Shown here piece by piece: positions 1 through 64,000 of a stretch of DNA of 64,000 nucleotides. A model generated the notes under the pieces. The model ran no database searches. It saw nothing but the letters and a program-made list of their open reading frames with translations, and was not told the origin of the DNA. The DNA is from Bacillota bacterium. GTDB lineage: Bacteria > Bacillota > Sulfobacillia > Sulfobacillales > Sulfobacillaceae. The stretch spans positions 6-64,005 of the forward strand of contig JAJYHT010000031.1 in the NCBI GenBank assembly GCA_021784595.1, written 5' to 3'. Both the position numbers and the translations under genes were made by a program. Numbering within the stretch: position 1 is the stretch's first letter; each line of letters starts with the position of its first letter.

Positions 1-37
1 GATCGGATGCAGTATACGTGAGAATGCGGAGGTCACA

Positions 38-1180
38 TTGTTGAGTGCAGAACTGGATAGCGAGCATCAAATGATTTATGACACGGCCTTGAAGCTAGCT
101 AGAGATGTCTTAGCGGGGTACGTGCCGATTATGGAAGTGCAAGACCGGTTCCCCTCCGAAGTTTGGGAGCATTTGGCGCAAGCGGGCTTTTTAGGGGTGG
201 GGGTGTCTGAAGAGTGGGGGGGCACAGGCGGCGATTATTTGGCGGCGGCTTTAATCTCGCAGGCTATAGCCAGAGTCAGTCCTGCCATCGCACTTTCGCT
301 CGGCGCGCATGTCAACCTATGCATGCATAACATCATGCGCAACGGCACCGACTTGCTTAAGCAAAAATATGTGCCTTCTCTAGCCTCGGGGCGTTTCATT
401 GGAGGATTGGGACTTACCGAGCCCAATGCGGGGTCCGATGCCTTACGCATGCGCATGCGGGCAGAACGTCTTCCTAATGGATACGCATTAACGGGAACCA
501 AGACCTTTATTACCAACGGGCCGATTGCCGACCTTCTGGTGGTATACGCGGTGACACAGCAAGAGCGGCACGGCATTACAGCCTTTGTGGTGGAAACTCA
601 GGAGTCAGGATTCAGCGTGACAAAATCGCTTAACAAATTGGGGATGCGGGGCTCTCCTACGGGGGAATTGGCCTTTGACCACGTATTTGTTCCTGAAGAG
701 AACGTGTTAGGCCCGGTGAATGGCGGAGTGGGCGTTGTGATGAAGGGACTTGACTTGGAGCGTGCCTACTACTCAGCAACTGCCGTAGGCATTATCGAAG
801 AAATGCTGGAACAGTCGGTCACCTATGCCAAACAACGCGAACAGTTCGGCCAACCGATTGCGCAATTCGAGTTGATTCAGGAAAAGTTGGCTGACATGGC
901 CACGCATTTGGACGCGGCTCGATTATTGACTTTGCAGGCATTGGATTTGGTTGAGAAGGGACAGAGGATTAGCCGATTGGCGGCGTCCGCCTTATTGTTT
1001 GCGGCGGAGGCCGCCAACCGTGCTACCAACCACGCTCTGCAAATTCATGGAGGATATGGATATACCAAGGATTTTCCGGTGGAGCGATTTTTCCGTGATG
1101 CGAAATTGTTGGATATCGGCGCAGGAACTAATGAAATTCGCCGGATTGTGATTGCCCGAGAACTTTTGGGAGATAGGTGA
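38..1180 (+). CDS. acyl-CoA dehydrogenase (isovaleryl/short-branched-chain type)
   Basis: 380-aa ORF. ACAD hallmarks read by eye: GLTEPNAGSD, FITNG, QIHGGYGY. GGAGG lies 5 nt upstream of the TTG start at 38. Confidence 0.9.
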   Translation: MLSAELDSEHQMIYDTALKLARDVLAGYVPIMEVQDRFPSEVWEHLAQAGFLGVGVSEEWGGTGGDYLAAALISQAIARVSPAIALSLGAHVNLCMHNIMRNGTDLLKQKYVPSLASGRFIGGLGLTEPNAGSDALRMRMRAERLPNGYALTGTKTFITNGPIADLLVVYAVTQQERHGITAFVVETQESGFSVTKSLNKLGMRGSPTGELAFDHVFVPEENVLGPVNGGVGVVMKGLDLERAYYSATAVGIIEEMLEQSVTYAKQREQFGQPIAQFELIQEKLADMATHLDAARLLTLQALDLVEKGQRISRLAASALLFAAEAANRATNHALQIHGGYGYTKDFPVERFFRDAKLLDIGAGTNEIRRIVIARELLGDR

Positions 1181-2787
1181 AATCCAATAGCAACCCGATG
1201 GGGAGGAATAGGCCGGTGACAGATGAGAATGTTCGGCTCGAGGAGACGGACGATGTGCAGTTGAACTTGTTGCGGCGATTTAACGTTGCAGACGCGTTGC
1301 ACCGCAGCGCTTTGAGATATCCTAAAAATACGGCGCTTATGTTTGAAGGAGAGTCGATTTCATATCAAACACTTGACCAGTGGGCGAACCAGGTATCGGA
1401 TTGGCTGCTTTGCCAAGGAGTCAGATCGAATGATGTGGTGGCAGCGCTGGCGCTCAACCATCCTCGGCTGGTGGCGCTATGGATGGGAGCAGCTCGGATT
1501 GGCGCCATCTATTGTCCCATCAATCCTTCCTTGCCGCCCAAGGACATTTCCGCGACATTACAAAGAGTCAAAGCCCAGGTGTTTTTTGTAGACGACGCCA
1601 TGCTGCCGGCGGGCAAAGCGGTGGACGCAAACGGATTGTTGCGTGTAGCGCTGGAATCCGGCCATGATGGATTTGTGACGTGGGATGACACCATAGGCCA
1701 AGCTCGCACAGACTATGTAAAAAGTCTGGTGTCGTCCGACGCAGTGGCGACACTTCTGTTTACCAGCGGGACTGAATCTGCCCCCAAAGGTGTCATGAAT
1801 TCTCATGCCAACTGGTACGCTGCGCTGATCAGCATGTTGGCTGACTTGCAGATGAATCGGGATCACAATGTGTTGCTGGCGCTTCCACTGTTTCACGTAG
1901 CGGGCCTCTACGTGTTGTTTGGCACCTTGAGCACTGGGGCTAGGGGATTTTTGATGCGCCGGATTGTACCGCGCGACGTAATCCATGACATTGAACGCTA
2001 TGAACTAACCTGGCTCTGTCTTCCGGCTACGGTGTACATTGGGCTTTTGTCCGCACCCGAGTTAGACCAGGCGTCCCTGGCTTCTCTCAAACGGTGCATT
2101 GTCTTTCAATATATCCCCACCACGCCTCTTAATCAATGGAAACAGCGGTTGCCAAACGTTCATTGGAGCACCTATTGGGGGCAGTCCGAACTGACACCGC
2201 TCGGGGCATCGATGCCGCCTGAAGAGTTTTGGGATCGCACTGATGGACCAGATCCTATTGGGCTGTCCCATCTTCCAGTAGAAATGCGATTGGTTGGCGC
2301 TGAAGACCAGGATGTGCCGCCGGGCACAGCAGGTGAAATTGTGGTGCGCTCGCCTGCTGTGATGACGGGATATTTTGAGGATCCCGTCCGCACTGCCGAA
2401 GTGTTTCGCCATGGGTGGCATCATACCGGAGATGTGGCTTACCAAGACGATGACGGGTTTTATCACTTTGTGGATAGGAAAAAAGACATCATTAAATGCG
2501 GTGGTGAAAATGTATCATCCCAAAAAGTTGAGGAAGCGATAGCTGCCGTGCCTGGTGTGCTGGAAGTGGCCGTGGTCGGACTGCCTGACCCGTATTGGAT
2601 TGAAGCGGTAACAGCCGTTGTGGTTTTGGCTCCTGGCATTTCCCTAAATGATCAAACCCTGCGAGATGCCTGCCGTTCACGACTGGCGGGATATGAAGTG
2701 CCCAAAACGATTTATTTCATGGATAGTTTGCCGAAGAATCCGACCGGCAAGATTTTGAAGCGGGAATTGATAAGGAAACTGACATGA
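1177..2787 (+). CDS. AMP-dependent acyl-CoA synthetase/ligase
   Basis: 536-aa ORF overlapping the upstream stop. Motifs: AMP-binding LLFTSGTESAPKGV, GWHHTGD, C-terminal PKNPTGKILKREL. The true start may be GTG 1216, which has GGGAGGAA 7 nt upstream. Confidence 0.9.
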   Translation: MKSNSNPMGRNRPVTDENVRLEETDDVQLNLLRRFNVADALHRSALRYPKNTALMFEGESISYQTLDQWANQVSDWLLCQGVRSNDVVAALALNHPRLVALWMGAARIGAIYCPINPSLPPKDISATLQRVKAQVFFVDDAMLPAGKAVDANGLLRVALESGHDGFVTWDDTIGQARTDYVKSLVSSDAVATLLFTSGTESAPKGVMNSHANWYAALISMLADLQMNRDHNVLLALPLFHVAGLYVLFGTLSTGARGFLMRRIVPRDVIHDIERYELTWLCLPATVYIGLLSAPELDQASLASLKRCIVFQYIPTTPLNQWKQRLPNVHWSTYWGQSELTPLGASMPPEEFWDRTDGPDPIGLSHLPVEMRLVGAEDQDVPPGTAGEIVVRSPAVMTGYFEDPVRTAEVFRHGWHHTGDVAYQDDDGFYHFVDRKKDIIKCGGENVSSQKVEEAIAAVPGVLEVAVVGLPDPYWIEAVTAVVVLAPGISLNDQTLRDACRSRLAGYEVPKTIYFMDSLPKNPTGKILKRELIRKLT

Positions 2788-3412
2788 CACCCATATTCCA
2801 CCTATCCACACGGGGCAATTGCAGACTCTAAATTGTCTTTGTAGGGGGGCGGCTGAGAGTTTGTTGGTTTCGCGCGAGGGTCCTCTTGTAGGATAGCGTC
2901 GTGCAGGAAGCCGGGCCGTTCCCCCCCACAAGGCGAATAATCTATGCATGCCGAATCCGGTGGGTCTTCATGGCACGTGGATGGCGGGCTCGTCTTTATC
3001 GGTCAATTTCTCCACCATATCTACCATATCCGTCATAACCGCCCTGGCATTACGGATGCCTAATAGTAATTGCCCGGGCGCGTATCAAGAAAAATCACAC
3101 GAGGCCGGTAATCCATAGGACGCCGGCGATGATGCGCGGAGCAACCACCCTAAAATATCGGGCAACAAGTGGCAGCCTCACAGTGCCCGATGATTGGCTA
3201 CACACATTCAACCCCCAGATACCGGAATGAGAACGATGCAAAAAATGCAGATCAGCATATGCTCGGGGGTACATTGGCTACCGCACCGAAGCAGGTGGCT
3301 GTTGATAGAATATTCGGATTTGGGTATCTATTGCTTGTACCTTTCCAAATTGATGTGGATCAGGGATAATTACAGTTATCACCCAGAAATTGATGGATCA
3401 GAGGCGTGCAAC

Positions 3413-3732
3413 ATGAGGATCGTTGGATACGCAAGGAGCTCACAGCCTAGGCACCCCCCCAAGTCGATGTGCAGCTCCTAATCATATACAAACAACTCAC
3501 AAGGATCCGTCAATGGGCTGCGGCTCAGAGTGTTGAGATTGTGTCTGAATATACCGATGTTCACTCTTATCTGAAAACAAGAAAAGGATGGCAATTAGCC
3601 ATTCACGCCGTGGTGGCCGGAGAAGCTGAGGCGATTGTGGTTGTTTCGATGCACTGTGCGTCTTGGAATGACATAATTTTGGAAACAATGAAGCAGACGG
3701 GAATTAAGATCATTGCTTTAAATGACTATTAG
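3413..3732 (+). pseudogene. resolvase-domain (serine recombinase N-terminal) gene, frameshifted in a C7 tract
   Basis: ATG 3413 encodes MRIVGYARSSQPRHPP and stops at 3481. The frame one position away is open from 3451 to 3732 (QVDVQLL...EIVSEYTDV...AIVVVS...KIIALNDY). One extra C in the run at 3454-3460 would join them into a 106-aa resolvase-like N-domain with no E-helix or HTH. Confidence 0.5.
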
Positions 3733-3829
3733 GGCTATACCCCTCGCGGGCTATAATTGACGATTAGGCCGCGTTATCGAATAGCTGAAAATTCAGGGTT
3801 AATAATGATGCCAACTTCTGCTTGTATTC
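3731..3829. repeat. left inverted repeat (IRL) of the recombinase/TA cassette
   Basis: 3778-3812 is the exact reverse complement of 6338-6372 (35/35). Similarity extends to 3731 and 3829. IRL carries a 17-bp insertion (3761-3777) relative to IRR. Confidence 0.85.
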
Positions 3830-3925
3830 TGGCGACGTGCTTTCCAAGGTTTGCACAATCGCTTTTTTGAATGGAGCAAACGACGGATACTAGCGGCCAT
3901 GGAGGCTTTCGGCCTTGACCAGCTT

Positions 3926-4468
3926 TCATAATCGTTCGATGAGATTCAGATTGGAAGAGTTGCTCGGCACTTGGACTATTTCTCGAACTATTCCATCACT
4001 TTGTTTGATGGGCCGCCCGATGCGTTTTCCTTCCCTTTTCGCCCGATCCATGCCGGCCGTCACCCGTTCGCGAATCAATTTCAGCTCAAATTCAGCCAAA
4101 CTGGCCAGCAAGTTCAACAGCAATCGCCCCAACGCGGTGGTGGTGTCGAAGCCTTCCTGAGAGCTCAGAAAGCTCACGTGCGGCGGATCCCATACGGCCA
4201 ACGTGTCGGGCATATGCTTGACCGACCGGAAGGCCCGATCGAGCTTAAAGATCAGCACGGCATCAAACCGCTTCTTGGCCGCGTCATCCAAAAGCTGCCG
4301 CCAGGCGATGCGGCGGCCCACGTCATTCGCACTGGCGGTGTTTACATACTGTTTCGTGACGTGCCAGTCCGGGTGGGCTTTCATAAAATCCCACAAGCGC
4401 ACCAGCTGGGTCTCCAGGTTTTGGTCTTTGTCCCGGGTGGACACCCGGGCATAGAGCGCGATACGCAT
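3926..4468 (-). CDS. small serine recombinase (resolvase/invertase family)
   Basis: MRIALYARVSTRDKDQNLETQ catalytic N-terminus, FKLDRAFRS, E-helix LAEFELKLIRERV, GRP. The C-terminal region after GRP is only ~28 aa, so the HTH is atypical or truncated. Start taken at Met8 of the tracked ORF. Confidence 0.85.
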   Translation of the reverse strand: MRIALYARVSTRDKDQNLETQLVRLWDFMKAHPDWHVTKQYVNTASANDVGRRIAWRQLLDDAAKKRFDAVLIFKLDRAFRSVKHMPDTLAVWDPPHVSFLSSQEGFDTTTALGRLLLNLLASLAEFELKLIRERVTAGMDRAKREGKRIGRPIKQSDGIVREIVQVPSNSSNLNLIERL

Positions 4469-4570
4469 ACTTTTCACATCCTTCCACATTTCTCAACTTA
4501 TCCGGGCGATTTTAGGTGATTTCAAAACGCTGATGGTATGATCCATTCTCCGGTTTTGGCCAGGTTCCAT

Positions 4571-4601
4571 AAAAAAGCCCAGTCCCCGCAGGGACCAGGC
4601 T
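4571..4601 (-). terminator. rho-independent terminator candidate
   Basis: The minus-strand RNA reads gccuggucccugcggggacugggcUUUUUU: a 9-bp stem (2 G-U pairs), a 4-nt loop and a U6 tail. It lies between the toxin-candidate gene and the recombinase gene. Confidence 0.5.
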
Positions 4602-4730
4602 TCGGTCGCTAATTAAGGATCTCTTGCCATCGCGGTCATGGGATAATAGCCCATGCTGGTAGCAGCTGTGACACAAGACACCACACCAACTTCGGTTAGC
4701 GTCGTAACAACGGCAGTACTATATAGCCGG

Positions 4731-4826
4731 CTAGGCTTTCAATATTTGGCAACCGGAATAGCGGGGTGCTGGGGTGTTGGTCTTCTTCTGAGTTGACACC
4801 CGGACGTAAAGTACAACGTGCATCAT
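4731..4826 (-). pseudogene. remnant of a second serine recombinase (N-terminal 31 codons only)
   Basis: A short ORF, MMHVVLYVRVSTQKKTNTPAPRYSGCQILKA, carries the resolvase catalytic-serine motif (hydrophobic strand, then Y-x-R-V-S-T-x-Q) and then stops. No continuation is recognisable in any frame. Confidence 0.35.
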
Positions 4827-4926
4827 GTTATCCCTTGGTCATGTGCCCTCAAAAGGCATGATTCATTGGTAGTGGAATTCACTCAAGGTATGTGGCGATA
4901 GGAACGTGATAAACAAAATTTCTCGG

Positions 4927-5391
4927 CTACGTATGTTTTTTAGACGAGGGAGACACTTGGTGGTCTGGATCCCACCACAAGAGATAGAAATATTTCCGGT
5001 CGCGGATACCAACAATGCGCTCGTGGCCTGTAAATCCCAAAGACATTAGTTCTGTCTCGTCTGGACAGCCAGGCAATCTGTCCGCTAGCTCCTCAAAACG
5101 TTGAATAGCTTTACGCGACACGCTCGACCACCCAAGCGAGTGATTGTGTGTCATACCTAACACTTCTCCCCACGCCATGGTCTCTAGATTGTGGAGCCGA
5201 GAAACGGCTTGAATACAGAACTCCCGAAGGGTTAGAACCTCCCAGCCAAAAGGACCATCATGGTCCATATAGTCAGTTCGCCATTGGAACGGAAGGTCGT
5301 CTCCTGTAGAAAGTTCTGTTGCAACGCGGGGAACTCGGCCAGGGGCAGGAGAAAATTGCCTGTTTGGCTTTTTGTTCTTCTTACTACTCAT
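4927..5391 (-). CDS. hypothetical protein; candidate toxin partner of the Panacea antitoxin
   Basis: 154 aa counted from ATG 5391. That ATG overlaps the upstream stop by 8 nt (ATGAGTAG). Basic N-terminus SSKKNKKPNRQ. C-terminus ERIVGIRDRKYFYLLWWDPDHQV faintly resembles RelE/ParE. I recognise no family. Confidence 0.6.
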   Translation of the reverse strand: MSSKKNKKPNRQFSPAPGRVPRVATELSTGDDLPFQWRTDYMDHDGPFGWEVLTLREFCIQAVSRLHNLETMAWGEVLGMTHNHSLGWSSVSRKAIQRFEELADRLPGCPDETELMSLGFTGHERIVGIRDRKYFYLLWWDPDHQVSPSSKKHT

Positions 5392-5842
5392 TCGAAACAA
5401 GGCCCGAATAATACTTGTGCATCGATGCTAAGCTAATAAGTTCTTGGCTAGTTTCCTCCGGTCCTAATCCGCGTCGAGCTTCGCGCCACGGATCCTCCGA
5501 ATGTGTTAAGTCAGATAACCATTGGGCAGTATGAGACCCATAATATTCTATTACTGCCTGAATCGTGTCGCGGGCATCTTGATCTAGATGATCGGGATTT
5601 CCATCAAACATTCCGGGCTCTACCAGAAACCTTCCGCTGTGCTTGTCGTAGAGGGCGCGCACAACGGGGCCATTCTTCCAAGCCTGAATCTCCTCGTTGA
5701 AAAGAGGACGTTCATCCCATACCAGCGACCATGCTTGACAATAATAGATCAGCTTCTGAAGTTTCATGGCGCTAAGGGATCCCGTGTGATCCAATAGATA
5801 TTCGGCGACATCGAATACCGAAGCGATTGCCACCCCGAACAC
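5384..5842 (-). CDS. Panacea/DUF4065 (SocA/GepA-like) antitoxin-domain protein
   Basis: MKLQKLIYYCQAWSLVWDERPLF..WKNGPVVRALY matches the DUF4065 core as I remember it. The start is GTG 5842, or GTG 5833 which has AGGGGGG upstream. Confidence 0.85.
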   Translation of the reverse strand: MFGVAIASVFDVAEYLLDHTGSLSAMKLQKLIYYCQAWSLVWDERPLFNEEIQAWKNGPVVRALYDKHSGRFLVEPGMFDGNPDHLDQDARDTIQAVIEYYGSHTAQWLSDLTHSEDPWREARRGLGPEETSQELISLASMHKYYSGLVSNE

Positions 5843-6320
5843 CCCCCTGCATACTATTAGATTAAAACTCGTAAATTCCTACTTACTCCGAATCAGTTCA
5901 ACGGAGATATCTTGCCAGTTTACCATCGACTATGGATTCTCCGTTAATCATAGCAGTAATTATACTGTCCGCCCATCACTTTTGATGGTTTTCTTTGCCA
6001 ATGCGTCCTGTGTTTCTTTCAAAGTACTAAACAAAATTTTTTTGCTCGGTTACGCTCGATGGGGACGTGGAGGTCTCACATCAGATGCGACGAGGAATGT
6101 CGGAAGGAGAGGATATGGACGTGCTAAAGGAAGAGCGATAAAACCGTGCCCATTCCAGCCAAAGCCGAGCCCGAGGCGCGGCTAGAACCCGTTCTTGAGG
6201 AAGCGAAAGCCGGCACACGGCACGGCCTTTTGTGGATGCGGCCTATTTCGTTATTGGCGCCCTGGGTAGGCTATGTGTGGTGTTTGGCCCGCGTGCTCTA
6301 CGTTAGCGGCCCTCCATGCC

Positions 6321-6406
6321 GAATACAAGCAGAAGCTGGCATCATTATTAACCCTGAATTTTCAGCTATTCGTCAATTGTAGTCTGCGAGGGGTATAACA
6401 TGCCCT
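6321..6406. repeat. right inverted repeat (IRR) of the recombinase/TA cassette
   Basis: Reverse complement of IRL. It ends directly against the cydC stop codon at 6407-6409. Confidence 0.85.
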
Positions 6407-8092
6407 CTACACGATCTCCGTATGTTGAACTTTAGTGAAATTATCGGTCAGGCATCCATTACGCAAAGTGAGCACACGATCCACCAATGCCAAGTGCGCG
6501 GGGTCGTGGGTAATCCATAGTACGGTTTTGCCGCTTAGAGAAGCCATAATGCGGGTCATGATGCGACGAGCCGCCAATGCATCTAAACCTTCGGTGGGTT
6601 CATCCAAAAGCATCACCGGCGCATCTTTTATCAGAGCCCGGGCCAAAGCCAATTTCTTTCGCTGGCCGCCTGACATTCCTTGTCCGTGTTCACCAACCAA
6701 GACATCTAGGCCTTGTGGGTAGGATTGAACCCACTCGTTTAACTCGACCATCTCTAAGGCAGTCCAGAGGGTGGATTCTGAGGCAAGCGGGTTGGCTAGT
6801 AGCAAGTTTTGCTTTAGACTGGTATCAAAAATATGGGGATCCTGCGGCACCGCAGAAAAGGTTTGCCGCACCGATTCTCCATCTAGCGCTAACAAATCTT
6901 CCGCGCCATAGGCCAACGATCCTGAAACGGGGTCAGCAAATCGCAATAAGAGCGAAATCAAGGTCGATTTGCCGGCCCCACTTTCCCCCATCACAGCCGC
7001 ATGCTCACCAGGTTTGAGAGTCAATGATACGTCCTCTAAAATCCATGGCTCAAACGAGTCGTAACGGTACCACACATGGGACCACTGGATAAATTCTACG
7101 CCATAACGATGAGGCATCGACGGTTTTTTTATGGCCAGGCGCTGGGGGGTGTCCTGACTGAGCGCGACAATGCGGGCATCGGCGGCAATTAAGGAGCCGC
7201 GCATTTGAAAAGCGGCGGCTAGCGGCCGGATGGCCTCAAAACTGGCGAGTGCCAGCAGCACGGCAACGGGAAGCAGGACACCCGGCACTCGGCCCCGGAT
7301 GACGAGAAGTGACCCAGCCACTAAAATGGTCCAGGGCACCGCATGATTGCCTAATTCGGTCAGCCCTACTCCAATACCTTTAAGTCGGTTGATGTGCCGG
7401 GTTACCTCAACCCACCGCGCTTCCAATAACTCTTGGGCCACTTGAAAACGCTGGAATGCTCCCAAAGTGATTAAGTCCGAGAGGCCAAACATGGCATCCA
7501 TCCAGCGCACCGAGCGTTGGGCACGAAGTCCGACAATTTCTGCTGCATATTTTTGGGTTACACTATCCATTGCTAAAGGCAGGCCAACGCCAATGGTTAT
7601 TAACAGTACGAGCAGCAATCCTGCCAAAAGGGGAGACACTAGCCACTGTACCCCAGCGGCAATAACGAGACTTCCGGCCGCCACCAGTATGGGAGTGACT
7701 AGACCTAGATAGGCGTTTTGCAGCGTTTCCACATCCGCGCCAAATCGGGTCCATAGGTCGCCGCTTAGGTGTCTTTTAAGCACAATGGGACTTAATGGCT
7801 CGATGGCCTGATAAATTTTGATGCGAATATTCTTCAGTAGCCGAAACGTCACGTCATGAGAAAAATATCGATCTCCATATCGAAACACCCCGCGTGAAGT
7901 TCCAAAAAAGCGAACTCCAACGATGGGAACCCAGAGTAGCAAGATGGTTTGGGGATGCTGCGCCGCCTTGGCTATCAGGTAGGCTGAGGTCGACATAAGT
8001 CCTAAATTGGCGGCCACGGTAAATATGCCAAACAGTAATGCTAAGGCGACTCCTAGGCGATAGGGCCATAGACGGTGAACCCAATGTTTCAT
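6407..8092 (-). CDS. cydC: thiol-reductant ABC exporter subunit CydC (fused TMD-NBD)
   Basis: Six-TM domain followed by an NBD: Walker A GESGAGKST, signature MSGGQRKKL, Walker B MLLDEPT. Start taken at MKHWVHRLW (8092), which gives an ATGA overlap with the cydD stop. The tracked ORF extends 62 codons further upstream. Confidence 0.85.
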   Translation of the reverse strand: MKHWVHRLWPYRLGVALALLFGIFTVAANLGLMSTSAYLIAKAAQHPQTILLLWVPIVGVRFFGTSRGVFRYGDRYFSHDVTFRLLKNIRIKIYQAIEPLSPIVLKRHLSGDLWTRFGADVETLQNAYLGLVTPILVAAGSLVIAAGVQWLVSPLLAGLLLVLLITIGVGLPLAMDSVTQKYAAEIVGLRAQRSVRWMDAMFGLSDLITLGAFQRFQVAQELLEARWVEVTRHINRLKGIGVGLTELGNHAVPWTILVAGSLLVIRGRVPGVLLPVAVLLALASFEAIRPLAAAFQMRGSLIAADARIVALSQDTPQRLAIKKPSMPHRYGVEFIQWSHVWYRYDSFEPWILEDVSLTLKPGEHAAVMGESGAGKSTLISLLLRFADPVSGSLAYGAEDLLALDGESVRQTFSAVPQDPHIFDTSLKQNLLLANPLASESTLWTALEMVELNEWVQSYPQGLDVLVGEHGQGMSGGQRKKLALARALIKDAPVMLLDEPTEGLDALAARRIMTRIMASLSGKTVLWITHDPAHLALVDRVLTLRNGCLTDNFTKVQHTEIV

Positions 8093-9828
8093 CGCAAGGC
8101 CTCCTTTGCAGCAGGGGACCACGCTTGGTCCAAATCGAAAAACAAGCCAGCCCGTTGGCGCAAGACACTTAGTGGACCATAATCGACTAGCTGTCCATGG
8201 TCTAATACCGCTACGTGAGATAAGGCATGGAGAGTGCTCAAACGATGCGCTACCAAAATAACCGTGCGTGTTTGACACAAGGCATCGATAGTCTTTGTCA
8301 ACCAGGCTTCGCTGACCTCGTCCAAGTGAGCGCTGGGTTCATCCAACAACACGATGGGGGAATTTTTTAAAAACACACGGGCGAGCGCCAAGCGTTGCCG
8401 TTCACCGCCCGACAGCCGCACGCCGTTTTCCCCGATGGGAGTGTGCAATCCCTGAGGCAGGCGCGATATGACTTCGTCAAATCGCGCACGGGCAATCGCT
8501 TCCTCAATGTGAGCAGGGGTAGCATCGGGCTCGGCCAACTTCAGATTATCCAAAATAGTGCCTGCGAACAGATAGGGAGTTTGGCTCACATACGCCAATT
8601 GCTTATGCCACCAGTCGCGGTCCAAGTCGCCTATTGGAATGTTGCCTACCCGGACAATGCCTTCTGTGGCGGGAACAAAGCCGAGCAATAACGATAATAA
8701 AGTAGTTTTGCCACTGCCGGTGGGTCCTACCAGCGCCAGTGAAGATTGCGGCGGTATAGACAAATTGATGGCTTTTACGGCGTAGGGTGCGTTCTCACGA
8801 TAGCGGAAGGAACAGGATTCGAAGGACAGAGGCCAGGGCCCGTCGCCGACGGGTATCGAACGGCCAGTGCCTTTGGCCCACTCGGGGCGGTCCAGCATGT
8901 CAAAAATACGGCTGGCGGCGGCCAGCCCATTTAACCCATCATGAAACTTGGCGCCTAAGGCTCGCCATGGTGCATAAAAGTCAGGAACCAAGACCAACAA
9001 AAAGAAGGATTCCTCAAATCCAATATGACCGCCGATGAGACGTAGTCCGATCCCTACCGCGACCATGGCCATGCTTAAGGAAGCCAAAAGTTCTAATACC
9101 AGGCCAGACAAAAAGGCCAAACGCAAGGTCGCCATCGTACTCTTGCGAAAAGACTCCGCAGCCATGCCAATCGCAGTTTCTTGCTGTCGGCTTTGACCAA
9201 AAATTTTTAACGTTTCGAGTCCCTGAACGATGTCCAAAAAGTGAGAGCCTAGACGCCCAAGAGTGGCCCAACGCTTTTCGGTTTCCCTTTGCGCTTGGCG
9301 TCCAATCAAGATCATAAAGAAGGGGATTAAGGGCACTGTCACAAGTAAGATGGCGGCAGTTATCCAGTCGGTGAAAATTACTTTGATTCCGATAATGAGG
9401 GGAATCATCGCCGTCAGCACCATCTGCGGAAGATAGCGGGCCAAAAAAGTTTCTAGGTTGTCGACGCCTTGGATGACCGTATTGATCAGTTCACCTATAT
9501 GGTCTTGGGTCCATACCAACGGTCCGGTGTTTGCTAGTTTTTGTAACAATCGTCTGCGCAACGAGGATTCGACTCCCGTTGAAAGATTAAGCGACGCGGT
9601 TTCTGTAAGTCCTGCAATGACGGATCGGGTCAATAAAATCGCCAACAAAATAGCAATCCAGGGTGCAATGGTCTGCCAACTGGCATGGTGAATATAGACG
9701 GCTGCGACCACTTGAGCCAAAAAACCCGCTTCTAAAACGATTAGGATGCCGGATGCCAGGCCATAGCCAGCTACCGTGGCTAATAGCCACCTAACCGGTC
9801 GCACTTCTTTGATTAAGCGTTGATACAT
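8089..9828 (-). CDS. cydD: thiol-reductant ABC exporter subunit CydD (fused TMD-NBD)
   Basis: 579 aa. GPTGSGKTT, LSGGERQRLALAR, VLLDEPSAHLD. First gene of a pair divergent from cydAB. Which gene is D and which is C was assigned by gene order only. Confidence 0.85.
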   Translation of the reverse strand: MYQRLIKEVRPVRWLLATVAGYGLASGILIVLEAGFLAQVVAAVYIHHASWQTIAPWIAILLAILLTRSVIAGLTETASLNLSTGVESSLRRRLLQKLANTGPLVWTQDHIGELINTVIQGVDNLETFLARYLPQMVLTAMIPLIIGIKVIFTDWITAAILLVTVPLIPFFMILIGRQAQRETEKRWATLGRLGSHFLDIVQGLETLKIFGQSRQQETAIGMAAESFRKSTMATLRLAFLSGLVLELLASLSMAMVAVGIGLRLIGGHIGFEESFFLLVLVPDFYAPWRALGAKFHDGLNGLAAASRIFDMLDRPEWAKGTGRSIPVGDGPWPLSFESCSFRYRENAPYAVKAINLSIPPQSSLALVGPTGSGKTTLLSLLLGFVPATEGIVRVGNIPIGDLDRDWWHKQLAYVSQTPYLFAGTILDNLKLAEPDATPAHIEEAIARARFDEVISRLPQGLHTPIGENGVRLSGGERQRLALARVFLKNSPIVLLDEPSAHLDEVSEAWLTKTIDALCQTRTVILVAHRLSTLHALSHVAVLDHGQLVDYGPLSVLRQRAGLFFDLDQAWSPAAKEALR

Positions 9829-10110
9829 AGCCTGGGCGCCGCCTTTCGTCTTCTCTTTCCCTCATGCTAGCGGGCTATTGAATATTGTGCAACTTGACGG
9901 CGTTTAATATTACACAGAAAAACCCGTAAGCCACCAAGATTCTAGGAATTTTGGACCCCTTGATTTTGGGACTATTGGCCCCTATAAAGGACCAATGGTC
10001 TATGCAAAAGTTTGGTCATACGGCTACGCCAAAGCAGTCCTAATGAATGATGCAATGGTGAAGCGAATGTTAGACGATTGTGACAGGAATCATCAAAAGG
10101 AGGCCGAGTC

Positions 10111-11505
10111 ATGAGCCAACTTGGATTAGCGCGATTGCAGTTTGGAGTCACAACGGTTTACCACTTCTTCTTTGTGCCCATAACCATCGGTTTGGCGGTT
10201 TTGCTGGCCATTCTGGAATCAATGTATGTAGCGACCGGAAACGAAGATTATAAAATATTGACCAAGTTCTGGGGCAAGTTGTTTCTTATCAACTTTGCGG
10301 TCGGTGTCGTTACCGGTATTCTGCAGGAGTTTCAGTTTGGATTGGATTGGGCTAATTACTCACGGTTTGTGGGCGACATCTTTGGAGCTCCCTTGGCTAT
10401 CGAGGCATTGGCCGCATTCTTTTTAGAGTCGACATTTATTGGCATTTGGCAATTTGGTTGGGAACAGGTCTCAAAAAGAGTGCACTTGTTGGCCATCTGG
10501 ATGGTGGCTCTGGGTACGACCTTGTCAGGATTTTGGATTCTCACCGCCAACTCCTTTATGCAAGAGCCTGTTGGCTATATGCTGGTGAACGGAAAAGCAG
10601 AAATGAAGAGCTTTGGGGATCTGTTAGTCAACCCGCAGTTGTGGGTGGAATTTCCCCATACCATTGTTGCCGCCTATTTAACCGCAGCGGTCTTTATGTT
10701 GGCGATTTCCGCCTATCAAATTCTTCATCACCGCAATCCCGAACTGTTTAAAAAATCTTTTAAACTGGCTTCCGTCGCAGTTTTGGTTACGGGGATTGCA
10801 GTGGCCCTCATAGGTGATCAGCAAGCCACGCACTTGGTTACGGCGCAACCGATGAAGATGGCAGCTGCCGAAGCTATTTGGCAAAACACGCCAAACCACG
10901 CTCCTTGGACCGTGATTGGCGTGGTAGACAGTAAGACGCATAAAATTCAGGATGCGGTGCAAATACCGGATCTGTTGTCTATCTTGGCGTACAAACACTT
11001 GTCAGGCTCCCTGCAAGGGATGAATACCTTGCAAGCAAAAGATGTCCAGCAATATGGTCAAGGAAATTATGTACCGCCCGTCGCGCCGACGTTTTATGCT
11101 TTCCGCGTCATGATCTTGATGGGTGTGCTCATGATTTTGGCCGGTTTGTGGGCGACTATTCGCTTGCGGGGAGAGAAATTTTTAGACAATCGACGGTTGT
11201 TGAAGGTGATGATCTGGACGCTTCCCATGCCATATATCGCAAACGCCTCCGGATGGATTATGACCGAGGTGGGGCGCCAGCCATGGGTGGTTTATGGACT
11301 TTTGTCCACGGCGCGCGGGGTCTCGCCCGCCGGCACTGTGCCAGCTTTCGATATCTGGACTTCGTTGGTGCTCTTTTCCGCTATCTATACGGCACTTGCG
11401 GTGGCGGCGGTATTTCTCTTCAAGAAGTATACCGATTTGGGCGCCACGCCGGCCAAAGCACCGGTTGAGTCGGGCGAAGATGGATATCTGCACGTGGTGA
11501 GCTGA
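10111..11505 (+). CDS. cydA: cytochrome bd ubiquinol oxidase subunit I (short Q-loop type)
   Basis: 464 aa. LARLQFGVTTVYHFFFVP, GILQEFQFG, EALAAFFLESTF, GWIMTEVGRQPW. AAGGAGG RBS. Confidence 0.95.
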   Translation: MSQLGLARLQFGVTTVYHFFFVPITIGLAVLLAILESMYVATGNEDYKILTKFWGKLFLINFAVGVVTGILQEFQFGLDWANYSRFVGDIFGAPLAIEALAAFFLESTFIGIWQFGWEQVSKRVHLLAIWMVALGTTLSGFWILTANSFMQEPVGYMLVNGKAEMKSFGDLLVNPQLWVEFPHTIVAAYLTAAVFMLAISAYQILHHRNPELFKKSFKLASVAVLVTGIAVALIGDQQATHLVTAQPMKMAAAEAIWQNTPNHAPWTVIGVVDSKTHKIQDAVQIPDLLSILAYKHLSGSLQGMNTLQAKDVQQYGQGNYVPPVAPTFYAFRVMILMGVLMILAGLWATIRLRGEKFLDNRRLLKVMIWTLPMPYIANASGWIMTEVGRQPWVVYGLLSTARGVSPAGTVPAFDIWTSLVLFSAIYTALAVAAVFLFKKYTDLGATPAKAPVESGEDGYLHVVS

Positions 11506-11545
11506 AAACAGCAGGATGTGCGTGATACAGGGAGGAGGGGTCCTC

Positions 11546-12553
11546 ATGAACCTAAATGTGTTGTGGTTTGTCCTAATAGGAGTACTTTTTGTAGGATACT
11601 TCTTTTTAGAGGGTTTCGATTACGGTGTCGGAATGATTTATCAATTTCTTGGGCATTCAGACACCGAGCGACGTGTCGCCTTAAACGCCATTGGCCCCAC
11701 TTGGGGGGCTAATGAGGTGTGGTTGATTACAGCTGGAGGAGCTATTTTCGCAGCATTTCCAGAATGGTATGCCACCCTATTTAGCGGGTTTTATCTGGCT
11801 TTAGTGCTGATGCTGTTGGGTTTAATCGCCCGGGGCGTGGCGTTGGAGTATCGCAGCCGCCACGACAACCCGGGGTGGCGGCGCATGTGGGATTGGGCGT
11901 TGACGATAGGCAGTTTCATTCCTGCTCTGTTGTGGGGGGTGGCGGTAGCCAATTTAGTGCGCGGGGTGCCGATTAATAGCCAAATGAACTTTACTGGCAA
12001 CCTGCTGACGCTGTTGAATCCCTACGCCTTGTGGTCAGGGTTAGCCATGGTGGTAGTCTTCTTGGCCCACGGAGCCTATTTTCTTAGCATGAAGACCAGA
12101 GGCATGATAAGTTATCGTGCCAAACAAGTGGTTAAACCGCTGGGCTATGGTGCCGTGGCCATGGTGCTGGTGCTGTTATTGTGGACCGCGACTTTAAAAG
12201 ATTTGCGGCTTGCCGCAGTTCCGGCGCTGGTCGGTTTGGCAGCTCTAATCCTCATAGCGGCAGCGGTGGTGGCGATGACAAAAAATCGCATCCGGTGGGC
12301 GTTTTTCCTTCACGGCGCCGGCATTGCGCTTTTAACGGTGTCATTTTTTGCCGCCATGTTCCCGCGGGTAATGATTTCCAGTTTAAACCCACAGTGGAGT
12401 CTTACCATCTACAATGCGGCATCCAATAGCTATACCTTGCAGGTGATGACTATTGTGGCCTTGACGATGGTGCCGATTGTGCTGGCATATCAGGTGTGGA
12501 CTTATTGGATTTTTCGTCGGCGAGTGGGCACCAAAAGCTTCATGGAATATTGA
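11546..12553 (+). CDS. cydB: cytochrome bd ubiquinol oxidase subunit II
   Basis: LEGFDYGVGM, GPTWGANEVWLITAGGAIFAAFP. Start taken at ATG 11546, downstream of GGAGGAGGGG. Confidence 0.92.
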   Translation: MNLNVLWFVLIGVLFVGYFFLEGFDYGVGMIYQFLGHSDTERRVALNAIGPTWGANEVWLITAGGAIFAAFPEWYATLFSGFYLALVLMLLGLIARGVALEYRSRHDNPGWRRMWDWALTIGSFIPALLWGVAVANLVRGVPINSQMNFTGNLLTLLNPYALWSGLAMVVVFLAHGAYFLSMKTRGMISYRAKQVVKPLGYGAVAMVLVLLLWTATLKDLRLAAVPALVGLAALILIAAAVVAMTKNRIRWAFFLHGAGIALLTVSFFAAMFPRVMISSLNPQWSLTIYNAASNSYTLQVMTIVALTMVPIVLAYQVWTYWIFRRRVGTKSFMEY

Positions 12554-12759
12554 ACTGCACTCTCGACCGCCCGAGCGCCCCGTTGATGTCAACCAACGCG
12601 GCGCTCCTCATTTTTCGCGAGTCGCCAGACTGACCATACCCACATTGCCCTGGATTGGATCAGATGGATGAAGAGGGACCCGGCCTAAACCTTTTAATGC
12701 GTCGCCAATCATGTTAGGCTTGAATTGTCGGCAAGGACTCAACGAGCGGGAGTAGATGG

Positions 12760-14142
12760 ATGTTCAATCCGAGCAATGCAGCGAGAGGCTGGCGGTACCG
12801 GATTACTGCCACTGTTTTGGCTATGGCCGGAGTGCTTGCCACCATTGTGGTTTATAAACACTACATTATGAATTTGCATCATATTCATGGTGACAAGCTG
12901 TTGTATTTGGCAGTGGTGTTGATATTTTTCACCGGCGTGTTCTCCTTTGTAGTGTTCGGTTTATTGGAAGGACAGCAACGGCGTTTAGCTGAGGTCAACA
13001 ATGAACTGCAGCGCCAGCGCGACATTTTGCAAGGATTGTGGGACGCCACCGGCGTGGTGGCTAGTCTTCCGGAGATGGATGGTGTGCTGCAACGCATTGT
13101 GGATGTCTCCAGGCCATTATTTGGCGCCGAATACGCTGCCTTGGGGGTCTTGAACGAGGATGAACCAACCCGCATTCGTCAATTCATTACATCGGGGTTG
13201 TCGGAAGAAATGCGCAAGGCTATTGGAGACTTGCCAAAAGGGCACGGACTTTTAGGCGAAGTGATTCGAACCAAACAAGTTTTACGTCTGGCCGATTTGG
13301 CGTTGCATCCCGCATCGTCGGGATTTCCGCCTCATCACCCGGCCATGACAAGTTTTTTAGGCGTGCCGTTGCTTTACCGAGGGGTCATTGTTGGGCATCT
13401 TTATCTAACGAACAAGCATGGCGGCTTCACCGCTCAAGACGAGATGCTGGCTCAACTGTTTGCCCGGCAAGCGGCAGTGGTGATTTCTAACGCCCGGTTG
13501 TATCAGGGACGGGAAGAGTGGGCGACCGTACAAGAGCGGGAACGGATTGGACGCGAGTTGCACGATGGAGTGTTGCAGACGTTGTACGGTTTGAATTTGG
13601 CTCTGGATTTCCTTTTGGACTCAGAGCAGTCTTTAAGCGATACCGCACAGCGCGAAATGACTCGAATTACCGAAACGTTAAGTCTGACCATGACCGATAT
13701 TCGCATGTATATTCAAAGTTTAGGATCGTCACCAGTGGACTTTCAAGTAGCCGTAAAGGATATGTTGCAGCGCTCGGGAGGATTGCAGGATATCCAACTG
13801 GAATTCCTTGATTCAGAATATCTTTCGCTCAACCCTGAATTGATTCATGATCTGGTGATGTCGATTCAAGAAGCGGTGTCCAACGCCCGTCGGCATGGTC
13901 AGGCAGACCACATCGCGGTCGGTTGGAAGTCTCCCGAGGGGCCATATTTTTTGGTGTGGGTCAAAGACAATGGGGTAGGGTTTGATGCCACAATCAGTCC
14001 GCGGGAGAACCATTTTGGGCTAACCAATATGCAACGTCGTACCGAACAGTGGCACGGCGAGGTCCGGTTGCAAAGCCAGCCTGGGCAGGGAACCACGGTA
14101 GAATTCCGGATTCCTAAAATCGGCGACGCTCAATTGATGTAG
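12760..14142 (+). CDS. membrane GAF-domain sensor histidine kinase (HisKA_3/NarX-type)
   Basis: Two N-terminal TM helices. GAF-like block (HPASSGFPPHHPAMTSFLGVPLLYRG). H-box ERERIGRELHDGVLQ. HATPase N and G boxes. Confidence 0.9.
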   Translation: MFNPSNAARGWRYRITATVLAMAGVLATIVVYKHYIMNLHHIHGDKLLYLAVVLIFFTGVFSFVVFGLLEGQQRRLAEVNNELQRQRDILQGLWDATGVVASLPEMDGVLQRIVDVSRPLFGAEYAALGVLNEDEPTRIRQFITSGLSEEMRKAIGDLPKGHGLLGEVIRTKQVLRLADLALHPASSGFPPHHPAMTSFLGVPLLYRGVIVGHLYLTNKHGGFTAQDEMLAQLFARQAAVVISNARLYQGREEWATVQERERIGRELHDGVLQTLYGLNLALDFLLDSEQSLSDTAQREMTRITETLSLTMTDIRMYIQSLGSSPVDFQVAVKDMLQRSGGLQDIQLEFLDSEYLSLNPELIHDLVMSIQEAVSNARRHGQADHIAVGWKSPEGPYFLVWVKDNGVGFDATISPRENHFGLTNMQRRTEQWHGEVRLQSQPGQGTTVEFRIPKIGDAQLM

Positions 14143-14173
14143 CGGTGTAGGAGAGAAAGGGGTAGGCGTATTT

Positions 14174-14827
14174 ATGCCTGAAGAAATAATTCGCGTAGTG
14201 ATTGTAGATGATCACGAAGTCGTGCGGGTAGGGTTGAAAAACCTTATCGATTTGCAGCCTGACCTGACGGTAGTGGGCGATTATGCGACGGGACAAGAGG
14301 CCATCGACAAGGTTCCCCATCACGCCGATGTGGTGGTGTTGGACGTGCGCCTGCCGGACAAGAGTGGTTTTGAGGTGTGTCGGGAAATCAAGGAACAGGA
14401 CATGAATGTCCAAATTATCATGTTAACCTCGTTTGGACAGGACGAAATGGTGCTAGACGCCATAAATGCGGGCGCATCAGGATATTTGCTGAAAGAAGCC
14501 CGCGGGCATACGGTGATTGAAGGCATTCGGACCGTAGCGCAGGGAGGATCGTTGTTTAGTCCGCAAGTAACCGGGGCATTGTTCCAACGGTTGCGCTCAA
14601 TGCACGGCTCGGCTGATCCGATTGAAGAGTTGACTGAAAACGAGAAGAAAATCTTGTCGTTTGTGTCGCAAGGGAAAACCAACCGCGAAATCGGCCAGGA
14701 ATTGTTTCTGAGCGAAAAGACCATCAAACATTATGTGAGTAGTATTTTGAGCAAGCTGGGTTATACCCGGCGCTCCGAAGCTGCCGCGCATTTCGCGCGA
14801 TACCAAGCGGATCGCCGCCGTTCTTAG
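14174..14827 (+). CDS. NarL/LuxR-family response regulator
   Basis: REC domain (VVIVDDH, VVVLDVRLPD) plus a LuxR HTH (LTENEKKILSFVSQGKTNREIGQELFLSEKTIKHYVSSIL). Confidence 0.92.
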   Translation: MPEEIIRVVIVDDHEVVRVGLKNLIDLQPDLTVVGDYATGQEAIDKVPHHADVVVLDVRLPDKSGFEVCREIKEQDMNVQIIMLTSFGQDEMVLDAINAGASGYLLKEARGHTVIEGIRTVAQGGSLFSPQVTGALFQRLRSMHGSADPIEELTENEKKILSFVSQGKTNREIGQELFLSEKTIKHYVSSILSKLGYTRRSEAAAHFARYQADRRRS

Positions 14828-14837
14828 GGATCATTGA

Positions 14838-14954
14838 TCAATGGTGATGGGTGAGTCGATAGATGCCCCAGATAACCAGTGCCCAAATTCCGACTTGCCA
14901 TAGCCCCATGGCAAGCCATGCGTTCATATGGCTGAGCGTTTGCCAGGCCATCAT
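14838..14954 (-). CDS. possible 38-aa single-TM peptide
   Basis: MMAWQTLSHMNAWLAMGLWQVGIWALVIWGIYRLTHHH, preceded by AAAGGAGG 5 nt upstream. No homology recognised. Confidence 0.25.
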   Translation of the reverse strand: MMAWQTLSHMNAWLAMGLWQVGIWALVIWGIYRLTHHH

Positions 14955-15261
14955 GGGAGCCTCCTTTTGGTCCGTTCCCAGCTGGTGATGTTTGTCTTCT
15001 TGGATTTCACTATACCAACTGGCGATGCCGTCTACAGGGCCCATACGATCCCTCCGTATGCAGAAAAGGACCCCGTTTGATGTGTCCTATCATACGAAGC
15101 CGGGCTCTTGTCGGCGTGGTCCAAAAGGTCCTGAAATTTGGGACCATTGGGTCCATTGTGTTTGGCCTTCTTCAGCATGTATATCCCTGTGTGCCGTTCT
15201 TACTCATGGCGGACATATCTTGTGGGCATTCTGGGAATCATATCCGGCGAGGTGCCCTGCT

Positions 15262-16860
15262 ATGAATCCAGAATTTAGCAAAGAACTGCAAACTCTACTA
15301 AAGCGCTTGAATCAAGATATTAACGGGTGGACGGCGGCATTGGGACAGGATCCGTCGGCCCCCGCCGATCAATATGTGCCTGGTGTGGAGGCCGCTTATC
15401 AACGCCTTAAAGCAGGCATGGGCAAAAGTTCGGATGTGCTGTTGCGAAAAATTGAGGTGCCGTCATGCCCCGCAAGTCCTGTTTTGATCGCGTGCATCGA
15501 TGGAATGGCAGATACTCAAATGGTCGACCAGGATATCATTCAGCCGTTGATGGCGACCGAGAAAGAACCCAGCACTTGGGATCGCAATACCATGACCCCG
15601 GTTCACATCACCAAAGAGACGTCCTGGCCCAAAATTTTGCAGGATTTGGCGGCTGGCAATACCATGATTTTTGCCCCTCAATTGAATTTTGTTTGGGTAG
15701 TGGACACGGTGAAATATAAGCAGCGGGCGATTGAGCGGCCACAAACTGAGCTGGCGGTGCGAGGCACTGAAGAGGCGTTCAACGAGATTCTCTTGACCCA
15801 AAAAAACCAAATTCGCCGCCATCTGCTAAGTCCTACCCTGCAGTTTCATGACGTTACCATTGGCCGGATACAGCACACCACGGTGTCAGTGGCCTATATA
15901 GAAGACGTGACTAACCCGGCTTTAGTGGACGAGGCGATTCATCGTTTGAAAGCGATAGTGATTGATGGGGCAGCCAATTCCACTACGATTGCGGGACTCA
16001 TTCGCGATCATCCCCGCTCCATATTTCCCACCATGCGCGCTACCGAGCGCGTGGACATCGTCATTTGGCGCCTGTTGGAAGGCGCCGTGGTCATTCTAAC
16101 CGAGGGCGATCCGTTTGCCCTTATCGCGCCTTCGCCGTTGGTAGACTTTTATCGCACTTCCATGGACTATTCCAGTTCCTGGATAGATAGTAGCTTTGTG
16201 CGCGTGATCCGGTTTGGTGGCTGGATTCTTGGGCTATATCTACCAGCCATGTATATCGCGTTAGCTGATGTTAACCCGAGCGTCCTACCGTCCGAACTTT
16301 TTATCGTCATGCAAGGAAGCCACGCGGGACTGCCATTTCCTCCTCCGGTTGAAATTGTACTGATGATTTTGATAATTGAGATTTTAAGGGAGGCAGCTTT
16401 ACGGTTGCCTAAACCATTAAGTACGACGTTGGGCACAGTAGGAGCGATTGTAGTGGGCACATCTGTTGTCAAGGCGGGCTTAGTTGATCCTCAAATCATT
16501 GTAATCATAACGCTTACTGCGCTGAGCCTTTTTTCCACGCCTGTCTATGAATTGACCGGGAGTTGGCGCATAGTAGGGTTTGGACTCCTGTTGGGTGGAG
16601 CATTCTTAGGTGTGTTGGGTATAGTGATTGTGACCATGATGGTTTTGGCGGTGCTGATTGACATGCAAAGCTTTGGCGCACCCTATTTTGCTCCGTGGGC
16701 ACCGTTTCGACCAAGAGATTGGAAGGACAGCATAGTACGGGTGCCATGGACTGATTTTACAACGCGTTGGCACAGTACCCGCGCGCTTCAGATTCAATGG
16801 CGGGACCCCACCAAAGTTCGCTCGCGTCCCCACTTGCTTAAGCGGAGACGTTCATCATGA
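15262..16860 (+). CDS. spore germination protein, GerA (A-subunit) family
   Basis: ELAVRGTEEAFNEILLTQKNQIRR and C-terminal TM helices are typical of GerAA/GerKA. Start taken at MNPEFSKEL (15262). The upstream 90 codons of the tracked ORF look non-coding. Confidence 0.85.
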   Translation: MNPEFSKELQTLLKRLNQDINGWTAALGQDPSAPADQYVPGVEAAYQRLKAGMGKSSDVLLRKIEVPSCPASPVLIACIDGMADTQMVDQDIIQPLMATEKEPSTWDRNTMTPVHITKETSWPKILQDLAAGNTMIFAPQLNFVWVVDTVKYKQRAIERPQTELAVRGTEEAFNEILLTQKNQIRRHLLSPTLQFHDVTIGRIQHTTVSVAYIEDVTNPALVDEAIHRLKAIVIDGAANSTTIAGLIRDHPRSIFPTMRATERVDIVIWRLLEGAVVILTEGDPFALIAPSPLVDFYRTSMDYSSSWIDSSFVRVIRFGGWILGLYLPAMYIALADVNPSVLPSELFIVMQGSHAGLPFPPPVEIVLMILIIEILREAALRLPKPLSTTLGTVGAIVVGTSVVKAGLVDPQIIVIITLTALSLFSTPVYELTGSWRIVGFGLLLGGAFLGVLGIVIVTMMVLAVLIDMQSFGAPYFAPWAPFRPRDWKDSIVRVPWTDFTTRWHSTRALQIQWRDPTKVRSRPHLLKRRRSS

Positions 16861-17951
16861 AATCACGTAGCCAGTTATTGGCGATTCTCGGGATGGGCTT
16901 GCTGCTGATTGGCATCGCAGGCTGCTGGGATGATGAGCCCGATACCCTTCGCGCCAACGCACTGATTTTAATGGTGTCACACAAGGCCGGTGAAAAATCA
17001 TGGAATTGGCGCTTTTATTTCCCTAATCCCACCGTTACGGTCAGCAGTTTGTCTCAAATCAAGCCGGAGGAAGAATTTTACACCACGTCAGTACAAGCCC
17101 CATCCCTGGAGCAAGCCTACACCCAGGTGCAGCAGCATTTGGCGCGTGATCTATATTTGGGACAACTAGAAGTCGTGATAGTTTCCGATACGCTTACTAC
17201 AAAAGATTTGGCCAGTTTTCTCAATGCGTATAATCGCGAGGGAACGTTGCCCAAAACGGCATATATTTTGGTGGCTTCCTCTCCTTTGTCAAAAATGGCG
17301 GTTGTCACACCGCAAGTATCCATTCCCGCGGTATATTGGGAAAAATACTTTGACTGCAAAGACTGTCAGCCGGAACTTTTGGCGCACCCCATTTGGAAAG
17401 CCTGGGACGATATCGTGACCCCGGACATGTCACCAGCGATACCCTACGCAGGGTTCGATAAAATCGCTCAATTGGCGGTATATCGCAGCGTGGGATCTCC
17501 GGTAATTTTTAGTCGAACTGAAACTTTAGGGTGGGCCTACTTAATGGGAAAGGTCAAAAAAGAGTCTTTAAGCATCATCTCTCCCGTGGGGACCGTTACT
17601 TTAGGGCGCATCCATGGCACAGTTCATAGTCGGGTTGAAGCGGTGAATCAGCATTTGCAGGCGTTTGTCCAGATTCATCTTACAAGCGATGTGGCTCAGT
17701 GGGAATCTTCTGCAGCCATGACCAACAACACTCTGTCCCGTATCCAAACTTTGGCTGAACACCGTGTGTTGTTGGAGTGTATAGCGGCCATTAATAAGGC
17801 CAACATGACACATACCGATCCGTTTGGATATGGGCGGCGGCTGTCATTTGAGCAGGATGGGCCCCCATCTATGGCCCAAGTGCATTGGGAACAGATCGAT
17901 GCGCAAGTATCGGTGACGATGCAAATTCGAACAAGTGGAGGTAATGTCTAA
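16857..17951 (+). CDS. Ger(x)C-family germinant receptor lipoprotein
   Basis: ATGA overlap with gerA. Lipobox LLLIGIAGCWD. Size (364 aa) and position fit a C-subunit. Confidence 0.8.
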   Translation: MKSRSQLLAILGMGLLLIGIAGCWDDEPDTLRANALILMVSHKAGEKSWNWRFYFPNPTVTVSSLSQIKPEEEFYTTSVQAPSLEQAYTQVQQHLARDLYLGQLEVVIVSDTLTTKDLASFLNAYNREGTLPKTAYILVASSPLSKMAVVTPQVSIPAVYWEKYFDCKDCQPELLAHPIWKAWDDIVTPDMSPAIPYAGFDKIAQLAVYRSVGSPVIFSRTETLGWAYLMGKVKKESLSIISPVGTVTLGRIHGTVHSRVEAVNQHLQAFVQIHLTSDVAQWESSAAMTNNTLSRIQTLAEHRVLLECIAAINKANMTHTDPFGYGRRLSFEQDGPPSMAQVHWEQIDAQVSVTMQIRTSGGNV

Positions 17952-17992
17952 CGGGACCTGTCGAGCCAATTTCTAGAGGACAATACTTTTTG

Positions 17993-19063
17993 ATGGTTAC
18001 CGTATCAGTGGTGGCGGGGGGCGTCTATCTTTGGCCGCAGTATGTGGTAAAAGCCGAAGGGACTAATGGGGTCTGGGCGCTGTTGACAACAACAGGTCTA
18101 GCCTTGGGCGTCATGACTTTGCAGGTTCTATGGGTCAAGATGACAAAGAAAACGCCTTATGCTCTCATGGTGCGCGATACTTTGGGCGTGGTGGGATTGT
18201 GGGTGGTAATGCCTGTTACCGGACTGTTTTGTCTGATTATTGATGGCATCTTGCTCTTCTTGTTTGGCGCTATGCTTCATGTCTTTTTTTATCCAATGAC
18301 TCCTGAAATTGTCATGATTGGTACCATTGACGTGGCTGCAGTATGGATTGGCATTCGTACTCTCAGCACGGTTGCACGTAGCATCCAATTTTGGTTTCCC
18401 ATTATTATGGTGTCCCTGGCGATGATTCTTCTTTTTAGTTCCCGCGATATTCGGTTCCTCAGTTCTATAGTACCTACACCAACCTTGGTGGTACCACAAT
18501 GGCTACGGGCAAGTCTAGGAACATGGTTTTTATATGCGAATGGGGCAGTGGTGGCTAGTTTAGCGCCGCATGTTCGATGGCCTGGGCGTGCCAGACCCTT
18601 GCTCTGGACGGGTTTGGCGATTGGATTTCAAGGGAGCATTTTGTTAATTTTATTTGCCATAACGCTGGCCACCTTAGGTGCTCCTGCCGTGGCGCAATTA
18701 CAGTGGCCGATGATTTATGTGTTTTCTTTGGTTAGCGTGCGAACATTTTTTTTTAAAGGAATTGGGATGTTTGTACTGATTACTTGGGCTAGTGCCTTAG
18801 TTCTCTATCTTGCAGTACATCTCTTTTGCTTTTCCTGGAATATCCAAGCCATGGTGGATGCATCATTCAGAGCGCGAAGGTGGATTGTAGTCGCGGCAGG
18901 CGCTGTCGTATTTGGAATCGCGGTATTGATTCCTTCTAGCATTAAGGCTGAACAGCTTTTATTTGGATTAATGAATCCGGTGGACTTAAGTTGGTCATTG
19001 GGCGTGCTGATGTTGTCGGTCATGGTGGCATGGATTCGCAGACGAAGGAGTAAATCGCAATGA
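17993..19063 (+). CDS. spore germination permease, GerAB/GerKB (B-subunit) family
   Basis: ~10-TM protein of 356 aa. Blocks typical of Spore_permease: YPMTPEIVMIG, LQWPMIYVFSLVSV. The A-C-B gene order matches gerK. Confidence 0.8.
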   Translation: MVTVSVVAGGVYLWPQYVVKAEGTNGVWALLTTTGLALGVMTLQVLWVKMTKKTPYALMVRDTLGVVGLWVVMPVTGLFCLIIDGILLFLFGAMLHVFFYPMTPEIVMIGTIDVAAVWIGIRTLSTVARSIQFWFPIIMVSLAMILLFSSRDIRFLSSIVPTPTLVVPQWLRASLGTWFLYANGAVVASLAPHVRWPGRARPLLWTGLAIGFQGSILLILFAITLATLGAPAVAQLQWPMIYVFSLVSVRTFFFKGIGMFVLITWASALVLYLAVHLFCFSWNIQAMVDASFRARRWIVVAAGAVVFGIAVLIPSSIKAEQLLFGLMNPVDLSWSLGVLMLSVMVAWIRRRRSKSQ

Positions 19064-20514
19064 CGGGGAAATGGGTGGTCATCTATACAGGGGTGAACAT
19101 GGCATTGGCGGCCCTGATGGTGATTGGACTGATTCTTGCCTGGCGTTTGGTGGCCATACGTTTAGAACGTGATTTAGGGCACAATCCCAAAGGCACGCTG
19201 TGGGAATTTCTCTTCAGCCTTAGAGCCAACTCTCGAGCAGACTTGGCCTTAACCATGCAGCGGGCGGAACAGGGAAAGCCTGCCGAACATCCTCTAGGAT
19301 CGGCTCCTGATGTCATGTGGCTGGACCACATCGGATTTGATCCCGCCACGTTGCATCCGGTGCCCAAAGATCGCACCACGCCGGTGAATTTGGCGGTGCG
19401 ATTAGGGCCTAAGGCGGCAACTCCGTTGCCGTTGTCGTTGCCGATCCTGATCGCGCCAATGGGATATGGCGTGGGCTTAATCGAGGAGGCGAAGATTGCC
19501 TTGGCTCAGGCGGCCAGTTTAACGGATACCGCAATTGTTAGCGGTGAAGGACCCTTTTTGCCCGAAGAGCGTGCGTTTGCGACCAAATGGGTCTTGCAGT
19601 GGAGTCGAGCTGAATGGGCGCACCAAGAGGCGGTGGTGCAATTGGCGGACATGGTGGAAATCCAAATGGGCCAGGGATCGGAAGTGGGCATTGGCATTGT
19701 TAAAAATCCACTAACCGTGCCTGCACGGGTGGCGGATGCAGCAATGGGGCCAGTGGTTATCCATGCCATTTCACCTCAATCGGTTCCCCGTTGGATTGAA
19801 AAGATTAGGCATATCAAATCAGGTTGTCCAATTGGCATAAAACTTCCGGCCAACCAGCATTTAGAGCAAGATTTGCATCTGGTGACGCAGTGGGGAGTGG
19901 ATGTGATCACATTGGATGGTTCAGCTGCTGGCAGTGCAGGCAGTCCCGCTGTCATTTCGGATCATTTTGGGCTGGATGTGGCGCTGGCCATTCATAGGGC
20001 TCATCGATGGCTCACTCAAGCGGGCGTTCGGCAACAAGTCAGTTTGGTGGCTTCGGGCGGCATTCATGATGCCGCCGACGTGGCTAAAGTCTTGGCATTG
20101 GGGGCCGATGCAGCCGCTATCGGCTCGACCCTCTTATTTGCCTTGAGCCACGAGCAGGTGGCCGAGCATTTGCCGGGTTCGCCGCCCACGGCCGTGGTGA
20201 TGGCGCACGGACAGGCTAGCTCTCCGCCGCAGCTCAATTTGGATAAAGCCAGCGAACATGTCACGGCTTGGTTTGAGGCGACGCGAGCCGAACTGACTTT
20301 GTTGTGCCAGGCTTTGGGTGTGGACTGCATTCAAGATCTTGGTCCCCAGCATCTCGTGGCACGCACTTCTGAAGCTGCCCGTCGATTTGACATCGCCAGC
20401 GATGGAGAACCGGTAAATTGGGGACAGGTGAAAGAAAGCCTCGGTGAGTTGGTAGATCACTACGAAATAGTCAATGATATCTTAGGCCGCGTGGTGCAAA
20501 AAATTCAAACGTAG
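19060..20514 (+). CDS. membrane-anchored FMN-binding glutamate synthase family protein (GltB domain-2 / YerD-like), diverged
   Basis: ATGA overlap with the gerB stop. N-terminal TM helix. The GltS FMN-barrel skeleton is visible (APMGYGVG..SGEGP..MGQGSEVGIG..IGIKLPA..LDGSAAGSAGSP..ASGGIHDAADVAKVLALGAD), but several consensus residues are substituted. Confidence 0.8.
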   Translation: MTGKWVVIYTGVNMALAALMVIGLILAWRLVAIRLERDLGHNPKGTLWEFLFSLRANSRADLALTMQRAEQGKPAEHPLGSAPDVMWLDHIGFDPATLHPVPKDRTTPVNLAVRLGPKAATPLPLSLPILIAPMGYGVGLIEEAKIALAQAASLTDTAIVSGEGPFLPEERAFATKWVLQWSRAEWAHQEAVVQLADMVEIQMGQGSEVGIGIVKNPLTVPARVADAAMGPVVIHAISPQSVPRWIEKIRHIKSGCPIGIKLPANQHLEQDLHLVTQWGVDVITLDGSAAGSAGSPAVISDHFGLDVALAIHRAHRWLTQAGVRQQVSLVASGGIHDAADVAKVLALGADAAAIGSTLLFALSHEQVAEHLPGSPPTAVVMAHGQASSPPQLNLDKASEHVTAWFEATRAELTLLCQALGVDCIQDLGPQHLVARTSEAARRFDIASDGEPVNWGQVKESLGELVDHYEIVNDILGRVVQKIQT

Positions 20515-20515
20515 T

Positions 20516-20542
20516 GTCCCCCGGACTGTGAGGCCGGGGGAC
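20516..20542. terminator. hairpin between convergent genes (possible bidirectional terminator)
   Basis: gtcccccgg-actgtgagg-ccgggggac: a perfect 9-bp GC-rich stem. The flanking U/A tracts are weak. Confidence 0.5.
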
Positions 20543-20547
20543 GTATG

Positions 20548-21813
20548 TTAAAGTTTTTCTGCCACGAATTCCGCCAATGGCATTCCCCAGTTGGGAACTT
20601 TCCCGCGAGTGCGAAAAAACAGATCTTTATACTGGTTTTTAAGCAAATAGGGGAGGTTTCCGGTCTTGAGAACTTGTTTCTTTCCTCCGTACCAAGCATC
20701 CGAGTTGATGTAAAACGCTTGATGATGACCCATGTCACCAATGCAGTTGACGCTGGGCTTAAAGGGCAGCGCCCCTTCATCTTTGGATAGTTGGCCCACG
20801 TCCATGGCAATCTGACGGGCCACGACAGCCGCTTGAAGATGGGCAATCCATCCCAGCTTGGGGACTGCCAAAGCCGAGGCATCACCAGCCGACAGAACAT
20901 TCGGATATTTGGGATTGCGCATATTGCGGTCGGTCACGATGAAGCCTTGGTCGTCACTAATAGGCAAACCTTTCAAAAATTGATGAGGAACCCAGTCCGG
21001 GAAGATAATCTTGAGCTCTGCTTCCACGCTGGAGCCATTTTCAAACTCGACGCCCTCTGCGGTCAGGCGTTTGATGTCATGAGTGCGGTTCATGTAGTGA
21101 TAGCCCTTTTTGCTGGCTAAGCTCAGCAACTGGTCAACCACCTCGGCGCCAACGTCCTCAGCAATCATTTCGGCGGGGGTGAAAATAGTGACTTGCTCGG
21201 GACCTTGATATCCGTGCTCTTTGAGCCAACTTCCCATTGACATCCCCATTTCGACCGGCGGTCCCTCGCACGCCGCTTCGGCGGTGGGTACGATGTCAGT
21301 AGTTTGGGTGCCTTGGTGAAACCGGGCCGAGCCGACGGCCACGGGACCGCCTTTATAGTCGTGGAACAGAAAATGGCGCAGACGATTGCCGTAATAGGTG
21401 TCAGTCACGGTGTGACCAAACTCGGCAAAACCCTCTATCTGGTCAAAGGCTAAACGGTTTCCCAACGCGACCACCAGATAGTCATAGTGAATCGAGGTAG
21501 GGGCCGCTCCCGGTCTTTCATTGGGCAGATAATCGACTCGCTGGCTTTCGATGTCGACGGCCTGGACTTGGCCCAAGATGAAGTCGGTTTTGTCCTCATC
21601 CAAGACACCGGCCAGACTCATGTGCAACGATGCTGCCGGATCCCGATTACTTAACGCTTCCAGCCCAATATTGGGCACAAACAAAAGATACGATTTTTGG
21701 TCGATTACACTGATTCGAACAGCATCCCCGGCTAGGGCATGCAATTGCTGAGCAACCTCCAAGCCAGCAAAATTTCCGCCCAATATCACGACATGCGGGG
21801 CTTTTGGCTTCAT
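20548..21813 (-). CDS. sqr: sulfide:quinone oxidoreductase-like FAD-dependent oxidoreductase
   Basis: N-terminal VVILGGNFAGLE dinucleotide fold. Cysteines in AACEGPPVE and SVNCIGDMG sit where SQR redox cysteines are expected. AAGGAG RBS before ATG 21813. Confidence 0.85.
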   Translation of the reverse strand: MKPKAPHVVILGGNFAGLEVAQQLHALAGDAVRISVIDQKSYLLFVPNIGLEALSNRDPAASLHMSLAGVLDEDKTDFILGQVQAVDIESQRVDYLPNERPGAAPTSIHYDYLVVALGNRLAFDQIEGFAEFGHTVTDTYYGNRLRHFLFHDYKGGPVAVGSARFHQGTQTTDIVPTAEAACEGPPVEMGMSMGSWLKEHGYQGPEQVTIFTPAEMIAEDVGAEVVDQLLSLASKKGYHYMNRTHDIKRLTAEGVEFENGSSVEAELKIIFPDWVPHQFLKGLPISDDQGFIVTDRNMRNPKYPNVLSAGDASALAVPKLGWIAHLQAAVVARQIAMDVGQLSKDEGALPFKPSVNCIGDMGHHQAFYINSDAWYGGKKQVLKTGNLPYLLKNQYKDLFFRTRGKVPNWGMPLAEFVAEKL

Positions 21814-22021
21814 TGCATCCACTCCTTTACAGTCAAGCAAGGTCTACGCCCAAATCAGACCTATTATGACCACAATACATGAATTTTATGGATCTTGTAA
21901 GTAGCGGTAAGAACTAGCTCCTAATGGGGAGTTGTTACAATAACTACGTGATGTAGGGTATGTCTTATCCATATACCGGAAACACTATGCGACAAGATAT
22001 CACCAATCGGGAGGCACCCCT

Positions 22022-23416
22022 ATGACGGATGTGGGTTTAGCACGGTTACAGTTTGGTGTTACGACCATTTACCATTTTCTTATTGTTCCTCTAACTATTG
22101 GCACCGCATTGCAACTCGCGATACTAGAAACGCTGTACTGGAAGAATCCGACGCCCAAGAAGCGGGCCTTGCTTGACTTTTTTGGACGTCTGTTTTTAAT
22201 TAACTTTGCGCTCGGCGTGGTCACCGGTATTTTGCAAGAATTCCAATTCGGAATGAACTGGTCCAACTACTCGCGGTTTGTGGGTGATGTGTTTGGCGCT
22301 CCGCTTGCCGTAGAAGCCTTGGCTGCTTTCTTTTTGGAATCGACTTTCATTGCAGTGTGGATTTTTGGATGGGATTGGGTATCTCCTCGGATTCATGTCT
22401 GGTCAATGTGGCTCGTGGCGGTTGGCACCAGCCTTTCGGCATTTTGGATTCTGACCGCCAATTCTTTTATGCAAGAACCCGTTGGCTATATCTTGCGGCA
22501 TGGCCATGCCGAAATGAATAACTTTTTTGGACTGCTGGCCAATCCCCAACTGTGGGTCGAGTTTCCCCATACCGAAGTGGCGGCCTTGGCCACCGGCGCA
22601 TTTTTTGTGGCTGGGATTAGCGCCGTATTTTTACGAAAGGGCGAACACGTGGAAGAATTCCGGTTATCCTTTCGGGTCGCGATTTTAACGGCAGCGGTGA
22701 CCAGCATTTTGGTGGTCATCATAGGGCATGAACAGGCCCAGCACTTGATTGTGGCGCAACCTATGAAGATGGCGGCGTCTGAGGCTCTATACCAAACCAG
22801 TGCGCTTCATGCGCCGTGGACTTTGGTGGCCTGGGTTGATCCAGTGCGTCAAGTGAACCACTGGGTGATTGCAATTCCGTACATGCTGTCTATTCTTGCC
22901 TACAACAGTTTATCGGGGCGGGTCTTAGGAATAAATGCCCTGCAGCGGCTATACGTGCATCGTTATGGTCCGGGATGGTACGTACCGCCGGTGGTGTCAA
23001 CGTTTTGGACGTTTCGCATCATGATCCTGATTGGGTTTGTTATGGCCGGTTTGGCCCTATGGGCGATATGGCTTGAGAACCGCGGGGTTCTTTTGAACTC
23101 GCCCCGTTTTCTTAGAGTCATGACCTGGGCTATTGGGTTGCCATTGCTGGGCAATATTATGGGATGGATTATGACGGAAGTCGGACGACAGCCCTGGATA
23201 GTGTTTGGATTGATGAAAACCGTGCGCGGGGTTTCTCCTACCGTTCCTATGGCTGACGTGTGGATTACGCTCATCGGCTTTGGCGGTTTGTATGGCATTT
23301 TAGGCTATATTGACGTCAAATTGTTGGTGAAATATGTACGGCTTGGTCCCCAGGCAGAGGAACCCGAAGTCACGTCACCCCCGATGTTTCATATCACTAA
23401 TCCCACGGATTCCTAG
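22022..23416 (+). CDS. cydA: cytochrome bd ubiquinol oxidase subunit I (second copy)
   Basis: 464 aa, collinear with the copy at 10111-11505. Identical blocks include LARLQFGVTT, GILQEFQFG and FWILTANSFMQEPVGY. Confidence 0.95.
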   Translation: MTDVGLARLQFGVTTIYHFLIVPLTIGTALQLAILETLYWKNPTPKKRALLDFFGRLFLINFALGVVTGILQEFQFGMNWSNYSRFVGDVFGAPLAVEALAAFFLESTFIAVWIFGWDWVSPRIHVWSMWLVAVGTSLSAFWILTANSFMQEPVGYILRHGHAEMNNFFGLLANPQLWVEFPHTEVAALATGAFFVAGISAVFLRKGEHVEEFRLSFRVAILTAAVTSILVVIIGHEQAQHLIVAQPMKMAASEALYQTSALHAPWTLVAWVDPVRQVNHWVIAIPYMLSILAYNSLSGRVLGINALQRLYVHRYGPGWYVPPVVSTFWTFRIMILIGFVMAGLALWAIWLENRGVLLNSPRFLRVMTWAIGLPLLGNIMGWIMTEVGRQPWIVFGLMKTVRGVSPTVPMADVWITLIGFGGLYGILGYIDVKLLVKYVRLGPQAEEPEVTSPPMFHITNPTDS

Positions 23417-23464
23417 TCGACTGATCGTATAGAGACCGAGAAAATTAAAAGGAGGCATGAGTGA

Positions 23465-24478
23465 ATGCACTTGCCCAGCGTATGGTTTGGATTGATTGCG
23501 GTGTTGTTCGTAGGGTATCTCTTTTTGGAGGGATTCGATTACGGAGTGGGCATTTTGGTGCCGTTTTTAGGGCATACCGACCAAGAGCGGCGTGCCTTGG
23601 TGGCGACCATCGGACCGGTATGGGATGCCAATGAAGTTTGGCTGATTACTGCCGGGGGCGCTATATTCGCGGCCTTTCCTAATTGGTACGCTACCTTGTT
23701 CAGCGGTTTTTATTTGGTGCTGGCGCTGCTCTTGGCAGCCTTAATTATTCGTGGAGTGGCTTTGGAATATCGCTCCAAGGATGATCGACCCAAATGGAGG
23801 GGACGCTGGGATGCTCTGTTGGTGTTTGGAAGCGCCACTCCTGCTTTTGTGTGGGGAGCGGCCATGGGCAATATGTTGCATGGAGTCCCCATCAATGCCC
23901 AGATGAATTATGTGGGAGGGTTCTTCAACTTGCTCAATCCCTATGCCGTGGTTGGGGGGATTGCCTCGCTCCTTCTGTTTACCCTGCATGGGGCGCTGTT
24001 TTTGTCACTGAAGGCGCCACACACCTTGGCTAAACGTGCTGATGAGGCAGCCTTTAAAATTGGCGGCCTGACGACGGTGTTTTATTTTGGATTTGTGGTG
24101 TTGAGCTATTACTTGGCCAACTTGCGGGTGCGGCTCGGTGTGGACCCTGGTCCCATCCCCGTATTGGCGGGGTTTTGCATGATTGCCATTCGTTTTGTGT
24201 TAAAACGCGGACTTCGCGGCTGGGCATTTGCGCTGACCGGCTCCACTATCGTGCTGTCTACTATCAGTGTGTTTTTAACGCTGTATCCCCGGCTTATGAT
24301 CTCGACTTTGAATCCACACTACAGCCTGACCATTTACAACGCGTCGTCCAACCCTTACAGCCTGAAAGTGATGACCATTGTAGCACTCTCGGTATTGCCG
24401 ATAGTGCTTGCCTATCAGATTTGGAGCTATTGGGTGTTTCGTAAGCGAGTCAGTCTGGAGGATACTTTTCACTATTAA
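23465..24478 (+). CDS. cydB: cytochrome bd ubiquinol oxidase subunit II (second copy)
   Basis: LEGFDYGVGILVPFLG, GPVWDANEVWLITAGGAIFAAFP. AAAGGAGG RBS. Confidence 0.92.
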   Translation: MHLPSVWFGLIAVLFVGYLFLEGFDYGVGILVPFLGHTDQERRALVATIGPVWDANEVWLITAGGAIFAAFPNWYATLFSGFYLVLALLLAALIIRGVALEYRSKDDRPKWRGRWDALLVFGSATPAFVWGAAMGNMLHGVPINAQMNYVGGFFNLLNPYAVVGGIASLLLFTLHGALFLSLKAPHTLAKRADEAAFKIGGLTTVFYFGFVVLSYYLANLRVRLGVDPGPIPVLAGFCMIAIRFVLKRGLRGWAFALTGSTIVLSTISVFLTLYPRLMISTLNPHYSLTIYNASSNPYSLKVMTIVALSVLPIVLAYQIWSYWVFRKRVSLEDTFHY

Positions 24479-24515
24479 AAGGATCAACTAAAAGGACTAG
24501 TGGTCAGGAGCGCCC

Positions 24516-24941
24516 CTACATCTTAACCCCTTGTGGAAGGATGTCAATCGCTTTGGATAGGGCGAGCCCTGCCGCGCCAATCGCCACTGATCGTAGCGAG
24601 GACAGTCGAATGGGAATGTCTTTGTTCATCCACATGGCCCGGTGACGCAAAACCCGATGAATTTCTGGAAGGGTAATGTGAGAGGCTTCCGAAATAGTCC
24701 CGCCGAGATATACGGTGTTAGGATTCAAGGTATTTACCAGATTAGACAATCCGATGCCTAGCGACTCTCCTAGCGATCGTAAGGCAGCCAGATAGGTTTT
24801 TTCTCCGGACCCAGCCCGCTTGACACAGGTCATCACAAAGTCCGGCAAGAATGGTTGGGCAATGATCTCGCCCTGCTCGCTTAAGTAGCGAGCCAAGGCT
24901 TGCTCTGATGCATAAAGCATTTGGATTAAAACATCTTCCAC
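24516..24941 (-). pseudogene. ROK-family regulator/kinase, C-terminal fragment only
   Basis: The 141 aa match only the C-terminal third of ROK proteins (LYASEQAL...LGIGLSNLVNTLNPNTVYLGGTI). There is no N-terminal domain and the fragment abuts a truncated permease. Confidence 0.6.
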
Positions 24942-25426
24942 AGTGGTTTCTAAGCACCCGATTTCTGCCTGCCTGGCATTTGGGGCCGATACAGATCGGG
25001 ATTCCGGTAGCGCTGTTGGCGGTCGTAATCGCTGCCGTGTGGCAGATGTCTGGGTTTGCCATGGCGGTGTATTTAGCCGGACTCCGAGCTATTCCTGAGG
25101 AATTAAAGGAGGCGGCGCGCATTGATGGAGCCGGTCCGTGGCGCGCCTTTTGGTCGGTAATTTTTCCTCAGTTGAAAGGAACCACGGCGACCATCGTGAT
25201 TATTCAAGCGGCAGCATCCATGAAGGTTTTTGGTTTGATTTATGCGATGACTGGACCCGGACAAGACTTTGTGACGGATATGCCCAGCTTGAACATGTTC
25301 CAAACGACCTTTCAAGGCAACGAGTTTGCTCAGGGAGCGGCTATCGCCATCATTTTACTGTTGATCATGGCTGCTTTTACCATTCCCTATTTGATTTCCA
25401 TGGTCAGACAAAGGGGTGACGCATGA
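24908..25426 (+). pseudogene. carbohydrate ABC transporter permease (MalF/UgpA-like), N-terminally truncated
   Basis: Only the C-terminal ~150 aa are present, including the EAA loop (AGLRAIPEELKEAARIDGAGPWRAFWSVIFP). No upstream TM1-3, SBP gene or promoter. Confidence 0.6.
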
Positions 25427-26250
25427 TGATGGCGCTGAGGAGGTTTAATCGAGGTCTCATCTATGTGGTACTGACCCTCGCGGCCTTACTTTATCTCCTG
25501 CCCATATACGTGGTAGTAGTGACCAGTCTAAAGACCAATGCCACTATTAGCCTGCAGCATATGTGGAACTTTCCACTCCATCCTAGTTTTGCCAGTTTGG
25601 CGGCGGCCTGGTCGCAGCTCGCGCCCAACTTTGGAAACAGCTTTTATCTTGCCATTCCAGCTACCCTATTCTCATCGATTTTAGGTGCATTGAATGGCTA
25701 TGTGCTCTCAAAATGGCGGTTCAAAGGGTCCAACATCATCTTCTTTTTAATTTTGTTTGGCCTCTTTATTCCTTACCAGAGTGTTCTAATTCCATTGCTA
25801 AGGATCATGGATACGATCGGGTTATATAACTCGATCCCCGGACTTATTCTGGTGCATACCATTTATGGAATTCCCATTACGACCCTAATTTTCCGGAACT
25901 TTTACGCCTCTATCCCGGACGAAATGCTGGAAGCCGCGAAAATTGACGGGACAGGATATTGGGGAATTTTTCGCTACATGGTGTTGCCGTTGTCAGTCTC
26001 TGGATTTGTGGTGGCTGGCATATGGCAGTTTACCCAGGTGTGGAACAACTTTCTATTTGCGGTCACTCTCACTAATCCCCCAAATCAGCCTGTGACTGTG
26101 GCCTTGGTCAATATTGCCGGCAGCCAGACCATCCAGTGGAATGTTCAGATGGCCAGTGCACTGTTGGCGTCTTTGCCGACGTTGCTGGTCTACATCATTC
26201 TAGGCAAATACTTTGTCCGTGGCTTGCTGGCGGGGTCAGTAAAGGGGTAG
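25423..26250 (+). CDS. carbohydrate ABC transporter permease (MalG/UgpE-like)
   Basis: 275 aa with 6 TM helices. EAA loop FYASIPDEMLEAAKIDGTGYWGIFRYMVLP. ATGA-type overlap with the upstream fragment. Confidence 0.9.
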   Translation: MMMALRRFNRGLIYVVLTLAALLYLLPIYVVVVTSLKTNATISLQHMWNFPLHPSFASLAAAWSQLAPNFGNSFYLAIPATLFSSILGALNGYVLSKWRFKGSNIIFFLILFGLFIPYQSVLIPLLRIMDTIGLYNSIPGLILVHTIYGIPITTLIFRNFYASIPDEMLEAAKIDGTGYWGIFRYMVLPLSVSGFVVAGIWQFTQVWNNFLFAVTLTNPPNQPVTVALVNIAGSQTIQWNVQMASALLASLPTLLVYIILGKYFVRGLLAGSVKG

Positions 26251-26419
26251 CTGGGAGCGGGGATGAAAATCCTGGTCGGCAGATTGGACTGTCCCAGACT
26301 GAGGAATCGAGAAAAAACCTATGCTAACACGGCGGAGGTCAAGATTTCACCTTCGAGCTGCGCAATCCGGGACAGTGTCTGCCATGAACAAAGGCGCAAA
26401 TATAGGCTGAACAATAAAA

Positions 26420-26450
26420 GAGCTTTAGCTTCTCTAAAGCTCGTTCTTCC
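26420..26450 (+). terminator. rho-independent terminator candidate
   Basis: gagctttag-cttct-ctaaagctc: a perfect 9-bp stem followed by gttcttcccttc, with an A-tract upstream. It lies 170 nt after the permease stop. Confidence 0.5.
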
Positions 26451-26784
26451 CTTCATAGGACAAAACGGCATCAAAATTGGGGATTTGCCTTTTAGACTTT
26501 ATACAAAGAGGACAAGTCACCGGGGCAATGTGAAGCGAGTGTGTGGGTTTGCACCCGGGCGCTTAGCTGCTCAATCCGAACCATGGCACGAAGAGAACCC
26601 AACATTAGCGCCAGAACCGTTGGTCCATCACAATTCTCTAGTAAATGAAATGCTTAACCGAACTCATTATCCTGTCTCCTGCTGGATTCCATCCAGTAAT
26701 ACTAGGAGTACAAAATTCTACATAAGTGTTTTGCTGAGGTAGAAGGAATTCCTTAAACGATGAGCGAATATACAGATAAAGCTT

Positions 26785-27462
26785 ATGGAGGTGAAAAATG
26801 AGATGATCCAAGCTGTGAATACAACCGGTTGGGCTTCGCGTGATTTCTTGTTCGCGGCCGCGATACACGAAGCGTGCAATTCTCTAGCCGTTATTAGTGG
26901 ATATAATGAATTGTTCAACCCAGAGAATATAGAAACCTTAAGGCCGTTGCTCGATGATGAAATCGACCGCATTCGGGATATTTTAATGCTTTGCGCAGGA
27001 GGATTTCGAACAGATCGGATGGGTCCCGTTAGTCTCCAGTCGGTGATTGCTACCGTGGTGCAGCATTTGAGGCCGCTATGCGAAGCCAAAGGTATTTGCC
27101 TTTTAGCCGAAGGCCCAGATGCCATCGTTCAAGCCCATCAGTCAGGGCTGGAACAAATCGTGAAAAACCTGGTGGGCAATGCGCTTCGCGAAGTGGGCGC
27201 CGGTGATGCGATTAGTGTGCATACGACGTTAGGTGGTGCCGATGCGAGTATGCGGGTGCACAATACGGGCAGCGCCATCTCGCGCGACCGGCTTGGAGGA
27301 ATTTTTGAGCCGGGATTTACGACGACGCCATTTTCCCACGGTTTGGGCTTAGCCTGGGTAAGATATTTGGTGGAATCGTATGGCGGGACGATTAGTGCGG
27401 CGTCGGATTGCACCGGGACGGAATTTGTGGTCCACCTTCCTGGCGGGACCTCATTGCAATGA
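26785..27462 (+). CDS. small cytoplasmic orphan histidine kinase (HisKA + HATPase_c only)
   Basis: H-box AAAIHEACNSLAVISGY, N-box VKNLVGNALRE, G-boxes VHNTGSAI and HGLGLA. No TM or sensor domain and no adjacent response regulator. Confidence 0.75.
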   Translation: MEVKNEMIQAVNTTGWASRDFLFAAAIHEACNSLAVISGYNELFNPENIETLRPLLDDEIDRIRDILMLCAGGFRTDRMGPVSLQSVIATVVQHLRPLCEAKGICLLAEGPDAIVQAHQSGLEQIVKNLVGNALREVGAGDAISVHTTLGGADASMRVHNTGSAISRDRLGGIFEPGFTTTPFSHGLGLAWVRYLVESYGGTISAASDCTGTEFVVHLPGGTSLQ

Positions 27463-27543
27463 TCCATGGCGGATAAACGCTTGTATCAACCCCCAATGTC
27501 TTGGGTGGCTCTTGTATATTTATTTGGTCGGTGTTCGGGGTGT

Positions 27544-28716
27544 TCATGGCATGAGGGGCAGCCAACCGGAAAAGATTTTATAGGCGTGGTTAAAGCAGGC
27601 TTTAGCCAGCGCGGATGAGATCCCGACATGTACCAATTCATGCGACCCTCCATAAAGCCAATCGCTCAGGGTTAATAATCCGCGACCGTAGCCCAGCCAG
27701 CCCACGTGAAGCACATAGGGACGCAATGGGGATGGCCTTTTTCGCTGTTGCACCGCGTAAAAATGGTGGACGGCGGTACGGGCCTGCAGCATGGCCATAT
27801 GTCCGATTTTAGGAAGGGCGGTGGTGCTGATGTCACCCACCGCATAAATATTGGGCCAGGTTCGGTGAGCCCCGTATTGATCGACAGGAATCCATCCATA
27901 TCCGTCATCAATTCCGCTGATGCGTGCTAACCGGGAACCCGGGTAGGGCGGAACCCAAATCATCTTTTCGGATGACAATGGCTTTCGATCGGTAAAGTAA
28001 ATGGCCGAATGACTAACCCGCTCATAGTGTGCATCCGTGACAAGATTAATCTTGCGCTTACAAAGTTCCGTAGCCAAAATCTCTTGGCTTTTGGGCCCCA
28101 AAAATTCACCGGGCACGGGTGCGGGTGTGACCACGGTTATGCTTACGTGGTCGCGCCGTCGTTGTTTTCTGAACCAGGCATCCAAAAGGAAACTGACTTC
28201 GAGTCCGGGTGCGTCCAATGAGCCCACCAGGTGCGGACGATCGGCTGGTGACTGTAGCAATGGACCGATCGCAATCACCAGCGAATGAAAGGGCTGTTGG
28301 ACGCGGTCCCCGGTTTCGCGCGCCAGATAATCCTCGCATACCCCACCATGCTCTGGACCCAGTCCAGGTATGGTCCGCCAACCCTGATCGCTCCCGGTCG
28401 CCACAAAGAGCGTGTCATAGGGCAGTGGAGGATGGCTGGCCAGATAGACGTGTTGCTGTTGCGGATCGATGCGGAAAATGCTGTCGCGGACAAAGTGTTG
28501 TCCTGCCTTCTCGCATCGCCGTTTCATAGCAATATGCCATTGGTCCGCTATGATAGGATGTCCGGCTGCCGCCATTACCAGCGATGGCCTGTAGGTCATA
28601 ACGGTCCACTGGTCTACGACCGTGACCGTTATCTCATGTTGGGAGAAGAGCTTATTGATCCAATAAGATACGGCCGAGCCGGCAAAACGCGCACCGAGAA
28701 TCACCACCTTATGCAT
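27544..28716 (-). CDS. SQR-like FAD-dependent oxidoreductase (type V-like N-terminus), lacking both expected redox cysteines
   Basis: VVILGARFAGSA, GGVCEDY, NIYAVGD. The expected Cys positions read VGSLDAPGLE and LHVGWLGYG. The start overlaps the upstream stop by 8 nt (ATGCATAA). Confidence 0.8.
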   Translation of the reverse strand: MHKVVILGARFAGSAVSYWINKLFSQHEITVTVVDQWTVMTYRPSLVMAAAGHPIIADQWHIAMKRRCEKAGQHFVRDSIFRIDPQQQHVYLASHPPLPYDTLFVATGSDQGWRTIPGLGPEHGGVCEDYLARETGDRVQQPFHSLVIAIGPLLQSPADRPHLVGSLDAPGLEVSFLLDAWFRKQRRRDHVSITVVTPAPVPGEFLGPKSQEILATELCKRKINLVTDAHYERVSHSAIYFTDRKPLSSEKMIWVPPYPGSRLARISGIDDGYGWIPVDQYGAHRTWPNIYAVGDISTTALPKIGHMAMLQARTAVHHFYAVQQRKRPSPLRPYVLHVGWLGYGRGLLTLSDWLYGGSHELVHVGISSALAKACFNHAYKIFSGWLPLMP

Positions 28717-30091
28717 GGCGTGAGTCTACCGCTTGTGGTTGCAGCAGAGTCACCTGGCGCTGAAGGCTAGAAATGAGACGTTGATATTCATCGATCAAAG
28801 CGGTCAATTGGACGGCCAGGCGTCCTTGGGAGGGAGGCTGCGCGGCGGGAATTCCCAATAGTCCGGCGGCTTGATTGGTTCGCGCATAGAGCACGCTCCG
28901 GTCGAGGTCCCCAAGGTCCTCGAGTCCTAAGGATTGCAGGATGACGCGCATATTCTTGGCAGTCGCATCGAACCACCGAGAACCCTGTAGCGCCATCTGT
29001 CCAATGTCGAGAGACGCTTCATTTTCTTGGTTCACCGCCCAGGGCAGGTGGGGACCAATATTGACGGCGTTGGCACCTAATGCCAACAGCTTGACAATGT
29101 CGGCTGCACTTACGATGCCGCCTGAGGCGATAAGGCTAATGTGGGACATGGCGTGCTGATCGATCCAGTCGCGGGCTCGTTTGATAGCGATGGCAGTGGG
29201 GATGCCAAACTGGTCAGACAGGTCTGAATTGCGTTGAGCCTCTGAGCCAGTGACCGTAATGAAATCGGGCGCCCATTGGATTACTGCTGCGAGATCAGTT
29301 TCCAAATGCTGGCTGGCCAGGATCTTTACGCCCACGGGAATGTCCGGATTCCCTCGGCGCAACTGGGACAACAACTGTGGCAGGGAAGAGGCACCCAGGC
29401 CAATAGGGCGTTGATGGGCTGACCAGCGTTTCACACGGAGCGGCAGTCGCTTGTGATTTTTCGCTGGCGTAGTCTTACGACTTTTTTGACCTAGGGAGAC
29501 CTCGGCCATGTCCGCCAGTTGAATCATTTCTCGGCTGGGTCCAGGCTGTCCGAGGTGCCATTGCAGGATCCAGTGTTCGGCATAGGCTCGCTGTGCTGGA
29601 AGGTAGGGGCCTGGCCCCGAAACGACGGCGGACCCTGCAACGCTGGAGATTTGAGCCAAAGCGAGTTTGGCGTCGATAGGAGATCCCATGCTATGGTAGG
29701 GCGCAATAAGCAGTGCAGGTAAGCTAAGGGCCAGCGGACGGCGAGCGCGTGATCCGATAATGGTGGACAGAGAAATCTCCTGAATCTGAGGAGCGGCTTT
29801 GGGATGGAGCGTTGCGGGATCAAAAGCCACTTGGTCGAGCAATGTCCGCCATGGCACTAAGGAGTTGATGGGTTTTAAATGGGTTCTGGATTCGGTTTGC
29901 CATGGGGCGACGTGTACTGTAACCAAAAGATCGTTTAAATTGATCCGAGACCATGACACCGCGAGGCGCTTCATGTTTGGGATGAGAAATCGTGTTGCCA
30001 AAAGTAAAGTGGTGAGGGCCGTTACCAAGCCTGTGATGGCGCCAACTGCCAAAGCCTCTAAAAGCGACACGTCCGCATTCCCCCATTGCAT
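28709..30091 (-). CDS. membrane-anchored FMN glutamate synthase family protein, second and more degenerate copy
   Basis: Paralog of 19060-20514 with the same TM-plus-barrel layout (IASGGIVSAADIVKLLALGANA). The GltS GxxGGTGA block reads TGSEAQRNSD. The start is uncertain: ATG 30091, or TTG 30133 as in the track. Confidence 0.75.
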   Translation of the reverse strand: MQWGNADVSLLEALAVGAITGLVTALTTLLLATRFLIPNMKRLAVSWSRINLNDLLVTVHVAPWQTESRTHLKPINSLVPWRTLLDQVAFDPATLHPKAAPQIQEISLSTIIGSRARRPLALSLPALLIAPYHSMGSPIDAKLALAQISSVAGSAVVSGPGPYLPAQRAYAEHWILQWHLGQPGPSREMIQLADMAEVSLGQKSRKTTPAKNHKRLPLRVKRWSAHQRPIGLGASSLPQLLSQLRRGNPDIPVGVKILASQHLETDLAAVIQWAPDFITVTGSEAQRNSDLSDQFGIPTAIAIKRARDWIDQHAMSHISLIASGGIVSAADIVKLLALGANAVNIGPHLPWAVNQENEASLDIGQMALQGSRWFDATAKNMRVILQSLGLEDLGDLDRSVLYARTNQAAGLLGIPAAQPPSQGRLAVQLTALIDEYQRLISSLQRQVTLLQPQAVDSRHA

Positions 30092-30193
30092 CAACACACC
30101 ATAGGGTTTGCCCAATTTACCCAGTTTATGCAATGTCGGCCTTCTTGCACAATTGGCCCGGTCGCTCTCTGGGATGGAGCGACCGGTTATTTC

Positions 30194-31348
30194 CTAAGGA
30201 TTCAGCTTGGACATGGAAATGCCCCACTGCTTAAACAACGGGGTGTGCACGAACGCATAGGCCAAGGCAGACTTGGCCAGTGGCCACTTACGTCCTACAC
30301 GCAGGTCTTGGTGTTGTTTGGACCATAAAGAGCGCCGCACGAATAAGCCCTGGCCTTTGCCGAGATCCAGCACACAACTCATTTCGTGGTCATATTCTTG
30401 TCGTGGCGCGGAGGAGTCGTTAAGTTCCAATGCGAGATTGTGCGCAGCCACTTCCGATTGCAACATGGCGGTATGCGCTTGTTTTGGTCCCTCAAAGGCG
30501 ACCGCGCTGCCTGTTACATAGACATCAGGATACTGGACGGAACGCATGTCTTTTTCCGTTTGAAGCCAACCGCGGCTTTCGGTTCCCGCGAGTCTGGATT
30601 GAGCGTCTTCGCCGCGAAATGGCGGGGTCACGACCGTGAGCACTGAAGGCAGAACTTGCCCGTCTTTTAAGATGACGCGATCAGCCTGCACCTCTTTCAC
30701 TTGGACCGGACCAAACCGAGTAATCCCACGTTCGGAGAAAATCCTGGTGAGCACTTTGGTGGCCTCAGGTCCAGCGGGAGCCCAGAGCGAAGGTAGGGGA
30801 TCGATGAACTGAATTTTGCCCTCCAGATGATGATGTCTCAACCAAGCTTCGAGTTCTAAGGCCACTTCGAAGGCAGGACCGCCAGTTTGCACAAACTGGG
30901 ACCACCCCACTACAATCGGCCCGCCTTTAAAATGTTCTAGCGCAGATTTCAAAGCTAAGGCGCCGTCGACAGAGCAGACGTTGTAACCATATTGGTTAAG
31001 ACCGGGGATCTCGTCGTAGTTGAGTTTTTCCCCTAACGCAACGATTAGCTTATCATACGTTAAGGAGCCATCGGAGGTGGCGATCATTTTGGAATCGGGA
31101 TCGATGGATTCAATGGTGGTGTGCACAAAGTCAATGCCGACCTTGCGATATATGGGCGCTAAATCGAAAGTAATCGATTGCGGCGACTTTTTTCCAAAAG
31201 CCACCAAAACCAAACTGGGACGGTAAATAAAGACCGGATCCCGAGAAATGACCGTAATGCGATGGTCGGTATTTTTCAATTGCTTCTTTAGTTGCAGGGC
31301 TGCTGTCAGTCCTCCAAATCCGCTTCCCGCAATCACTATATGAGCCAC
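30194..31348 (-). CDS. SQR-like NAD(P)/FAD-dependent oxidoreductase
   Basis: HIVIAGSGFGGLT, NVCSVDG, MSCVLDLG, VYVTGSA. The middle Cys position reads VQTGGPAFE. Start taken at GTG 31348 (AGGAGG 9 nt upstream). The alternative ATG 31366 has no RBS. Confidence 0.8.
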   Translation of the reverse strand: MAHIVIAGSGFGGLTAALQLKKQLKNTDHRITVISRDPVFIYRPSLVLVAFGKKSPQSITFDLAPIYRKVGIDFVHTTIESIDPDSKMIATSDGSLTYDKLIVALGEKLNYDEIPGLNQYGYNVCSVDGALALKSALEHFKGGPIVVGWSQFVQTGGPAFEVALELEAWLRHHHLEGKIQFIDPLPSLWAPAGPEATKVLTRIFSERGITRFGPVQVKEVQADRVILKDGQVLPSVLTVVTPPFRGEDAQSRLAGTESRGWLQTEKDMRSVQYPDVYVTGSAVAFEGPKQAHTAMLQSEVAAHNLALELNDSSAPRQEYDHEMSCVLDLGKGQGLFVRRSLWSKQHQDLRVGRKWPLAKSALAYAFVHTPLFKQWGISMSKLNP

Positions 31349-31521
31349 TGGATTGGTCCTCCTCATGCGATAAATTTGCATCTGCAATAAATATAACGCT
31401 AAGCAGCACGCGAGACATCGGCCAAATGGCGCAAACAACCTTAGTTCAAAAGGATATGGTGTCTTTACGGCTGATGCCGATAAGTTAAGCAAATGGGTGA
31501 TTATCGGGTGAGTTTGATCGT

Positions 31522-32703
31522 CTAGGGCATAATGGGCAATGATCCGTGGCTCCAGACATAGCTGCGCTGAAAAGCGCGCTTAATCCAGGCGGGCCACAAC
31601 CCATGATACAAAATATCGGTTGTGCCGCCGTAGAACATGTTGGTTATCGAAAAGAGCGAGTGGGAGTCGCCCGTTTCCAACATCCATACCAAGTATGGAT
31701 GAAAAGGGGCTGGGAGCTTTCTGTGTTTTTGTTTGGCCAGCCAATGGTGGACTGCCACGCGTGACTGGACCATGGCTGAATGCCCCATCTTGGGCCAAGG
31801 ATGGCTGGTGCCGTCGCCGACCGCATAGATGTTGGGATAACGGACGTGATTCATGTAATTGTTGGTGGGAATCCAACCGTAGCCATCGTCGAGCTTGGTA
31901 TTGGTCAACCAGGAGGGGCCCTTCATGGGTGCAGTCCACACCGAACGGTCATAGGGAACGCGCTCTCCTTTGATAAAGATGTCATGATCGGTGACGCGTT
32001 CAAACTGGACGTTGGTATACACGGTAATATTGCGTTGCGCCATGAGCCGCGTTAGTTGTTGACGAACCCGTGGACTTGAGTTCTCGGCAAGCGAAGATCC
32101 TGCAGTCATTACACTAATTTGCGTTTTGGTGCGAAGCTGTTGCTTGACTAGCCATCGCTCGAATAAAAATGCGCTTTCCAGCAAGGGGCACTCGCAGCCT
32201 ACAGAAATTTTGGGTTCCCATTGAGGAGACCCTATAATCGGCCCGGCGGCAAACACAAAGTGACCTTGGGACCAGCTTTGCCTTTGCCATGCGGTGTGAC
32301 GGGCTTGATAGGCCTCGCAAACCCCGCCTCGGCGCGGACTAAGCCCAGCAATGCGATCCCAGCCTGGTTCGGTGCCGGTGGCCATAAAGAGGACATCATA
32401 CGATATGGGGGGCAGGGTCGCAGTGTAAACTTTTTGCTGGTCTGGATCGATTTGGACAATGATGTCTTGTATTGGGGTAATGCGGAGCTTCTTCCAATGA
32501 CTTGAAAGAGGCATCGTGACTTTTTTGGCAACATTTAAACCCGGTTGGTCCATAGCGTGAACCAATCCGGGTCGATACACCGCATCCTGCCAGCGATCCA
32601 CCACGGTGATATCCAATTCCTCAGCGGGATAAAGGCGGCGCAGCCAACTGGTAATCGCCAGGCCACCAAAGCGGGCTCCCAAAACTACGGCATGCGTTTT
32701 CAT
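31522..32703 (-). CDS. SQR-like FAD-dependent oxidoreductase, paralog of 27544-28716
   Basis: VVLGARFGGLA, GGVCEAY, VGCECPLLES, NIYAVGDG, and the shared C-terminus GSLPIMP. GGGGGAGGG RBS before ATG 32703. Confidence 0.8.
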   Translation of the reverse strand: MKTHAVVLGARFGGLAITSWLRRLYPAEELDITVVDRWQDAVYRPGLVHAMDQPGLNVAKKVTMPLSSHWKKLRITPIQDIIVQIDPDQQKVYTATLPPISYDVLFMATGTEPGWDRIAGLSPRRGGVCEAYQARHTAWQRQSWSQGHFVFAAGPIIGSPQWEPKISVGCECPLLESAFLFERWLVKQQLRTKTQISVMTAGSSLAENSSPRVRQQLTRLMAQRNITVYTNVQFERVTDHDIFIKGERVPYDRSVWTAPMKGPSWLTNTKLDDGYGWIPTNNYMNHVRYPNIYAVGDGTSHPWPKMGHSAMVQSRVAVHHWLAKQKHRKLPAPFHPYLVWMLETGDSHSLFSITNMFYGGTTDILYHGLWPAWIKRAFQRSYVWSHGSLPIMP

Positions 32704-33126
32704 CAATCGGCCCTCCCCCTAACCTTGGTATGGTCGTTTGGGAATGCGATTATACGCACGGGATTAGAGGGCGAACAAATTTTTGGGCATCCGTAGGTGT
32801 GTTGCGAAGACGCACGGCTTGGGCCAGGCATGAGCGTGACCGCAAAAGGCTCCGTCAGACGAGACCAGGTGGATGCTCGGGAGTTGAACGTCAGTGGGCC
32901 TCGGACGAGGGTGACGAAAAGATAAAGACGTCATCAAAACCGGGGTCCTAAAAGTGCCGCGGGGGATCAGTGGAGTGTAGACCCCGGAAGTCCGCGAAGG
33001 GACGGGCAAAGTCCAGGAGATCCTGGTCGGTCTGCCGTCGACTCCTTCTCAGTGCGTAACTGGCTTGCTCCATCCGTCGTTATTCAAGAGAGGGGATCAT
33101 ACGGCTTCAGAGGATAAGGTGACATC

Positions 33127-33696
33127 ATGATGAGACAACATTTTTTAATCGGTGTGGGCGTGGCTCTCGGCATGCTCGGGCTAGCGGGGTGTGGGGCCAA
33201 TCATCTGGCAACCCCGCCGTCCCTGCAGACCCACTCCTCCGTTTCCCAGTCCATCGAGACGCATAACCACTCTGGACGCACCACGGTCCAACCATTTGCT
33301 GGCACCGCATACTTTGTCCCTCACCTTTCCACGTCCTTGCCAGCCCCCTATCAGAAGGCGCAGATTCTTTATGGGTGGGTAGGGCATCTTCGCGGCAAAC
33401 CGTTCACCCTGGCCATGTGGAATGCGGGCTTCGCTCAAGGATTTACCCTGTTCTACGACCATAAAGTCATCTCGAAAACTCCGGGTGTCACTGACATCTT
33501 TTGTTTTACTGGGAACTGGTTCTTGTGGCAAGACGGGGCGATGGCGGAAGGGGGCGCGATGAATATGGTGACCGGACAAGTGCTAAATCCTAATTTCTCG
33601 GCTCGACAAGGACATAAATGGAAACAACTCTGCCCGGTGTCCCCTCAAAGCGTCACCTATGTGCTGGGATTGCCGCAGCATTATTCGTTTCACTGA
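33127..33696 (+). CDS. hypothetical lipoprotein
   Basis: Signal peptide plus lipobox (GVALGMLGLAGCGAN). 189 aa. No family recognised. Confidence 0.6.
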   Translation: MMRQHFLIGVGVALGMLGLAGCGANHLATPPSLQTHSSVSQSIETHNHSGRTTVQPFAGTAYFVPHLSTSLPAPYQKAQILYGWVGHLRGKPFTLAMWNAGFAQGFTLFYDHKVISKTPGVTDIFCFTGNWFLWQDGAMAEGGAMNMVTGQVLNPNFSARQGHKWKQLCPVSPQSVTYVLGLPQHYSFH

Positions 33697-34228
33697 CTGC
33701 ATGCTGCGCCATGCCGCCACCGAGAGACAAGACGGCAATGGCGCCGGGGCGATAGCGGCCGTGCTCCATACTGTCCGTGCGAACGCGTTGCCCCTCACGA
33801 CCCGTTGTTTCACATTGCCGCCCTTAGCTGGCGCAGCACAAAACTTACTTCCCATTGCCATGCATTTTCTCCGACATACTCTGAGTCCACCATCGAATCG
33901 GCAAACCTAAATATTGTTGCCGGTGAAGAGTTGATGGCAGGGGATTGCGCAGAAATATTTAGCCCCGTGCATCCCGATATAGTGGCCTGGCAGCAGCTAT
34001 TCCCCTATCAGGTGCCATGGAGTTGGAAACCGCGGTGGATGCGCCGGGGCACATCTTGTGGGACAAAAGCGTCTTGGATCGGTGGGACGTGGCAATGTGC
34101 TGTTTCAAGCCACACTCCTGTTAGAGTAGCATGTAGAAGAACTGGCTCACTTGAGGATAGGATCCTACAGTAGCCAAATACGTGATTATTGTTACAATCA
34201 ATATTGACATTACCTGGAGGGCAGAGTC

Positions 34229-34507
34229 ATGAAAGTGTCATCTCGCAGCGCAGTTAAAACCGCGGAGACAATGGTCAAGAGACTTAAGCCGGGAAACCAA
34301 TTGTCGATTGTTAACTTTAAGAAAGACCGCAGTGTTCGTGTTGTTCGCGATTCCGATGGCGGGCTACTAGTGGTAGAGGATGGGTTTCGCCAGGTATCGC
34401 AAAAGACAGACGACATGGCGGTAGGCAATATCCTCAAAGAAGCCATCCATTATGAATTCCCCCGCAGCCATGAATTGGGGTTTTCTGTGAAACACGTACC
34501 CAATTAG
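34229..34507 (+). CDS. hypothetical small protein (92 aa)
   Basis: GGAGGG RBS 7 nt upstream of the ATG. Charged, soluble-looking sequence. No family recognised. Confidence 0.45.
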   Translation: MKVSSRSAVKTAETMVKRLKPGNQLSIVNFKKDRSVRVVRDSDGGLLVVEDGFRQVSQKTDDMAVGNILKEAIHYEFPRSHELGFSVKHVPN

Positions 34508-34718
34508 GGTAAAAATATGGGAATACCCTGCTGCAAATGCTTTGATCTACTTTGCCTGGCTAAACTTGCTTGCCAATTGGCACTCTCGTGGTATCCGAGG
34601 ACTCCGCGCCATTGATGCAGTGGATGGTGAAAACCACCGCGCATCATACTCTTTATTGAGAGTGATCCAAATCTGTCCATTGGAACGTCTTTAATCATAG
34701 ACGAACTAAGGGGGGCAG

Positions 34719-35657
34719 GTGTCTGTGTCAGCACCCGAATTATTGGTGAATGATTTATCTTATGGTATCGGCAAGAAAACTATTCTCAAGCATATCAACC
34801 TCTGCCTCAGTGGAGGCATTTTTGGCTTATTAGGTGCTAACGGGGCGGGAAAATCCACCTTGTTGAAGATTATGGCGACGGTTATGCAACCGACACACGG
34901 TGAAATACGGGTTGACCAGTGGCAGCGGCCCCATGATGATCGCCAGATCCGCCGCATGTTGGGCTATGTGCCACAACAGTATGGTTTGTTAGAACATCTT
35001 ACGATTCAGGAGTACCTGCATTATGCGGCTATTATGAAAGGCACTGTCCACAATCCGGGTGTAGTCCGGCAGGTCAGTGCCTGGATGGGATTGGGAGAGT
35101 GGTTTAATACGCGGATTGCCCAACTCTCCGGAGGAACCAAGCAGAGGGTGGGCATTGCCCAGGCGCTTTTGGGCACACCGCCCCTTTTGATTTTGGATGA
35201 GCCGACTGCAGGATTGGATCCTGGTGAGCGTGTGCATTTAAAAAACCTCTTGCAGCAGTGGTCGTCTACCACCACCATCGTGTTGTCCACCCATATTGTG
35301 TCCGATATCGAAGGACTCGCCGATACCGTGGGAATCTTGGATCATGGGCAGTTGTTGGCAGAAGGCTCAGTGCCTTCCATTGTCCGTAAAGCTGATGGCT
35401 TAGTGTTTCAGCGGAGTTTTTCCCTTGCGGACTGGGAGCAAGAAGCCGATCGATGGATGATTCGCCCCAATGCCATGCGATCGGTTAAGCGTGTTGTGGT
35501 GCGGATTGCATCATCTGGTAAAACCGTTACGGTACGCTACTTAACAAGGGATCCCGACGAGCACTCTGCCATGGCATCCCCGGATCTCGAAGATGGATAC
35601 CTGGCATTGGTGAATTTTCCAGAACTGAGGGATACCGATGCAACGTTTGCAGAGTGA
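34719..35657 (+). CDS. ABC transporter ATP-binding protein (ABC-2/DrrA-like)
   Basis: Walker A GANGAGKST, signature LSGGTKQRV, Walker B LILDEPTAGLD, H-loop STH. ~90-aa C-terminal extension. The start may be GTG 34725. Confidence 0.9.
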   Translation: MSVSAPELLVNDLSYGIGKKTILKHINLCLSGGIFGLLGANGAGKSTLLKIMATVMQPTHGEIRVDQWQRPHDDRQIRRMLGYVPQQYGLLEHLTIQEYLHYAAIMKGTVHNPGVVRQVSAWMGLGEWFNTRIAQLSGGTKQRVGIAQALLGTPPLLILDEPTAGLDPGERVHLKNLLQQWSSTTTIVLSTHIVSDIEGLADTVGILDHGQLLAEGSVPSIVRKADGLVFQRSFSLADWEQEADRWMIRPNAMRSVKRVVVRIASSGKTVTVRYLTRDPDEHSAMASPDLEDGYLALVNFPELRDTDATFAE

Positions 35658-36348
35658 ATGGGCAAGAATCCCCAAAACCGCTTTATTGATAATCACTGGA
35701 GTAGTGATTCTATTAGCCATTGTGGCCATTATCAGCAAAGGCCAATTGCCGGTTCCTTATCCTAGTGCGCTAGATTCCCGGCACTATTGGATGACGGCAT
35801 CGGGATGGTATTTTGCCAATTTGTTGGGGTTGCTCGTGCCGCTATTGTCTTCACTGCCCGTGCTGGTCATGGAATCGGATGTTCTAGCTTCCCGCCGTGT
35901 TCTTTATTTAACTTACCCCATTTCGAGCTTGGGGCTTTTCCTATTGCGAATCGCTTCATGCTTAAGCTTTTCTGTGGGTTGGATCCTATTGGTAGAGATC
36001 ATCGCGAGGATCATGGGGTATTCATTTCATGCAGGGAGCGATGTGCTGTTAGTGATTCCTGACGTCCTATTCATCACCTTTGCGGTTTTGGCAGCGATAG
36101 AATGGACGACGGATTTATGGGCGGGATTGGTCGTCCTTGTTCTTGTGGCGGGCGTTGGGCTTGGGGTCCGCAATTTGCCCTTTCCCCATCCCCGTCGGGA
36201 CGAACTGGTGCTGTTTGCCGCTCGTGATCAAATGTGGTCTTGGCCGCTGCTAGAAAACCGGATCGTGGTCGCTCTTGCGTCCGTGTTGATAGCGGGTCTC
36301 GCAGTATGGGGATTTCATTGGCATCGTCGAAAGGGGAGCTACCAATGA
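35638..36348 (+). CDS. polytopic membrane protein (ABC-2-type permease candidate)
   Basis: 236 aa, about 6 hydrophobic segments. It overlaps both the upstream and the downstream gene. Confidence 0.6.
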   Translation: MQRLQSEWARIPKTALLIITGVVILLAIVAIISKGQLPVPYPSALDSRHYWMTASGWYFANLLGLLVPLLSSLPVLVMESDVLASRRVLYLTYPISSLGLFLLRIASCLSFSVGWILLVEIIARIMGYSFHAGSDVLLVIPDVLFITFAVLAAIEWTTDLWAGLVVLVLVAGVGLGVRNLPFPHPRRDELVLFAARDQMWSWPLLENRIVVALASVLIAGLAVWGFHWHRRKGSYQ

Positions 36349-38303
36349 CCATGGGTGGGCAAGTATGGGCTGAGACACAAGTATTGTGGCGATACCAATG
36401 GCGCAGCAGATCTTGGTGGATTTGGCTGGTCGCCGCGGGAGTTTGGCCTCTGGGTTATGTGGTTTTCCTAGGCGGGCAGGGCACTGCGCCGTTGATTTTA
36501 TGTCTAAATCTGACCGTGCTGCCCATCGCACCGCTACTCTATGTGCTCTTAGGCACCCGTCTTTCGGAAATTGAACGGGGTGGCCGTGCACGTTGGATTA
36601 GCGGCGCCTGGCCTGTCCGTCCGTGGGTGCGTGCCGCAGGTCAAGTGGTGGTGTTGCTGGTCATCGGTCTAAGCGGGGCCGTCCTCACTTTTTTGTGCAC
36701 GTTATGGCACGTGGACGCCGGGTTTTGGACCAGCAGTTCTTGGCTCCTTTACACCGCACGAGATGGAATGGGCATATTGTTTTTGGGCAATCTTCTCATG
36801 CTCTCTTTTGGATATCTTTGGGGGCAGTGGCTGTTTAGTATTTGGAAAAGCGTTATTGCGTTGCTGATCCCGATATTGGCAGGCGTGGCCACCGTGGCCA
36901 TCGGTTCCACTACCTGGTGGCACAGCGGATGGGCTCCGCTGTTCCAAATTAGCCCCTTTAGTTGGCTTACGGACACCGTGTCCCCGGTGTGGGGATTTGG
37001 GCCTTTTGAGAGGGATTTGGGCCTGATTGCGGGGTGGGTCATTCTTCTAACTTTCGCCTGGTGGGTGGCCATCTGGGCTGGCATTAGTCGAACCGGGCTG
37101 AGCAAAACCTGGGCGGGATTTGTGGTCTTGGCTATGATTGGTATTTCTCTTCCGCTCGGCTATGGGTTGTGGCAAGAGACTCAAGGAATCACGCAAAATC
37201 AAGTCGTTTTCTGGGCTCACCATGGACCAAGAGAACCTGTGGCGATTACCGCATCACACATTTCGCTTAGTCTGGAACACAGTTCGTGGATTAGCGGCCA
37301 AAGTGTGCTGGTGATCACCACCGGCCGGGCGTTGTCCCGCATTCCGCTCTTTTTAAACCCCGAATTTCACATCACGGGAGTTGAGATAGGTCGCCAGTCG
37401 GTCTCATGGCATCCGGCCCGGCAGCATGGATGGATGTGGGTAGATCACCCCATTCGCCAGGGTCAGACCGTGAAAGTGAGCCTGGCTTGGAGCGGCCGTT
37501 TAATATTATGGGGTGAATATAATAGTACTGTCAGCGCGTTTGCCTCTCCTGGAGGAGCGTTGTTGTCTGCGGCGACCTGGTACCCTCTTACCTCAACCCA
37601 AGGCAACGAGATCTGGCAAGTCCATATTCGGGCGCCGAAAGGTCTGCTCGCAGTCAGTGGCTATGGCAGTTTGAACGGCTCCGGATCATTGACCGGGTAT
37701 GGGCAGGGGATGAACCTGGTACTTGGACACTTGGCACCGATACCATTTTCCGGTGCAGTTATCTATGCCGCAGGGGATGAAACGGGTCAAGTCCTGCAAG
37801 CATTGCACGGGGCCACGGCTCTTAAACGGTTGATGCGGGATCTAGGTCCGCCGTATCCCGGAGCGCTGGTATGGAATAGCGCGATGGAGTGGGAACCGCC
37901 GTTTGTGTCTCTTTCCCGGGCGGCATGGCCTCATGCCAACCTCGACTCCCCTTATCCGGCAGCTCCAGGGATGGGCACCGCTTTGGGAAATAACACGGTG
38001 AATCAGCCGGTGCTCCAGCTGGCCAGCGGGCTATCTCGACGCCTGCTCAATCTTTGGCTTACCGGGGGAAAAAGCTTGGTGAGAGAGGGATCCGTGACTC
38101 GTCATTTGGTGTCAGCCATGTTGGCACGCTATGGATTAGCGGACAACTATCGGTCGGGCCCCTTGATTGGGGCAGTGGGGAGTCTATCTCCGGCTGGTTT
38201 TCATTGGAGTGCCATACGTTTCAGACATTTGCTGCAACGGGGAACATTGACGCGAACTCAGATCGGCCAAGTCCTCGAACAGGCTCGGATGCGGTATCCT
38301 TAA
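36345..38303 (+). CDS. polytopic membrane protein with a C-terminal domain resembling the N-terminal beta-domain of M1 aminopeptidases (no HEXXH)
   Basis: ATGA overlap with the upstream gene. ~300-aa multi-TM N-terminus. The C-terminal ~390 aa carry M1 N-domain-like blocks (VKVSLAWSGRL, ATWYPL, VHIRAPKGLLAVSGYG). No HExxH motif occurs anywhere in the ORF. Confidence 0.6.
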   Translation: MTMGGQVWAETQVLWRYQWRSRSWWIWLVAAGVWPLGYVVFLGGQGTAPLILCLNLTVLPIAPLLYVLLGTRLSEIERGGRARWISGAWPVRPWVRAAGQVVVLLVIGLSGAVLTFLCTLWHVDAGFWTSSSWLLYTARDGMGILFLGNLLMLSFGYLWGQWLFSIWKSVIALLIPILAGVATVAIGSTTWWHSGWAPLFQISPFSWLTDTVSPVWGFGPFERDLGLIAGWVILLTFAWWVAIWAGISRTGLSKTWAGFVVLAMIGISLPLGYGLWQETQGITQNQVVFWAHHGPREPVAITASHISLSLEHSSWISGQSVLVITTGRALSRIPLFLNPEFHITGVEIGRQSVSWHPARQHGWMWVDHPIRQGQTVKVSLAWSGRLILWGEYNSTVSAFASPGGALLSAATWYPLTSTQGNEIWQVHIRAPKGLLAVSGYGSLNGSGSLTGYGQGMNLVLGHLAPIPFSGAVIYAAGDETGQVLQALHGATALKRLMRDLGPPYPGALVWNSAMEWEPPFVSLSRAAWPHANLDSPYPAAPGMGTALGNNTVNQPVLQLASGLSRRLLNLWLTGGKSLVREGSVTRHLVSAMLARYGLADNYRSGPLIGAVGSLSPAGFHWSAIRFRHLLQRGTLTRTQIGQVLEQARMRYP

Positions 38304-38324
38304 ACTGATGCATAAGGAGGGCGA

Positions 38325-38891
38325 ATGGTGTCACCCACGGATGAAGAACTCTGCCGCCAAGTGACCGAAGGCCACCGACAAGCACTGGGCCCTCTGTTTG
38401 AACGGTATGCTGAACCTCTGGCTCGTCTGATAAGGATGTCGGGAAGTCCGTCTGAGATGGTGGAAGACCTGGTGCAAGAGACCTTTCTCAAGGCATGGAA
38501 AGCACTCGAGCGCGGCCAGCAACCCCGGCGGTTCGCAACCTGGATTCGGCAGATAGCGCTCAACAATTTAGCGGATTATTGGCGAAAGCCCCAAAGTCGC
38601 CATCGTGAGTTGCTTGATGAATCGCTTGCCGAGCTTGGGACAATTGACAGCAATATCGACGATCGAATTCTCCTCGAGCAATTGTTAGCAAGTTTACCCA
38701 GCGATCTGCGGCACATTGTGGTATTGCACTTTTACCAAGATCTTTCTTTGGCGGACATCAGTGAGGTGATGGACATACCCTTAGGTACGGTGAAATCGCG
38801 GCTGGCCCGAGCGTATCGTTTGATGCAAGGTGCGTTGGCATCATGGGAAGAAGGAGAGGGTTATCATGTCCGACAAAGGCAAGGAATATGA
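38325..38891 (+). CDS. ECF-type RNA polymerase sigma-70 factor
   Basis: Region 2 (VQETFLKAWKAL) and region 4 (LHFYQDLSLADISEVMDIPLGTVKSRLARA). AAGGAGGG RBS. Confidence 0.9.
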   Translation: MVSPTDEELCRQVTEGHRQALGPLFERYAEPLARLIRMSGSPSEMVEDLVQETFLKAWKALERGQQPRRFATWIRQIALNNLADYWRKPQSRHRELLDESLAELGTIDSNIDDRILLEQLLASLPSDLRHIVVLHFYQDLSLADISEVMDIPLGTVKSRLARAYRLMQGALASWEEGEGYHVRQRQGI

Positions 38892-39687
38892 GAACTGGCA
38901 TAGAGAGTGGGCCGATGAGAACCAGGATGACGATCCCAGGCTTTGGCAAGTGCTCAATGCCGGCCGTGATAATACTCCTTTGTTGAGTGCCCAGGCAGTA
39001 ATGCACATGCGACGTGAACTTACAGGTCCGTCATGGTGGGTGCGAGACAGCAATGTGCTTCGCTACTCCTATGCCCTATATCCATGGAAAGCACTTATAA
39101 CCATAGGTTTTGCGATGATTATGGCTTTTTTCCTTAATGGCTCGGTCGTGATTACCGAGTTGTCCCGAGCCCATGTGGCACTGGTGGGTCTTGTGGCACC
39201 TTGGATCGGGGTGGGGGCGAGTTTTGTGATGATGGGGTGGACTAGCACGGCGTGGCGCCGCATAGAGGCGGTGGCGCCCATAAATTGCCATCGCCGTGTT
39301 TTGGCCGAGTGGGGCATGTTGTCGGCCGTGGTTTTAATGATGGCTACCGTAATGATGTGGGTTTTCCCCGCTCGTGGGCTAGACAGGACCACGATGATGG
39401 CTGTCTGGATAGGACCCTACCTGCTGGCGTCAGCCTTAATGATCCGAATCTCCCTGCGATGGGGTGTTGGGTGGGGTCTGGCAATAAATGGCGCGATATG
39501 GGGATTGCAATCGGTGTGGGGTATTTATAGGCTGATGGACACAATGCCTCACGGCTGGCAGGGCGCCCTCTGGTATGCCACGGTTATAGGCCCTGGGATA
39601 CTCCGTCAAGCGCAATGGGGTGCGGCTGTCTTAGCTGTGGTGATTGTGGGACTGTCAAAGAGGACCTATGGAAATCGCGCTGGTTAA
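38866..39687 (+). CDS. polytopic membrane protein; anti-sigma candidate by position
   Basis: Overlaps the sigma gene. Acidic cytoplasmic N-terminus followed by ~6 TM segments. No zf-HC2 motif. Start taken at MSDKGKEY (GGAGAGGG RBS). Confidence 0.6.
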   Translation: MSDKGKEYENWHREWADENQDDDPRLWQVLNAGRDNTPLLSAQAVMHMRRELTGPSWWVRDSNVLRYSYALYPWKALITIGFAMIMAFFLNGSVVITELSRAHVALVGLVAPWIGVGASFVMMGWTSTAWRRIEAVAPINCHRRVLAEWGMLSAVVLMMATVMMWVFPARGLDRTTMMAVWIGPYLLASALMIRISLRWGVGWGLAINGAIWGLQSVWGIYRLMDTMPHGWQGALWYATVIGPGILRQAQWGAAVLAVVIVGLSKRTYGNRAG

Positions 39688-40306
39688 GGCACGAGGGTTA
39701 GGCATTGGGCATCCGGTGTCTTGTCGTTTGAATCCGGGAGTCACTTGGCTCTCGGGATCGAATGCCATGGGATTGGTCACAATGCTCAAATGGTGGTCCC
39801 TATCCAGGGTTCCTGCACACGGCACATTATTCGTCAACGGCCAAAAATGGCAAGACCTGACACTCCGGCGCCAAGCGCATTACAAACGAAAAATCGGATT
39901 CAAGCCGCGGGTTGATACATTGCCCGAACACATTCGGGTAAACCGGGCGCTAGCGTATTGGGCGGCACTATGGGAACTCGATGATCCGGCCATCGCGGCC
40001 AAGAATGCCATGGCGGATTGGGGGCTGGACCTGATAGCTGAGCGGCGCTTAGGCACTTTGTCAGTGGGTGAGCAGCAAAGGCTGCTGCTGGCGGGCAGCT
40101 CTCTGATGGACCCCGAGGTGTGGATATTGGAGGAACCGTGGAATGGCCTAGACACCGAGGCACGTGTCCTGTTAATGGACCGAATAATGCGCATGGCACC
40201 TGGCGCATCTGTGGTGGTATCTGATGTAGCCTGGCCAGAAGATTTGCTTGAGTGGGATTGCCATGGCGACGTCACCAGCGATGAGCTGATCTGGGTACAT
40301 CGATGA
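39668..40306 (+). CDS. degenerate ABC-type nucleotide-binding-domain protein
   Basis: NBD-like order of motifs, each one substituted: Walker A GSNAMGLVT (no Lys), signature LSVGEQQRL, Walker B WILEEP, H-loop position SD. Confidence 0.6.
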   Translation: MEIALVKARGLGIGHPVSCRLNPGVTWLSGSNAMGLVTMLKWWSLSRVPAHGTLFVNGQKWQDLTLRRQAHYKRKIGFKPRVDTLPEHIRVNRALAYWAALWELDDPAIAAKNAMADWGLDLIAERRLGTLSVGEQQRLLLAGSSLMDPEVWILEEPWNGLDTEARVLLMDRIMRMAPGASVVVSDVAWPEDLLEWDCHGDVTSDELIWVHR

Positions 40307-40400
40307 ACAGGAATTCCTTTTAATATGTTTTGCAGGAAATGGGCGCTTTGTCGCGAATTTCTCTCATAAAAAGATGGTGTGATGTCGAAAGGAAGCAAAA

Positions 40401-40724
40401 ATGCCAATCTATAATAAGCTGGTGCGTGATAAGATCCCGGAAATTATTGCCCAAAGCGGAAAGGCGTGTCGGGTTCGTTCCCTAAGCCCAGATGAAATTG
40501 GGCCCATGCTTCGAGCAAAGCTGCAAGAAGAACTAGCCGAATACTTAGGGGCGCTCACTGATGCAGAGGCGACCGAAGAATTAGCTGATGTATTGGAAGT
40601 CATTTTTGCGTTAGGCACTGTGCATGGGGTGGGACCTGAGCGACTTCTGGCCTTGCAGCAAGAAAAACGCGATGCCCGCGGTGGCTTTGCCGAAGGACTC
40701 TTTCTTATTGATGTCGATGACTGA
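40401..40724 (+). CDS. MazG-like all-alpha NTP pyrophosphohydrolase (PRA-PH family)
   Basis: 107 aa. YNKLVRDKIPEII N-terminus. Metal-binding EExxE (QEELAEY) and EExxDxxE (EELADVLEV) motifs. C-terminal RGGF. Confidence 0.8.
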   Translation: MPIYNKLVRDKIPEIIAQSGKACRVRSLSPDEIGPMLRAKLQEELAEYLGALTDAEATEELADVLEVIFALGTVHGVGPERLLALQQEKRDARGGFAEGLFLIDVDD

Positions 40725-43155
40725 TCCGAAGTTAGTGACCCATAACTTAGTTCAGGTGTTGCAAGCGCAGTTGACCCAGTCCCAGGCGGTGTATTGGCTG
40801 GTGGCGTTTACCATGGCTTCGGGAGTGGAGTTATTGTTGCCTCAACTGAAAACGGCTATGGAACACGGCACCGATGTGAAAATTTTAACCGGTGACTATC
40901 TTTATGTTACCGAACCTGAAGCCTTGGCTTTGTTATTAGAAGAAATACCCAAGGCTGAAATTCGCTTGTGGATGAGCCAAGGTCAGTCATTCCATGCCAA
41001 GTCATACCTGTTTGAACATCAAGTGGGCGATCATACCAGTATTGTAGGTTCCTCCAACTGGTCGCGATCAGCGCTAACCGGGGGCGTGGAATGGAATCTC
41101 ATGGTGCGAGGCAGCGATCTGGACAGTATAAATCGATTCATGCATATGTTCTATGCTGATCGCACGGTGCCGCTCAATAGCTTGACGCTAGCCCGATATC
41201 GAGAGGAACGCCAGCATTTTCGAGCGAGCTCCCCCGATTTGATCAGGGAATGGACACGAGCAGAATCCGCCCGGGTAATGATCGACGGCCAGTGGGATGA
41301 TCTACTCCCAGACGACGGACCCCACACTGTCAACGGCACAACGCCACTCACGCTCCGTCCGGTGCAGGTGGAAGCGTTGAAGGCCCTTGAGGCCACTCAA
41401 GTCGAAGGATATCAAAAAGCCTTGGTGGTATTGCCGACCGGGTTGGGAAAAACCTATCTTGCGGCATTCTTTGCAAAACAATTCCAACGCATTTTGTTTG
41501 TAGCCCATCGTGAGGAAATATTGAACCAAGCTCTGCGAAGCTTTCAACAGGTATTGCCCCAGCGTCGAATGACAAGGTATGGGGGAAAACCGGAAGATCT
41601 TCATACGGACGGTCTTTTTGCCTCTGTTTACACGTTGGCCGGTGCAGCTCATCGAAATCGCTTCAACCCATCAGATTTTGACCTGGTGATTATCGATGAA
41701 TTTCACCATGCTGCCGCCAGTTCATACCAAAAAATCTTGCAACATTTCAATCCAAAATTTCTTTTGGGATTGACGGCTACACCTGATCGTACTGATGGGC
41801 GAGACATTTTTGGCTTGTGTGAGGGAAATTTGGCATACCAGCTGACCCTGCCCGAAGCTATCAATCATAAGTGGCTGGCTCCATTTTGGTACTACGGAGT
41901 TTATGACCCGATCGACTATACCGCAGTACGTTGGCGGCAAACCCACTATGATGACGAAGAACTGCTTCGAATGCAGACACAATCCAGTCATGCTGAAGTG
42001 GTTTACCGAGCATGGCAAACGCATCATGTGACCCGGACTTTGGGATTTTGCAGTTCCGTGCGGCATGCGCAATTTTTGTCGGAGATATTTCACCAAAAGG
42101 GCATCAGAAGTGCCTGGGTGGACGGAGAATCTGGTATGGCAAGCCGTCGTCAGATCATTCGGGATTTGGAGCAAGGAGAACTGGATATTGTCTTTAGTGT
42201 CGATCTATTTAATGAGGGCATCGATATTCCAGTGGTCGATACCATTTTGTTGGTGCGCCCAACCCAATCTTCGATCATCTTTATTCAGCAACTCGGACGC
42301 GGACTTCGCTTGTCTTGGGGTAAAACCCATTGCGTGGTCATCGATCTTATTGGAAACTACCGGAACGCTGACACCAAGTTGGAATGGCTGGGAGTTGCCA
42401 GCCCTTGGGCGGCAGCAACTAATGCATTGACTGAAGTGAGAGCAAATTTGCCCCAAGCATGCCGAATGGATTTAGAACTCGAAGTGATTGACGTCTTAGT
42501 CCGCATGATTCGCCAACGCACTCCCAGAAAGACTTGGGTTCTTAACGCGTATCACCAATTGAAGACAGAATGGGGAAGGCGTCCCACCTATTTGGAGTTT
42601 CATTTGCATAGCGGTGTCGATTCCCGATTAGTCCGGCAAGAATTTGGATCATTTGTTGGGGTTTTGGAAGCAGCTGGGGATCTTTCTGTTCATGACCAAG
42701 AGGTATGGAGCCGATATCGCGAATGGATTTGGGAAGTGGAAAAAACTCCGATGGTAAAGAGCTACAAAATGGTGTTGCTCCAAGCAATGCTCAACCGGGG
42801 ATCAAAGACGTGGTGGACATTGATCACCCCGACCGAGGCCGCGCCATATTTTCATCGCTATCTTACCAGCATGCAATATCGCAAACGGATAGATTTCTCA
42901 GACAAAACCACGAGAGAGCTGTGGGATTACCGGGAATCCAAAATGGCCAGCCTGATACGGCGAATGCCCATGAGCCAATGGAGTTCGAACAGTGCCGGGT
43001 GGGTGACTTTGGATCCCGAAGGATTTCAAGTGCAGTTGACTGCTGGTGACGATAGGGTGCTAACAACACTTTATGAATGGACGCAGGAAATAGCTGAGTA
43101 TCGATTGCATTGGTATTTTGAGCGTAAGGAACGGTCAAGGGGAAGTTTGGCATAG
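40717..43155 (+). CDS. SauUSI-like type IV (modification-dependent) restriction enzyme: PLD nuclease + SF2 helicase/ResIII + DUF3427
   Basis: Single HKD motif (SFHAKSYLF...GSSNWS). Helicase motifs I (LPTGLGKT), II (IIDEFHH), III (LTATPDR) and VI (QQLGRGLR). ~200-aa C-terminal domain in the DUF3427 position. The start overlaps the MazG-like stop by 8 nt. Confidence 0.85.
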   Translation: MTDPKLVTHNLVQVLQAQLTQSQAVYWLVAFTMASGVELLLPQLKTAMEHGTDVKILTGDYLYVTEPEALALLLEEIPKAEIRLWMSQGQSFHAKSYLFEHQVGDHTSIVGSSNWSRSALTGGVEWNLMVRGSDLDSINRFMHMFYADRTVPLNSLTLARYREERQHFRASSPDLIREWTRAESARVMIDGQWDDLLPDDGPHTVNGTTPLTLRPVQVEALKALEATQVEGYQKALVVLPTGLGKTYLAAFFAKQFQRILFVAHREEILNQALRSFQQVLPQRRMTRYGGKPEDLHTDGLFASVYTLAGAAHRNRFNPSDFDLVIIDEFHHAAASSYQKILQHFNPKFLLGLTATPDRTDGRDIFGLCEGNLAYQLTLPEAINHKWLAPFWYYGVYDPIDYTAVRWRQTHYDDEELLRMQTQSSHAEVVYRAWQTHHVTRTLGFCSSVRHAQFLSEIFHQKGIRSAWVDGESGMASRRQIIRDLEQGELDIVFSVDLFNEGIDIPVVDTILLVRPTQSSIIFIQQLGRGLRLSWGKTHCVVIDLIGNYRNADTKLEWLGVASPWAAATNALTEVRANLPQACRMDLELEVIDVLVRMIRQRTPRKTWVLNAYHQLKTEWGRRPTYLEFHLHSGVDSRLVRQEFGSFVGVLEAAGDLSVHDQEVWSRYREWIWEVEKTPMVKSYKMVLLQAMLNRGSKTWWTLITPTEAAPYFHRYLTSMQYRKRIDFSDKTTRELWDYRESKMASLIRRMPMSQWSSNSAGWVTLDPEGFQVQLTAGDDRVLTTLYEWTQEIAEYRLHWYFERKERSRGSLA

Positions 43156-43896
43156 GATAGGTGGGATGCATCCGCCCGTTGCCCAGGGGTTACTTATCAA
43201 GACAAGGTCTCCCACCTGACATTCAAGAACCTTCATTGATCATCGCATGAAATGAAATAACTCATTCCCACAGAACGAGTACGAAGCTACTTATAGGGTG
43301 GTTAGGCTATGCGGTCCTGATAGTCCAGAACGAAAGACCCTGTGACTTTGCGAGCCCGGTTTGTGCACGGCGGAACATCTTAAATTCTGGTAATAATATA
43401 ACGCGAATGAAGTGCGACAAGTGACACCCGTGGCAAGAAAGCTAATCTTTACAGACAAGATGAAACCGATTGAATTAGTTTTGGCCTGTCCTAAAACCTA
43501 CATCCTAAGTCACGACGATCCTAACAAACGGCAACTCTTATTTCTTAAACCGGTGACGGCTTCTCATTTATCGTGGCCGCTTACCCCCGGTTTGGGAAAT
43601 ATATCCCGCTCTATGGGTAACGATTAGGTCGCGAAACAGGGACCAAGGCATGCAATGCGTTCGGGGATCTCCACCGCGTTTATGCGGGAACAACTGAACG
43701 CGTTTCATAGACGCAACATCTATCACACCATCATTTCAACAGAATATCGCTGAGAGAATACCGTGCTCTCAGCACCCAGGGTTAATCACGGAATACGGAT
43801 ATCAAAACTTTTTTTTGCCATAGGGGTGATTACCGAGGGGGAGTTTTGTTCGTTCTACCTAAAAGAACAACGCGACGTGAAAGGGGAACAGGTTTG

Positions 43897-45249
43897 ATGA
43901 ATTTTGGAGAACCTCTGTCACTGGATGACGCTCGATTGACCCGCACACATGCATTTTGGCTCTTGTTGGCTGCCTTAGCCTGGCTGATTGAAGCTTACGA
44001 TATTGGACTGATGGGGGTGGTGTTGGTGCCCCTGCGCCATTTATGGCATCTTACGGCATCCGATACCGGTCTTTTGGTTGCGGCCTCTACGGTGGGCATT
44101 GTGCTAGGCGTCATTCCCGCGGGCTATCTAATTGATCGATATGGTCGGAAACATTTGTTAGTGGGTTCTTTGCTTTTTTATACCGTAGTTTCGGTGCTGA
44201 CGGGATGGGCAGGATCATGGCAAGACGTTGCCATATTGCGTCTGGTGGCTGGGATTGGGTTAGGCGCCATGTTTCCCATTCCATATACGCTGTTGGCGGA
44301 ATTGAGTCCGAAAAATCGGCGGGGCATGGTGGCCGGCGCGCTGGATGCTTTTCTTTCCATCGGGTACTTCGCTGCACCTCTGTTGGCGGCTTGGCTAGTG
44401 CCTTCCTTAGGGATTGATGTAGGATGGCGGACCCTCTTTTTTGTTTCTGGGATTGGCTTGTTTTACGCGTTCATTCTATGGCGCTATTTGCCTGAATCGC
44501 CTCGATGGCTGTTGTCGCAGGGCAGAGTTGATGAGGCGAAGCGGATTCTCAAAGGGTTAAATCTTACGCTTGTGGTCACCGCTTTAGGAAATGACGAGGA
44601 GGCTCTAAAGCCCGACCGGACAGCACGGCTCTTTTCCGCACCTTATTTGAAGCGAACGGTGATGATGTGGATTGCGTTTCCCGCCATTCTCTTCATGTTC
44701 TACGCCATTATGAGCTACATGCCTTCGGTGTTGGTAAAAGAAGGATTCACTAGCCGTGATGCGTATCTGTTTTCCAGCTTGATTATGGCGGCCACCATCC
44801 CGGGAAAATTGCTGGAGGGCTGGCTCGTGGAACGTTGGGGGAGAAAAGCCTTGATCGTGGTATTTACGTTGACCGGTGGACTGGCGGCGCTGCTTTTTCC
44901 CCTGGTGCATGGCACATTCTCCATCGTGGCGATTGGCATTGCACTGGCCTTCTTTGGCATTTCGGTCGATCCGGCAATTAAAGTGTTTTCGGCAGAACAG
45001 TACCCGACCACCTTGCGGGGCAAAGGAGTGGCCTTTACCGAGGGAGTGGGCCGTCTTTTAGGCGGTGCCTTGGCTCCGTACATCATGGCTTTGGTATTGG
45101 CTGGCGCCGGTGTGGGACAAAGCTTTGACTTTGTGGCGGTGGTGGCCGGAGCGGGTGCTTTGGCGGTCGGCACTTTAGGACGGGAGACCAAAGGTGTGGC
45201 ACTCGAAGAGCGGGCGCACCCGACGGTGATTGAAGCGACTGTCGGTTAG
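43897..45249 (+). CDS. MFS transporter
   Basis: 12-TM layout with MFS loop motifs (GYLIDRYGRKHLL, PESPRWL). Start taken at MNFGEPL after AAAGGGGAA. Confidence 0.85.
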   Translation: MNFGEPLSLDDARLTRTHAFWLLLAALAWLIEAYDIGLMGVVLVPLRHLWHLTASDTGLLVAASTVGIVLGVIPAGYLIDRYGRKHLLVGSLLFYTVVSVLTGWAGSWQDVAILRLVAGIGLGAMFPIPYTLLAELSPKNRRGMVAGALDAFLSIGYFAAPLLAAWLVPSLGIDVGWRTLFFVSGIGLFYAFILWRYLPESPRWLLSQGRVDEAKRILKGLNLTLVVTALGNDEEALKPDRTARLFSAPYLKRTVMMWIAFPAILFMFYAIMSYMPSVLVKEGFTSRDAYLFSSLIMAATIPGKLLEGWLVERWGRKALIVVFTLTGGLAALLFPLVHGTFSIVAIGIALAFFGISVDPAIKVFSAEQYPTTLRGKGVAFTEGVGRLLGGALAPYIMALVLAGAGVGQSFDFVAVVAGAGALAVGTLGRETKGVALEERAHPTVIEATVG

Positions 45250-45277
45250 AGACGGACAATAAAATGGGGGAAGCAAC

Positions 45278-46720
45278 ATGAGTTGGATTGACAACCGTTT
45301 GCGTCAGTGCAGCCGAGAGACGCCTGATCGGTTATGGCTGGCAGAGGGACGGACAGCGATGCAACTGACATTTGGAGAAGCGGCCCAAATAGTAGACAGA
45401 TATCGACAAATTTTTGGCGCCAAAGGGGTGGTACCGGGTCAAAGGGTGTTGCTGGCGGTGAAAAATCCCTTGCATTTTGCCTTGTTGTGGTTGGCCATAC
45501 TGGATTGGGGCGCGGTGGCGGTCCCTTTGAGCGCTCAATCGCCAGTGCCGGAATGGGAGCGAACCATTGATCAACTTGAGATTTCATGGTGTGTGTGCGA
45601 CCAAATGCCGTCGGATTGGAGCCAATTTTTCTCCTCCACAGAGGGACCTGGACAACTATGTTGGGCCGGCCCTTTTCGAAAACAGGCAAATCTCTATCCC
45701 ACCGGAGGCGTGGTGCTCTTTACCTCGGGCTCTACGGGTGAGCCAAAACCGGTGGGACTGCCGCTCAAGTCGTTATGGAGCGCCGCTCTTGACGTAGCTT
45801 TTAGCCATCAGTTGCAAAGTTCTGACCGCGGATATTGCCCGTTGCCGCTATTTCACGTTAATGCGCAAGTGGTGGCACTGCTCAGTAGTCTTGCCGCTGG
45901 TTCCAGCCTGGTGCTGGATGGTCAGTTGGACCGTGAGCGATTTTGGCAGCAAATCGACGACTGGGAGATTACCTGGGCTAATTTAGTGCCGACGCTGCTC
46001 ACCTTATTATTAAAAGATCAACAGCATCAGCCCACTCATCCCGAACGCATTCGATTTCTCAGAACCGCATCGGCTCCCCTGCCAGGGTCCGTGAAATCAG
46101 GGGCAGAAAAAACGTGGGGGATAGATATCGTGCAAAGCTACGGCATTTCCGAGGCGGCAGGCCCAGTCACGGTGAATACGGAGACACGCTTGAAACCCTA
46201 TAGTGTGGGGCAGCCTCAGGGGGTAAAGGTGGCCTTATTGCCTAGCACCGGGGGCACGTGGGAAATTGGACTCCGGGGAGCCCGCGTGATTGACCCGGAG
46301 TGGGGCCCCAATGGATGGGCTAAAACACGATTTTACGAGGGATGGTATCGTACGGGCGACCTCGGCCATGCGGATCGCGATGGCGACTTTTATGTTGACG
46401 GGCGCATTAAGGAAGTCATCAATCGAGGGGGGGAAAAGGTGTTTCCCGCCGAGGTGGAATCCGTATTGCTGAGTCATCCAATGGTCAAAGAGTGCGCTGT
46501 GGTAGGGCGTCCCAATCCAGTGCTCGGAGAAGATGTGGTGGCCTATGTGGTGGCCGACAATCTTTCGGCTATCGAAACGGAATTGCGTGGTGTCGTGCAA
46601 GGGCAATTAAGTGCCTACAAGGCGCCCGTATCCTACATTGCGGTGGACCAGTTGCCCCGTAACGCTACCGGCAAATTGATGCGGCAACATTTGCAGCAAA
46701 GGAGTTCTCAATTGGCATGA
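45278..46720 (+). CDS. AMP-dependent synthetase/ligase (acyl-CoA/acyl-AMP forming)
   Basis: VLFTSGSTGEPKPV, YRTGDLG, GRIKEVINRGGEKV, C-terminal PRNATGKLMR. Confidence 0.85.
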   Translation: MSWIDNRLRQCSRETPDRLWLAEGRTAMQLTFGEAAQIVDRYRQIFGAKGVVPGQRVLLAVKNPLHFALLWLAILDWGAVAVPLSAQSPVPEWERTIDQLEISWCVCDQMPSDWSQFFSSTEGPGQLCWAGPFRKQANLYPTGGVVLFTSGSTGEPKPVGLPLKSLWSAALDVAFSHQLQSSDRGYCPLPLFHVNAQVVALLSSLAAGSSLVLDGQLDRERFWQQIDDWEITWANLVPTLLTLLLKDQQHQPTHPERIRFLRTASAPLPGSVKSGAEKTWGIDIVQSYGISEAAGPVTVNTETRLKPYSVGQPQGVKVALLPSTGGTWEIGLRGARVIDPEWGPNGWAKTRFYEGWYRTGDLGHADRDGDFYVDGRIKEVINRGGEKVFPAEVESVLLSHPMVKECAVVGRPNPVLGEDVVAYVVADNLSAIETELRGVVQGQLSAYKAPVSYIAVDQLPRNATGKLMRQHLQQRSSQLA

Positions 46721-47880
46721 TTAGAGCAGCAGCTAACCCACGTCCCTTTGTGGCATCCTTGGATGTAGTACGGGCAGTCACCATCGTATCCGTAATTATG
46801 GTTCATAGCACCTGGTTTACTGCTAATGGAGGAGGATCGATTGGGGCCGGAGCCTTCCTTTCCATCTTGCACTTTACCCGCGAATCTTTTATGGCGCTTA
46901 CCGGATTTGTGTTAACCTACAGTCTTTGGGAGCGCACGCCCAAATGGGGGAAATTTTGGATTAAGCGGTACCGCTTAATTGCTATTCCGTATATTCTCTG
47001 GAGCGCAGCCTACTTGACATTGACGATATCGGTGTGGCCTGTGGGCCCCTATATGGCACGCTTGCTCCAGGATTTGCCAACCGGGGCTGCTTGGTTTCAT
47101 TTATACTATCTCTTGATTACAATGCAGTTTTACCTGTTGATGCCCGGATTCCTATGGGTAATTAGAAAGTGTCAGGATCACCCCGGCTGGCTTTTGGGAT
47201 TGGCTGCGACGTTGGAAGTGATGCTTATGGCTTATGATCAATATGGACTGAGCAGCCATCCCGCGGGCATTAATGCCTACACGGGAACCGAAGTCTGGAC
47301 TTATGGTCTCTATTTCATTGTGGGTGGCGTGATGGCGGCACACTGGACAGCCATATCCGAATGGCTTAACAGCCATGCTAAGTCGGTCGCGATTTATCTC
47401 GCCGTCAGTATTGCGTTAATGTTGACCGCCTATTTCGGGCAATTGCAGGGACAGGCCAGCCGCATTAATTTTGCCGATGCGGTGCTGCAGCCAGCCATGG
47501 TGCCAGAATCGTTGGCTGTCTTCATGGCCTTGGTTCGCGTGGGTTTGTGGTACCAAAAATATTGGCAGCGGCCAAAGGTGCCCTGGCACGCTCGCTTTGT
47601 CAAGCGCATCGCAGACGGTTCGTTTGGAATGTATCTCATGCATCCGATGATTTTAGCGGGCTGGCTGTGGGTGGTAAAATTTTTGGGCTGGAAACCTAAT
47701 CACATTGTGTTGGATGCCGTGACGATTTCGCTCTTGGTGATCTCAAGCGTGTGGGTGACTGGATGGTTGGCCCGTACTCGATGGTCTCCCTGGCTTATCG
47801 GACGGTCGGCGATCCAAGCGAGGCCTCTTAGAGGGGCGGCTAGTCGTGACGAGAAGACATGGTTGCCATCTGAAGCTTAA
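46717..47880 (+). CDS. acyltransferase family 3 (OafA/YrhL-like integral membrane O-acyltransferase)
   Basis: ATGA overlap with the ligase. LDVVRAVTIVSVIMVHS N-terminus. ~10 TM helices. Confidence 0.8.
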   Translation: MIRAAANPRPFVASLDVVRAVTIVSVIMVHSTWFTANGGGSIGAGAFLSILHFTRESFMALTGFVLTYSLWERTPKWGKFWIKRYRLIAIPYILWSAAYLTLTISVWPVGPYMARLLQDLPTGAAWFHLYYLLITMQFYLLMPGFLWVIRKCQDHPGWLLGLAATLEVMLMAYDQYGLSSHPAGINAYTGTEVWTYGLYFIVGGVMAAHWTAISEWLNSHAKSVAIYLAVSIALMLTAYFGQLQGQASRINFADAVLQPAMVPESLAVFMALVRVGLWYQKYWQRPKVPWHARFVKRIADGSFGMYLMHPMILAGWLWVVKFLGWKPNHIVLDAVTISLLVISSVWVTGWLARTRWSPWLIGRSAIQARPLRGAASRDEKTWLPSEA

Positions 47881-47913
47881 TTGAGGAATGAGTGGGATGT
47901 GGAATCGGAACCG

Positions 47914-48435
47914 ATGGGAATGACCAACGATGCCTGGCGTCAGGACAATGAAACCAAGTTGCGCCAAATGGTGGAGCAAATGGGCCCACGTCTATATCGT
48001 TTCGCTTGGGCAATGTTGACCAATAAGGAGGCGGCCGATGATGTTGTGCAGGAATGTTTTGTCCGTTATTGGCGGCAATTGGATAAAGAGCCAGGGCGTA
48101 ATCTAGGCCCCGGTTGGTTATTGCGCGTGACGGCGCGCCTGTGTTTGGATGAAGGACGCCGGTGGGGACGGCGTCAAGAAACTTTGGAACGCTTGAGCAG
48201 CCTGGGGCGGACAAACGCGCCATGTGATGACCCAGCAGTTGGAGCCGATCAGGAAATTTTTAGCTTGGTGATGCAATTAAAACCAAAAGACCGTTTGACC
48301 ATGTTGTTGGTATACTACCAAGATTTGCCTCTGGCAGAAGCGGCTAGCATCTTAGGGACCACGGAGACGTTTTTGAAAACTAAACTCTCACGCATTCGCA
48401 AACGGCTAAAGAAAGAATGGGAGCGAGGACAATGA
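47914..48435 (+). CDS. ECF-type sigma-70 factor
   Basis: Region 2 (VVQECFVRYWRQL) and region 4 (VYYQDLPLAEAASILGTTETFLKTKLSRIRKRL). The start is uncertain (ATG 47914 or TTG 47881). Confidence 0.8.
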   Translation: MGMTNDAWRQDNETKLRQMVEQMGPRLYRFAWAMLTNKEAADDVVQECFVRYWRQLDKEPGRNLGPGWLLRVTARLCLDEGRRWGRRQETLERLSSLGRTNAPCDDPAVGADQEIFSLVMQLKPKDRLTMLLVYYQDLPLAEAASILGTTETFLKTKLSRIRKRLKKEWERGQ

Positions 48436-49895
48436 AGCCAGAAGACATTCAGCAGGCCTTGCACCGGAATTTAGACCGCATTCCGGTTCCGGACCGAGAA
48501 TCGTGGATGGCACGCGCTATGGGTCCGGCTGACTCTAGACAGCGTGGGCGATGGAATAATCGACCGCGGTGGGTGGGATTGGCGCTCACCTCTGCCGCCG
48601 TGGTCGGGGGTCTCTGGTTGGGTAGCCAGTCGCATTCGCAAACCCACATTATGGGACCTCGCTTTATCGGGACGGCCAGCGTAGTGAATTTGGCGATGCC
48701 TTATCTGACCCAGCACAACGTCGATGCCATCCACGTACCTACCTTCCTGCCATTTACGGTAGCTACGTCCCTAAAGCCCCGTCCGGCCATGGTTCCCATT
48801 GTGAGAGCAGGAACGGGCACGCTTCCCAAATTATTGTCTTCTCCGTCATTGGACGGTCGACACGCCATTTATTGGATTGCCATTAGCAGTCAGGGCGCTT
48901 CGCTGCCTTTAGCAGAACAGATTAGCAATCAGAGCACGATTGCCCGACTCATCGCCGAACAAAAACCGTGGGTGGTGATGGTAGCCAGCCATGGCAAATT
49001 GTTCGACGGCGGCACCAACCTAAAGCAGGGCTTGTTCCGCGGCCGATATTGGACTGCGGCCGACTTAGGATGGATCAATCAGGTGTCCAATGCGCAAGCT
49101 ATCAGTTGGGCTCAGGGTACCGTAACCTATACCATTGTGGTGACCGACCAAAGTGTGACGTCAGACGAATTGGTGTGGTTGGCGCGTACGATGGCTAGTA
49201 CTACACTGCACCGCCCCGAGGCGTTTGCCTTGGTCTATCGGTCTTTGGTGGAGCCCCGGCATGGCAAGGCTCAGTTGGATACCTGGGTGGTGTCTGCCAC
49301 TCCTTACCACGCGGAGGACAAAATGGGATATCACACGCACCTGTCCGAATCGCATGTGCTACTGACTCCAGATATGCTGAAAAGAGATCATCATCCGCTA
49401 TTGGTAGTGTTGCCTAAACCGAAAATTACCGCACGCATCCCGGTTCTGCTGCCTGACGATTGGCCCATTTTTGGTAGCCGATTCTATGCGGGTGTCTCTT
49501 ATCAATTCAATCCAGGCGGCTATCATGTGTCATGGTTTAAGACGATGGCCACGGTGTCGCTCCCTTACAACGCTCCTCCTAGTGCGGAACCGTTTTTGAC
49601 AGTGACTGCGGGAGACTTGGTCACCACAATGCTGGCGCCGACCACTCATCCCGCCATAAGCTTAGCGTCCTACCGGGACTTGGTGCAGAGCAGCACCTTA
49701 AACACCCCGATTGCCGATTGGGTTCAATTAGGGTCCAAGACTTTATGGATTTCTACTCAACTGCTCGCAACAGGTCCTGTTGCGACGGTAGAATTCAGCT
49801 ATCAGGGCTCGCTGTACCAGGTCGCGTCTCCGTCTTTATGGCATGCTCTCTCAGCCACCGCGCAGATGTTGCGGTTAGATGTCAAAAATCTGTAG
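48432..49895 (+). CDS. single-pass membrane protein with a large extracytoplasmic domain; anti-sigma candidate by position
   Basis: ATGA overlap with the sigma gene. One TM helix (WVGLALTSAAVVGGLWLG) after a ~45-aa cytoplasmic head. The ~420-aa C-terminal domain is unrecognised. Confidence 0.55.
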   Translation: MKPEDIQQALHRNLDRIPVPDRESWMARAMGPADSRQRGRWNNRPRWVGLALTSAAVVGGLWLGSQSHSQTHIMGPRFIGTASVVNLAMPYLTQHNVDAIHVPTFLPFTVATSLKPRPAMVPIVRAGTGTLPKLLSSPSLDGRHAIYWIAISSQGASLPLAEQISNQSTIARLIAEQKPWVVMVASHGKLFDGGTNLKQGLFRGRYWTAADLGWINQVSNAQAISWAQGTVTYTIVVTDQSVTSDELVWLARTMASTTLHRPEAFALVYRSLVEPRHGKAQLDTWVVSATPYHAEDKMGYHTHLSESHVLLTPDMLKRDHHPLLVVLPKPKITARIPVLLPDDWPIFGSRFYAGVSYQFNPGGYHVSWFKTMATVSLPYNAPPSAEPFLTVTAGDLVTTMLAPTTHPAISLASYRDLVQSSTLNTPIADWVQLGSKTLWISTQLLATGPVATVEFSYQGSLYQVASPSLWHALSATAQMLRLDVKNL

Positions 49896-49927
49896 GGCAG
49901 ACGCTCGAGCTGAACTGCCCTATTTAA
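49893..49927 (+). terminator. rho-independent terminator candidate
   Basis: tagggcag-(14 nt)-ctgcccta followed by tttaaat, starting at the stop codon of the preceding gene. Confidence 0.45.
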
Positions 49928-50397
49928 ATGTCTTGAAACTCGCTCCACACGCTTTTTTTGTCAACCAACATCATCGGTCAATGGGGCAAGTGTCTTCTTT
50001 TGGGGATATGTGACGATGGCAAGACCGCTCATTGATTCAAGGGATTGGCCAGTTTTCTCGGCGGTTCAGCACTGTTGCCTTCATTAATTCCTAGCGACTC
50101 ATGTTCTCTTCCCCGAAAACACGGTACTAGGTGCAACTGTGCTGTTGTCGAACAGAGAGATCAGTCTGCGGGTTAGGACCTCACTCCACCGACGACAACA
50201 CAATATTTTTAAGAGACCACGGTCTATTTTAGAATTGTATCTATCGCAACAACCGGAATTTCTGCGACTAGTGAACTTCTCCCCCGCGTGGCCATGCCGA
50301 GGTGGGGGTTTCTGGATGCGTTCCCAGAAATTCCTGGCTCGGCGACAGCTGCACGGGAGGCCGGGGGCGTCTCGTGTGCCGCCCCGGCGCTGTTGTT

Positions 50398-52131
50398 TTA
50401 AGGACTTATGGTCCATCGATTGGGATAATAGAGGTCAGTGACTAAATTAAATGTGGATATTGTACCGTGGATGTTTTTCGCGTGCTCAGGAAATCCTGTG
50501 CCCACGTAACTGGATGAGGTCCACGGAAGCCAAATCACGGGAACTTCTTCGGCTGCATACGCCAAGTACGCATCCATGCCCTGCCGAATTTGGCTTGGTG
50601 TTCCCGTAAGGTTTGTCGTGGCATTAATCAGTTGGTCCATATGGGCATTGGCATATCCTCCGGCATTTGCTCCACCGCCGGAATTTAAAAGGCCGTCGCC
50701 CGAAGGGTAAAAATCGGGTTCATAGGTCCAGCCACCACCCCAAAATGCCATTTGCCACTTCGTCGGATCAGATTGACTGGCGGTACCGATGACATTAGCG
50801 AAGGGCTCCGCTTGCAAAGTCACTTGAATGCCCTCTTGGGCCCATGAATTCTTAATCAGTTCAACCATATTGGTCAGGGTAGGATCTCCTGACATGTAAA
50901 TCATAGTAAAGTTTAGCGAAATGCCGTTTTGGCTTAACACTCCGTTTTTCAATTGCCACCCGTGTTTTTCGAGAAGGTGTTGACCCGCCGTAGGATTGTA
51001 TGGGAAAAGTGGTGTGGCTAGGGCTGGGTCGTAAAATTGAGTAGGGGGTTCTGCCGGCACGGGAGAGTCTTCCGTCACTCCGTGGCCATGAAACAAGGTG
51101 TTGATTATCCCGGCTTGATCTATTCCCATTTCCAAGGCCTGCCGCACATAGGCATGGCTAAACGCCAGTCCAACGCCACCTGGGGCTTTGGGGCTGAGGT
51201 TGGGTGCCAAAAAGTTGAACCCTAAAATATAGGGTGTCGAAAGAACATCGTTGGTTAGCTGTGATTGCGAATCCCAAAGGTTAGAAGGCAAGTAACCCAC
51301 ATTAATAGTACCGGTTTTCAGGCCGAGAAATTCGCTCTGGGTTGAGGTCTGATATTGGAAGATAAGTTTTTGAATTGTGGCTTTGTGGCCGTCATAATGA
51401 GGATTCGCCTCAAAGACCCAATCAGTATTGGGTTTCATAGAGACAAATTTGTAAGGGCCATCGACTACCTCATATTGAGACGCCCCAGGAGAATTGGCCA
51501 CCTGCAGTATTTGTTTCATGTCCAAGTTGAGATTGTTGGGATACTTGTCCCAAATTGCTGCAGGGACTGGACTAATTTGACCAAGGCCGTTCAAGATAAA
51601 CCAATCTGGGTTTACAGGCTGTGAGAGGGTGACCTTTACGGTATCGGTACCTTCGGCCACGGCGCTTTGCCAATCTTGAGGCAATCCGCCGATACCGCTA
51701 AAGGCATAACTCCAGGGCAGGGATGTGGTGGCAGCCGATGCATATTTAAACAAGTTAAACGTAAATACGATATCTTGAGCGGTTACTTGGCTCCCATTGG
51801 ACCAATGCCATTTTGGATTCAAATGAATGGTGTACACGCTGCCAGTACTGTTGACTGAGATCGAGGAAGCCAGCGAACGCTGGTAATCAACCGTATCATG
51901 ACTGGTGATAAACAACAGCGGTTTGTACATCAGGGCATCGGTTTGGATATTGGTATTACTAGCGGCGCTGCTGCCAATTATCGGAAAGAACCAATTGGGA
52001 GAACTCTGCGGAGCTTCAGCAATCACCACCGTGCTCGGTGGTGAAGAAGCGGGGGTTATGGAGGACCCGCACCCACCTAGAGCAGATCCTAAGAGCAAGG
52101 AAGAGCCGAGGGCTAGTAGTTTCTTGTTCAT
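50398..52131 (-). CDS. ABC transporter substrate-binding lipoprotein, family 5 (peptide/nickel type)
   Basis: Lipobox LLLGSALGGCGSS. ~577 aa with SBP_bac_5-like composition. GGAGGTG RBS before ATG 52131. No adjacent permease or ATPase genes. Confidence 0.85.
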   Translation of the reverse strand: MNKKLLALGSSLLLGSALGGCGSSITPASSPPSTVVIAEAPQSSPNWFFPIIGSSAASNTNIQTDALMYKPLLFITSHDTVDYQRSLASSISVNSTGSVYTIHLNPKWHWSNGSQVTAQDIVFTFNLFKYASAATTSLPWSYAFSGIGGLPQDWQSAVAEGTDTVKVTLSQPVNPDWFILNGLGQISPVPAAIWDKYPNNLNLDMKQILQVANSPGASQYEVVDGPYKFVSMKPNTDWVFEANPHYDGHKATIQKLIFQYQTSTQSEFLGLKTGTINVGYLPSNLWDSQSQLTNDVLSTPYILGFNFLAPNLSPKAPGGVGLAFSHAYVRQALEMGIDQAGIINTLFHGHGVTEDSPVPAEPPTQFYDPALATPLFPYNPTAGQHLLEKHGWQLKNGVLSQNGISLNFTMIYMSGDPTLTNMVELIKNSWAQEGIQVTLQAEPFANVIGTASQSDPTKWQMAFWGGGWTYEPDFYPSGDGLLNSGGGANAGGYANAHMDQLINATTNLTGTPSQIRQGMDAYLAYAAEEVPVIWLPWTSSSYVGTGFPEHAKNIHGTISTFNLVTDLYYPNRWTISP

Positions 52132-52360
52132 TGGGTACACCTCCGCGTTTGAAATGGGGAACATGTGAGATCTTCGACGGGCTTTACATTATCCCTTCTG
52201 CCAAAATATTTTATTTGAGATTAATTTCGTAACCTTCCAGAGGCTGAGGAGAATCAGGACATGGTGTGCTTGCGGAGAAATTGGCCAGGGATCCGTTTTG
52301 TCATATTATGTGACGTAATCAGAAATTGAACTTTCGCATCTCTTAGGGGGGAACAGGTGA

Positions 52361-53128
52361 ATGATGCAAAACCAAGTGGCCCTGGTAACCGGGGCGGGGC
52401 ATGGGTTAGGACAAGCGATTGCGCTCGCCTTAGCTGAAGTGGGATGTCGCGTATTTGGGGGCGATTTGTCTTGGGACGAACTGCAGAGTACAAAAGATTT
52501 GGTTGAAAGAAGGAAAGGCTTCTTTCAACCGGCGGTGTTTGACGTATGCGATGCCCAAGCGTGGAATCAATGGATAGAGACAATTAAAAGCAGAGAATCC
52601 CGGTTGGAGATTTTAGTCAACAATGCCGGGGGGGTGGCGGGACAAACTCACCAAGATGTAGAATTTGTCGACGACAGACTTTGGGATAAAGTTATTAAAA
52701 TTAATCTTTATGGCGCATTCTATGGAATTCGAGCGGTTGCCCCATTGATGAAAACTCAGCACTATGGACGGATTATCAACATCTCCTCGGGAGCTGGGCG
52801 CAGTCACAGCTTGACCGGTATTCAAGCCTATACGAGCGCCAAAGCAGGGCAGATTGGGCTGACTCGGCAGATGGCGGCCGAACTGGGTCCCTTTGGGATT
52901 ACGGTGAACAATGTGGCACCGGGCTTTGTGCGCTCCAATCCGGCAACAGAAAAGCAATGGGAAGCGATGGGAGAGGAAGGGCAGAGAAAATTAGTCGAAT
53001 CGATTCCGGTGCGAAGACTTGGCACTCCTATGGATATTGCCCACATGGTGCGGTTTTTAGCCAGCCCCGAAACGGGATACGTTACGGGACAGGTGATTAG
53101 TGTGGATGGCGGCCACTCAATGTTCTAA
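52361..53128 (+). CDS. SDR-family oxidoreductase (FabG-like)
   Basis: TGAGHGLG cofactor motif, NNAG, catalytic YTSAK, C-terminal ISVDGG. Confidence 0.9.
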   Translation: MMQNQVALVTGAGHGLGQAIALALAEVGCRVFGGDLSWDELQSTKDLVERRKGFFQPAVFDVCDAQAWNQWIETIKSRESRLEILVNNAGGVAGQTHQDVEFVDDRLWDKVIKINLYGAFYGIRAVAPLMKTQHYGRIINISSGAGRSHSLTGIQAYTSAKAGQIGLTRQMAAELGPFGITVNNVAPGFVRSNPATEKQWEAMGEEGQRKLVESIPVRRLGTPMDIAHMVRFLASPETGYVTGQVISVDGGHSMF

Positions 53129-53139
53129 ATATTTGCTAG

Positions 53140-53172
53140 CGCGGTTTGATCGATGGCAAAACCGCTTGTTCT
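53140..53172 (+). terminator. rho-independent terminator candidate
   Basis: gcggttt-(11 nt)-aaaccgc followed by ttgttctct, between convergent genes. Confidence 0.45.
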
Positions 53173-54093
53173 CTATTCCCTGTCTGGAGAGGAAGACTTG
53201 GCTTCGTGCTCCGATATGGCCCGTGCAGAGTTGATTAATAGGTCTTTAAATTGTGCTGCGTGGTCAGGCAGTCGTCGGCCTGCCCGCCAGATGATGCCGA
53301 TGTCTCGTGTGGTTTCCGGTGTAGGGATTACCAATTCAACACGATGATTTGAAATTTCCAACTGGACAGAGCGGTGAGGGATCAGCGCTACGCCAAATCC
53401 TGCGCGGACAAACCCGAGCAGCGCGTTGAAACTGGTGAGCTCAAAGACGATCTGGGGCTGAAATCCATTAGCTAATGCAATTTGAAACAAAACATCACGC
53501 AATCCATATCCGGGCTCCATGGTAATAAACGGGGTATGTACCAATTGATGCCACGGTAGAGGGCTTGCAAGATGTAGAGATGGACTGGCCACAATAACTA
53601 ACCGCTCACGCCATAGCGTGGCCACGTTGACGGCGGGTTCGCTTATTGGAAGATCTAATATGGCCAAATGAAGCGCGCCGGTTAGCACCTGTTTCACTAG
53701 ACCCTGGGTATGGGATTCCACCAATTTGATTGTGGGAGGGCTTGGGGTGCTGTCGACCAATTGTCTTAAAATGGCAGGCACATAGTCGTGCGCCAAGGTT
53801 GGCAACACGCCTACCCGCAGATCCGTTTCACGATGATGTCCAGTGCCTAATTCCTGTTCGGCGTCTTCCATGGCATGGACAATGCGCAAAGCATGAAAAC
53901 GCAAGAGTTTACCGTCTTCAGTCAGTTCCACGCCGCTCGCCGTGCGGTGAAACAGGGGATGGCCCACTTGACGCTCGAGGCTTTGGATGCTTTGGGATAA
54001 GGCGGGTTGGCTCACATGCATGGCCTGGGCAGCTCGGGTCATGTTTCCAAAATCCGATATAGCGAGAAAATATTTTAGAGCGCGATATTCCAT
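53173..54093 (-). CDS. LysR-family transcriptional regulator
   Basis: N-terminal wHTH LKYFLAISDFGNMTRAAQAMHVSQPALSQSIQSLE plus a substrate-binding domain. GAGGAGG RBS before ATG 54093. Confidence 0.9.
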   Translation of the reverse strand: MEYRALKYFLAISDFGNMTRAAQAMHVSQPALSQSIQSLERQVGHPLFHRTASGVELTEDGKLLRFHALRIVHAMEDAEQELGTGHHRETDLRVGVLPTLAHDYVPAILRQLVDSTPSPPTIKLVESHTQGLVKQVLTGALHLAILDLPISEPAVNVATLWRERLVIVASPSLHLASPLPWHQLVHTPFITMEPGYGLRDVLFQIALANGFQPQIVFELTSFNALLGFVRAGFGVALIPHRSVQLEISNHRVELVIPTPETTRDIGIIWRAGRRLPDHAAQFKDLLINSARAISEHEAKSSSPDRE

Positions 54094-54195
54094 CGGTGAC
54101 CTCCTCAATTCATTATAAGCCATCCTTATGATTGGTGATAAATATTTCGTCTTGGACAGGAAATCCCGCCATGCGCACAATGGTCTTAGAGGTGA

Positions 54196-54552
54196 ATGGG
54201 CGTGGAGCTCCTATTGGAAAAGTTTATTATCGGCGGATTAGGAATTGTCGTGGTGACGATGGTAGCCCAAATGCTCGGAGGAAAGGTCGGGGGATTTCTG
54301 GCCGGATTTCCTGCGGTCTTTTTGATGGCGCTGACTGTGACAGCTTGGGGCCACGATTCTCGTGTGATCGATCCGCGCCTGACTAAGATGGTATGGGCGA
54401 GCGTTGGGGCACTGGCAGCGGATGTTTTGGTGGCTTGGGTGGCGCCCAAAATGTTGTCTCGCTGGCGTTTTCGATTGGCATATCCATCGCTGCTGACGAT
54501 TTGGGCTGGCGTATCGGGAGTGGGCTATCTGATTCTGACAGGGTTTCATTGA
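54196..54552 (+). CDS. small 4-TM membrane protein (DUF3147-like)
   Basis: 118 aa. GGFLAGFPAVFLMAL motif shared with the next gene. Confidence 0.6.
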   Translation: MGVELLLEKFIIGGLGIVVVTMVAQMLGGKVGGFLAGFPAVFLMALTVTAWGHDSRVIDPRLTKMVWASVGALAADVLVAWVAPKMLSRWRFRLAYPSLLTIWAGVSGVGYLILTGFH

Positions 54553-54564
54553 GGAGGAGCATCT

Positions 54565-54930
54565 ATGGCATCACGATCCATCACGTTATTTCTAGGACGA
54601 TTCCTGGTAGGAGGCATGGTGGTAGCTGCCGTTAGTCTAATCGAAACGAGGGCACCGAGAATATCCGGCCTGTTGGCGGGATTTCCCGCCGTGTTTCTTA
54701 CGGCATTGCTGTTTATCCATTGGTTTGGAGGAAAAAAAGAGGCGATGCGGTTTTCCTCGACGGCGTTATATGGAATGTTTGGCGGCGTTTTGACGGTGTT
54801 GACCGTAATCGTGGGATTGATGGCGCAGTGGCCTTGGCCGCTCGTAGTGGTTCTTGGTGGATTGAGCTATGTGGCGTTTGTGATGGTGATGGTATATAGA
54901 GAAAGACGGATGCATCCGCATCCGTCTTAA
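54565..54930 (+). CDS. small 4-TM membrane protein (DUF3147-like), tandem paralog
   Basis: 121 aa. SGLLAGFPAVFLTAL motif. Confidence 0.6.
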   Translation: MASRSITLFLGRFLVGGMVVAAVSLIETRAPRISGLLAGFPAVFLTALLFIHWFGGKKEAMRFSSTALYGMFGGVLTVLTVIVGLMAQWPWPLVVVLGGLSYVAFVMVMVYRERRMHPHPS

Positions 54931-55238
54931 GGGTATCATCGAGAACCGACGGATTTGCTCAGGGGACTTTTGGAAGAAGCTCGATCGGGGCAATCGCCTT
55001 GCTGTGCCAGGTCATGGTGCGGCGAGGCTAATTTTTTAGCACAGGACTGCGGATAGTTCTTTAGAGCAGAACAGATATGTCCATCAGACCGCGGAAAGAC
55101 GGATCTATTGGCTATGACGTGCGGCCATGGTCGGTACTTATGATATTAAGTGAAGGTAGTGGGACAGCCGCCCAACAAAGGTCCGTTAACAAAGTATGAA
55201 AGGATTCGTGGGGCGTTGGGGTTGAGGAGGAGAATACG

Positions 55239-55904
55239 ATGTACAATCAAAATTCTGTGGGTGGATATTCGGTCGCAGATGGAGTAGACGGTCGTTTGAT
55301 GGGCAAGACTTTAGGTTACTTGGTCCTGCTGCTAGCGATTGTGATGGTAGGCAGTGTCATTGGGGTGACGATGGGTTCATGGGGATTGTGGGGTGGGTTT
55401 ATTCTCGCGATTGCTGGCACGATCATGGTGTCGCGGCGGATGCAAAGTGCCTCCAAGGCCCTGGGGTGGGGAATTTTGACCGCCATTGGGTTGGGCATGG
55501 TGATTTCATCGGTGCTGTGGTACGTCATTTTGTACCAGGGTCCGATGCTCATGACTACCATTGGAGCGCTGTTGCTGGCTCTTTTGCTTTCGGCAGCCGT
55601 CGTCGCTTGGGTTCCCTGGGATTTTAGCAAACTCGGACCAATCCTGTTTATTGGGTTAGTGATTCTAGTGATTTCTGGCCTGCTTTCCTTTATTCTTCCC
55701 AGCATGACAGGATTAGTGATGTCCAATGTGTACAACATCGCAGGGATAGTAATTTTCACCGGATATCTCATGGTGGATTTTTCGATTATGCGCTATCGTG
55801 GTCGCACATTTCCTTCAGATGGTTTAGCGGTGGTGTTGGCGGTGTCGCTGTTGGTTGACATCGTTAACCTGTTCTTGTTTCTGTTGCGATTAGGTCGACG
55901 ATAG
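55239..55904 (+). CDS. Bax inhibitor-1/YccA family membrane protein
   Basis: 221 aa with 7 TM helices. Characteristic C-terminus LLVDIVNLFLFLLRL. Confidence 0.8.
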   Translation: MYNQNSVGGYSVADGVDGRLMGKTLGYLVLLLAIVMVGSVIGVTMGSWGLWGGFILAIAGTIMVSRRMQSASKALGWGILTAIGLGMVISSVLWYVILYQGPMLMTTIGALLLALLLSAAVVAWVPWDFSKLGPILFIGLVILVISGLLSFILPSMTGLVMSNVYNIAGIVIFTGYLMVDFSIMRYRGRTFPSDGLAVVLAVSLLVDIVNLFLFLLRLGRR

Positions 55905-55994
55905 TCGGAGTGAGATGTAAATTTTGCAAGAGAATAATGCGCCTCATTGTATGATGAGACTGAACAAAAACGGTTGAGGGGAAGGGTGTTTGGG

Positions 55995-56492
55995 ATGATG
56001 AATCGTGTTGCGGTTGCAGTAGATGGTTCGCCTGCCAGTTTGGCTGCGTTGAAATGCGCCATGGATCTGGTGAAAGCGGACGCTGCCCTGTTGTGTGTAG
56101 ATGTCAAAGACATGATGTCTTTTGACCTCGAGTATGCGGCGGAGGCCTACGAGGGGGGAGGGGCTACGGATGACAGCATTAAGGAATGGGATAAGTTGGC
56201 CCGTCAAGTGGGAAAGCAAGTCAAGTCTATCGCGGATGAATATCACGTCGAGGTGGTCTGGCATATTCTCACGGTCGAACCCGGGCATGGCGGCGCAGCG
56301 CTAGCCTTTGTCGAGTATGCGAAAAAATGGGGTGCCGAAGTGTTGTTCGTTGGGCAGCACCATGGCTCGCGCCTGGTGGAGGACATGTTTGGAAGCTTTC
56401 CACGATGGGTCGCGACCCATAGTCATTTGCCGACGATGGTGGTGCCGCCCCCTGTTGAAGCAACAACCACAAAAGAACATGACCGCAAGTAA
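55995..56492 (+). CDS. universal stress protein (UspA family)
   Basis: RVAVAVDGSPAS N-terminus and VLFVGQHHGSRL...GSF ATP-binding-like block. Confidence 0.8.
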   Translation: MMNRVAVAVDGSPASLAALKCAMDLVKADAALLCVDVKDMMSFDLEYAAEAYEGGGATDDSIKEWDKLARQVGKQVKSIADEYHVEVVWHILTVEPGHGGAALAFVEYAKKWGAEVLFVGQHHGSRLVEDMFGSFPRWVATHSHLPTMVVPPPVEATTTKEHDRK

Positions 56493-56522
56493 TATCCCAT
56501 TCCAAATCGATGGAGGTGGACG

Positions 56523-56864
56523 ATGAACAATGACTTAAGGCGGCCGCCGGAGGCGGACCAGGTCAATCCTGAACAAGCACCCTCTGCAGAAGAAAAACTT
56601 CCGCCAGGGGCGCACCGCAGCCCTCCCCAGGGATATCCAACAGATCGCGATCTGTATGCTATCCCACAGTGGTACGCATTGCCGATAGATACCCCTGAGC
56701 ATGCGAGAAATGCCGCTAGTAGGTTTTCGCAAATGGACATTTATGAGGTGTTGCCCCCAGAAGAACAACAGCGGGTTTGGCATCGGATTGCTGAAGCTGA
56801 GATCAAGTTTGGCATTAAACCTGGCGAACATGTCCTTCAGCGGGCGGGATTGCTCGAGAGGTGA
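56523..56864 (+). CDS. hypothetical protein (113 aa, Pro-rich N-terminus)
   Basis: GGAGGTGGA RBS. No family recognised. Confidence 0.4.
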   Translation: MNNDLRRPPEADQVNPEQAPSAEEKLPPGAHRSPPQGYPTDRDLYAIPQWYALPIDTPEHARNAASRFSQMDIYEVLPPEEQQRVWHRIAEAEIKFGIKPGEHVLQRAGLLER

Positions 56865-56983
56865 TGGGGTCACAAAGTCCCTGCATCAGGAAGTCCATTA
56901 ATCTGGGTTTCGCTTGCCAACCGGGATGATGGACTTCCTTGGGTAATACAGCCTCGTTAGAGCCTAAAGGCGTGGGTTCCAGG

Positions 56984-57619
56984 CTAGCCATATTGTTTAA
57001 CCGTGATGCGTAGAATTAAGCTTCCCGCCGCCGCCAAACGTTCAGCGGTGTTTTGGATGTGGCGGTATACTTCTCGCATTTTCATCAGGGTATGTATGTC
57101 CGATTCGTCGCCCAAGCCGACAATGGCATGGCGATACAGATCGGCCATCTGGTTTTGTATAGTGATGGCTTTCAGGGCGTGAGCTTGGGCGGATAACGGG
57201 GCATCCAGCAGAACTTTCACGGCCTCCAATAGTTCGACGGTACCTAGCTGCAGTTGTTGGGCCATGGCGCCAATTTGGGCATTCATCGAGATGTGGTACA
57301 GTTCTAACTCCCTTATGGTAATATCTCCGTAATTTATCATGTCTTCCATGATTTGCGACAGATCATTGATATCTTCTCGGTCAAACGGCGTAATAAAACT
57401 CTGATTGAGCAGTCCCAGGATGGTTATACGGTCATGATTGCCCAATTCTTCAACCTGATTTGATTCCAGAACCCACTGACTTTGCGCGGTAGACTCTGTA
57501 CTTGCGCAATGCCGGGCGAATATCTCAGACATTTTTGCCACCAAGGAGGCCTCTTCCTCGAGTATGGTGATAAACTTGCGTGAAATTTTGGAGGCCCAAA
57601 ATAAATCCTTCCAACTCAT
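56984..57619 (-). CDS. DUF47/PhoU-like phosphate-transport accessory protein
   Basis: 211-aa helical protein that overlaps (ATGA) and follows a PiT gene. The DUF47-PiT pairing is well known (ykaA-pit). Confidence 0.8.
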   Translation of the reverse strand: MSWKDLFWASKISRKFITILEEEASLVAKMSEIFARHCASTESTAQSQWVLESNQVEELGNHDRITILGLLNQSFITPFDREDINDLSQIMEDMINYGDITIRELELYHISMNAQIGAMAQQLQLGTVELLEAVKVLLDAPLSAQAHALKAITIQNQMADLYRHAIVGLGDESDIHTLMKMREVYRHIQNTAERLAAAGSLILRITVKQYG

Positions 57620-58605
57620 AGCACACTCCTAGAAAATTGACATAACGCCATGGCGGCCATCCCTAAAGCCATTGCTATGGGAATAGTTAATATCCAGACT
57701 CGCACAATATTTTTCACGGTTAACCAGTGTACGGCTGCAGGATTGAGGGTAGTCCCCATGCCAATTAGGGATGCATCGACAGTTTGGGTGGTGCTTATCG
57801 GCAAACCCGCCATGGCCGCTAAAGTTACCGTGAGACTGGCCGCGGTAAGCGCGCCGAATGCGTTAATGGATTTAATTCGCACCACACGATTGCCCACTGT
57901 GCGAGCGACTCGGCTTCCTCCCATAAGCAACCCTACACTCCATGCTAAAAGAGGAAGAACGATGTCAACCCAAGAAACCTGGTATCGTGTCTTATGATGC
58001 ATCATTAGAAAGACGAGGGCGGTCAATCCGATAGCTTTTTCTTGATCATTGGCGCCGTAGGCCATGCCCTGCCATATGGCGATGAAATATTGGAGCCGGC
58101 GAATGTGCAGTGCTTGGGGCAAGGATAGTCGGGACAACACGGTCCACAAGATAAACGTGATGATAGAGGCGAAAACAAATCCGGCCGCTACTGAACCCAA
58201 CAAACCGAGAAGTATTTTGAGAATTCCCGTCCAATGGATTAAACGACCTTGGCCGGCGGTGAACGCAGCGCCTGCCATGGCGCCTCCTAACGCTAGGGTA
58301 GTGCTAGTGGGCAGAGACAAGCGCCAGGTGACGATAAGCGTGACAATGGCACCCAATAGGGAGGCCGTGACTACTAAGGGTCCGGCAAGGGGAAAATTTA
58401 CGATTTCGGTCGCGATAGTTCTGGAAACAGCCGTGCCAAAAAGTATTGGGCCTAGTCCAATGCTTAGAATCAAAAGGGGAATAACCAACGAAAGTTTTAG
58501 GCTTCTGGTGGCGGCGAACGTTGCCACCAGATTCCCCCCGTCGTTAAATCCTGATAATCCGGTGTACCCGATAACAAGCAGAAATATCACAGAATATAAG
58601 TTCAT
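57616..58605 (-). CDS. inorganic phosphate transporter, PiT family
   Basis: Duplicated PiT signature GFNDGGN and YGANDQEKAIG. ~10 TM helices. Confidence 0.85.
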   Translation of the reverse strand: MNLYSVIFLLVIGYTGLSGFNDGGNLVATFAATRSLKLSLVIPLLILSIGLGPILFGTAVSRTIATEIVNFPLAGPLVVTASLLGAIVTLIVTWRLSLPTSTTLALGGAMAGAAFTAGQGRLIHWTGILKILLGLLGSVAAGFVFASIITFILWTVLSRLSLPQALHIRRLQYFIAIWQGMAYGANDQEKAIGLTALVFLMMHHKTRYQVSWVDIVLPLLAWSVGLLMGGSRVARTVGNRVVRIKSINAFGALTAASLTVTLAAMAGLPISTTQTVDASLIGMGTTLNPAAVHWLTVKNIVRVWILTIPIAMALGMAAMALCQFSRSVL

Positions 58606-58904
58606 AAAACGTCCGATCCTATTCTTTAGGGTGTCATTTGCTATGGTATCAGTCTGTGTGGTAATGCAACAGCTTGAGATTGCCTATTTCTGTTCGGATG
58701 GGGCTCTGGGCGTTTTTTCAATCCTTTGCCGGGCTTGAATAGTGTCCTAACGGACCGATGGACCCTAAGGAGTTTGGGCCAAACGCCTGGTTAATGGGGG
58801 CTGTCGGGACCTGTCATGAAAGAGCAGTGAAATCCTATAATGAGGAAAATATGATATGCGATCACTCATTAACAGCCGGAACAATGGGCAGAGGGAGAAA
58901 GAAA

Positions 58905-60305
58905 ATGCAGCAATTGGAATTTGACGTGGTGACCATTGGCGGTGGGCCCGGAGCGACGCCGGGTGCGCAATTCTTAGCGCAACATGGCAAAAAAGTAGCG
59001 ATTATCGAACAAGGAGAGGGATTGGGAGGGACGTGCCTATTTGAGGGATGCATTCCCTCAAAGATTTATCTGGAAACGGCCAGCCGCTTGCGCAGCCTTT
59101 CCGATGACGGCCAATTTGGCATTGTAGGCGGGCGATATGACGGCGTTGACTTGGGAAAACTGGAGGCCCGCAAGCGCCAAATTTTGCAAACCCGGGTTAA
59201 CGGCGCCCAACATGCGTGTGATGAGTTAGGAATCTCCATCATTCACGGGCAAGCCGATTTTGTGGATGCGCACCATGTGGTGGTCCATGCGGACCGTGAA
59301 GAAGACCGTATCGTCCAAGCGCAGTATATTATCGCGGCGCCTGGGTCATCTGTCCGCACATTGGCAGTGCCAGGCGCGGAGAGCGAGGGAATTTGGACCA
59401 GTGCCCAGGCTTTGCAGTTGCGTGAAATCCCATCCACGATGTGCATCATTGGGGGAGGATACATTGGCGTGGAGTTGGCGACCTTATATAGCGCCCTGGG
59501 CTCACGCGTTCATGTGCTGGAAATGGCCCCCCGGTTGTTGATGTCCGAGGACCCTCGAATTGTTGGCCATTTAGCGCAGCAATGGGCTCAGGAAGCGCAT
59601 TCAATCACGGTTGAGACCGGTGTGCAGATTACCCGTATCGAGCGGACTTCTGGACAATGGACGGTGGTCTATGATTCAGCTGGGAACCTGGCGCGGCTGG
59701 CGGTTGATCAGGTGCTGGTGGCAGTAGGGCGAAAACCGAACACCGACGGTCTCTCTTGGGGCAAAGCGGGGCTGGCGCTAGGGCCAAGGGGTGAAGTGCC
59801 CGTCAATGCCGTAGAGCAAACTATCGTGCCCCATATTTATGCGCCCGGAGATGTTAACGGTCAGGTCATGTTAGCGCATGCGGCAACCCGCCAATCGTTA
59901 ATTGCGGCACAACACATATTAGGGATTCCGACCTTGCCTACAGAGATGACGGTGCCCCATGTCATTTTCTCTCATCCGGAAATTGCTGCGGTCGGTGCGG
60001 ATAGCAGAGCCTTGGTAGAACATACTGAGTGGAGATTGACTGAGTGGCCTTACCGTCAAGATGCCCGAGCGTTAATTGTTGGGGACTTAGGTGGTCATGC
60101 GCAAATGATTTGGGATGCGGCCACTCACCAAATAAAGGGACTGCAAATTATTGGTGCGGGCGCGGGGGAACTGATTGAGGAAGTTACTTATGTGATTACA
60201 CATGGGCAAACCCTGGAATCGTTGGTGGAGACGATCCATCCGCATCCTACGCTTAACGAGATAGTTAGTGAATTGGCGGCCGCAGCGTTAGCCCCGGACA
60301 AATAA
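58905..60305 (+). CDS. dihydrolipoyl dehydrogenase-family pyridine nucleotide-disulfide oxidoreductase
   Basis: FDVVTIGGGPGA, redox disulfide GGTCLFEGCIPSK, second Rossmann IIGGGYIGVE, C-terminal HPHPTLNE. Start taken at ATG 58905 after GAGGGAGAAAG. Confidence 0.85.
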   Translation: MQQLEFDVVTIGGGPGATPGAQFLAQHGKKVAIIEQGEGLGGTCLFEGCIPSKIYLETASRLRSLSDDGQFGIVGGRYDGVDLGKLEARKRQILQTRVNGAQHACDELGISIIHGQADFVDAHHVVVHADREEDRIVQAQYIIAAPGSSVRTLAVPGAESEGIWTSAQALQLREIPSTMCIIGGGYIGVELATLYSALGSRVHVLEMAPRLLMSEDPRIVGHLAQQWAQEAHSITVETGVQITRIERTSGQWTVVYDSAGNLARLAVDQVLVAVGRKPNTDGLSWGKAGLALGPRGEVPVNAVEQTIVPHIYAPGDVNGQVMLAHAATRQSLIAAQHILGIPTLPTEMTVPHVIFSHPEIAAVGADSRALVEHTEWRLTEWPYRQDARALIVGDLGGHAQMIWDAATHQIKGLQIIGAGAGELIEEVTYVITHGQTLESLVETIHPHPTLNEIVSELAAAALAPDK

Positions 60306-60375
60306 AACCGCTTAGGATGCAAGAGTAAGACATAAGTAAAGTAAGAAACGTTACCTCACTAGAGGGAGATCCTGG

Positions 60376-61575
60376 ATGCGACGAAAGGCGATAGGACCCG
60401 TTCTGTTGTTGGCTATTGCGTCGGTGGACCAGCTGGCCATTACCATGTCCCAACAAGGACTGTCTATTTTAAGTGTTGCATTTAAAGAGTATAGCCACCT
60501 TGGAGTGGCACAAATGGGCATTCTGTTTTCTACTGTAGCTTTAGGGGCCGTCTTGGGAATGATTCCAGCCGGCCTGGCATTGGATCGATGGGGCTCAAAA
60601 ACGGTGGCGTGGGCGTCTGGCGCCTCCATTTTAGTGGTGATGTGCGTGCTGGGTATTGTTTTGCCGCGCAACTTTTGGGCATTGGAATCACTTTTAGGCT
60701 TAGTGGGACTATTTTTGCCAGCACTATCACTGACCGGTATGACTGCGGTCAGCAACCGATTTGAAGGGACGGCGCAGGAAGGCACCGCCATTGGCATCCG
60801 GCAAGCGGCCACCCCATTAGGGGGAATATTGGCCGCGAGCCTGTTCCCGTGGTTGGTCCAAACCTGGTCTCTGTCCATCGTGCTGATTGTCATCGCCATC
60901 AACGCCGGCGGTTGGACTATGGCTTTTGGCTGGGTTTTGCATCCTAAGCCCCGACGACCAACAAGCGTTTCTAGTGGCGGAGAATTTCAAGGAGTGGCAT
61001 CCTTGCTGGGCCAGTTGAAACTTCCGCTCCTAATCAGCTTTTTGTTGTCTCCAGGCCAATATACCCTGCTTACCTATGCACTGTTGGATCTGCATGACCG
61101 TTGGCATGTGAAGATGGATGTCGCAGGACCTGTGTTGGCATTGGCGCTATTTGGAGGATTTGTCACCCGGATTACCATGGGTAAATTGGCGGATCATGGA
61201 TGGGACACTCCGCATTTGATGTCAGCTACTGCCCTTTTAGGGGTAGGATCTTTGGTGATTTGGTCGGTGTTGTCGCACCATGCGTCGTTTTATATCATTA
61301 TGGCCATCTTTTTTGGCTTGGGTGCTGGCTTGGATGGATGGAATGCGTTGTTGACCACCTGGATCTCGCGCATAACCAACGCTCCCCAGCGCGGGATGGC
61401 TTTAGGATTAGCGGGCATGGCCGGGTTTGTGGGAATTGTTCTGTTCTTGCCGGTGTTTGGGTTCTTAGTGAAGACCTCCGCCTCGTACCGCCCTGCTTGG
61501 GTTCTGTTGGCAGCTATATATGTGGTGGGCATCGTGGTGATGATGAAGGCTAAGTCAGTGCGTCCAGCATCTTAG
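60376..61575 (+). CDS. MFS transporter
   Basis: 399 aa with ~12 TM helices and the loop motif LALDRWGSK. Confidence 0.8.
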   Translation: MRRKAIGPVLLLAIASVDQLAITMSQQGLSILSVAFKEYSHLGVAQMGILFSTVALGAVLGMIPAGLALDRWGSKTVAWASGASILVVMCVLGIVLPRNFWALESLLGLVGLFLPALSLTGMTAVSNRFEGTAQEGTAIGIRQAATPLGGILAASLFPWLVQTWSLSIVLIVIAINAGGWTMAFGWVLHPKPRRPTSVSSGGEFQGVASLLGQLKLPLLISFLLSPGQYTLLTYALLDLHDRWHVKMDVAGPVLALALFGGFVTRITMGKLADHGWDTPHLMSATALLGVGSLVIWSVLSHHASFYIIMAIFFGLGAGLDGWNALLTTWISRITNAPQRGMALGLAGMAGFVGIVLFLPVFGFLVKTSASYRPAWVLLAAIYVVGIVVMMKAKSVRPAS

Positions 61576-61611
61576 TAACTTGTTTGTTTGCACAGGTCAA
61601 CGAAGAGACTG

Positions 61612-61665
61612 CAACAACCCCACTGTATGCCCGCCGATACGGTTGGGTTGTTGGCTCCTTTGTTG
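61612..61665 (+). terminator. rho-independent terminator candidate
   Basis: caacaaccccac-(18 nt)-gttgggttgttg (11/12 pairs) followed by gctcctttgttgg. Confidence 0.4.
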
Positions 61666-61832
61666 GAAATTGGCAAATATTTGCTGACAGGGGCCAAAGG
61701 CCCCTACAGAAAGGACCATTCAGACCATGTGCAGGGATCCGCTAACGTGGACAATATAAGGTGATCGGCAATTCGAGTTGCGGGGAGCTTTGAGAGTCAC
61801 TCCCTTAAAATGGAAGGGGGTACCGGAGAAGT

Positions 61833-62948
61833 ATGAACGCATTTATTCTTGCGGGAGGAAGGGGCACGCGGCTTGAACCGCTCACCCTCACCCGGCCAAA
61901 GCCGTTGGTGCCCCTGGTTGATCGCCCTATTTTGGACAACATATTGCGTCACCTACAGAGTGGTGGATTTGACCATATTGTCATGCTGGTCGGGTTCAAA
62001 GGGTCCGAGATTGCCCAGTATGCTGGCACTGGAGGAGCGTGGGGGGTTAACTTGCAATATCACTACGAACCAGAGCCTTTGGGCACAGCGGGTTCCTTGA
62101 TCGATGCTCTGGCCCAGCATCCTATGCATGAAGCGTTTCTCGTGGTCAGCGGCGATGGCTTGACCAATCTCAATTTATCCGCGTTTTATCAAGCTTGCCA
62201 AAAAGCACACGCGGAAGTCGGGATTCTATTAGCCCGGGTAGACGATCCCCGTAGATTTGGCGTGGTCAAAACAAATAAATCGGGGCATGTTACAGGGTTT
62301 GTGGAAAAACCGCAAAAGCCTGGTCCAAACGCATGGGTTAACACGGGTATTTATTACTTTGAGCCCCGAGTGCTTCAGAGGCTGCCACTTGGTCAACCGC
62401 TCGACTTCGGATTCGACTTGTTTCCCCGATGGGTTGCCGAAGGACATTGCATGATCGGCGTCAAGTCTGAAGGCTACTGGTCGGATGTCGGAACGTTAGT
62501 GGAGTACCGTCGTGCGATCGCGGACATTTTGGCGGGACGGATTGAGATCCCAACGACACCTAATCCTAAAATTACGGTCAACAAGTCGGGGTTTAAAGCG
62601 ATGCCGCCAGTGTTCATCGACGAGTTGGCGATGATTGAACCGGGAGCCATTGTGGGACCGTTCACAGTCATCGGATCTCGCACTTATGTGGGACGCGGGG
62701 CAAAAGTCGAGGCGTCGATAGTTCGCGAGAAAACCTGGATTGGGGCGGGCGCACAGATTTCGGGAGTAGTTGTTGGCGAGGGAAGCTACATTGGGATCGG
62801 GGCTATATTGGACGAGGGCGTGGTGATGGGGGACCATAGTTGGGTCGGGGCTGCCACTCACGTCGCCTCGGGAACCCATATTGCCCCAGACACCGTACTG
62901 GTCGCCAATTCGAGTGCTGCGTCGCCCCAAAAGGCATTGGCCAACTAG
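61833..62948 (+). CDS. NDP-sugar pyrophosphorylase (mannose-1-P guanylyl / glucose-1-P nucleotidyltransferase type) with a C-terminal left-handed beta-helix
   Basis: ILAGGRGTRLEPLT..RPKPLVP N-terminus. Hexapeptide-repeat C-terminus (GAKVEASIV..GAGAQISGVVVGEGSYIGIGA). Confidence 0.85.
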   Translation: MNAFILAGGRGTRLEPLTLTRPKPLVPLVDRPILDNILRHLQSGGFDHIVMLVGFKGSEIAQYAGTGGAWGVNLQYHYEPEPLGTAGSLIDALAQHPMHEAFLVVSGDGLTNLNLSAFYQACQKAHAEVGILLARVDDPRRFGVVKTNKSGHVTGFVEKPQKPGPNAWVNTGIYYFEPRVLQRLPLGQPLDFGFDLFPRWVAEGHCMIGVKSEGYWSDVGTLVEYRRAIADILAGRIEIPTTPNPKITVNKSGFKAMPPVFIDELAMIEPGAIVGPFTVIGSRTYVGRGAKVEASIVREKTWIGAGAQISGVVVGEGSYIGIGAILDEGVVMGDHSWVGAATHVASGTHIAPDTVLVANSSAASPQKALAN

Positions 62949-62969
62949 AAACCGAGGCAGCCGCTGGGA

Positions 62970-63686
62970 TTAGGATGGCAACTGTCCCGACCACATCATG
63001 ATGACCTCATTGGGACGAGAGTGGCTCTGCAACTTAATGAGACCGGCTTCGCGCATCCATTGCGGCAACGCTTGCCCACGGTCCCATTGGCGGTGGGTGC
63101 GGGCAAGCCACCGGTATGGAGCGGCATCGGGCGCGCCTGGCCAATCCTTGGTCAGCGAGTGGTCGCCCCACCAGGGCAATATGTGATGAAAATAGAGGCG
63201 AAAGCCCGGTGCACGCCATCCTTTTGGCGTGTGCGTCTCTAAGATGACTAAGTGGCCTCCGGGTCTAAGCAGTTGAGTCGCTTGGGTTACCCCGTGCTTT
63301 GCATCGGGCAGGTCGCGCAATATAAAGGACATCACGGCGGTGTCAAATGTATTGCGATGGGTGGACGCAAACGATTCTAAATCCGAGTGATGTCGGGTAA
63401 TGGAGTTCGGCAGGTGACTTAACATGTCGTGGGATTGGTCGACGCCCGTAAGCTGGGATTCGGGCAGGCGTTTAGCCAATTCGCGGAGTAAAACACCCGG
63501 ACCACATCCAATATCCACCACGGTAGCCGGGGATTGAGCCGCGATGACACTGGCCAAACGGTGAAGCCAGCGGGGATAGCCGCCCCAGGAGACCCGTCGC
63601 GTTTGACCTTCATATCGTTCAGACATCCAGTCAAAGGTGTCTTCTAAATTCTTTATGGGTTGCTGCTTGCGGGCCAAGGTTCCCAT
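62970..63686 (-). CDS. class I SAM-dependent methyltransferase
   Basis: Motif I VVDIGCGPGVLL and post-I LTGVDQS. GGAGGGAG RBS before ATG 63686. The tracked ORF extends 37 codons further upstream. Confidence 0.8.
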   Translation of the reverse strand: MGTLARKQQPIKNLEDTFDWMSERYEGQTRRVSWGGYPRWLHRLASVIAAQSPATVVDIGCGPGVLLRELAKRLPESQLTGVDQSHDMLSHLPNSITRHHSDLESFASTHRNTFDTAVMSFILRDLPDAKHGVTQATQLLRPGGHLVILETHTPKGWRAPGFRLYFHHILPWWGDHSLTKDWPGAPDAAPYRWLARTHRQWDRGQALPQWMREAGLIKLQSHSRPNEVIMMWSGQLPS

Positions 63687-63947
63687 TGCTTTTGCTCCCT
63701 CCATTCTATAAGCCAACGTTAATGTGTGCCCAAGTCTTTTATAGTATGCAGACAGCTTGGGTGGCAAATTCTTCTCTTCATAGTGCTTTAGAGTCAATCG
63801 CTCTGGGTCTAATGGTCCTTTGAGGTTCCCTCATTTGGCCACTGCAACTTAGGCCCAAGGATCCCTGCACCGTCTTCTAAAACGCGATACTCTCTAAGTG
63901 CGAAGCAACGAAAGCAAACAGCACTTATTTCAAGGAGGTTGACGAAC

Positions 63948-64000
63948 ATGAATCGCTCTCGAATTTTTCAAGCTTTATTGGTATCCTCCACATTAATTCT
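63948..64000 (+). CDS. 5' end of an ORF running off the window (signal-peptide-like start)
   Basis: AAGGAGG 8 nt upstream of ATG 63948. MNRSRIFQALLVSSTLI... Confidence 0.3.
   Translation, partial: MNRSRIFQALLVSSTLI

Follow-up and report, generated by a model that had tools for sequence, protein, structure and literature searches.

The segment at 3738-6395 of the window (the whole 64-kb stretch of DNA that was analysed) is very likely a decayed, non-autonomous composite transposon of the IS630/Tc1-mariner type, 2,658 bp long with a TA on each side, that carries a Panacea cargo and was inserted as a unit 3' of cydC. Two copies of one insertion sequence lie there in inverted orientation and bracket unrelated genes. 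The first-pass annotation had described a cassette between long inverted repeats and had offered two readings of it, a site-specific inversion switch or a transposase-less mobile cassette that could not be placed in any described element family. The second reading is supported, since the arms were identified as IS630 right ends and a sister strain, L032, lacks exactly the segment bounded by the inverted repeat. The element can moreover be placed, as an IS630-type composite transposon close to Tn630-NC1.

The arms at 3778-3812 and 6338-6372 are exact reverse complements of each other at 35 of 35 positions. Going inward the identity extends to 3829/6321, as had been noted, with one mismatch in 52 (3778-3829 versus 6321-6372, 51/52). 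The pair was recovered by sequence comparison, and its 35-bp core occurs twice in the window (n=2) and not once in 100 shuffles. A 17-bp stretch at 3761-3777 is indeed present in the left arm only; however, it is not the insertion it was taken for, as two independent copies (L039 and L038) carry the segment, so that the difference is a deletion from the right arm. The outward extension to 3731/6406 across a 4-bp indel did not hold either: the outer similarity (GGGC/GCCC) is chromosomal flank, which is also found in the empty-site strain L032. The tips of the element lie at 3738 and 6395, with a TA outside each. The TA at the left tip (3736-3737), read from the sequence and from a four-copy alignment in which the likeness stops at ...GGGGTA before that TA, is a candidate IS630-type target duplication. 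At the right tip, sequence and alignment place the TA at 6396-6397, where it also supplies the first two bases of a transposase stop codon, TAA (6396-6398). Including these dinucleotides, the left arm, i.e. the IS630 right-end sequence that it has in common with the right arm, spans 3736-3829 (delimited by repeat comparison and tip alignment), and its outer ~28 nt are the terminal inverted repeat TATACCCCTCGCGGGCTATAATTGACGA. The right arm spans 6321-6397; on the inner side it starts at the joint left by the internal deletion in the right IS copy, and it lacks the 17 bp that are found in the left arm and in L039 and L038. The TAG stop codons that flank the element, at 3730-3732 on the left and that of cydC at 6407-6409 on the right, are both where they had been reported. 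No effect of the element on cydC is evident; the gene ends 9 nt outside the TA flank at 6397.

On the basis of homology the arms are assigned to two decayed copies of an IS630-family element, both reading outward, of which they are the matching right ends. Each arm comprises the final ~25 codons of the transposase gene (Pfam DDE_3, IS630 family) together with the terminal inverted repeat. The left remnant (3738-4009, minus strand), defined by DDE_3, tblastn and DNA identity with L039, retains the terminal repeat and the 3' end of the transposase gene (aa ~263-344, with two in-frame stops). The right remnant (6131-6395, plus strand), defined by tblastn and alignment, retains a frameshifted stretch of aa ~132-201, aa ~317-344 and the terminal repeat; it has lost aa ~202-316, and its 5' part and left end are missing. 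Of an insertion sequence of about 1.15 kb, 272 nt are left in the one copy and 265 nt in the other. The first-pass statement that the cassette contains no transposase was therefore wrong in detail, since DDE_3, the homologue search and tblastn reveal two IS630-family transposase pseudogene remnants.

The Pfam DDE_3 match, in the frame that runs from the break in the recombinase gene into the left arm, is weak (E=0.008) and falls on the motif ...LPxYSxNLNLIERLWK... of the left remnant. The reconstructed 85-aa left peptide retrieved 54 proteins (best E 1e-23), with a precomputed PF13358 (DDE_3) match in 51 of the 54; NCBI gives one of them the name IS630 family transposase, and a JGI 'transposase' label is attached to several. 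The transposase homology runs on through the arm-encoded tail KLASLLTLNFQLF.N.SL. With full-length transposase relatives (344-350 aa) as queries, tblastn placed aa ~263-344 on the left at 4009 to 3767 (E 1e-15 to 1e-25), and on the right aa ~132-201 at 6131-6322 (E 1e-9 to 3e-12) and the tail, aa ~317-344, at 6303-6386 (E 1e-4 to 3e-6). The independent copy L039 is 86.6% identical in DNA sequence to the left remnant over 239 nt. It is a second remnant, cut at nearly the same point, and its likeness ends at the same tip, ...GCGAGGGGTA followed by TA; the likeness of L038 ends there as well.

In the JGI metagenomes at least 529 relatives were found, the full-length elements measuring 1.11-1.20 kb. 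The terminal repeats of most full-length relatives start with TATAC(T/C)..C.CGG.CA.AA.TG; the left and right tips agree with this consensus at 17/25 and 15/25 positions, respectively, and the best match to a single relative is 19/25. The segment shares with IS630/ISY100 elements the DDE_3 transposase homology, terminal repeats like those of the full-length relatives, a TA beside both tips and a transposase stop codon placed right at the terminus. Duplication of TA is established for the IS630 family, and for transposition of ISY100 24-30 bp of each end suffices (PMC2170065). Unlike a single IS630/ISY100 element, the segment has no intact transposase (two stops in the left copy, a frameshift in the right), both of its outer ends are right ends, and 2.1 kb of unrelated DNA separate the remnants. 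A search for an intact cognate IS that has such ends found none in the window, the GTDB representative genomes, the JGI metagenomes (at the 23-mer level), IMG/VR or plasmids, and outside the window the arm core had no copy in the GTDB representatives, the JGI metagenomes, IMG/VR or plasmids.

The left remnant adjoins a small serine recombinase gene (4010-4468, minus strand), which Pfam, homologues and DNA homology show to be truncated: it encodes aa 1-153, i.e. the catalytic domain and the E-helix up to GRP. The annotated ORF (3926-4468, 180 aa), previously taken as an intact recombinase, is a chimera in which these 153 residues are followed in frame by 27 residues of the transposase tail. In a Pfam scan the ORF matched Resolvase (1e-30) and no HTH. 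Its homologues are 199-205 aa long, many with HTH_psq, and the copy in the window diverges from them directly after GRP; likewise, the DNA homology to intact recombinase genes ends at 4009/4010. The further recombinase remnant that had been noted inside the cassette is there, an N-terminal piece, MMHVVLYVRVST..., on the minus strand at about 4795-4833. It was seen in the translation and also shows up at the DNA level, where it and the 5' end of the recombinase gene form a direct repeat (family D1); it gave no Pfam match. Outside the element lies an older, degenerate serine-recombinase fragment (3413-3732, plus strand; Pfam Resolvase 7e-6 after frame repair). The empty-site strain L032 also has the last 78 nt at its inner end (3656-3733), and the fragment is pre-existing flank and not part of the cassette.

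The arms are inverted and nearly identical over 52 nt, and a serine-recombinase catalytic domain with the active-site YARVST motif is encoded between them; inverted repeats around such a domain are also found in the Hin/Gin/Cin/Pin segments. The encoded recombinase might recombine the arms at CTGAA-AA-TTCAG and so flip the 2.5-kb segment, or a paralogue might do so in trans; intact paralogues of 199-205 aa do exist in the same community, e.g. L034, which shares its sample of origin with L002. We nevertheless regard this as highly improbable. A serine invertase has a catalytic domain and a C-terminal HTH, whereas the homology here stops right after GRP; the clade of the recombinase is resolvase-like and occurs on integrative elements, and the match to the NCBIfam Mpi invertase model is only 2e-4. 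The supposed hix-like crossover core, CTGAATTTTCAG (6354-6365, plus strand; mirror copy at 3785-3796), proved to be coding sequence: in the frame that runs from 6321 to the TAA at 6396-6398 it reads CTG AAT TTT CAG, Leu-Asn-Phe-Gln, and LNFQ sits inside the conserved ...LASLLTLNFQ tail of the transposase relatives. Such 5-2-5 palindromes are common, with 87 observed in the 64-kb window against 62 expected, or about one per 735 nt. Paired 26-bp hix-like sites consist of two 12-bp half-sites around a 2-bp core, whereas the arms hold the 5-2-5 palindrome only. All three assemblies that span the segment (L001, L002 and L024) are co-linear with the window, and at the assembly level a second orientation was not seen; neither a promoter nor a split gene was found placed for switching by inversion of the segment. 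In these respects the segment differs from the Hin/Gin/Cin/Pin systems, and its repeats are fully explained otherwise. The probability that the recombinase/transposase-tail chimera, with its catalytic domain only, or a paralogue, inverts the segment is very slight.

An empty site, for which the first-pass annotation had proposed a search (about 3730 joined to about 6407), was found in L032. This sister strain, whose flanks are 96.7-98.6% identical to those of the window, lacks exactly 3734-6396. Its contig aligns to 1-3008, 3656-3733 and 6397-16433 of the window, with a second indel at 3009-3655; on it, 359 nt separate cydC from the AMP-ligase gene. The edges of the variable segment lie within 0-4 nt of both IS tips and no interior sequence is left in L032, so that on this one empty allele (n=1) the whole unit behaves as a single insertion or excision. 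The junction in this allele reads TTAGGAC-AA-ACAGTGCCC, with no TA. A clean pre-insertion site would be TTAGGGC-TA-ACATGCCC; over about 12 nt L032 differs from it at 3 positions, one of them the T of the expected TA, which is more than the flank divergence of 1.4-3.3% predicts, and the junction is not a canonical Tc1/mariner excision footprint.

An imperfect junction of this kind, where simple insertion leads one to expect a clean TA site, would suit an alternative in which there never was a mobile unit. A resolvase and toxin-antitoxin island beside cydC would then have received two independent IS630 insertions that decayed in place, and the 'empty' allele of L032 would go back to an older lineage, to homologous recombination that replaced the allele, or to some unrelated deletion. 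The surroundings fit such a history, being a graveyard with the second indel at 3009-3655 and the older resolvase fragment just outside the element, as does the heavy deletion in both IS copies. We consider this history unlikely: the variable segment begins and ends at the IS tips and has left no interior in L032, recombination between inverted copies gives inversion and not deletion, and two chance insertions at both edges, with their right ends outward, are far less parsimonious than one event.

We therefore favour the composite transposon, which would account for the observations as follows. Two inverted IS630-family copies have their right ends and transposase genes facing outward, and the long inverted repeat is the right-end stretch kept in both wrecks, i.e. 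the ~25 last codons and the ~28-bp terminal repeat. A deletion would have cut the recombinase gene after codon 153 and fused the remaining part in frame to the transposase tail. An IS630-type transposase, working on both outward ends, would have inserted the unit 3' of cydC in one piece or would have excised it later, and L032 would lack exactly this segment because of that event. For this IS we assume, by analogy with other IS630/mariner elements, that two right ends can work as a pair. Neither IS copy should be able to make transposase today, and more movement would need an intact cognate IS elsewhere in the genome. That the unit may still be mobilised in trans, by short 3'-terminal, solo right-end remnants of IS630-family elements that pair to move the DNA between them, we regard as unlikely.

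The cargo contains the Panacea-type toxin-antitoxin pair that had been proposed. The antitoxin gene (5384-5842, minus strand) encodes a SocA/Panacea-domain protein (Pfam PF13274, 4e-19; NCBIfam SocA_antitoxin, 5e-13, below the cut-off) and overlaps by 17 nt the small gene of its putative toxin partner (4927-5400, minus strand), an intact ORF of 154-157 aa. The only family match of the latter is a weak one to NCBIfam MAG6450 (8e-5), below the cut-off. The pair is probably functional; it would tend to stabilise the insertion. Downstream of these genes and of remnant C lies a hairpin that resembles an intrinsic terminator (4570-4603, minus strand), with a 13-bp stem followed by U6 and a fold energy of -23.4 kcal/mol (z = -3.3). 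The GC content of the segment, which had looked lower than that of the flanks, is 0.504 versus 0.518 for the window; among stretches of the same size, 23% have a GC content no higher than this.

A resolvase beside a toxin-antitoxin pair is an arrangement described for the transposition modules of the Tn3 family (Lima-Mendez et al. 2020, PMC7157771), and resolvase-carrying Tn3 derivatives without transposase are known (TIME-RES; Szuplewska et al. 2014, PMC4133298). A non-autonomous Tn3-family derivative of the TIME/MIC type, with a resolvase and a toxin-antitoxin module, is nonetheless hardly credible, as it is already contradicted by the tips. Both are of the IS630 type, TATACCCC..., and not the conserved 38-bp terminal repeats of Tn3, and there is no 5-bp direct repeat at the tips to represent a 5-6-bp target duplication (both characters after PMC4133298); no Tn3-type transposase remnant was found, and blastn of plasmids gave no plasmid-borne relative. 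The MICs, TIME-COMP and TIME-RES elements, which are movable in trans, do resemble the segment in being transposase-less with inverted ends derived from an IS or transposon, and some of them carry a resolvase or a toxin-antitoxin module (PMC4133298). They are derived from IS231 or Tn3, with 38-bp ends and 5-6-bp duplications, whereas the segment has IS630-type ends and a 2-bp TA. Both the Tn3 modules and the chromosomal pairs flanked by res-I-like palindromes (PMC13617665) associate a toxin-antitoxin pair with transposon and resolvase DNA, as is the case here, and chromosomal pairs show presence/absence among close strains (PMC7157771, PMC13617665), as does the segment. In the Photorhabdus case (PMC13617665), however, the palindromes are res-like and the empty site keeps one copy, whereas the arms here are IS630 ends, TATACCCCTCGC..., and not res sites, and L032 keeps neither.

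A described system that the segment closely resembles is Tn630-NC1, from Nitrosomonas communis, which according to its report (Hu et al. 2024, Sci Rep, PMC11544213) was the first composite transposon made of two IS630 copies. IS630-type composite transposition has no other report in the literature. Like the segment, Tn630-NC1 has two inverted IS630-family copies, degenerated by indels, with transposase genes reading outward from the body; each outer end has TATA, and the cargo includes a toxin-antitoxin pair. Decay has gone much further in the present IS copies, with both inner ends gone, and the cargo is a Panacea/SocA pair with recombinase fragments, where that of Tn630-NC1 comprises BrnTA, VapE and AntA. 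The present element comes from an uncultured Bacillota MAG, and a strain-level empty site is available for it.

The result is mainly a correction: a long inverted repeat with a serine recombinase, a pattern like that of an inverton, finds its full explanation in a pair of wrecked IS630 copies, and the 'complete' 180-aa recombinase of the gene callers is a chimera of resolvase and transposase that has no DNA-binding domain. The segment would also be a second, independently evidenced IS630-family composite transposon with toxin-antitoxin cargo, together with a natural empty site, which is of modest interest to curators of insertion sequences and to students of the spread of chromosomal toxin-antitoxin pairs. 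If mobilisation in trans were true, the filled/empty polymorphism would be population-level evidence for IS630-type composite transposition, and pairing of solo remnants would be a general route, by which a Panacea module would be moved by a remnant pair and in turn guard the insertion from loss.

Strain comparison showed that the DNA beside cydC varies as a block. The empty site for which the first-pass annotation had suggested a search was found by BLAST on L032, a sister-strain contig reached through the cydC homologue P0121 (99% identity) and carrying an AMP-ligase gene 359 nt past cydC. L032 aligns with positions 1-3008 (96.7%), 3656-3733 (97.4%) and 6397-16433 (98.6%) of the window and lacks 3734-6396. 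The segment bounded by the inverted repeat is thus a discrete presence/absence polymorphism between close strains. A second polymorphism lies to its left, where L032 has about 60 unrelated nt instead of window 3009-3655 (647 nt), a stretch that includes the 5' part of an older resolvase fragment (3413-3732); in L001, one of the assemblies spanning both arms, a 2-nt indel makes this fragment a 103-aa ORF. Two independent assemblies (L027, GCA_021788705.1, and L028, ERZ27233565) both end at 5783, inside the antitoxin gene, and a Logan contig (L031) ends at 3400. Neither of these positions marks the edge of a repeat, and such contig ends could point to additional cassette variants in the samples concerned.

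The inverted repeat itself stands as it had been described: 3778-3812 and 6338-6372 are exact reverse complements of each other (found twice within the window, never in 100 shuffles), the match extends inward over 3778-3829 and 6321-6372 with one mismatch, and the TAG stop codons of the resolvase fragment (3730-3732) and cydC (6407-6409) lie where they had been placed. The similarity does continue outward to 3731 and 6406 with a 17-bp indel, but part of it is chromosomal flank, present in the empty allele of L032, which retains the last 78 nt of the left resolvase fragment plus GCCCTCTA beside cydC. The 17 bp, originally taken as an insertion in the left copy, are a deletion in the right arm, since two independent copies (L039 and L038) both have that segment.

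To identify the arms, the unassigned DNA was translated in all frames and searched with Pfam profiles. The frame running from the recombinase break toward the left arm gave a weak DDE_3 match on ...VPSNSSNLNLIERL*KLVK..., covering the LPxYSPxLNxIExxW motif of IS630-family transposases. An 85-aa peptide reconstructed from this left remnant, with TGA read as the conserved Trp, found 54 proteins (best E = 1e-23, 62% identity), of which 51 carry a precomputed PF13358 hit and one bears the NCBI name IS630 family transposase. In the alignment the homology extends to the protein end, ...KLASLLTLNFQxFxNVSL, the tail being encoded inside the arms.

The extent of the remnants was mapped with the near-full-length L038 and with nine full-length transposases (337-357 aa) from JGI metagenome loci. 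The left remnant, 4009->3767, corresponds to transposase aa ~263-344 (E 1e-15 to 1e-25). The right one consists of an inner part at 6131-6322 (aa ~132-201, E 1e-9 to 3e-12) and a tail at 6303-6386 (aa ~317-344). Some 115 codons are gone between these two parts, so the repeat's inner edge (3829/6321) marks where the right copy was rejoined after the deletion. The FVDAAYFVIGALG motif near the right arm, for which Pfam, NCBIfam and plasmid tblastn gave no support as an IS630/IS256 relic, was placed at aa ~132-201 by tblastn with the full-length relatives. The L038 transposase is itself broken, with an A8 run at its first frame change and a 4-nt CTAG duplication (L038:700-720) interrupting the VVLDNARYQ motif.

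From 6321 the right arm reads as codons of the transposase tail (GAA TAC AAG CAG AAG CTG GCA TCA TTA TTA ACC CTG AAT TTT CAG CTA TTC GTC AAT TGT AGT CTG CGA GGG GTA TAA), so that the "hix-like" palindrome at 6354-6365 represents Leu-Asn-Phe-Gln codons. Palindromes of this 5-2-5 form are hardly special here, with 87 in the window against 62 expected. Several other readings of the arms were set aside. A dispersed REP- or MITE-like repeat was rejected, as the window holds just two copies of the 35-mer and the DNA collections scanned hold none. The arms lack internal terminal repeats, which rules out that each is a self-contained MITE, and a native cydC 3' UTR or terminator was dismissed because the arm is absent from the empty-site strain and from L033, a cydC relative (73% identical). 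A 20-mer core scan of the GTDB representative genomes gave seven single matches in unrelated phyla, none extending past 20-27 nt, and the arm sequence had no matches in JGI metagenomes (23-mer scan), IMG/VR (two scans) or plasmids (blastn).

The DNA between the arms holds a SocA/Panacea antitoxin gene (Pfam 4e-19) that overlaps its partner ORF, a terminator-like hairpin, and pieces of two serine recombinase genes. One is an N-terminal scrap; the other breaks off at codon 153 and continues in frame into the transposase tail. The product of this second gene had been described as an intact 180-aa recombinase. Pfam, however, detects the catalytic Resolvase domain alone (1e-30), with no helix-turn-helix. 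Of 2,473 homologues in a database search, the close ones measure 199-205 aa, many with a C-terminal HTH_psq. The window protein follows the family through Gly-Arg-Pro (aa 151-153) and then carries 27 unrelated residues, versus a helix-turn-helix of ~45 residues in the others. DNA similarity to every intact homologue fetched ends at 4009-4011 (77% for contigs L005-L016, 83% for L034/L035, 73% for L036), and the arm sequence is absent around these homologues. ORF 3926-4468 (minus strand) is thus chimeric, joining resolvase aa 1-153 to a 27-residue tail from the IS630 transposase. Gene callers report it as a complete "recombinase family protein", also in a sister MAG (P0001), which makes it an annotation trap. 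In L005-L016 the intact homologues (201-204 aa) belong to a conserved module of ~8 kb that also encodes a ParB-like protein and a MerR regulator, with a tyrosine integrase next to it in some contigs. It probably represents an integrative element that is frequent in these metagenomes.

These results bear directly on the inversion switch, one of two alternatives offered in the first-pass annotation (the other being a transposase-less mobile cassette). The observation of a repeat-bounded cassette was real, but its reading as a switch does not hold. The recombinase has no DNA-binding domain, the palindrome is coding sequence, and nothing is present to be switched. Only one orientation was observed: the three assemblies spanning both arms (L001, L002 and L024, found via window proteins; 99.96-99.98% identity) are all co-linear with the window. 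Logan contigs do break at the arms (3778/3784 and 6343), as expected of any repeat longer than k = 31, and this is uninformative on inversion. We consider an inversion switch highly improbable. A serine-integrase att-site model, with the joined ends as attP, was likewise rejected, as no shared dinucleotide forms a centre of symmetry for the half-sites and the recombinase is incomplete. The lower GC content of the segment is unremarkable (0.504 versus 0.518 for the window; 23% of windows of that length match or fall below it). Rfam gave no matches in 2700-6600, and a promoter/terminator scan performed no better than shuffles.

The outer ends resemble those of IS630-family elements. Full-length relatives measure 1.11-1.20 kb, and their terminal inverted repeats mostly begin TATAC(T/C)..C.CGG.CA.AA.TG. 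The tips of the window element, TATACCCCTCGCGGGCTATAATTGACGA and TATACCCCTCGCAGACTACAATTGACGA, agree with the consensus of these relatives at 17/25 and 15/25 positions, and at 19/25 with a single relative. A TA lies outside each tip (3736-3737 and 6396-6397). Members of the IS630 family target TA and duplicate it on insertion, and ISY100 requires only 24-30 bp per end (PMC2170065). Inspection of the ends excluded a Tn3/TIME derivative. L039, a remnant of the same IS from a different metagenome, matches window 3731-3969 with 86.6% identity, and the match breaks off at the same point, between ...GCGAGGGGTA and TA. Its transposase part (L039:702-954) is a 3'-terminal remnant cut at almost the same point (aa ~250) as the left copy in the window, and a TIR-like string, CATACCCCTGCACAGG, occurs ~180 nt downstream (~1125-1140). 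Such recurrent "solo right-end" remnants may be non-random.

Very probably, then, the segment is a composite transposon of the IS630 family, now decayed, with toxin-antitoxin cargo. Two copies of one element, right ends and outward-reading transposase genes outermost, bracket the cargo. If the two right ends form a competent pair, as assumed here, an IS630-type transposase would have moved the unit as one piece. One-piece insertion or excision is the most probable event because the strain-variable segment coincides with both IS tips within a few nt. Had two IS copies inserted independently and decayed where they stood, without the unit ever being mobile, this coincidence at both edges would have to be due to chance; with only one empty allele on record here, we regard this as an unlikely though not negligible alternative. 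The junction in L032, TTAGGAC-AA-ACAGTGCCC versus the predicted TTAGGGC-TA-ACATGCCC, shows three differences in ~12 nt, more than flank divergence predicts, and no canonical Tc1/mariner footprint. DNA scans of GTDB representatives, JGI metagenomes, IMG/VR and plasmids revealed neither an intact cognate IS nor a second copy of the unit.

Elsewhere in the window, a second cytochrome bd oxidase operon at 22022-24478 encodes a subunit I of 464 aa and a subunit II of 337 aa, about 10 kb away from the cydAB-cydDC cluster (6407-12553). At 40624-43155, one 843-aa protein unites a PLD-like nuclease domain with a ResIII/DEAD helicase and an HNH-associated repeat, an architecture suggestive of defence or restriction.

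Since both transposase genes are destroyed, the composite unit beside cydC is non-autonomous at best. Its geometry is the same as that of Tn630-NC1, in which the transposase genes read outward, the ends carry TATA, the IS copies are degenerate and the cargo includes a toxin-antitoxin pair (PMC11544213). The unit thus belongs to a known, though rarely documented, kind of element, and its general interest is low.

Follow-up and report, generated by a model that had tools for sequence, protein, structure and literature searches.

A gene for a 484-aa, membrane-anchored protein with an FMN-type TIM barrel (gene 4) is a real and conserved fourth member of one class of germinant-receptor operon in Sulfobacillia, where it co-evolves with an SQR-like flavoprotein. 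We assign a probability of about one half to the reading that gene 4 encodes a quinone-linked redox module, made in the forespore and tied to this receptor class. The association of ger genes with gene 4 suggests that germination receptors are connected to membrane redox chemistry in a way not yet described. A reading of the same DNA from its sequence alone (the sequence-only reading) knew of no flavoenzyme-like partner of Ger receptors; our search of the literature likewise yielded none, nor did it yield a ger-operon link for stand-alone PF01645 proteins.

The receptor operon and its fourth gene

In the 64,000-nucleotide stretch of DNA from a Sulfobacillus-like bacterium that we analyzed (the window), gerA, gerC, gerB, and gene 4 form a single co-directional block at positions 15262 to 20514. 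The features of this block are as follows (coordinates, strand, description):

15262-16860, +, gerA, GerA-family germinant receptor A subunit, 532 aa
16857-17951, +, gerC, lipoprotein C subunit, 364 aa
17993-19063, +, gerB, APC-type B subunit, 356 aa
19045-19050, +, AAGGAG Shine-Dalgarno sequence of gene 4, within the gerB 3' end and 9 nt upstream of the ATG at 19060
19060-20514, +, gene 4, PF01645-superfamily FMN-type TIM-barrel protein with a predicted single-pass membrane anchor (N-out/C-in), 484 aa
20508-20549, no strand, strong hairpin between the gene 4 stop and the convergent gene

The open reading frames are those of the sequence-only reading, an A-C-B receptor block plus a fourth gene, and all have Pfam matches. 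GerA matches PF03323 (E = 4e-138, residues 48-502), and its orthologues in Sulfobacillia share 55-93% identity. GerC scores above the gathering thresholds of both PF25198 and PF05504 and has an IAGC lipobox at residues 20-23, within MKSRSQLLAILGMGLLLIGIAGC. GerB exceeds the gathering score of PF03845 (E = 9e-13) and falls below the NCBIfam cutoff for TIGR00912 (E = 6e-14). By its content of A, B, and C subunit families, the block is a GerA-family germinant receptor operon.

The junctions, which we read directly in the sequence, are also as first described. The gerA stop and the gerC start share ATGA (16857-16860), gerB and gene 4 share ATGA in the same way (19060-19063), and gerC is separated from gerB by 41 nt up to the ATG, or by 38 nt up to an alternative TTG start at 17990. 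The second overlap suggests that gene 4 is co-translated with the receptor subunits. A scan of the gerB/gene 4 junction revealed no promoter-like or terminator-like site. The hairpin beyond gene 4 (-26.9 kcal/mol, z = -5.4, with none of 200 shuffled sequences as stable) is probably a bidirectional terminator common to gene 4 and the convergent gene; it was missing from a simple terminator scan because it lacks a T-run. A sigmaG/F-like motif (GNATR-N17-18-CAnnnTA) lies 5' of gerA in four other loci (L001, L002, L020, and L021), and the window, with a 21-nt spacer, has no match to it. Given the translational coupling to gerB, expression of gene 4 would be expected in the forespore and would coincide with that of the receptor in time and place.

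Conservation of the association with ger genes

The sequence-only reading had proposed a synteny check of related ger operons, and its outcome was positive. The order gerA-gerC-gerB-gene 4 is found in 16 of the 24 loci of a Sulfobacillia-specific clade (clade S; 43-68% identity), in blocks spanning Sulfobacillus, Hydrogenisulfobacillus, and related metagenome-assembled genomes (MAGs). In 10 orthologous loci (L001, L002, L006-L010, L013, L015, and L018), which come from different species, the 4-nt overlap between gerB and gene 4 is kept, a recurrence that is more than chance. In S. thermosulfidooxidans, a transposase insertion separates gerB from gene 4, and a comparable 4.5-kb gap is present in S. 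thermotolerans. The copies split off by an insertion sequence (IS) remain intact, and co-transcription with the ger genes is therefore not obligatory.

In Paenibacillus, Brevibacillus, Aneurinibacillus, and Ammoniphilus, more distant relatives of gene 4 (30-39% identity) directly adjoin complete ger operons, in five gene orders:

L039: A-gene 4-DUF2071-C-B
L062: gene 4-A-B-C
L079: gene 4-A-C-B
L061 and L074: A-B-B-C-gene 4
L076: B-A-C-gene 4

The Ger genes were confirmed with Pfam at L039, L061, L062, L076, and L079. In Paenibacillus residui, the relative lies within the operon, with gerA on one side and gerC on the other. Immediate adjacency to ger genes exceeds a generous expectation more than 10-fold and occurs in at least five gene orders and in different orders of Bacillota; for loci outside Sulfobacillia, the binomial P value lies between 1e-10 and 1e-4 under generous null assumptions.

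The association is selective. In the MAG that carries locus L001, two further ger operons are simple three-gene operons without gene 4, as is one ger operon in another Sulfobacillus; gene 4 is linked to one ger orthologue group, that is, to one receptor class. The named hosts among the best matches are all endospore-forming Bacillota, and Moorella copies of the family adjoin a gene for spore photoproduct lyase. In approximately 45 of the 58 loci in the second clade (clade B), no ger gene lies closer than 8 kb, which indicates that the basic function of the family does not depend on a receptor. The gene 4 open reading frame is intact in all species examined.

Fold, conserved residues, and topology of the gene 4 protein

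Gene 4 matches PF01645 (Glu_synthase) over residues 122-421 with an E value of 2e-41 (142.7 bits, cutoff 20.4), and its homologues are named 'FMN-binding glutamate synthase family protein' at NCBI. The AlphaFold 2 (AF2) model is a confident TIM barrel (pLDDT 88.5) whose best Foldseek matches are glutamate synthase (GltS) FMN domains (1ofe, 7mfm, and 1ofd; E of approximately 1e-16 to 5e-17). FMN alpha-hydroxyacid oxidases and IDI-2 come next, and mandelate dehydrogenase, glycolate oxidase, and flavocytochrome b2 are among the matches. The FMN domain of the GltS large subunit (PF01645; PDB 1ofd, 1ea0, and 7mfm) is thus the best match in both sequence and fold.

Relative to that domain, gene 4 adds an N-terminal transmembrane (TM) anchor and a long C-terminal helix, and it contains no other domain. 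The TM helix of the sequence-only reading corresponds to an AF2 helix at residues 2-39 with a hydrophobic core at approximately residues 5-33. Stand-alone COG0069 domain-2 proteins, of which we take B. subtilis YerD to be the usual example, share this arrangement of a TM anchor and a PF01645 barrel. Gene 4 carries the single N-terminal TM helix and the family-specific residue set, including SGEGP, of a TM-anchored PF01645 family of endospore formers.

The GltS FMN domain and gene 4 have in common the SGEG motif, Q205, K261, and the GG...GA(D/E) phosphate-binding region. The amidotransferase, central, and C-terminal domains of GltS are absent from gene 4. Alignment with B. subtilis GltA (PDB 7mfm) bears out the substitutions first noticed in the sequence: QGAKPGEGG is replaced by QGSEVGIGI, so that the Lys of QGAKPG becomes Glu, and GGTGASP by AGSAGSP, with AGSAG in place of GGTGA. 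The gene 4 segment HEQVAEHLPGSP, which aligns to GltS residues 1102-1113, contains none of the 3Fe-4S cysteines, and no gltB- or gltD-type gene neighbors gene 4. We rejected gene 4 as a glutamate synthase, since the catalytic Lys, the GGTGA loop, the Fe-S cysteines, the amidotransferase and central domains, and the partner subunit are all missing. The GltS residues for 2-oxoglutarate and glutamate chemistry are replaced throughout the family, which argues that gene 4 is not a GltS-type amino-acid enzyme, one of the roles considered earlier.

The family has its own conserved positions in their place. Approximately 20 residues are invariant, including E49, R68, D197, E200, Q205, K261, E269, D301, G333, G348, H364, Q366, and E411, and they are present in ger-linked and unlinked members alike, across clades that are approximately 30% identical. 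At the position of the former GltS Lys, 23 of the 24 clade S sequences have Glu, and the residue varies in clade B. The FMN-phosphate motif region (K261, G333-G334, and G348-A349-D350) is also conserved, and this motif conservation suggests that gene 4 binds FMN. We propose that the protein descends from the glutamate synthase FMN domain and would use a conserved active-site set of its own, with no GltS chemistry.

The distribution of Lys and Arg residues (positive-inside rule) gives a C-in topology for 205 of 206 family members, and the barrel is accordingly predicted to face the cytoplasm or the spore core. An external germinant is therefore an unlikely ligand for gene 4. The interpretation offered by the sequence-only reading therefore divides: operon membership stands, an accessory subunit that binds or processes an external amino-acid germinant is not supported, and a link between germination and redox state gains ground from the conserved partners described below.

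Class 2 dihydroorotate dehydrogenase, LldD, and mandelate dehydrogenase are FMN TIM barrels held to the membrane on its cytoplasmic side, the position proposed for gene 4. Gene 4 has a respiratory or quinone-related gene neighborhood similar to that of such quinone-linked FMN dehydrogenases, whereas its match to PF01070 (34.7 bits, cutoff 24.9) is limited to residues 298-364, the phosphate-binding segment. By analogy, gene 4 may resemble these enzymes in mechanism, not in family membership.

Redox partners and possible roles

Four further genes of the window bear on the function of gene 4:

20548-21840, -, SQR/NDH-2-like Pyr_redox_2 gene (PF07992), convergent to gene 4
28709-30133, -, second, more degenerate paralogue of gene 4 (35% identity to gene 4)
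31522-32706, -, type III SQR-like flavoprotein, orthologue of the SQR-like gene that adjoins ger-gene 4 in other Sulfobacillia; relocated in the window
62970-63797, -, MenG/UbiE-like methyltransferase (cluster c7 HMM match, E = 1e-100); relocated by approximately 43 kb

In Sulfobacillia, gene 4 co-evolves with the type III SQR-like flavoprotein: the trees of the two genes mirror each other, and the genes share an operon in L015, L020, and L081. The partner occurs both with and without ger genes. Its orthologue in the window (31522-32706) has Acidianus SQR (3h8i/3h8l, E = 1e-32) as its best PDB match, together with an NCBIfam match, whereas the convergent gene at 20548-21840 belongs to a different SQR-like clade in the tree. 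Orthologues of the methyltransferase, which matches TIGR01934 below the curated cutoff (E = 5e-26), lie directly 3' of gene 4 in many Sulfobacillia and overlap its end in L083 and L085. In the window, neither the co-evolving SQR-like gene nor the methyltransferase gene is still beside gene 4. The gene 4 paralogue sits in a run of SQR-like genes (27544-28716, 30194-31492, and 31522-32706) with no ger gene. Catalytic partners vary by lineage, being the SQR-like protein and the methyltransferase in Sulfobacillia and DUF2071 in Bacilli. Respiratory genes are among the neighbors: cytochrome bd genes flank gene 4 on both sides in the window, cydBA is present in L083, and COX and SDH genes are present in Sporomusa.

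Most likely, gene 4 acts as a flavin-dependent oxidoreductase tethered to the spore inner membrane on its inward-facing side. For Sulfobacillia, we propose that it works with the type III SQR-like FAD protein, often together with the MenG/UbiE-like methyltransferase, and the target of all three would be the membrane quinone or redox pool. Two roles in germination can be envisaged: membrane redox state might condition or gate the receptor via gene 4, or gene 4 might supply the first electron entry once the receptor has fired.

Alternatively, gene 4 might be a true fourth structural subunit, possibly a pseudoenzyme, that docks on the core-facing side of GerA/GerB and modulates gating or the response to ligand. 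Precedents exist for accessory partners of GerAA-like channels, namely the D subunits and 5AF/FigP (PMC12554149, PMC10903944). The D subunit is encoded by an extra gene that is co-transcribed with ger A, B, and C and is found in only a subset of a genome's ger operons, and it has a presumed role in modulating germination (PMC12554149). In the SpoVAF/FigP accessory channel complex, a GerAA-like protein has a recently discovered partner that tunes germination (PMC10903944). FigP is a precedent for such a partner, but it is polytopic, replaces GerAB, has no redox domain, and is unrelated to gene 4 in sequence and fold. B. subtilis YfkS and P. megaterium GerUD are D subunits and, like gene 4, are the products of extra genes that not every ger operon of their genomes carries. 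We take D subunits of this type to be small membrane peptides without an enzyme fold. Gene 4, in contrast, encodes 484 aa with a cytoplasm-facing FMN-type barrel and has enzyme partners of its own; although it lies in the operon, its size and enzyme fold led us to reject it as a Ger D subunit. The coupling to gerB in at least 10 species, the position inside the operon in P. residui, the restriction to one ger orthologue group, and the loss of the GltS catalytic Lys would all suit a structural subunit. However, the TM anchor sequence is not conserved in the family, as would be expected if it packed tightly against GerA or GerB within the membrane. Ger-linked and unlinked members show the same residue profiles, and the majority of the family has no ger neighbor. 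We found no fusion of a gene 4 homologue to a Ger subunit, the long homologues carrying only low-complexity tails. The strong co-evolution with the SQR-like enzyme and the methyltransferase points to catalysis, and we consider a structural subunit unlikely.

We are similarly doubtful that gene 4 encodes an ordinary respiratory or quinone-related membrane enzyme that plays no part in the spore and came to lie beside ger genes by hitch-hiking in a respiratory neighborhood. The respiratory neighbors, an SQR-like partner that is kept with or without ger, the paralogue in a ger-free SQR-like operon, and the intact IS-separated copies are what hitch-hiking would produce, and B. subtilis yerD, a candidate relative by label, is cited solely as a SigB-regulon gene. 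Hitch-hiking accounts poorly, however, for the more than 10-fold enrichment of ger adjacency across at least five gene orders, for a 4-nt overlap that survives protein divergence to 43-68% identity, for named hosts that are all endospore formers, and for the Moorella copies beside spore photoproduct lyase. The redox module tied to one receptor class remains our preferred reading.

It is highly improbable that gene 4 is what remains of a glutamate-synthase-like gene in decay: the absence of QGAKPG, GGTGA, and the Fe-S cysteines and the visibly more degenerate second paralogue could signal loss of function, but the reading frame is intact in each species examined, the old Lys position is Glu almost throughout clade S, the invariant residues persist between distant clades, and the AF2 model is confident. 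Judged from the aligned sequences, the motif substitutions are fixed family features, and the pattern of conservation contradicts decay.

Gene 4 in one class of germinant receptor operons

The ger operon of the window (ger denoting genes for the A, B and C subunits of GerA-family germinant receptors) runs directly into a fourth gene, referred to here as gene 4, on the same strand:

15262-16860, + strand: gerA (ORF table; Pfam GerA, E = 4e-138)
16857-17951, + strand: gerC (Pfam Spore_GerAC_N and Spore_GerAC)
17993-19063, + strand: gerB, from the ATG at 17993 (Pfam Spore_permease)
19060-20514, + strand: gene 4, from the ATG at 19060 (Pfam Glu_synthase, PF01645, E = 2e-41, residues 122-421)

The sequence-only reading had described two ATGA overlaps and a 41-nt gap in this operon, and the ORF table and direct reads of the junctions bore out that layout as written. 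The gerC start lies within the gerA stop (ATGA, 16857-16860), 41 nt separate gerC from the gerB ATG at 17993, and the gene 4 start lies within the gerB stop (ATGA, 19060-19063). A TTG at 17990 is an alternative gerB start that is better spaced from an AGAGGA motif. Gene 4 is preceded by an AAGGAG motif 9 nt upstream of its ATG, and a scan of the gerB/gene 4 junction for sigma-70 promoters and terminators revealed none. A convergent Pyr_redox_2 gene is set apart from the gene 4 stop by a very stable hairpin (20508-20549, -26.9 kcal/mol, z = -5.4).

We fetched 80 genomic loci from relatives (designated by L numbers) and scanned them with the window proteins and then with iterated HMMs. Homologues of gene 4, named 'FMN-binding glutamate synthase family protein' in the database, were found at 43-68% identity in Sulfobacillus, Hydrogenisulfobacillus, and related MAGs, and at 30-41% identity in Desulfosporosinus, Desulfitobacterium, Moorella, Thermincola, Sporomusa, Paenibacillus, Brevibacillus, Aneurinibacillus, Ammoniphilus, and others. 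The family has so far been seen only in endospore formers: all named hosts are endospore-forming Bacillota, and of two MAGs that are labelled otherwise, one has ger genes. The homologues fall into a Sulfobacillia-specific clade (clade S) and a second clade from other lineages (clade B).

The fourth gene is also present in orthologous ger operons of related spore formers, with the order gerA-gerC-gerB-gene 4 in 16 of the 24 clade S loci. The 4-nt overlap between the gerB stop and the gene 4 start is kept in L001, L002, L006-L010, L013, L015, and L018; other short overlaps occur in L003 and L004, and gaps of 26-32 nt in L020 and L021. On Pfam-annotated contigs, gerA, gerC, gerB, gene 4, and a UbiE-type methyltransferase gene of Hydrogenisulfobacillus filiaventi overlap by 4-14 nt, and a Thermaerobacter-labelled MAG has the same order from gerA to gene 4. 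In Sulfobacillus thermosulfidooxidans, inserted transposase genes alone part the ger genes from gene 4 (L081, 3776-6925; L082, 5228-6925). A 4.5-kb separation at the same place in S. thermotolerans (L016) is probably also due to transposase insertion.

The S. thermosulfidooxidans insert consists of DUF4277/DDE_Tnp_1 and IS3-type rve genes and lies exactly between gerB and gene 4. Downstream, in both species, gene 4 is intact, as is a gene for an SQR-like protein (a Pyr_redox_2 flavoprotein akin to SQR/NDH-2). In another locus, L005 (6758-7974), gene 4 is intact, but all that comes before it of a ger operon is short stretches resembling gerA and gerC, with no gerB detected; the operon may have decayed there, leaving gene 4, a methyltransferase gene, and the SQR-like gene.

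Plain gerA-gerC-gerB operons also occur in these genomes, two in the MAG of L001 (L091 and L092) and one in another Sulfobacillus (L093). GerA proteins of gene 4-linked operons form the top orthologue group, with roughly 55-93% identity to the window GerA, and GerA paralogues from plain operons with checked contexts show 44-50% identity. By this measure, the gene 4 link is specific to one ger class. Collectively, the comparison of loci shows gene 4 to be a real, conserved and, judging from its junctions, translationally coupled member of that class.

A sigmaG/F-like motif (GNATR-N17-18-CAnnnTA) is located just upstream of gerA in four orthologous loci (L001, 4146-4175; L002, 4156-4184; L020, 4074-4102; L021, 1044-1072); on the window + strand the motif is rare, at about 0.03 matches per kb. 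In the window, the homologous stretch (about 15212-15245) does not match it, the spacer there being 21 nt.

Recurrence beside ger operons outside Sulfobacillia

In most clade B loci, no ger gene lies within 8 kb, and in several a complete ger operon adjoins the gene. Pfam confirmed the checked Ger genes in L039, L061, L062, L076, and L079. The ger-linked arrangements are as follows:

L039, Paenibacillus residui: gerA-gene 4-DUF2071-gerC-gerB
L062, Aneurinibacillus terranovensis DSM 18919: gene 4-gerA-gerB-gerC
L079, Ammoniphilus resinae: gene 4-gerA-gerC-gerB
L061, Brevibacillus centrosporus NRRL NRS-664, and L074, another Brevibacillus: gerA-gerB-gerB-gerC-gene 4
L076, Paenibacillaceae MAG: gerB-gerA-gerC-gene 4
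L051, Paenibacillaceae MAG, and L073, Kroppenstedtia: convergent arrangements
L046: gerA fragments adjoining the gene

The ger-linked clade B loci are interspersed with unlinked ones in the gene 4 tree, which, like the SQR-like tree discussed below, is a quick neighbour-joining tree without support values. With the null set generously on purpose, at 10-50 ger operons in each genome, 8 immediate ger adjacencies among 58 loci have a binomial P of 1e-10 to 1e-4; counting five independent architectures only, P is 4e-6 to 1.5e-2. As a pattern of gene order, this recurrence fits selection for co-expression or co-function, not one inherited accidental fusion.

Fold, conserved residues, and topology of the gene 4 protein

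NCBIfam matches to gene 4 were all sub-threshold; among the full-length ones, that to the glutamate synthase (GltS) large subunit scored best. An AF2 model built on a 59-sequence alignment was confident (mean pLDDT 88.5, pTM 0.83): long helices at the N-terminus (residues 2-39) and the C-terminus (454-483) enclose a short helical segment followed by a beta/alpha barrel. When the model was compared with the PDB using Foldseek, GltS FMN domains ranked at the top (1ofe, 7mfm, and 1ofd; E about 1e-16 to 5e-17), followed by FMN-dependent glycolate oxidase, flavocytochrome b2, IDI-2, and mandelate dehydrogenase.

Motif substitutions that had been noted from the sequence proved real on alignment to B. 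subtilis GltA, where QGAKPGEGG corresponds to QGSEVGIGI and GGTGASP to AGSAGSP. GltS has three 3Fe-4S cysteines, whereas the aligned segment of gene 4 is without Cys. In residue profiles of 82 family sequences, the former GltS Lys position is Glu in 23/24 clade S members and variable in clade B, and about 20 positions are invariant in all groups. These include E49, R68, the SGEGP motif, D197, E200, Q205, K261, E269, and D301, as well as G333, G348-A349, H364, Q366, and E411. Because the GltS motifs are substituted yet the family has these invariants of its own, gene 4 is, on residue evidence, a distinct family within the PF01645 superfamily; the profiles show that it retains the FMN-phosphate-binding region, a putative flavin site, and predict that it cannot perform GltS chemistry. 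A decaying gene is ruled out by the same pattern of fixed substitutions and invariants.

Among 206 family members with an N-terminal hydrophobic segment, the Lys/Arg count is higher after the segment than before it in 205 (mean 3.45 vs 0.42). Given this bias, the positive-inside rule predicts that the barrel faces the cytoplasm, which in the spore would be the core side of the inner membrane. Model, profiles, and topology count together show a predicted cytoplasm-facing, membrane-anchored barrel that has kept the flavin-phosphate site and lost the GltS catalytic set.

A search among gene 4 relatives for Rosetta-stone fusions with Ger subunits found none. What lengthens some homologues of Paenibacillus type (locus L056, 7926-10961, and proteins P0201 and P0205) is a low-complexity C-terminal tail, 300-500 aa long, of repeats rich in Gly, Ser, Gln, and Arg.

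Redox partners and a proposed link to germination

An SQR/NDH-2-like Pyr_redox_2 gene adjoins gene 4 in practically every clade S locus, with or without ger, and the SQR-like protein tree mirrors the gene 4 tree. At this level of comparison, gene 4 is shown to co-evolve with a quinone-reductase-like flavoprotein in Sulfobacillia. The SQR-like gene is the next same-strand gene in L015, L020, and L081, giving an operon gerA-gerC-gerB-gene 4-SQR-like (IS-interrupted in L081); in many other clade S loci, a MenG/UbiE-like methyltransferase gene separates gene 4 from an SQR-like gene that converges on it. The corresponding window genes are as follows:

20548-21840, convergent with gene 4: Pyr_redox_2 gene of another SQR-like clade
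27544-28716, - strand: SQR-like gene
28709-30133, - strand: second gene 4 paralogue
30194-31492, - strand: SQR-like gene
31522-32706, - strand: SQR-like gene of the co-evolving type
62970-63797, - strand: MenG/UbiE-like methyltransferase gene

The co-evolving SQR-like type is thus displaced in the window, and the convergent gene was rejected as the functional partner because of its different clade. The nearest match of the displaced protein is type III SQR of Acidianus (3h8i, E = 1e-32); we call it SQR-like only, since a Trp is aligned to one catalytic Cys of the Acidianus enzyme. The methyltransferase gene lies about 43 kb from gene 4, and its orthologues (match E = 1e-100) directly follow gene 4 in Hydrogenisulfobacillus and many Sulfobacillia MAGs. 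Within the same-strand run of three SQR-like genes (27544-32706), the paralogue has 35% identity to gene 4 and is more degenerate, with SGPGP for SGEGP and the GSxGSP loop lost. It overlaps the SQR-like gene at 27544-28716 by 8 nt and is orthologous to ger-less gene 4/SQR-like pairs of L011, L016, and L043.

Other lineages have other neighbours. In Bacilli, a DUF2071 (PF09844) gene directly follows the gene 4 homologue in 10 Paenibacillus and Brevibacillus loci (L039, L053, L058, L061, L064, L069, L070, and L074-L076), with or without an adjacent ger operon, making it a second lineage-specific partner. Sporomusa rhizae (L087, 6001-8932) carries two tandem family copies, flanked by cytochrome oxidase genes (cytochrome c/COX1) and by a succinate dehydrogenase or fumarate reductase cluster. 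A UbiE-type methyltransferase gene is divergent from the homologue in an uncultured lineage. In Moorella/Neomoorella (L024, L026, and L031), the homologue lies between genes for spore photoproduct lyase (TIGR04070, above cutoff) and D-Ala-D-Ala carboxypeptidase, a spore-related neighbourhood without a ger operon.

In current models, germinant receptors are ion channels of A, B, and C subunits that nutrients open without any need for metabolism, and the only extras are small D subunits. The operons are described as tricistronic, occasionally with an extra D subunit (PMC12554149), and in the receptor model a GerAA channel is ringed by GerAB, with GerAC outside (PMC10903944). In our full-text literature searches, ger operons were nowhere described with a PF01645 or flavoprotein gene, and no link was found between a germinant receptor and glutamate synthase or between the gene 4 family name and spores. 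Searches on Sulfobacillus germination and on tetracistronic ger operons found no reported link of the gene 4 type, and B. subtilis yerD was found only as a SigB-regulon member.

From its operon membership, its endospore-former family, the cytoplasm-facing barrel with a flavin-phosphate site, and the co-evolution with SQR-like proteins, we infer that gene 4 could encode a flavin-dependent, quinone-linked redox module. Together with the receptor, the module would sit on the inner side of the inner spore membrane, where it might set or sense a redox state that conditions receptor function or, alternatively, start the flow of electrons once the receptor fires. The comparative evidence for a ger operon variant with gene 4 is solid; the redox role is a proposal. 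We give about a one-in-five chance to the full proposal, in which a receptor class in several endospore-former orders works as a unit with a core-facing flavoprotein (joined in Sulfobacillia by an SQR-like quinone reductase and a quinone-type methyltransferase), and the redox state of the quinone pool in the spore inner membrane either gates exit from dormancy or is tied directly to it.

Under the null reading, gene 4 is an ordinary respiratory enzyme hitch-hiking beside ger, which suits the respiratory neighbourhoods and the many unlinked family members but leaves unexplained both the recurrence in different gene orders and the conserved gerB/gene 4 overlap. It is possible that gene 4 is a direct structural subunit of the receptor; however, the TM anchor is not conserved, a residue comparison of ger-linked and unlinked members found no differences marking a receptor interface, and enzyme partners are strongly supported. 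The sequence-only reading had suggested an accessory subunit for binding or processing an amino-acid germinant; the topology makes this less likely, as does the absence of the residues with which GltS binds 2-oxoglutarate and glutamate.

A conserved enzyme-like gene coupled to gerB, and again beside ger in unrelated spore formers, would be the first candidate for a link between a receptor and membrane redox chemistry, and it reopens the old question of whether germination has a metabolic or redox input. It also offers a first functional context (spores and quinone-linked partners) for widespread TM-anchored PF01645 proteins. If the full proposal is true, germination would include a redox or energy-substrate checkpoint, and spores of iron- and sulfur-oxidising acidophiles could respond to inorganic electron donors, not classical nutrients.

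Further genes surround the operon. Two cytochrome bd oxidase gene sets, judged from the sequence, flank the ger region at 11516-12553 and 22022-24478, and cydBA is directly upstream of the orthologous ger operon in H. filiaventi (L083), so the ger-gene 4 block lies among respiratory genes. The ger operon is directly preceded (12760-14827) by genes for a histidine kinase (GAF-HisKA_3) and a response regulator of LuxR type, a pair whose position is kept in L001 and L002 and which is on the opposite strand in L013. A small ORF (14838-15044, - strand) is divergent from gerA. An AGGAGG motif precedes the part that encodes its last 38 aa (MMAWQTLSHMNAWLAMGLWQVGIWALVIWGIYRLTHHH), which include one TM helix; the DNA of this part is strongly conserved in L001 and L002, and the product may be a small membrane peptide associated with the ger operon.

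Follow-up and report, generated by a model that had tools for sequence, protein, structure and literature searches.

SQR-fold flavoproteins without the SQR redox cysteine pair and their GltS-like gene neighbors in Sulfobacillus-like bacteria

The window (the whole stretch of 64,000 nucleotides that was analyzed) carries a cluster of four genes, here called A, B, G, and C (Table 1), which an earlier sequence-only reading had described as co-directional genes for three SQR-like flavoproteins and a GltS-like membrane protein. The ORF list of the window confirms all four on the minus strand, as three SQR-fold flavoproteins and one membrane protein with a GltS-type FMN domain, and the same genes are called in the MAG GCA_027418305.1 and in two independent metagenome assemblies. 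A, B, and C all match Pyr_redox_2 in Pfam, their best NCBIfam match is SQR_III at 124–137 bits, far under the 525-bit cut-off, and G matches Glu_synthase with 71.7 bits. Upstream of A there is a sigma-A-like TTGTTC-N18-TATAAT element and a GGGGAGG ribosome-binding site. The start of C overlaps the stop codon of G by 8 nt (shared letters ATGCATAA), as previously noted, and an alternative TTG start of G at 30133 would give a protein of 474 aa. A hairpin in the B–G intergenic spacer may be a transcript boundary or stabilizer between the A-B and G-C units, although its role for minus-strand genes is uncertain because the T-run is on the plus-strand side only. Directly downstream of the cluster, at 24516–27462, there are truncated ROK, ABC-permease, and histidine-kinase fragments.

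The window also encodes a GerA-type germinant-receptor operon, gerAA-gerAC-gerAB-G2 (14992–20514, plus strand), which the sequence-only reading had missed together with its last gene, a paralogue of G. In addition, there are genes for a conventional-looking SQR and a cytochrome bd quinol oxidase.

Table 1. Genes and other features of the window discussed in the text.
Feature	Position	Strand	Description
gerAA	14992 start (probable true start near 15263)	+	Pfam GerA, 460 bits
gerAC	16857-17951	+	Spore_GerAC_N and Spore_GerAC
gerAB	17990-19063	+	Spore_permease
G2	19060-20514	+	Intact 484-aa membrane GltS-FMN-domain protein, paralogue of G
SQR	20548-21813	-	Conventional-looking; Cys178 and Cys350 equivalents, Thr at 129
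cydA and cydB	22022-24478	+	Cytochrome bd quinol oxidase
C	27544-28716	-	390-aa SQR-fold flavoprotein, LPIMP-tail family, cysteine-less subfamily
G	28709-30091	-	460-aa membrane-anchored GltS-FMN-domain protein, degenerate, clade pairing with C-type flavoproteins
Hairpin	30158-30186		11-bp, GC-rich, in the B-G intergenic spacer
B	30194-31348	-	384-aa SQR-fold flavoprotein, Sulfobacillus-specific subfamily
A	31522-32703	-	393-aa SQR-fold flavoprotein, LPIMP-tail family, CxC subfamily

The best solved relative of A and B is the Acidianus ambivalens SQR (3h8i/3h8l; E 1e-32 for A and 3e-38 for B), whose only cysteines are at positions 129, 178, and 350. Mapped onto these positions by HMMER pairwise and MAFFT alignments, A reads C/C/W (GGV[C]EAY, VG[C]ECPL, YLV[W]MLE), B reads C/T/C (YNV[C]SVD, VQ[T]GGPA, EMS[C]VLD), C reads C/L/H (GGV[C]EDY, GS[L]DAPG, YVL[H]VGW), and the conventional-looking SQR has V[T]D, A[C]EGP, and VN[C]IGD, in exact agreement with the assignments made earlier by eye. 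A second cysteine of A, two residues past the Cys178 equivalent (Cys170-Glu-Cys172), had been overlooked; all 16 aligned A-type sequences have the G-C-E-C-P motif, as do nearly all of the approximately 30 listed. A further has the Cys129 equivalent at its own residue 129, Trp340 at the Cys350 site, and a C-terminal LPIMP, while C keeps the Cys129 equivalent alone, with SLDAP at 178, His at 350, and a C-terminal LPLMP. B has a canonical FAD motif (GSGFGG) and invariant V-C, VQ-T-GGPAF, and HEMS-C-VLDLG motifs, retaining the Cys129 and Cys350 equivalents without Cys178. Each pattern is invariant or nearly so within its own subfamily and, as judged from the alignments, the three patterns are hallmarks of conserved subfamilies, not random decay. 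In known SQR structures, the Cys178 and Cys350 equivalents belong to the same subunit and lie on one side of the FAD. As had been proposed, A, B, and C are unlikely to perform conventional SQR chemistry, because each is without this redox pair.

All three flavoproteins belong to real, conserved protein families in Sulfobacillus-like bacteria, and each is ordinary for its subfamily, with 4–6 deviations from 120–199 conserved columns. A and C form one discrete family with an LP(I/V)MP tail, of which approximately 45 close homologues were found before the bit score falls from 217 to 92, and an exhaustive profile search returned approximately 16 representatives above 300 bits. The alignment confirms the LGARFxG N-termini and LP[IL]MP C-termini that the earlier reading considered common to two of the proteins, here A and C. 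A Cys350 equivalent is absent from every near-full-length A/C-family member aligned in either homologue search. The next tier outside the family consists of three-cysteine SQRs of 404–410 aa, and sequence comparison indicates that the A/C family, which is Sulfobacillus-centered, derives from three-cysteine type V (Acidianus-like) SQRs. The AlphaFold2 model of C (pLDDT 94.8) has SQRs as its best PDB matches (A. ferrooxidans and Aquifex, TM 0.86). Position 350 still has apolar residues on either side (V-W-M in A and L-H-V in C), and the C-terminal helix has conserved K375, F378, and Y382; the SQR quinone channel has been described at the positions flanking 350 and at the C-terminal helix (PMC9666304). 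A and C are paralogues within this family, which has kept the FAD-anchoring cysteine, the fold of SQRs, and the apolar residues lining the quinone channel.

The usual neighborhood of B elsewhere comprises a true SQR and a DUF1641 gene (L028, L029, and L030), and the conventional-looking SQR of the window is of the type that usually adjoins B in other Sulfobacillus genomes. B would be a separate two-cysteine SQR derivative with a true SQR as its usual neighbor, and may still handle sulfur species via its Cys129/Cys350-type pair.

The sequence-only reading had named a lack of conservation in related genomes as evidence against itself, and on this point it fails for the four-gene cluster: the A-B-G-C order occurs only in near-identical contigs, and A-B adjacency only in the closest relatives (L004 and L006). 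The conserved unit is the GltS-like protein with an A/C-type flavoprotein: their genes are neighbors in 15 of the 19 informative loci (14 adjacent and one within 5 kb), and 11 contigs are common to the A/C-type and GltS-like homologue lists. Further contexts agree (L028, L030, L031, and L032), including those of S. thermotolerans, Hydrogenisulfobacillus, and S. harzensis, and a GltS-like neighbor is absent at four A-type loci (L005, L009, L014, and L020). In the tree of GltS-like proteins, the C-linked and A-linked members form separate clades, and the distance matrices of the GltS-like proteins and flavoproteins are correlated (r = 0.79, or 0.89 without G of the window; Mantel p ~5e-4). The two families have co-diversified.

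Directly upstream of the GltS-like gene, 13 of these loci carry gerAA-gerAC-gerAB, but L023 and L028 have the pair and no ger genes, so that an association with ger is common without being obligatory. In the window, gerAB and G2 share 4 nt (ATGA), and G2 falls in the clade associated with A-type (CxC) flavoproteins. L022, L024, and L031 also have a gerAB/GltS-like overlap, and L021, L028, and L030 have the G/C overlap. The overlap of the GltS-like gene with the gerAB stop is kept although the proteins are only 45–55% identical (window, L022, L024, L031, and L032). Genes for cydAB are found near the flavoprotein or ger-GltS module in the window and six other loci (L005, L006, L017, L018, L021, and L031). 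A GltS-like gene in a ger operon is usually followed by a gene for a UbiE-like methyltransferase or an SQR-like flavoprotein, and, both in the window and in L024, genes for a GAF-HisKA_3 kinase and a LuxR-type regulator border the ger operon. TauE and rhodanese neighbors occur in L023, L024, L028, and L030, which makes a sulfur-related substrate possible. More distant GltS-like homologues adjoin NorCB-like genes, not ger genes.

Within the cluster, decay is credible for G alone among A, B, C, and G on the basis of the alignments. The loop equivalent to GGTGA is destroyed (TGSEAQRNSD, with a 3-residue deletion), G departs from the consensus at 41 of 128 family-conserved columns and lies on a long branch in the GltS-like tree, and its identity to orthologues is 41–44%, versus 58–63% for C, all of which upholds the earlier description of G as degenerate. 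The G2 model consists of an N-terminal (transmembrane) helix at residues 2–39 and an FMN TIM barrel, with the GltS FMN domain and alpha-hydroxy-acid oxidases as its nearest structures. Of the proposed role as a non-catalytic partner of the flavoproteins, the partnership stands, given the synteny and co-diversification, whereas the family as a whole does not look non-catalytic, as G2 and the orthologues of G keep the conserved motifs. Inspection of the sequences revealed no Fe-S cysteine motifs in the proteins, and electron transfer from FAD to FMN would therefore need direct flavin proximity.

We tentatively propose, as a reading that is quite possible though short of probable, that the cluster brings together three conserved units in this lineage only and is no dedicated system of four genes, and that A/C-type flavoproteins form with GltS-like proteins a two-flavin, quinone-linked, possibly spore-associated oxidoreductase that does not oxidize sulfide. 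Each A/C subfamily is tied by gene linkage to a clade of its own among the GltS-type FMN TIM-barrel proteins with an N-terminal membrane anchor, with G coupled to C by the conserved 8-nt overlap and G2 to A in a convergent arrangement. The two partners may interact physically as a membrane FMN/FAD oxidoreductase loosely resembling the alpha(FMN)/beta(FAD) protomer of NADPH-glutamate synthase, in which the FMN site would turn over some small substrate other than 2-oxoglutarate and the SQR-derived subunit would link this chemistry to the quinone pool and cytochrome bd. Ancestrally, the GltS-like gene was probably the fourth gene in a gerAA-gerAC-gerAB operon, often followed by the UbiE-like methyltransferase gene and flanked by cydAB. 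Translational coupling of the FMN gene to gerAB makes it probable that the module is produced along with the germinant receptor, and its site of action may be the inner membrane of the spore as it germinates or grows out. In the genome studied here, G and C would have left a ger operon together and come to lie next to A-B. G would then have decayed, with C still under normal constraint, so that C probably now relies on the intact G2 or works by itself.

Alternatively, A (through a Cys170-x-Cys172 disulfide) and B (through its Cys129/Cys350-type pair) may still oxidize sulfur species such as sulfide, persulfides, polysulfide, or thiosulfate, with C alone non-catalytic towards sulfur. The organisms are sulfur oxidizers, conservation is strict for the CxC in the A subfamily and for the two cysteines in the B subfamily, B lies beside a true SQR, and rhodanese and TauE genes lie beside some family members, but the C subfamily has neither cysteine and yet has the same gene partner and tail, which argues for a shared cysteine-independent function. 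The many SQR paralogues of Sulfobacillus (PMC4378227) also count for retained sulfur oxidation, while the flavin-proximal cysteine is missing in every A/C-family member checked and the second and third SQR cysteines have been described as essential (Justice et al.). We consider this unlikely, though with a real chance of being correct.

Another explanation would make the pair an ordinary dehydrogenase of vegetative respiration, or an enzyme of hypoxia or NO stress, that feeds cytochrome bd, with its ger position an inherited syntenic accident. The overlap with the gerAB stop, kept at such low protein identity, would be hard to maintain without co-expression, and we judge this explanation improbable, even though it would accommodate the recurrent cydAB adjacency, the sigma-A-like promoter at A, the pairs without ger genes, the kinase and regulator flanking the ger operon, and the distant GltS-like homologues beside cytochrome c and COX1 genes resembling NorCB. 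A hetero-oligomer in which complementary cysteines of A, B, and C rebuild the persulfide relay on an inert GltS-like membrane anchor, as the sequence-only reading had suggested in part, is very unlikely: all three cysteine positions are represented across co-directional, closely spaced genes, but A, B, and C do not recur together as a cluster, A-type and C-type genes are common without B nearby, B usually adjoins a true SQR, a hairpin separates B and G, and known SQR structures hold the redox pair within a single subunit. That the cluster is a graveyard of decaying genes without current function is hardly credible, despite the divergence of G and the gene fragments downstream, as every ORF is intact, A, B, and C are ordinary subfamily members, the model of C is very confident, and the motifs are invariant across species.

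The proposed two-flavin module may be compared with several known systems. In the tetracistronic ger operon of Clostridium botulinum/sporogenes, the extra gene is reportedly another receptor subunit. The ger unit described here resembles a GerA-family operon (gerAA-gerAB-gerAC) in its typical GerA, GerAC, and Spore_permease genes and tight organization, but differs in continuing via overlapping stop and start codons into the GltS-like flavoprotein gene. Literature searches found no enzyme-containing ger operon, no description of a ger link to an SQR-like/GltS-like pair, and, consistent with the earlier reading, no described system of this composition; the only four-gene ger operon found was that of C. 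botulinum/sporogenes, flagged as tetracistronic (PMC4161481).

Type V SQRs (Acidianus ambivalens, 3h8i/3h8l) share with A and C the unusual GxRFG FAD motif, and with A, B, and C the FAD-anchoring Cys129 and the fold (TM 0.74–0.86 to SQRs). They differ from the A/C family in having Cys350, and at Cys178, which is replaced in C, extended to CxC in A, and Thr in B. Moreover, A and C have the family-specific LP(I/V)MP C-terminus, invariant His286 and His308, and an obligate-looking GltS-like gene partner, which no described SQR has. NDH-2 enzymes, which are monotopic quinone-reducing flavoproteins without redox cysteines, have the same fold (TM ~0.77), but their sequence similarity is far weaker than that of SQRs, and A and C are without the GxGxxG NAD(P)H motif of the second domain (FAAGPIIGSP in A and IAIGPLLQSP in C). 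NADPH-glutamate synthase (GltB FMN domain and GltD) likewise combines a PF01645 FMN TIM barrel with a separate FAD protein, and GltD belongs to the same superfamily of flavoproteins with two dinucleotide-binding domains. In contrast, the G-type proteins are without the amidotransferase domain, central domain, and beta-helix, and replace the Lys of the GltS motif GAKPGEGG, a 2-oxoglutarate ligand (GQGSE in G-type). They are also anchored in the membrane via an N-terminal helix, and their FAD partner is of the SQR type with no NAD(P)H motif.

The genes of three SQR-like flavoproteins (A, B, and C) and of a GltS-like membrane protein beside C (G) are all present as minus-strand open reading frames, where the sequence-only reading had placed them. 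Gene calling in the source MAG (GCA_027418305.1, contig DAIBND010000096.1) yields the same four genes, as it does in two independent metagenome assemblies. A, B, and C match Pfam Pyr_redox_2 and have the SQR fold, with two Rossmann domains and a C-terminal membrane/quinone domain (HMMER matches to 3h8i, 3hyv, and 3t2y). An AlphaFold2 model of C (pLDDT 94.8) superposes best on the SQRs of A. ferrooxidans and Aquifex (TM 0.86), and among solved structures A and B are closest to a type V SQR, that of Acidianus ambivalens (3h8i/3h8l), which has cysteines 129, 178, and 350 and no others. Against SQR_III_seleno, the sole SQR model in the NCBIfam library matching A, B, and C, the three proteins score 124–137 bits, below the cut-off of 525, and thus fall outside the curated SQR model.

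Features of the window and of comparison loci in other genomes (L-numbers)
Feature	Position	Strand	Description
A	31522-32703	-	SQR-like flavoprotein, 393 aa
B	30194-31348	-	SQR-like flavoprotein, 384 aa
G	28709-30091	-	GltS-like membrane protein, 460 aa
C	27544-28716	-	SQR-like flavoprotein, 390 aa
gerAA-gerAC-gerAB	14992-19063	+	Pfam GerA (460 bits), Spore_GerAC_N + Spore_GerAC, Spore_permease
G2	19060-20514	+	paralogue of G
gerAA-gerAC-gerAB-G2	14992-20514	+	complete operon, intact GltS-like fourth gene
SQR	20548-21813		SQR with residues T/C/C
cydAB, first operon	10111-12553	+	
cydAB, second operon	22022-24478	+	
Kinase-regulator pair	12760-14827	+	GAF-HisKA_3-HATPase histidine kinase and LuxR/NarL-type regulator
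Truncated genes	24516-27462		between cydB and C
Hairpin	30158-30186		11 bp, GC-rich
Disulfide-reductase-class flavoprotein	58758-60305	+	515 aa, Pyr_redox_2 + Pyr_redox_dim
Methyltransferase	62970-63797	-	stand-alone, UbiE/COQ5 family
B-SQR-DUF1641 trio	L028 10001-13559; L029 8001-11582; L030 13541-17155		conserved gene order
TauE/SafE or rhodanese neighbours	L024 8146-8943; L028 5437-6156; L030 10652-11383; L023 5733-6818		
Distant GltS-like loci	L026 5089-8404; L027 4934-9932		Desulfosporosinus lacus; Sporomusa rhizae

In pairwise HMMER and multiple alignments, the residues at positions 129/178/350 (A. ambivalens numbering) are C/C/W in A, C/T/C in B, C/L/H in C, and T/C/C in the SQR at 20548-21813. 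These are exactly the cysteine sets assigned by eye from the sequence, except that in A a further cysteine, two residues past the first in a G-C-E-C-P motif, had been overlooked; this motif is invariant in 16 of 16 aligned A-type sequences and near-universal in the approximately 30 A-type sequences listed. The SQR redox pair, Cys178 and Cys350 in A. ambivalens and Cys160 and Cys356 in A. ferrooxidans, is replaced by Cys/Trp in A, Thr/Cys in B, and Leu/His in C, and these substitutions are invariant within the respective subfamilies. The FAD-anchoring cysteine (Cys129 in type V), which occurs in some SQR types only, has an equivalent in A, B, and C and is kept in at least 90% of the family formed by A and C. 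On these alignments, none of the three proteins is a canonical SQR.

A homology search with A identified about 45 close homologues, after which the score drops from 217 to 92 bits; they derive from S. thermosulfidooxidans, S. thermotolerans, S. harzensis, S. benefaciens, Thermaerobacter-like MAGs, and other Bacillota MAGs. When 1.84 billion representatives were searched exhaustively with a profile, about 16 exceeded 300 bits. The A/C family consists of two main subfamilies and a few intermediate forms: A-type proteins carry Cys, CxC, Trp at position 350, and an LPIMP tail, and C-type proteins carry Cys, SLDAP, His at position 350, and a WMPIMP tail. The termini reported as common to A and C (LGARFxG at the N-terminus and LP[IL]MP at the C-terminus) are borne out by alignment. 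A and C form a discrete family with Cys350 in no member checked; its equivalent is missing in every near-full-length member aligned. The tier below this family consists of Acidianus-like proteins of 404–410 aa with all three cysteines, which makes the A/C family an offshoot derived from three-cysteine SQRs. B falls into a separate, Sulfobacillus-specific subfamily of about 21 clusters with invariant V-C, VQ-T-GGPAF, and HEMS-C-VLDLG motifs and exactly two cysteines in most members.

A, B, and C each depart from their own subfamily consensus at only 4–6 of 120–199 conserved columns and are thus ordinary members, whose cysteine patterns are family hallmarks rather than decay. The proposal that A, B, and C act as a complex with complementary cysteines is unsupported by conservation or by known SQR active sites. 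The sequence-only reading was half right: conventional SQR chemistry is unlikely for the three proteins, but the complex lacks support. An identity as NDH-2 is rejected because inspection of the sequences found no second GxGxxG NAD(P)H motif in A (VFAAGPIIGSP), C (VIAIGPLLQSP), or B (VVGWSQFVQTGG). PMC9666304 describes the SQR quinone channel as lined by apolar residues around the third cysteine together with an aromatic one from the first C-terminal helix. In the A/C family such residues are apparently retained, judging from the alignment, as position 350 is flanked by V_M in A and L_V in C, and F378 and Y382 of the C-terminal helix are conserved. A sulfur-related function is plausible for B, with its two conserved cysteines and true-SQR neighbour, and possible for A given its CxC motif.

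The proteins G and G2 (460–484 aa) match the PF01645 (Glu_synthase) FMN domain with 71.7 and 142.7 bits, respectively (cut-off 20.4), and consist only of a transmembrane helix and a TIM barrel. In the G2 model (pLDDT 84), a long N-terminal helix (residues 2–39) precedes an FMN TIM barrel that is closest to the glutamate synthase FMN domain, followed by flavocytochrome b2 and glycolate oxidase. Unlike the GltS large subunit, both proteins lack the amidotransferase, central, and beta-helix domains. The lysine of the GAKPGEGG motif, which binds 2-oxoglutarate in GltS, is replaced (GQGSE in G2, GQKSR in G), and no 3Fe-4S/Fe-S cysteine motif was seen in either sequence. Because of these missing domains and motifs, proteins of this type are not genuine glutamate synthases. 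Distant homologues with 32–39% identity to G2, in Desulfosporosinus lacus and Sporomusa rhizae, adjoin genes for a small cytochrome c and a COX1-family protein (NorCB-like), which again places the GltS-like family beside membrane redox enzymes; Sporomusa has two tandem copies.

G is a degenerate copy homologous to the GltS-like clade. At 128 columns conserved in at least 85% of 29 ‘FMN-binding glutamate synthase family protein’ members from Sulfobacillus and relatives, including PMGYG, SGEGP, GQGSE, and DGxxAGSxGSPAVISDHFG, G departs 41 times, G2 7 times (normal), and the others 0–12 times. In G, PMGYG is changed to PYHSMG, SGEG to SGPG, and GQGSE to GQKSR; three residues are lost from the DGxxAGSxGSPAVISDHFG loop, and there is a deletion of approximately 24 residues. 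The loop equivalent to GGTGA is disrupted, as had been noted together with the 8-nt overlap of G and C (ATGCATAA), and both observations hold. Orthologues of G and C diverge in step between other genomes (60/63, 57/56, and 51/52% identity), whereas C of the window is 58–63% and G only 41–44% identical to its orthologues, and the branch leading to G is roughly double the length of its orthologues' branches. As G retains the 18 family-invariant residues and an intact open reading frame, it is either decaying or a pseudo-enzyme. That all four genes are pseudogenes is rejected for A, B, and C on their few departures and is a possibility for G.

Scanning a single genome for each GTDB species gave seventeen loci, and exact-protein look-ups added further ones. 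A mixed A+C alignment offered no conserved stretch of 7–10 residues usable for such a scan, which was restricted to A-type sequences, so that C-type loci had to be gathered one at a time by individual look-ups. A GltS-like membrane protein accompanies an A/C-family flavoprotein in 15 of 19 informative loci (14 adjacent, one within 5 kb), and the two independent homologue lists, of flavoproteins and of GltS-like proteins, have 11 contigs in common. C-type genes lie downstream of the GltS-like gene, co-directional and with an 8-nt overlap, in S. thermosulfidooxidans (L021), S. thermotolerans (L030), and L028; the called overlap is longer in L022. A-type flavoprotein genes are convergent with the GltS-like gene, which is followed by a UbiE-like methyltransferase gene in this arrangement. 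The cluster is therefore conserved in its flavoprotein families and GltS-like pairing but not in its four-gene order, as A-B-G-C is confined to near-identical contigs and A-B adjacency to the closest relatives, L004 and S. benefaciens AMDSBA4 (L006).

In a neighbour-joining tree, GltS-like proteins linked to C-type flavoproteins form one clade, which includes G, and those linked to CxC-type flavoproteins form another, which includes G2. Distances among GltS-like proteins correlate with those among neighbouring flavoproteins (r = 0.79, or 0.89 without G of the window; Mantel p approximately 5e-4). Both results point to co-diversification of the two families; the clade split is the stronger argument for it, since shared species history contributes to the correlation.

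The gene order in AMDSBA4 is A, B, cydBA, SQR, G2, gerAB; by comparison, the G-C pair of the window, along with truncated fragments of ROK, ABC-permease, and kinase genes, is an insertion between B and cydB. The run of apparently truncated genes between cydB and C comprises a 141-aa C-terminal fragment of a ROK-family protein, a BPD_transp_1 permease of only 172 aa and then a full one, an unassigned open reading frame of 159 aa, and a 225-aa protein that retains just the HATPase_c end of a histidine kinase. They resemble rearrangement scars at the insertion site of the G-C pair. The B gene of S. thermosulfidooxidans, S. thermotolerans, and L028 is followed by the gene of an SQR of the 20548-21813 type (62–63% identity to the window SQR) and by one for a small DUF1641 (PF07849) protein, a conserved trio that is broken up in the window. 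TauE/SafE-family anion-exporter genes (three loci) and a rhodanese gene (one locus) lie beside the flavoprotein/GltS-like pair, which hints at a connection of the pair with sulfur compounds; the window itself has none of the TauE, DUF1641, rhodanese, or glycosyl-hydrolase neighbours of other loci. The cydAB genes are frequent neighbours (L005, L006, L017, L018, L021, L031, and the window).

A sigma-A-like promoter is located in front of A, and a generic promoter/terminator scan of the cluster performed no better than on shuffled sequence. Immediately after the stop codon of B, in the B-G spacer, lies a GC-rich hairpin with a T-run on the plus-strand side only. The window also encodes a flavoprotein of the disulfide-reductase class with an N-terminal extension of approximately 50 residues; this protein has no relation to the SQR-like cluster.

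In 13 loci, a gerAA-gerAC-gerAB operon has the GltS-like gene in fourth position, and stop and start codons often overlap. In the window, gerAA, gerAB, and gerAC occur together as a GerA-type operon, in the same arrangement as in at least 13 related loci; G2 overlaps gerAB by ATGA and is followed by the true SQR and cydAB. The gerAA reading frame (TTG at 14992) is probably over-extended, as the GerA domain begins at residue 138 and a ribosome-binding site accompanies an ATG at approximately 15263. A scan for sigma-G, sigma-F, and sigma-A promoter patterns upstream of gerAA in 11 loci found a strict sigma-G match at about 50 nt in L021, a relaxed match at about 60 nt in L031, and none in the window.

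The stand-alone methyltransferase of the window, approximately 43 kb from G2, is 43% identical to the one following the GltS-like gene in the ger operons of L007-L018, L024, L031, and L032. Two cydAB operons within 14 kb lie on either side of the ger-GltS operon, and a DevS/DevR-like kinase-regulator pair is located immediately upstream of it. Such a GAF kinase and LuxR regulator adjoin a ger-GltS operon only in the window and L024; a DosS/DosR-like regulatory link is unconfirmed in S. harzensis, S. thermosulfidooxidans, and Hydrogenisulfobacillus, where the pair does not flank the operon.

Taken together, these loci show genetic coupling of the A/C family to a membrane FMN protein that ancestrally sits at the end of a germinant-receptor operon. 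On this solid anatomy we infer a mechanism in which the GltS-like protein and its A/C flavoprotein would form a two-flavin membrane oxidoreductase, linking some substrate of the FMN site to the quinone pool and cytochrome bd. The pair may be co-produced with the germinant receptor, and operon structure alone suggests a role in germination. One speculative and rather improbable extension is that the FMN protein and its cysteine-depleted, SQR-derived FAD partner are accessory subunits of a GerA-type receptor in Sulfobacillus and relatives, as a flavin/quinone-linked module that would either convert a germinant or tie the receptor to the redox state of the spore membrane (quinone pool, cytochrome bd). 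If so, germination of these acidophilic chemolithotrophs would be gated by a redox or metabolic signal and not by nutrient binding alone.

Among 74 SQR-like proteins of Sulfobacillus, Justice et al. analysed the 36 with the second and third cysteines and set aside the 38 without them (PMC4378227). Other Sulfobacillus genome papers list conventional sqr genes only, and SQR copies are counted in reconstructions of sulfur oxidation. In public annotation the flavoproteins appear as ‘sulfide:quinone oxidoreductase’, a label given to B- and C-family members, or as ‘NAD(P)/FAD-dependent oxidoreductase’, and the GltS-like proteins as ‘FMN-binding glutamate synthase family protein’. Since at least part of the set-aside proteins are coherent families with their own motifs and partners, the sulfide-oxidation capacity of bioleaching organisms may be over-counted. 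The A/C family is also small and clean, with an SQR scaffold, an FAD-anchoring cysteine, an apparent quinone channel, and no flavin-proximal cysteine, and thus represents a natural experiment in the repurposing of SQR-type flavoproteins.

Literature searches for GltS-like or SQR-like genes in ger operons found no description, and those on combinations of SQR, GltS, and ger, on YerD, on ger operons of four genes, and on transcriptomics of Sulfobacillus germination found nothing relevant; expression data for these genes are also absent from the supplements of PMC6315122. For germination biology, the translational coupling of a flavoenzyme gene to gerAB, seen in many genomes, is unexpected and provides a concrete, testable handle on the germination decision of acidophilic chemolithotroph spores. 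In the one four-gene ger operon that these searches found, the extra gene reportedly encodes a further receptor subunit and not an enzyme. The system is best seen as variants on known flavoprotein folds, joined in a gene partnership and an operon context of which we found no description, and the proposed pair would architecturally recall the FMN-alpha/FAD-beta protomer of NADPH-GltS.
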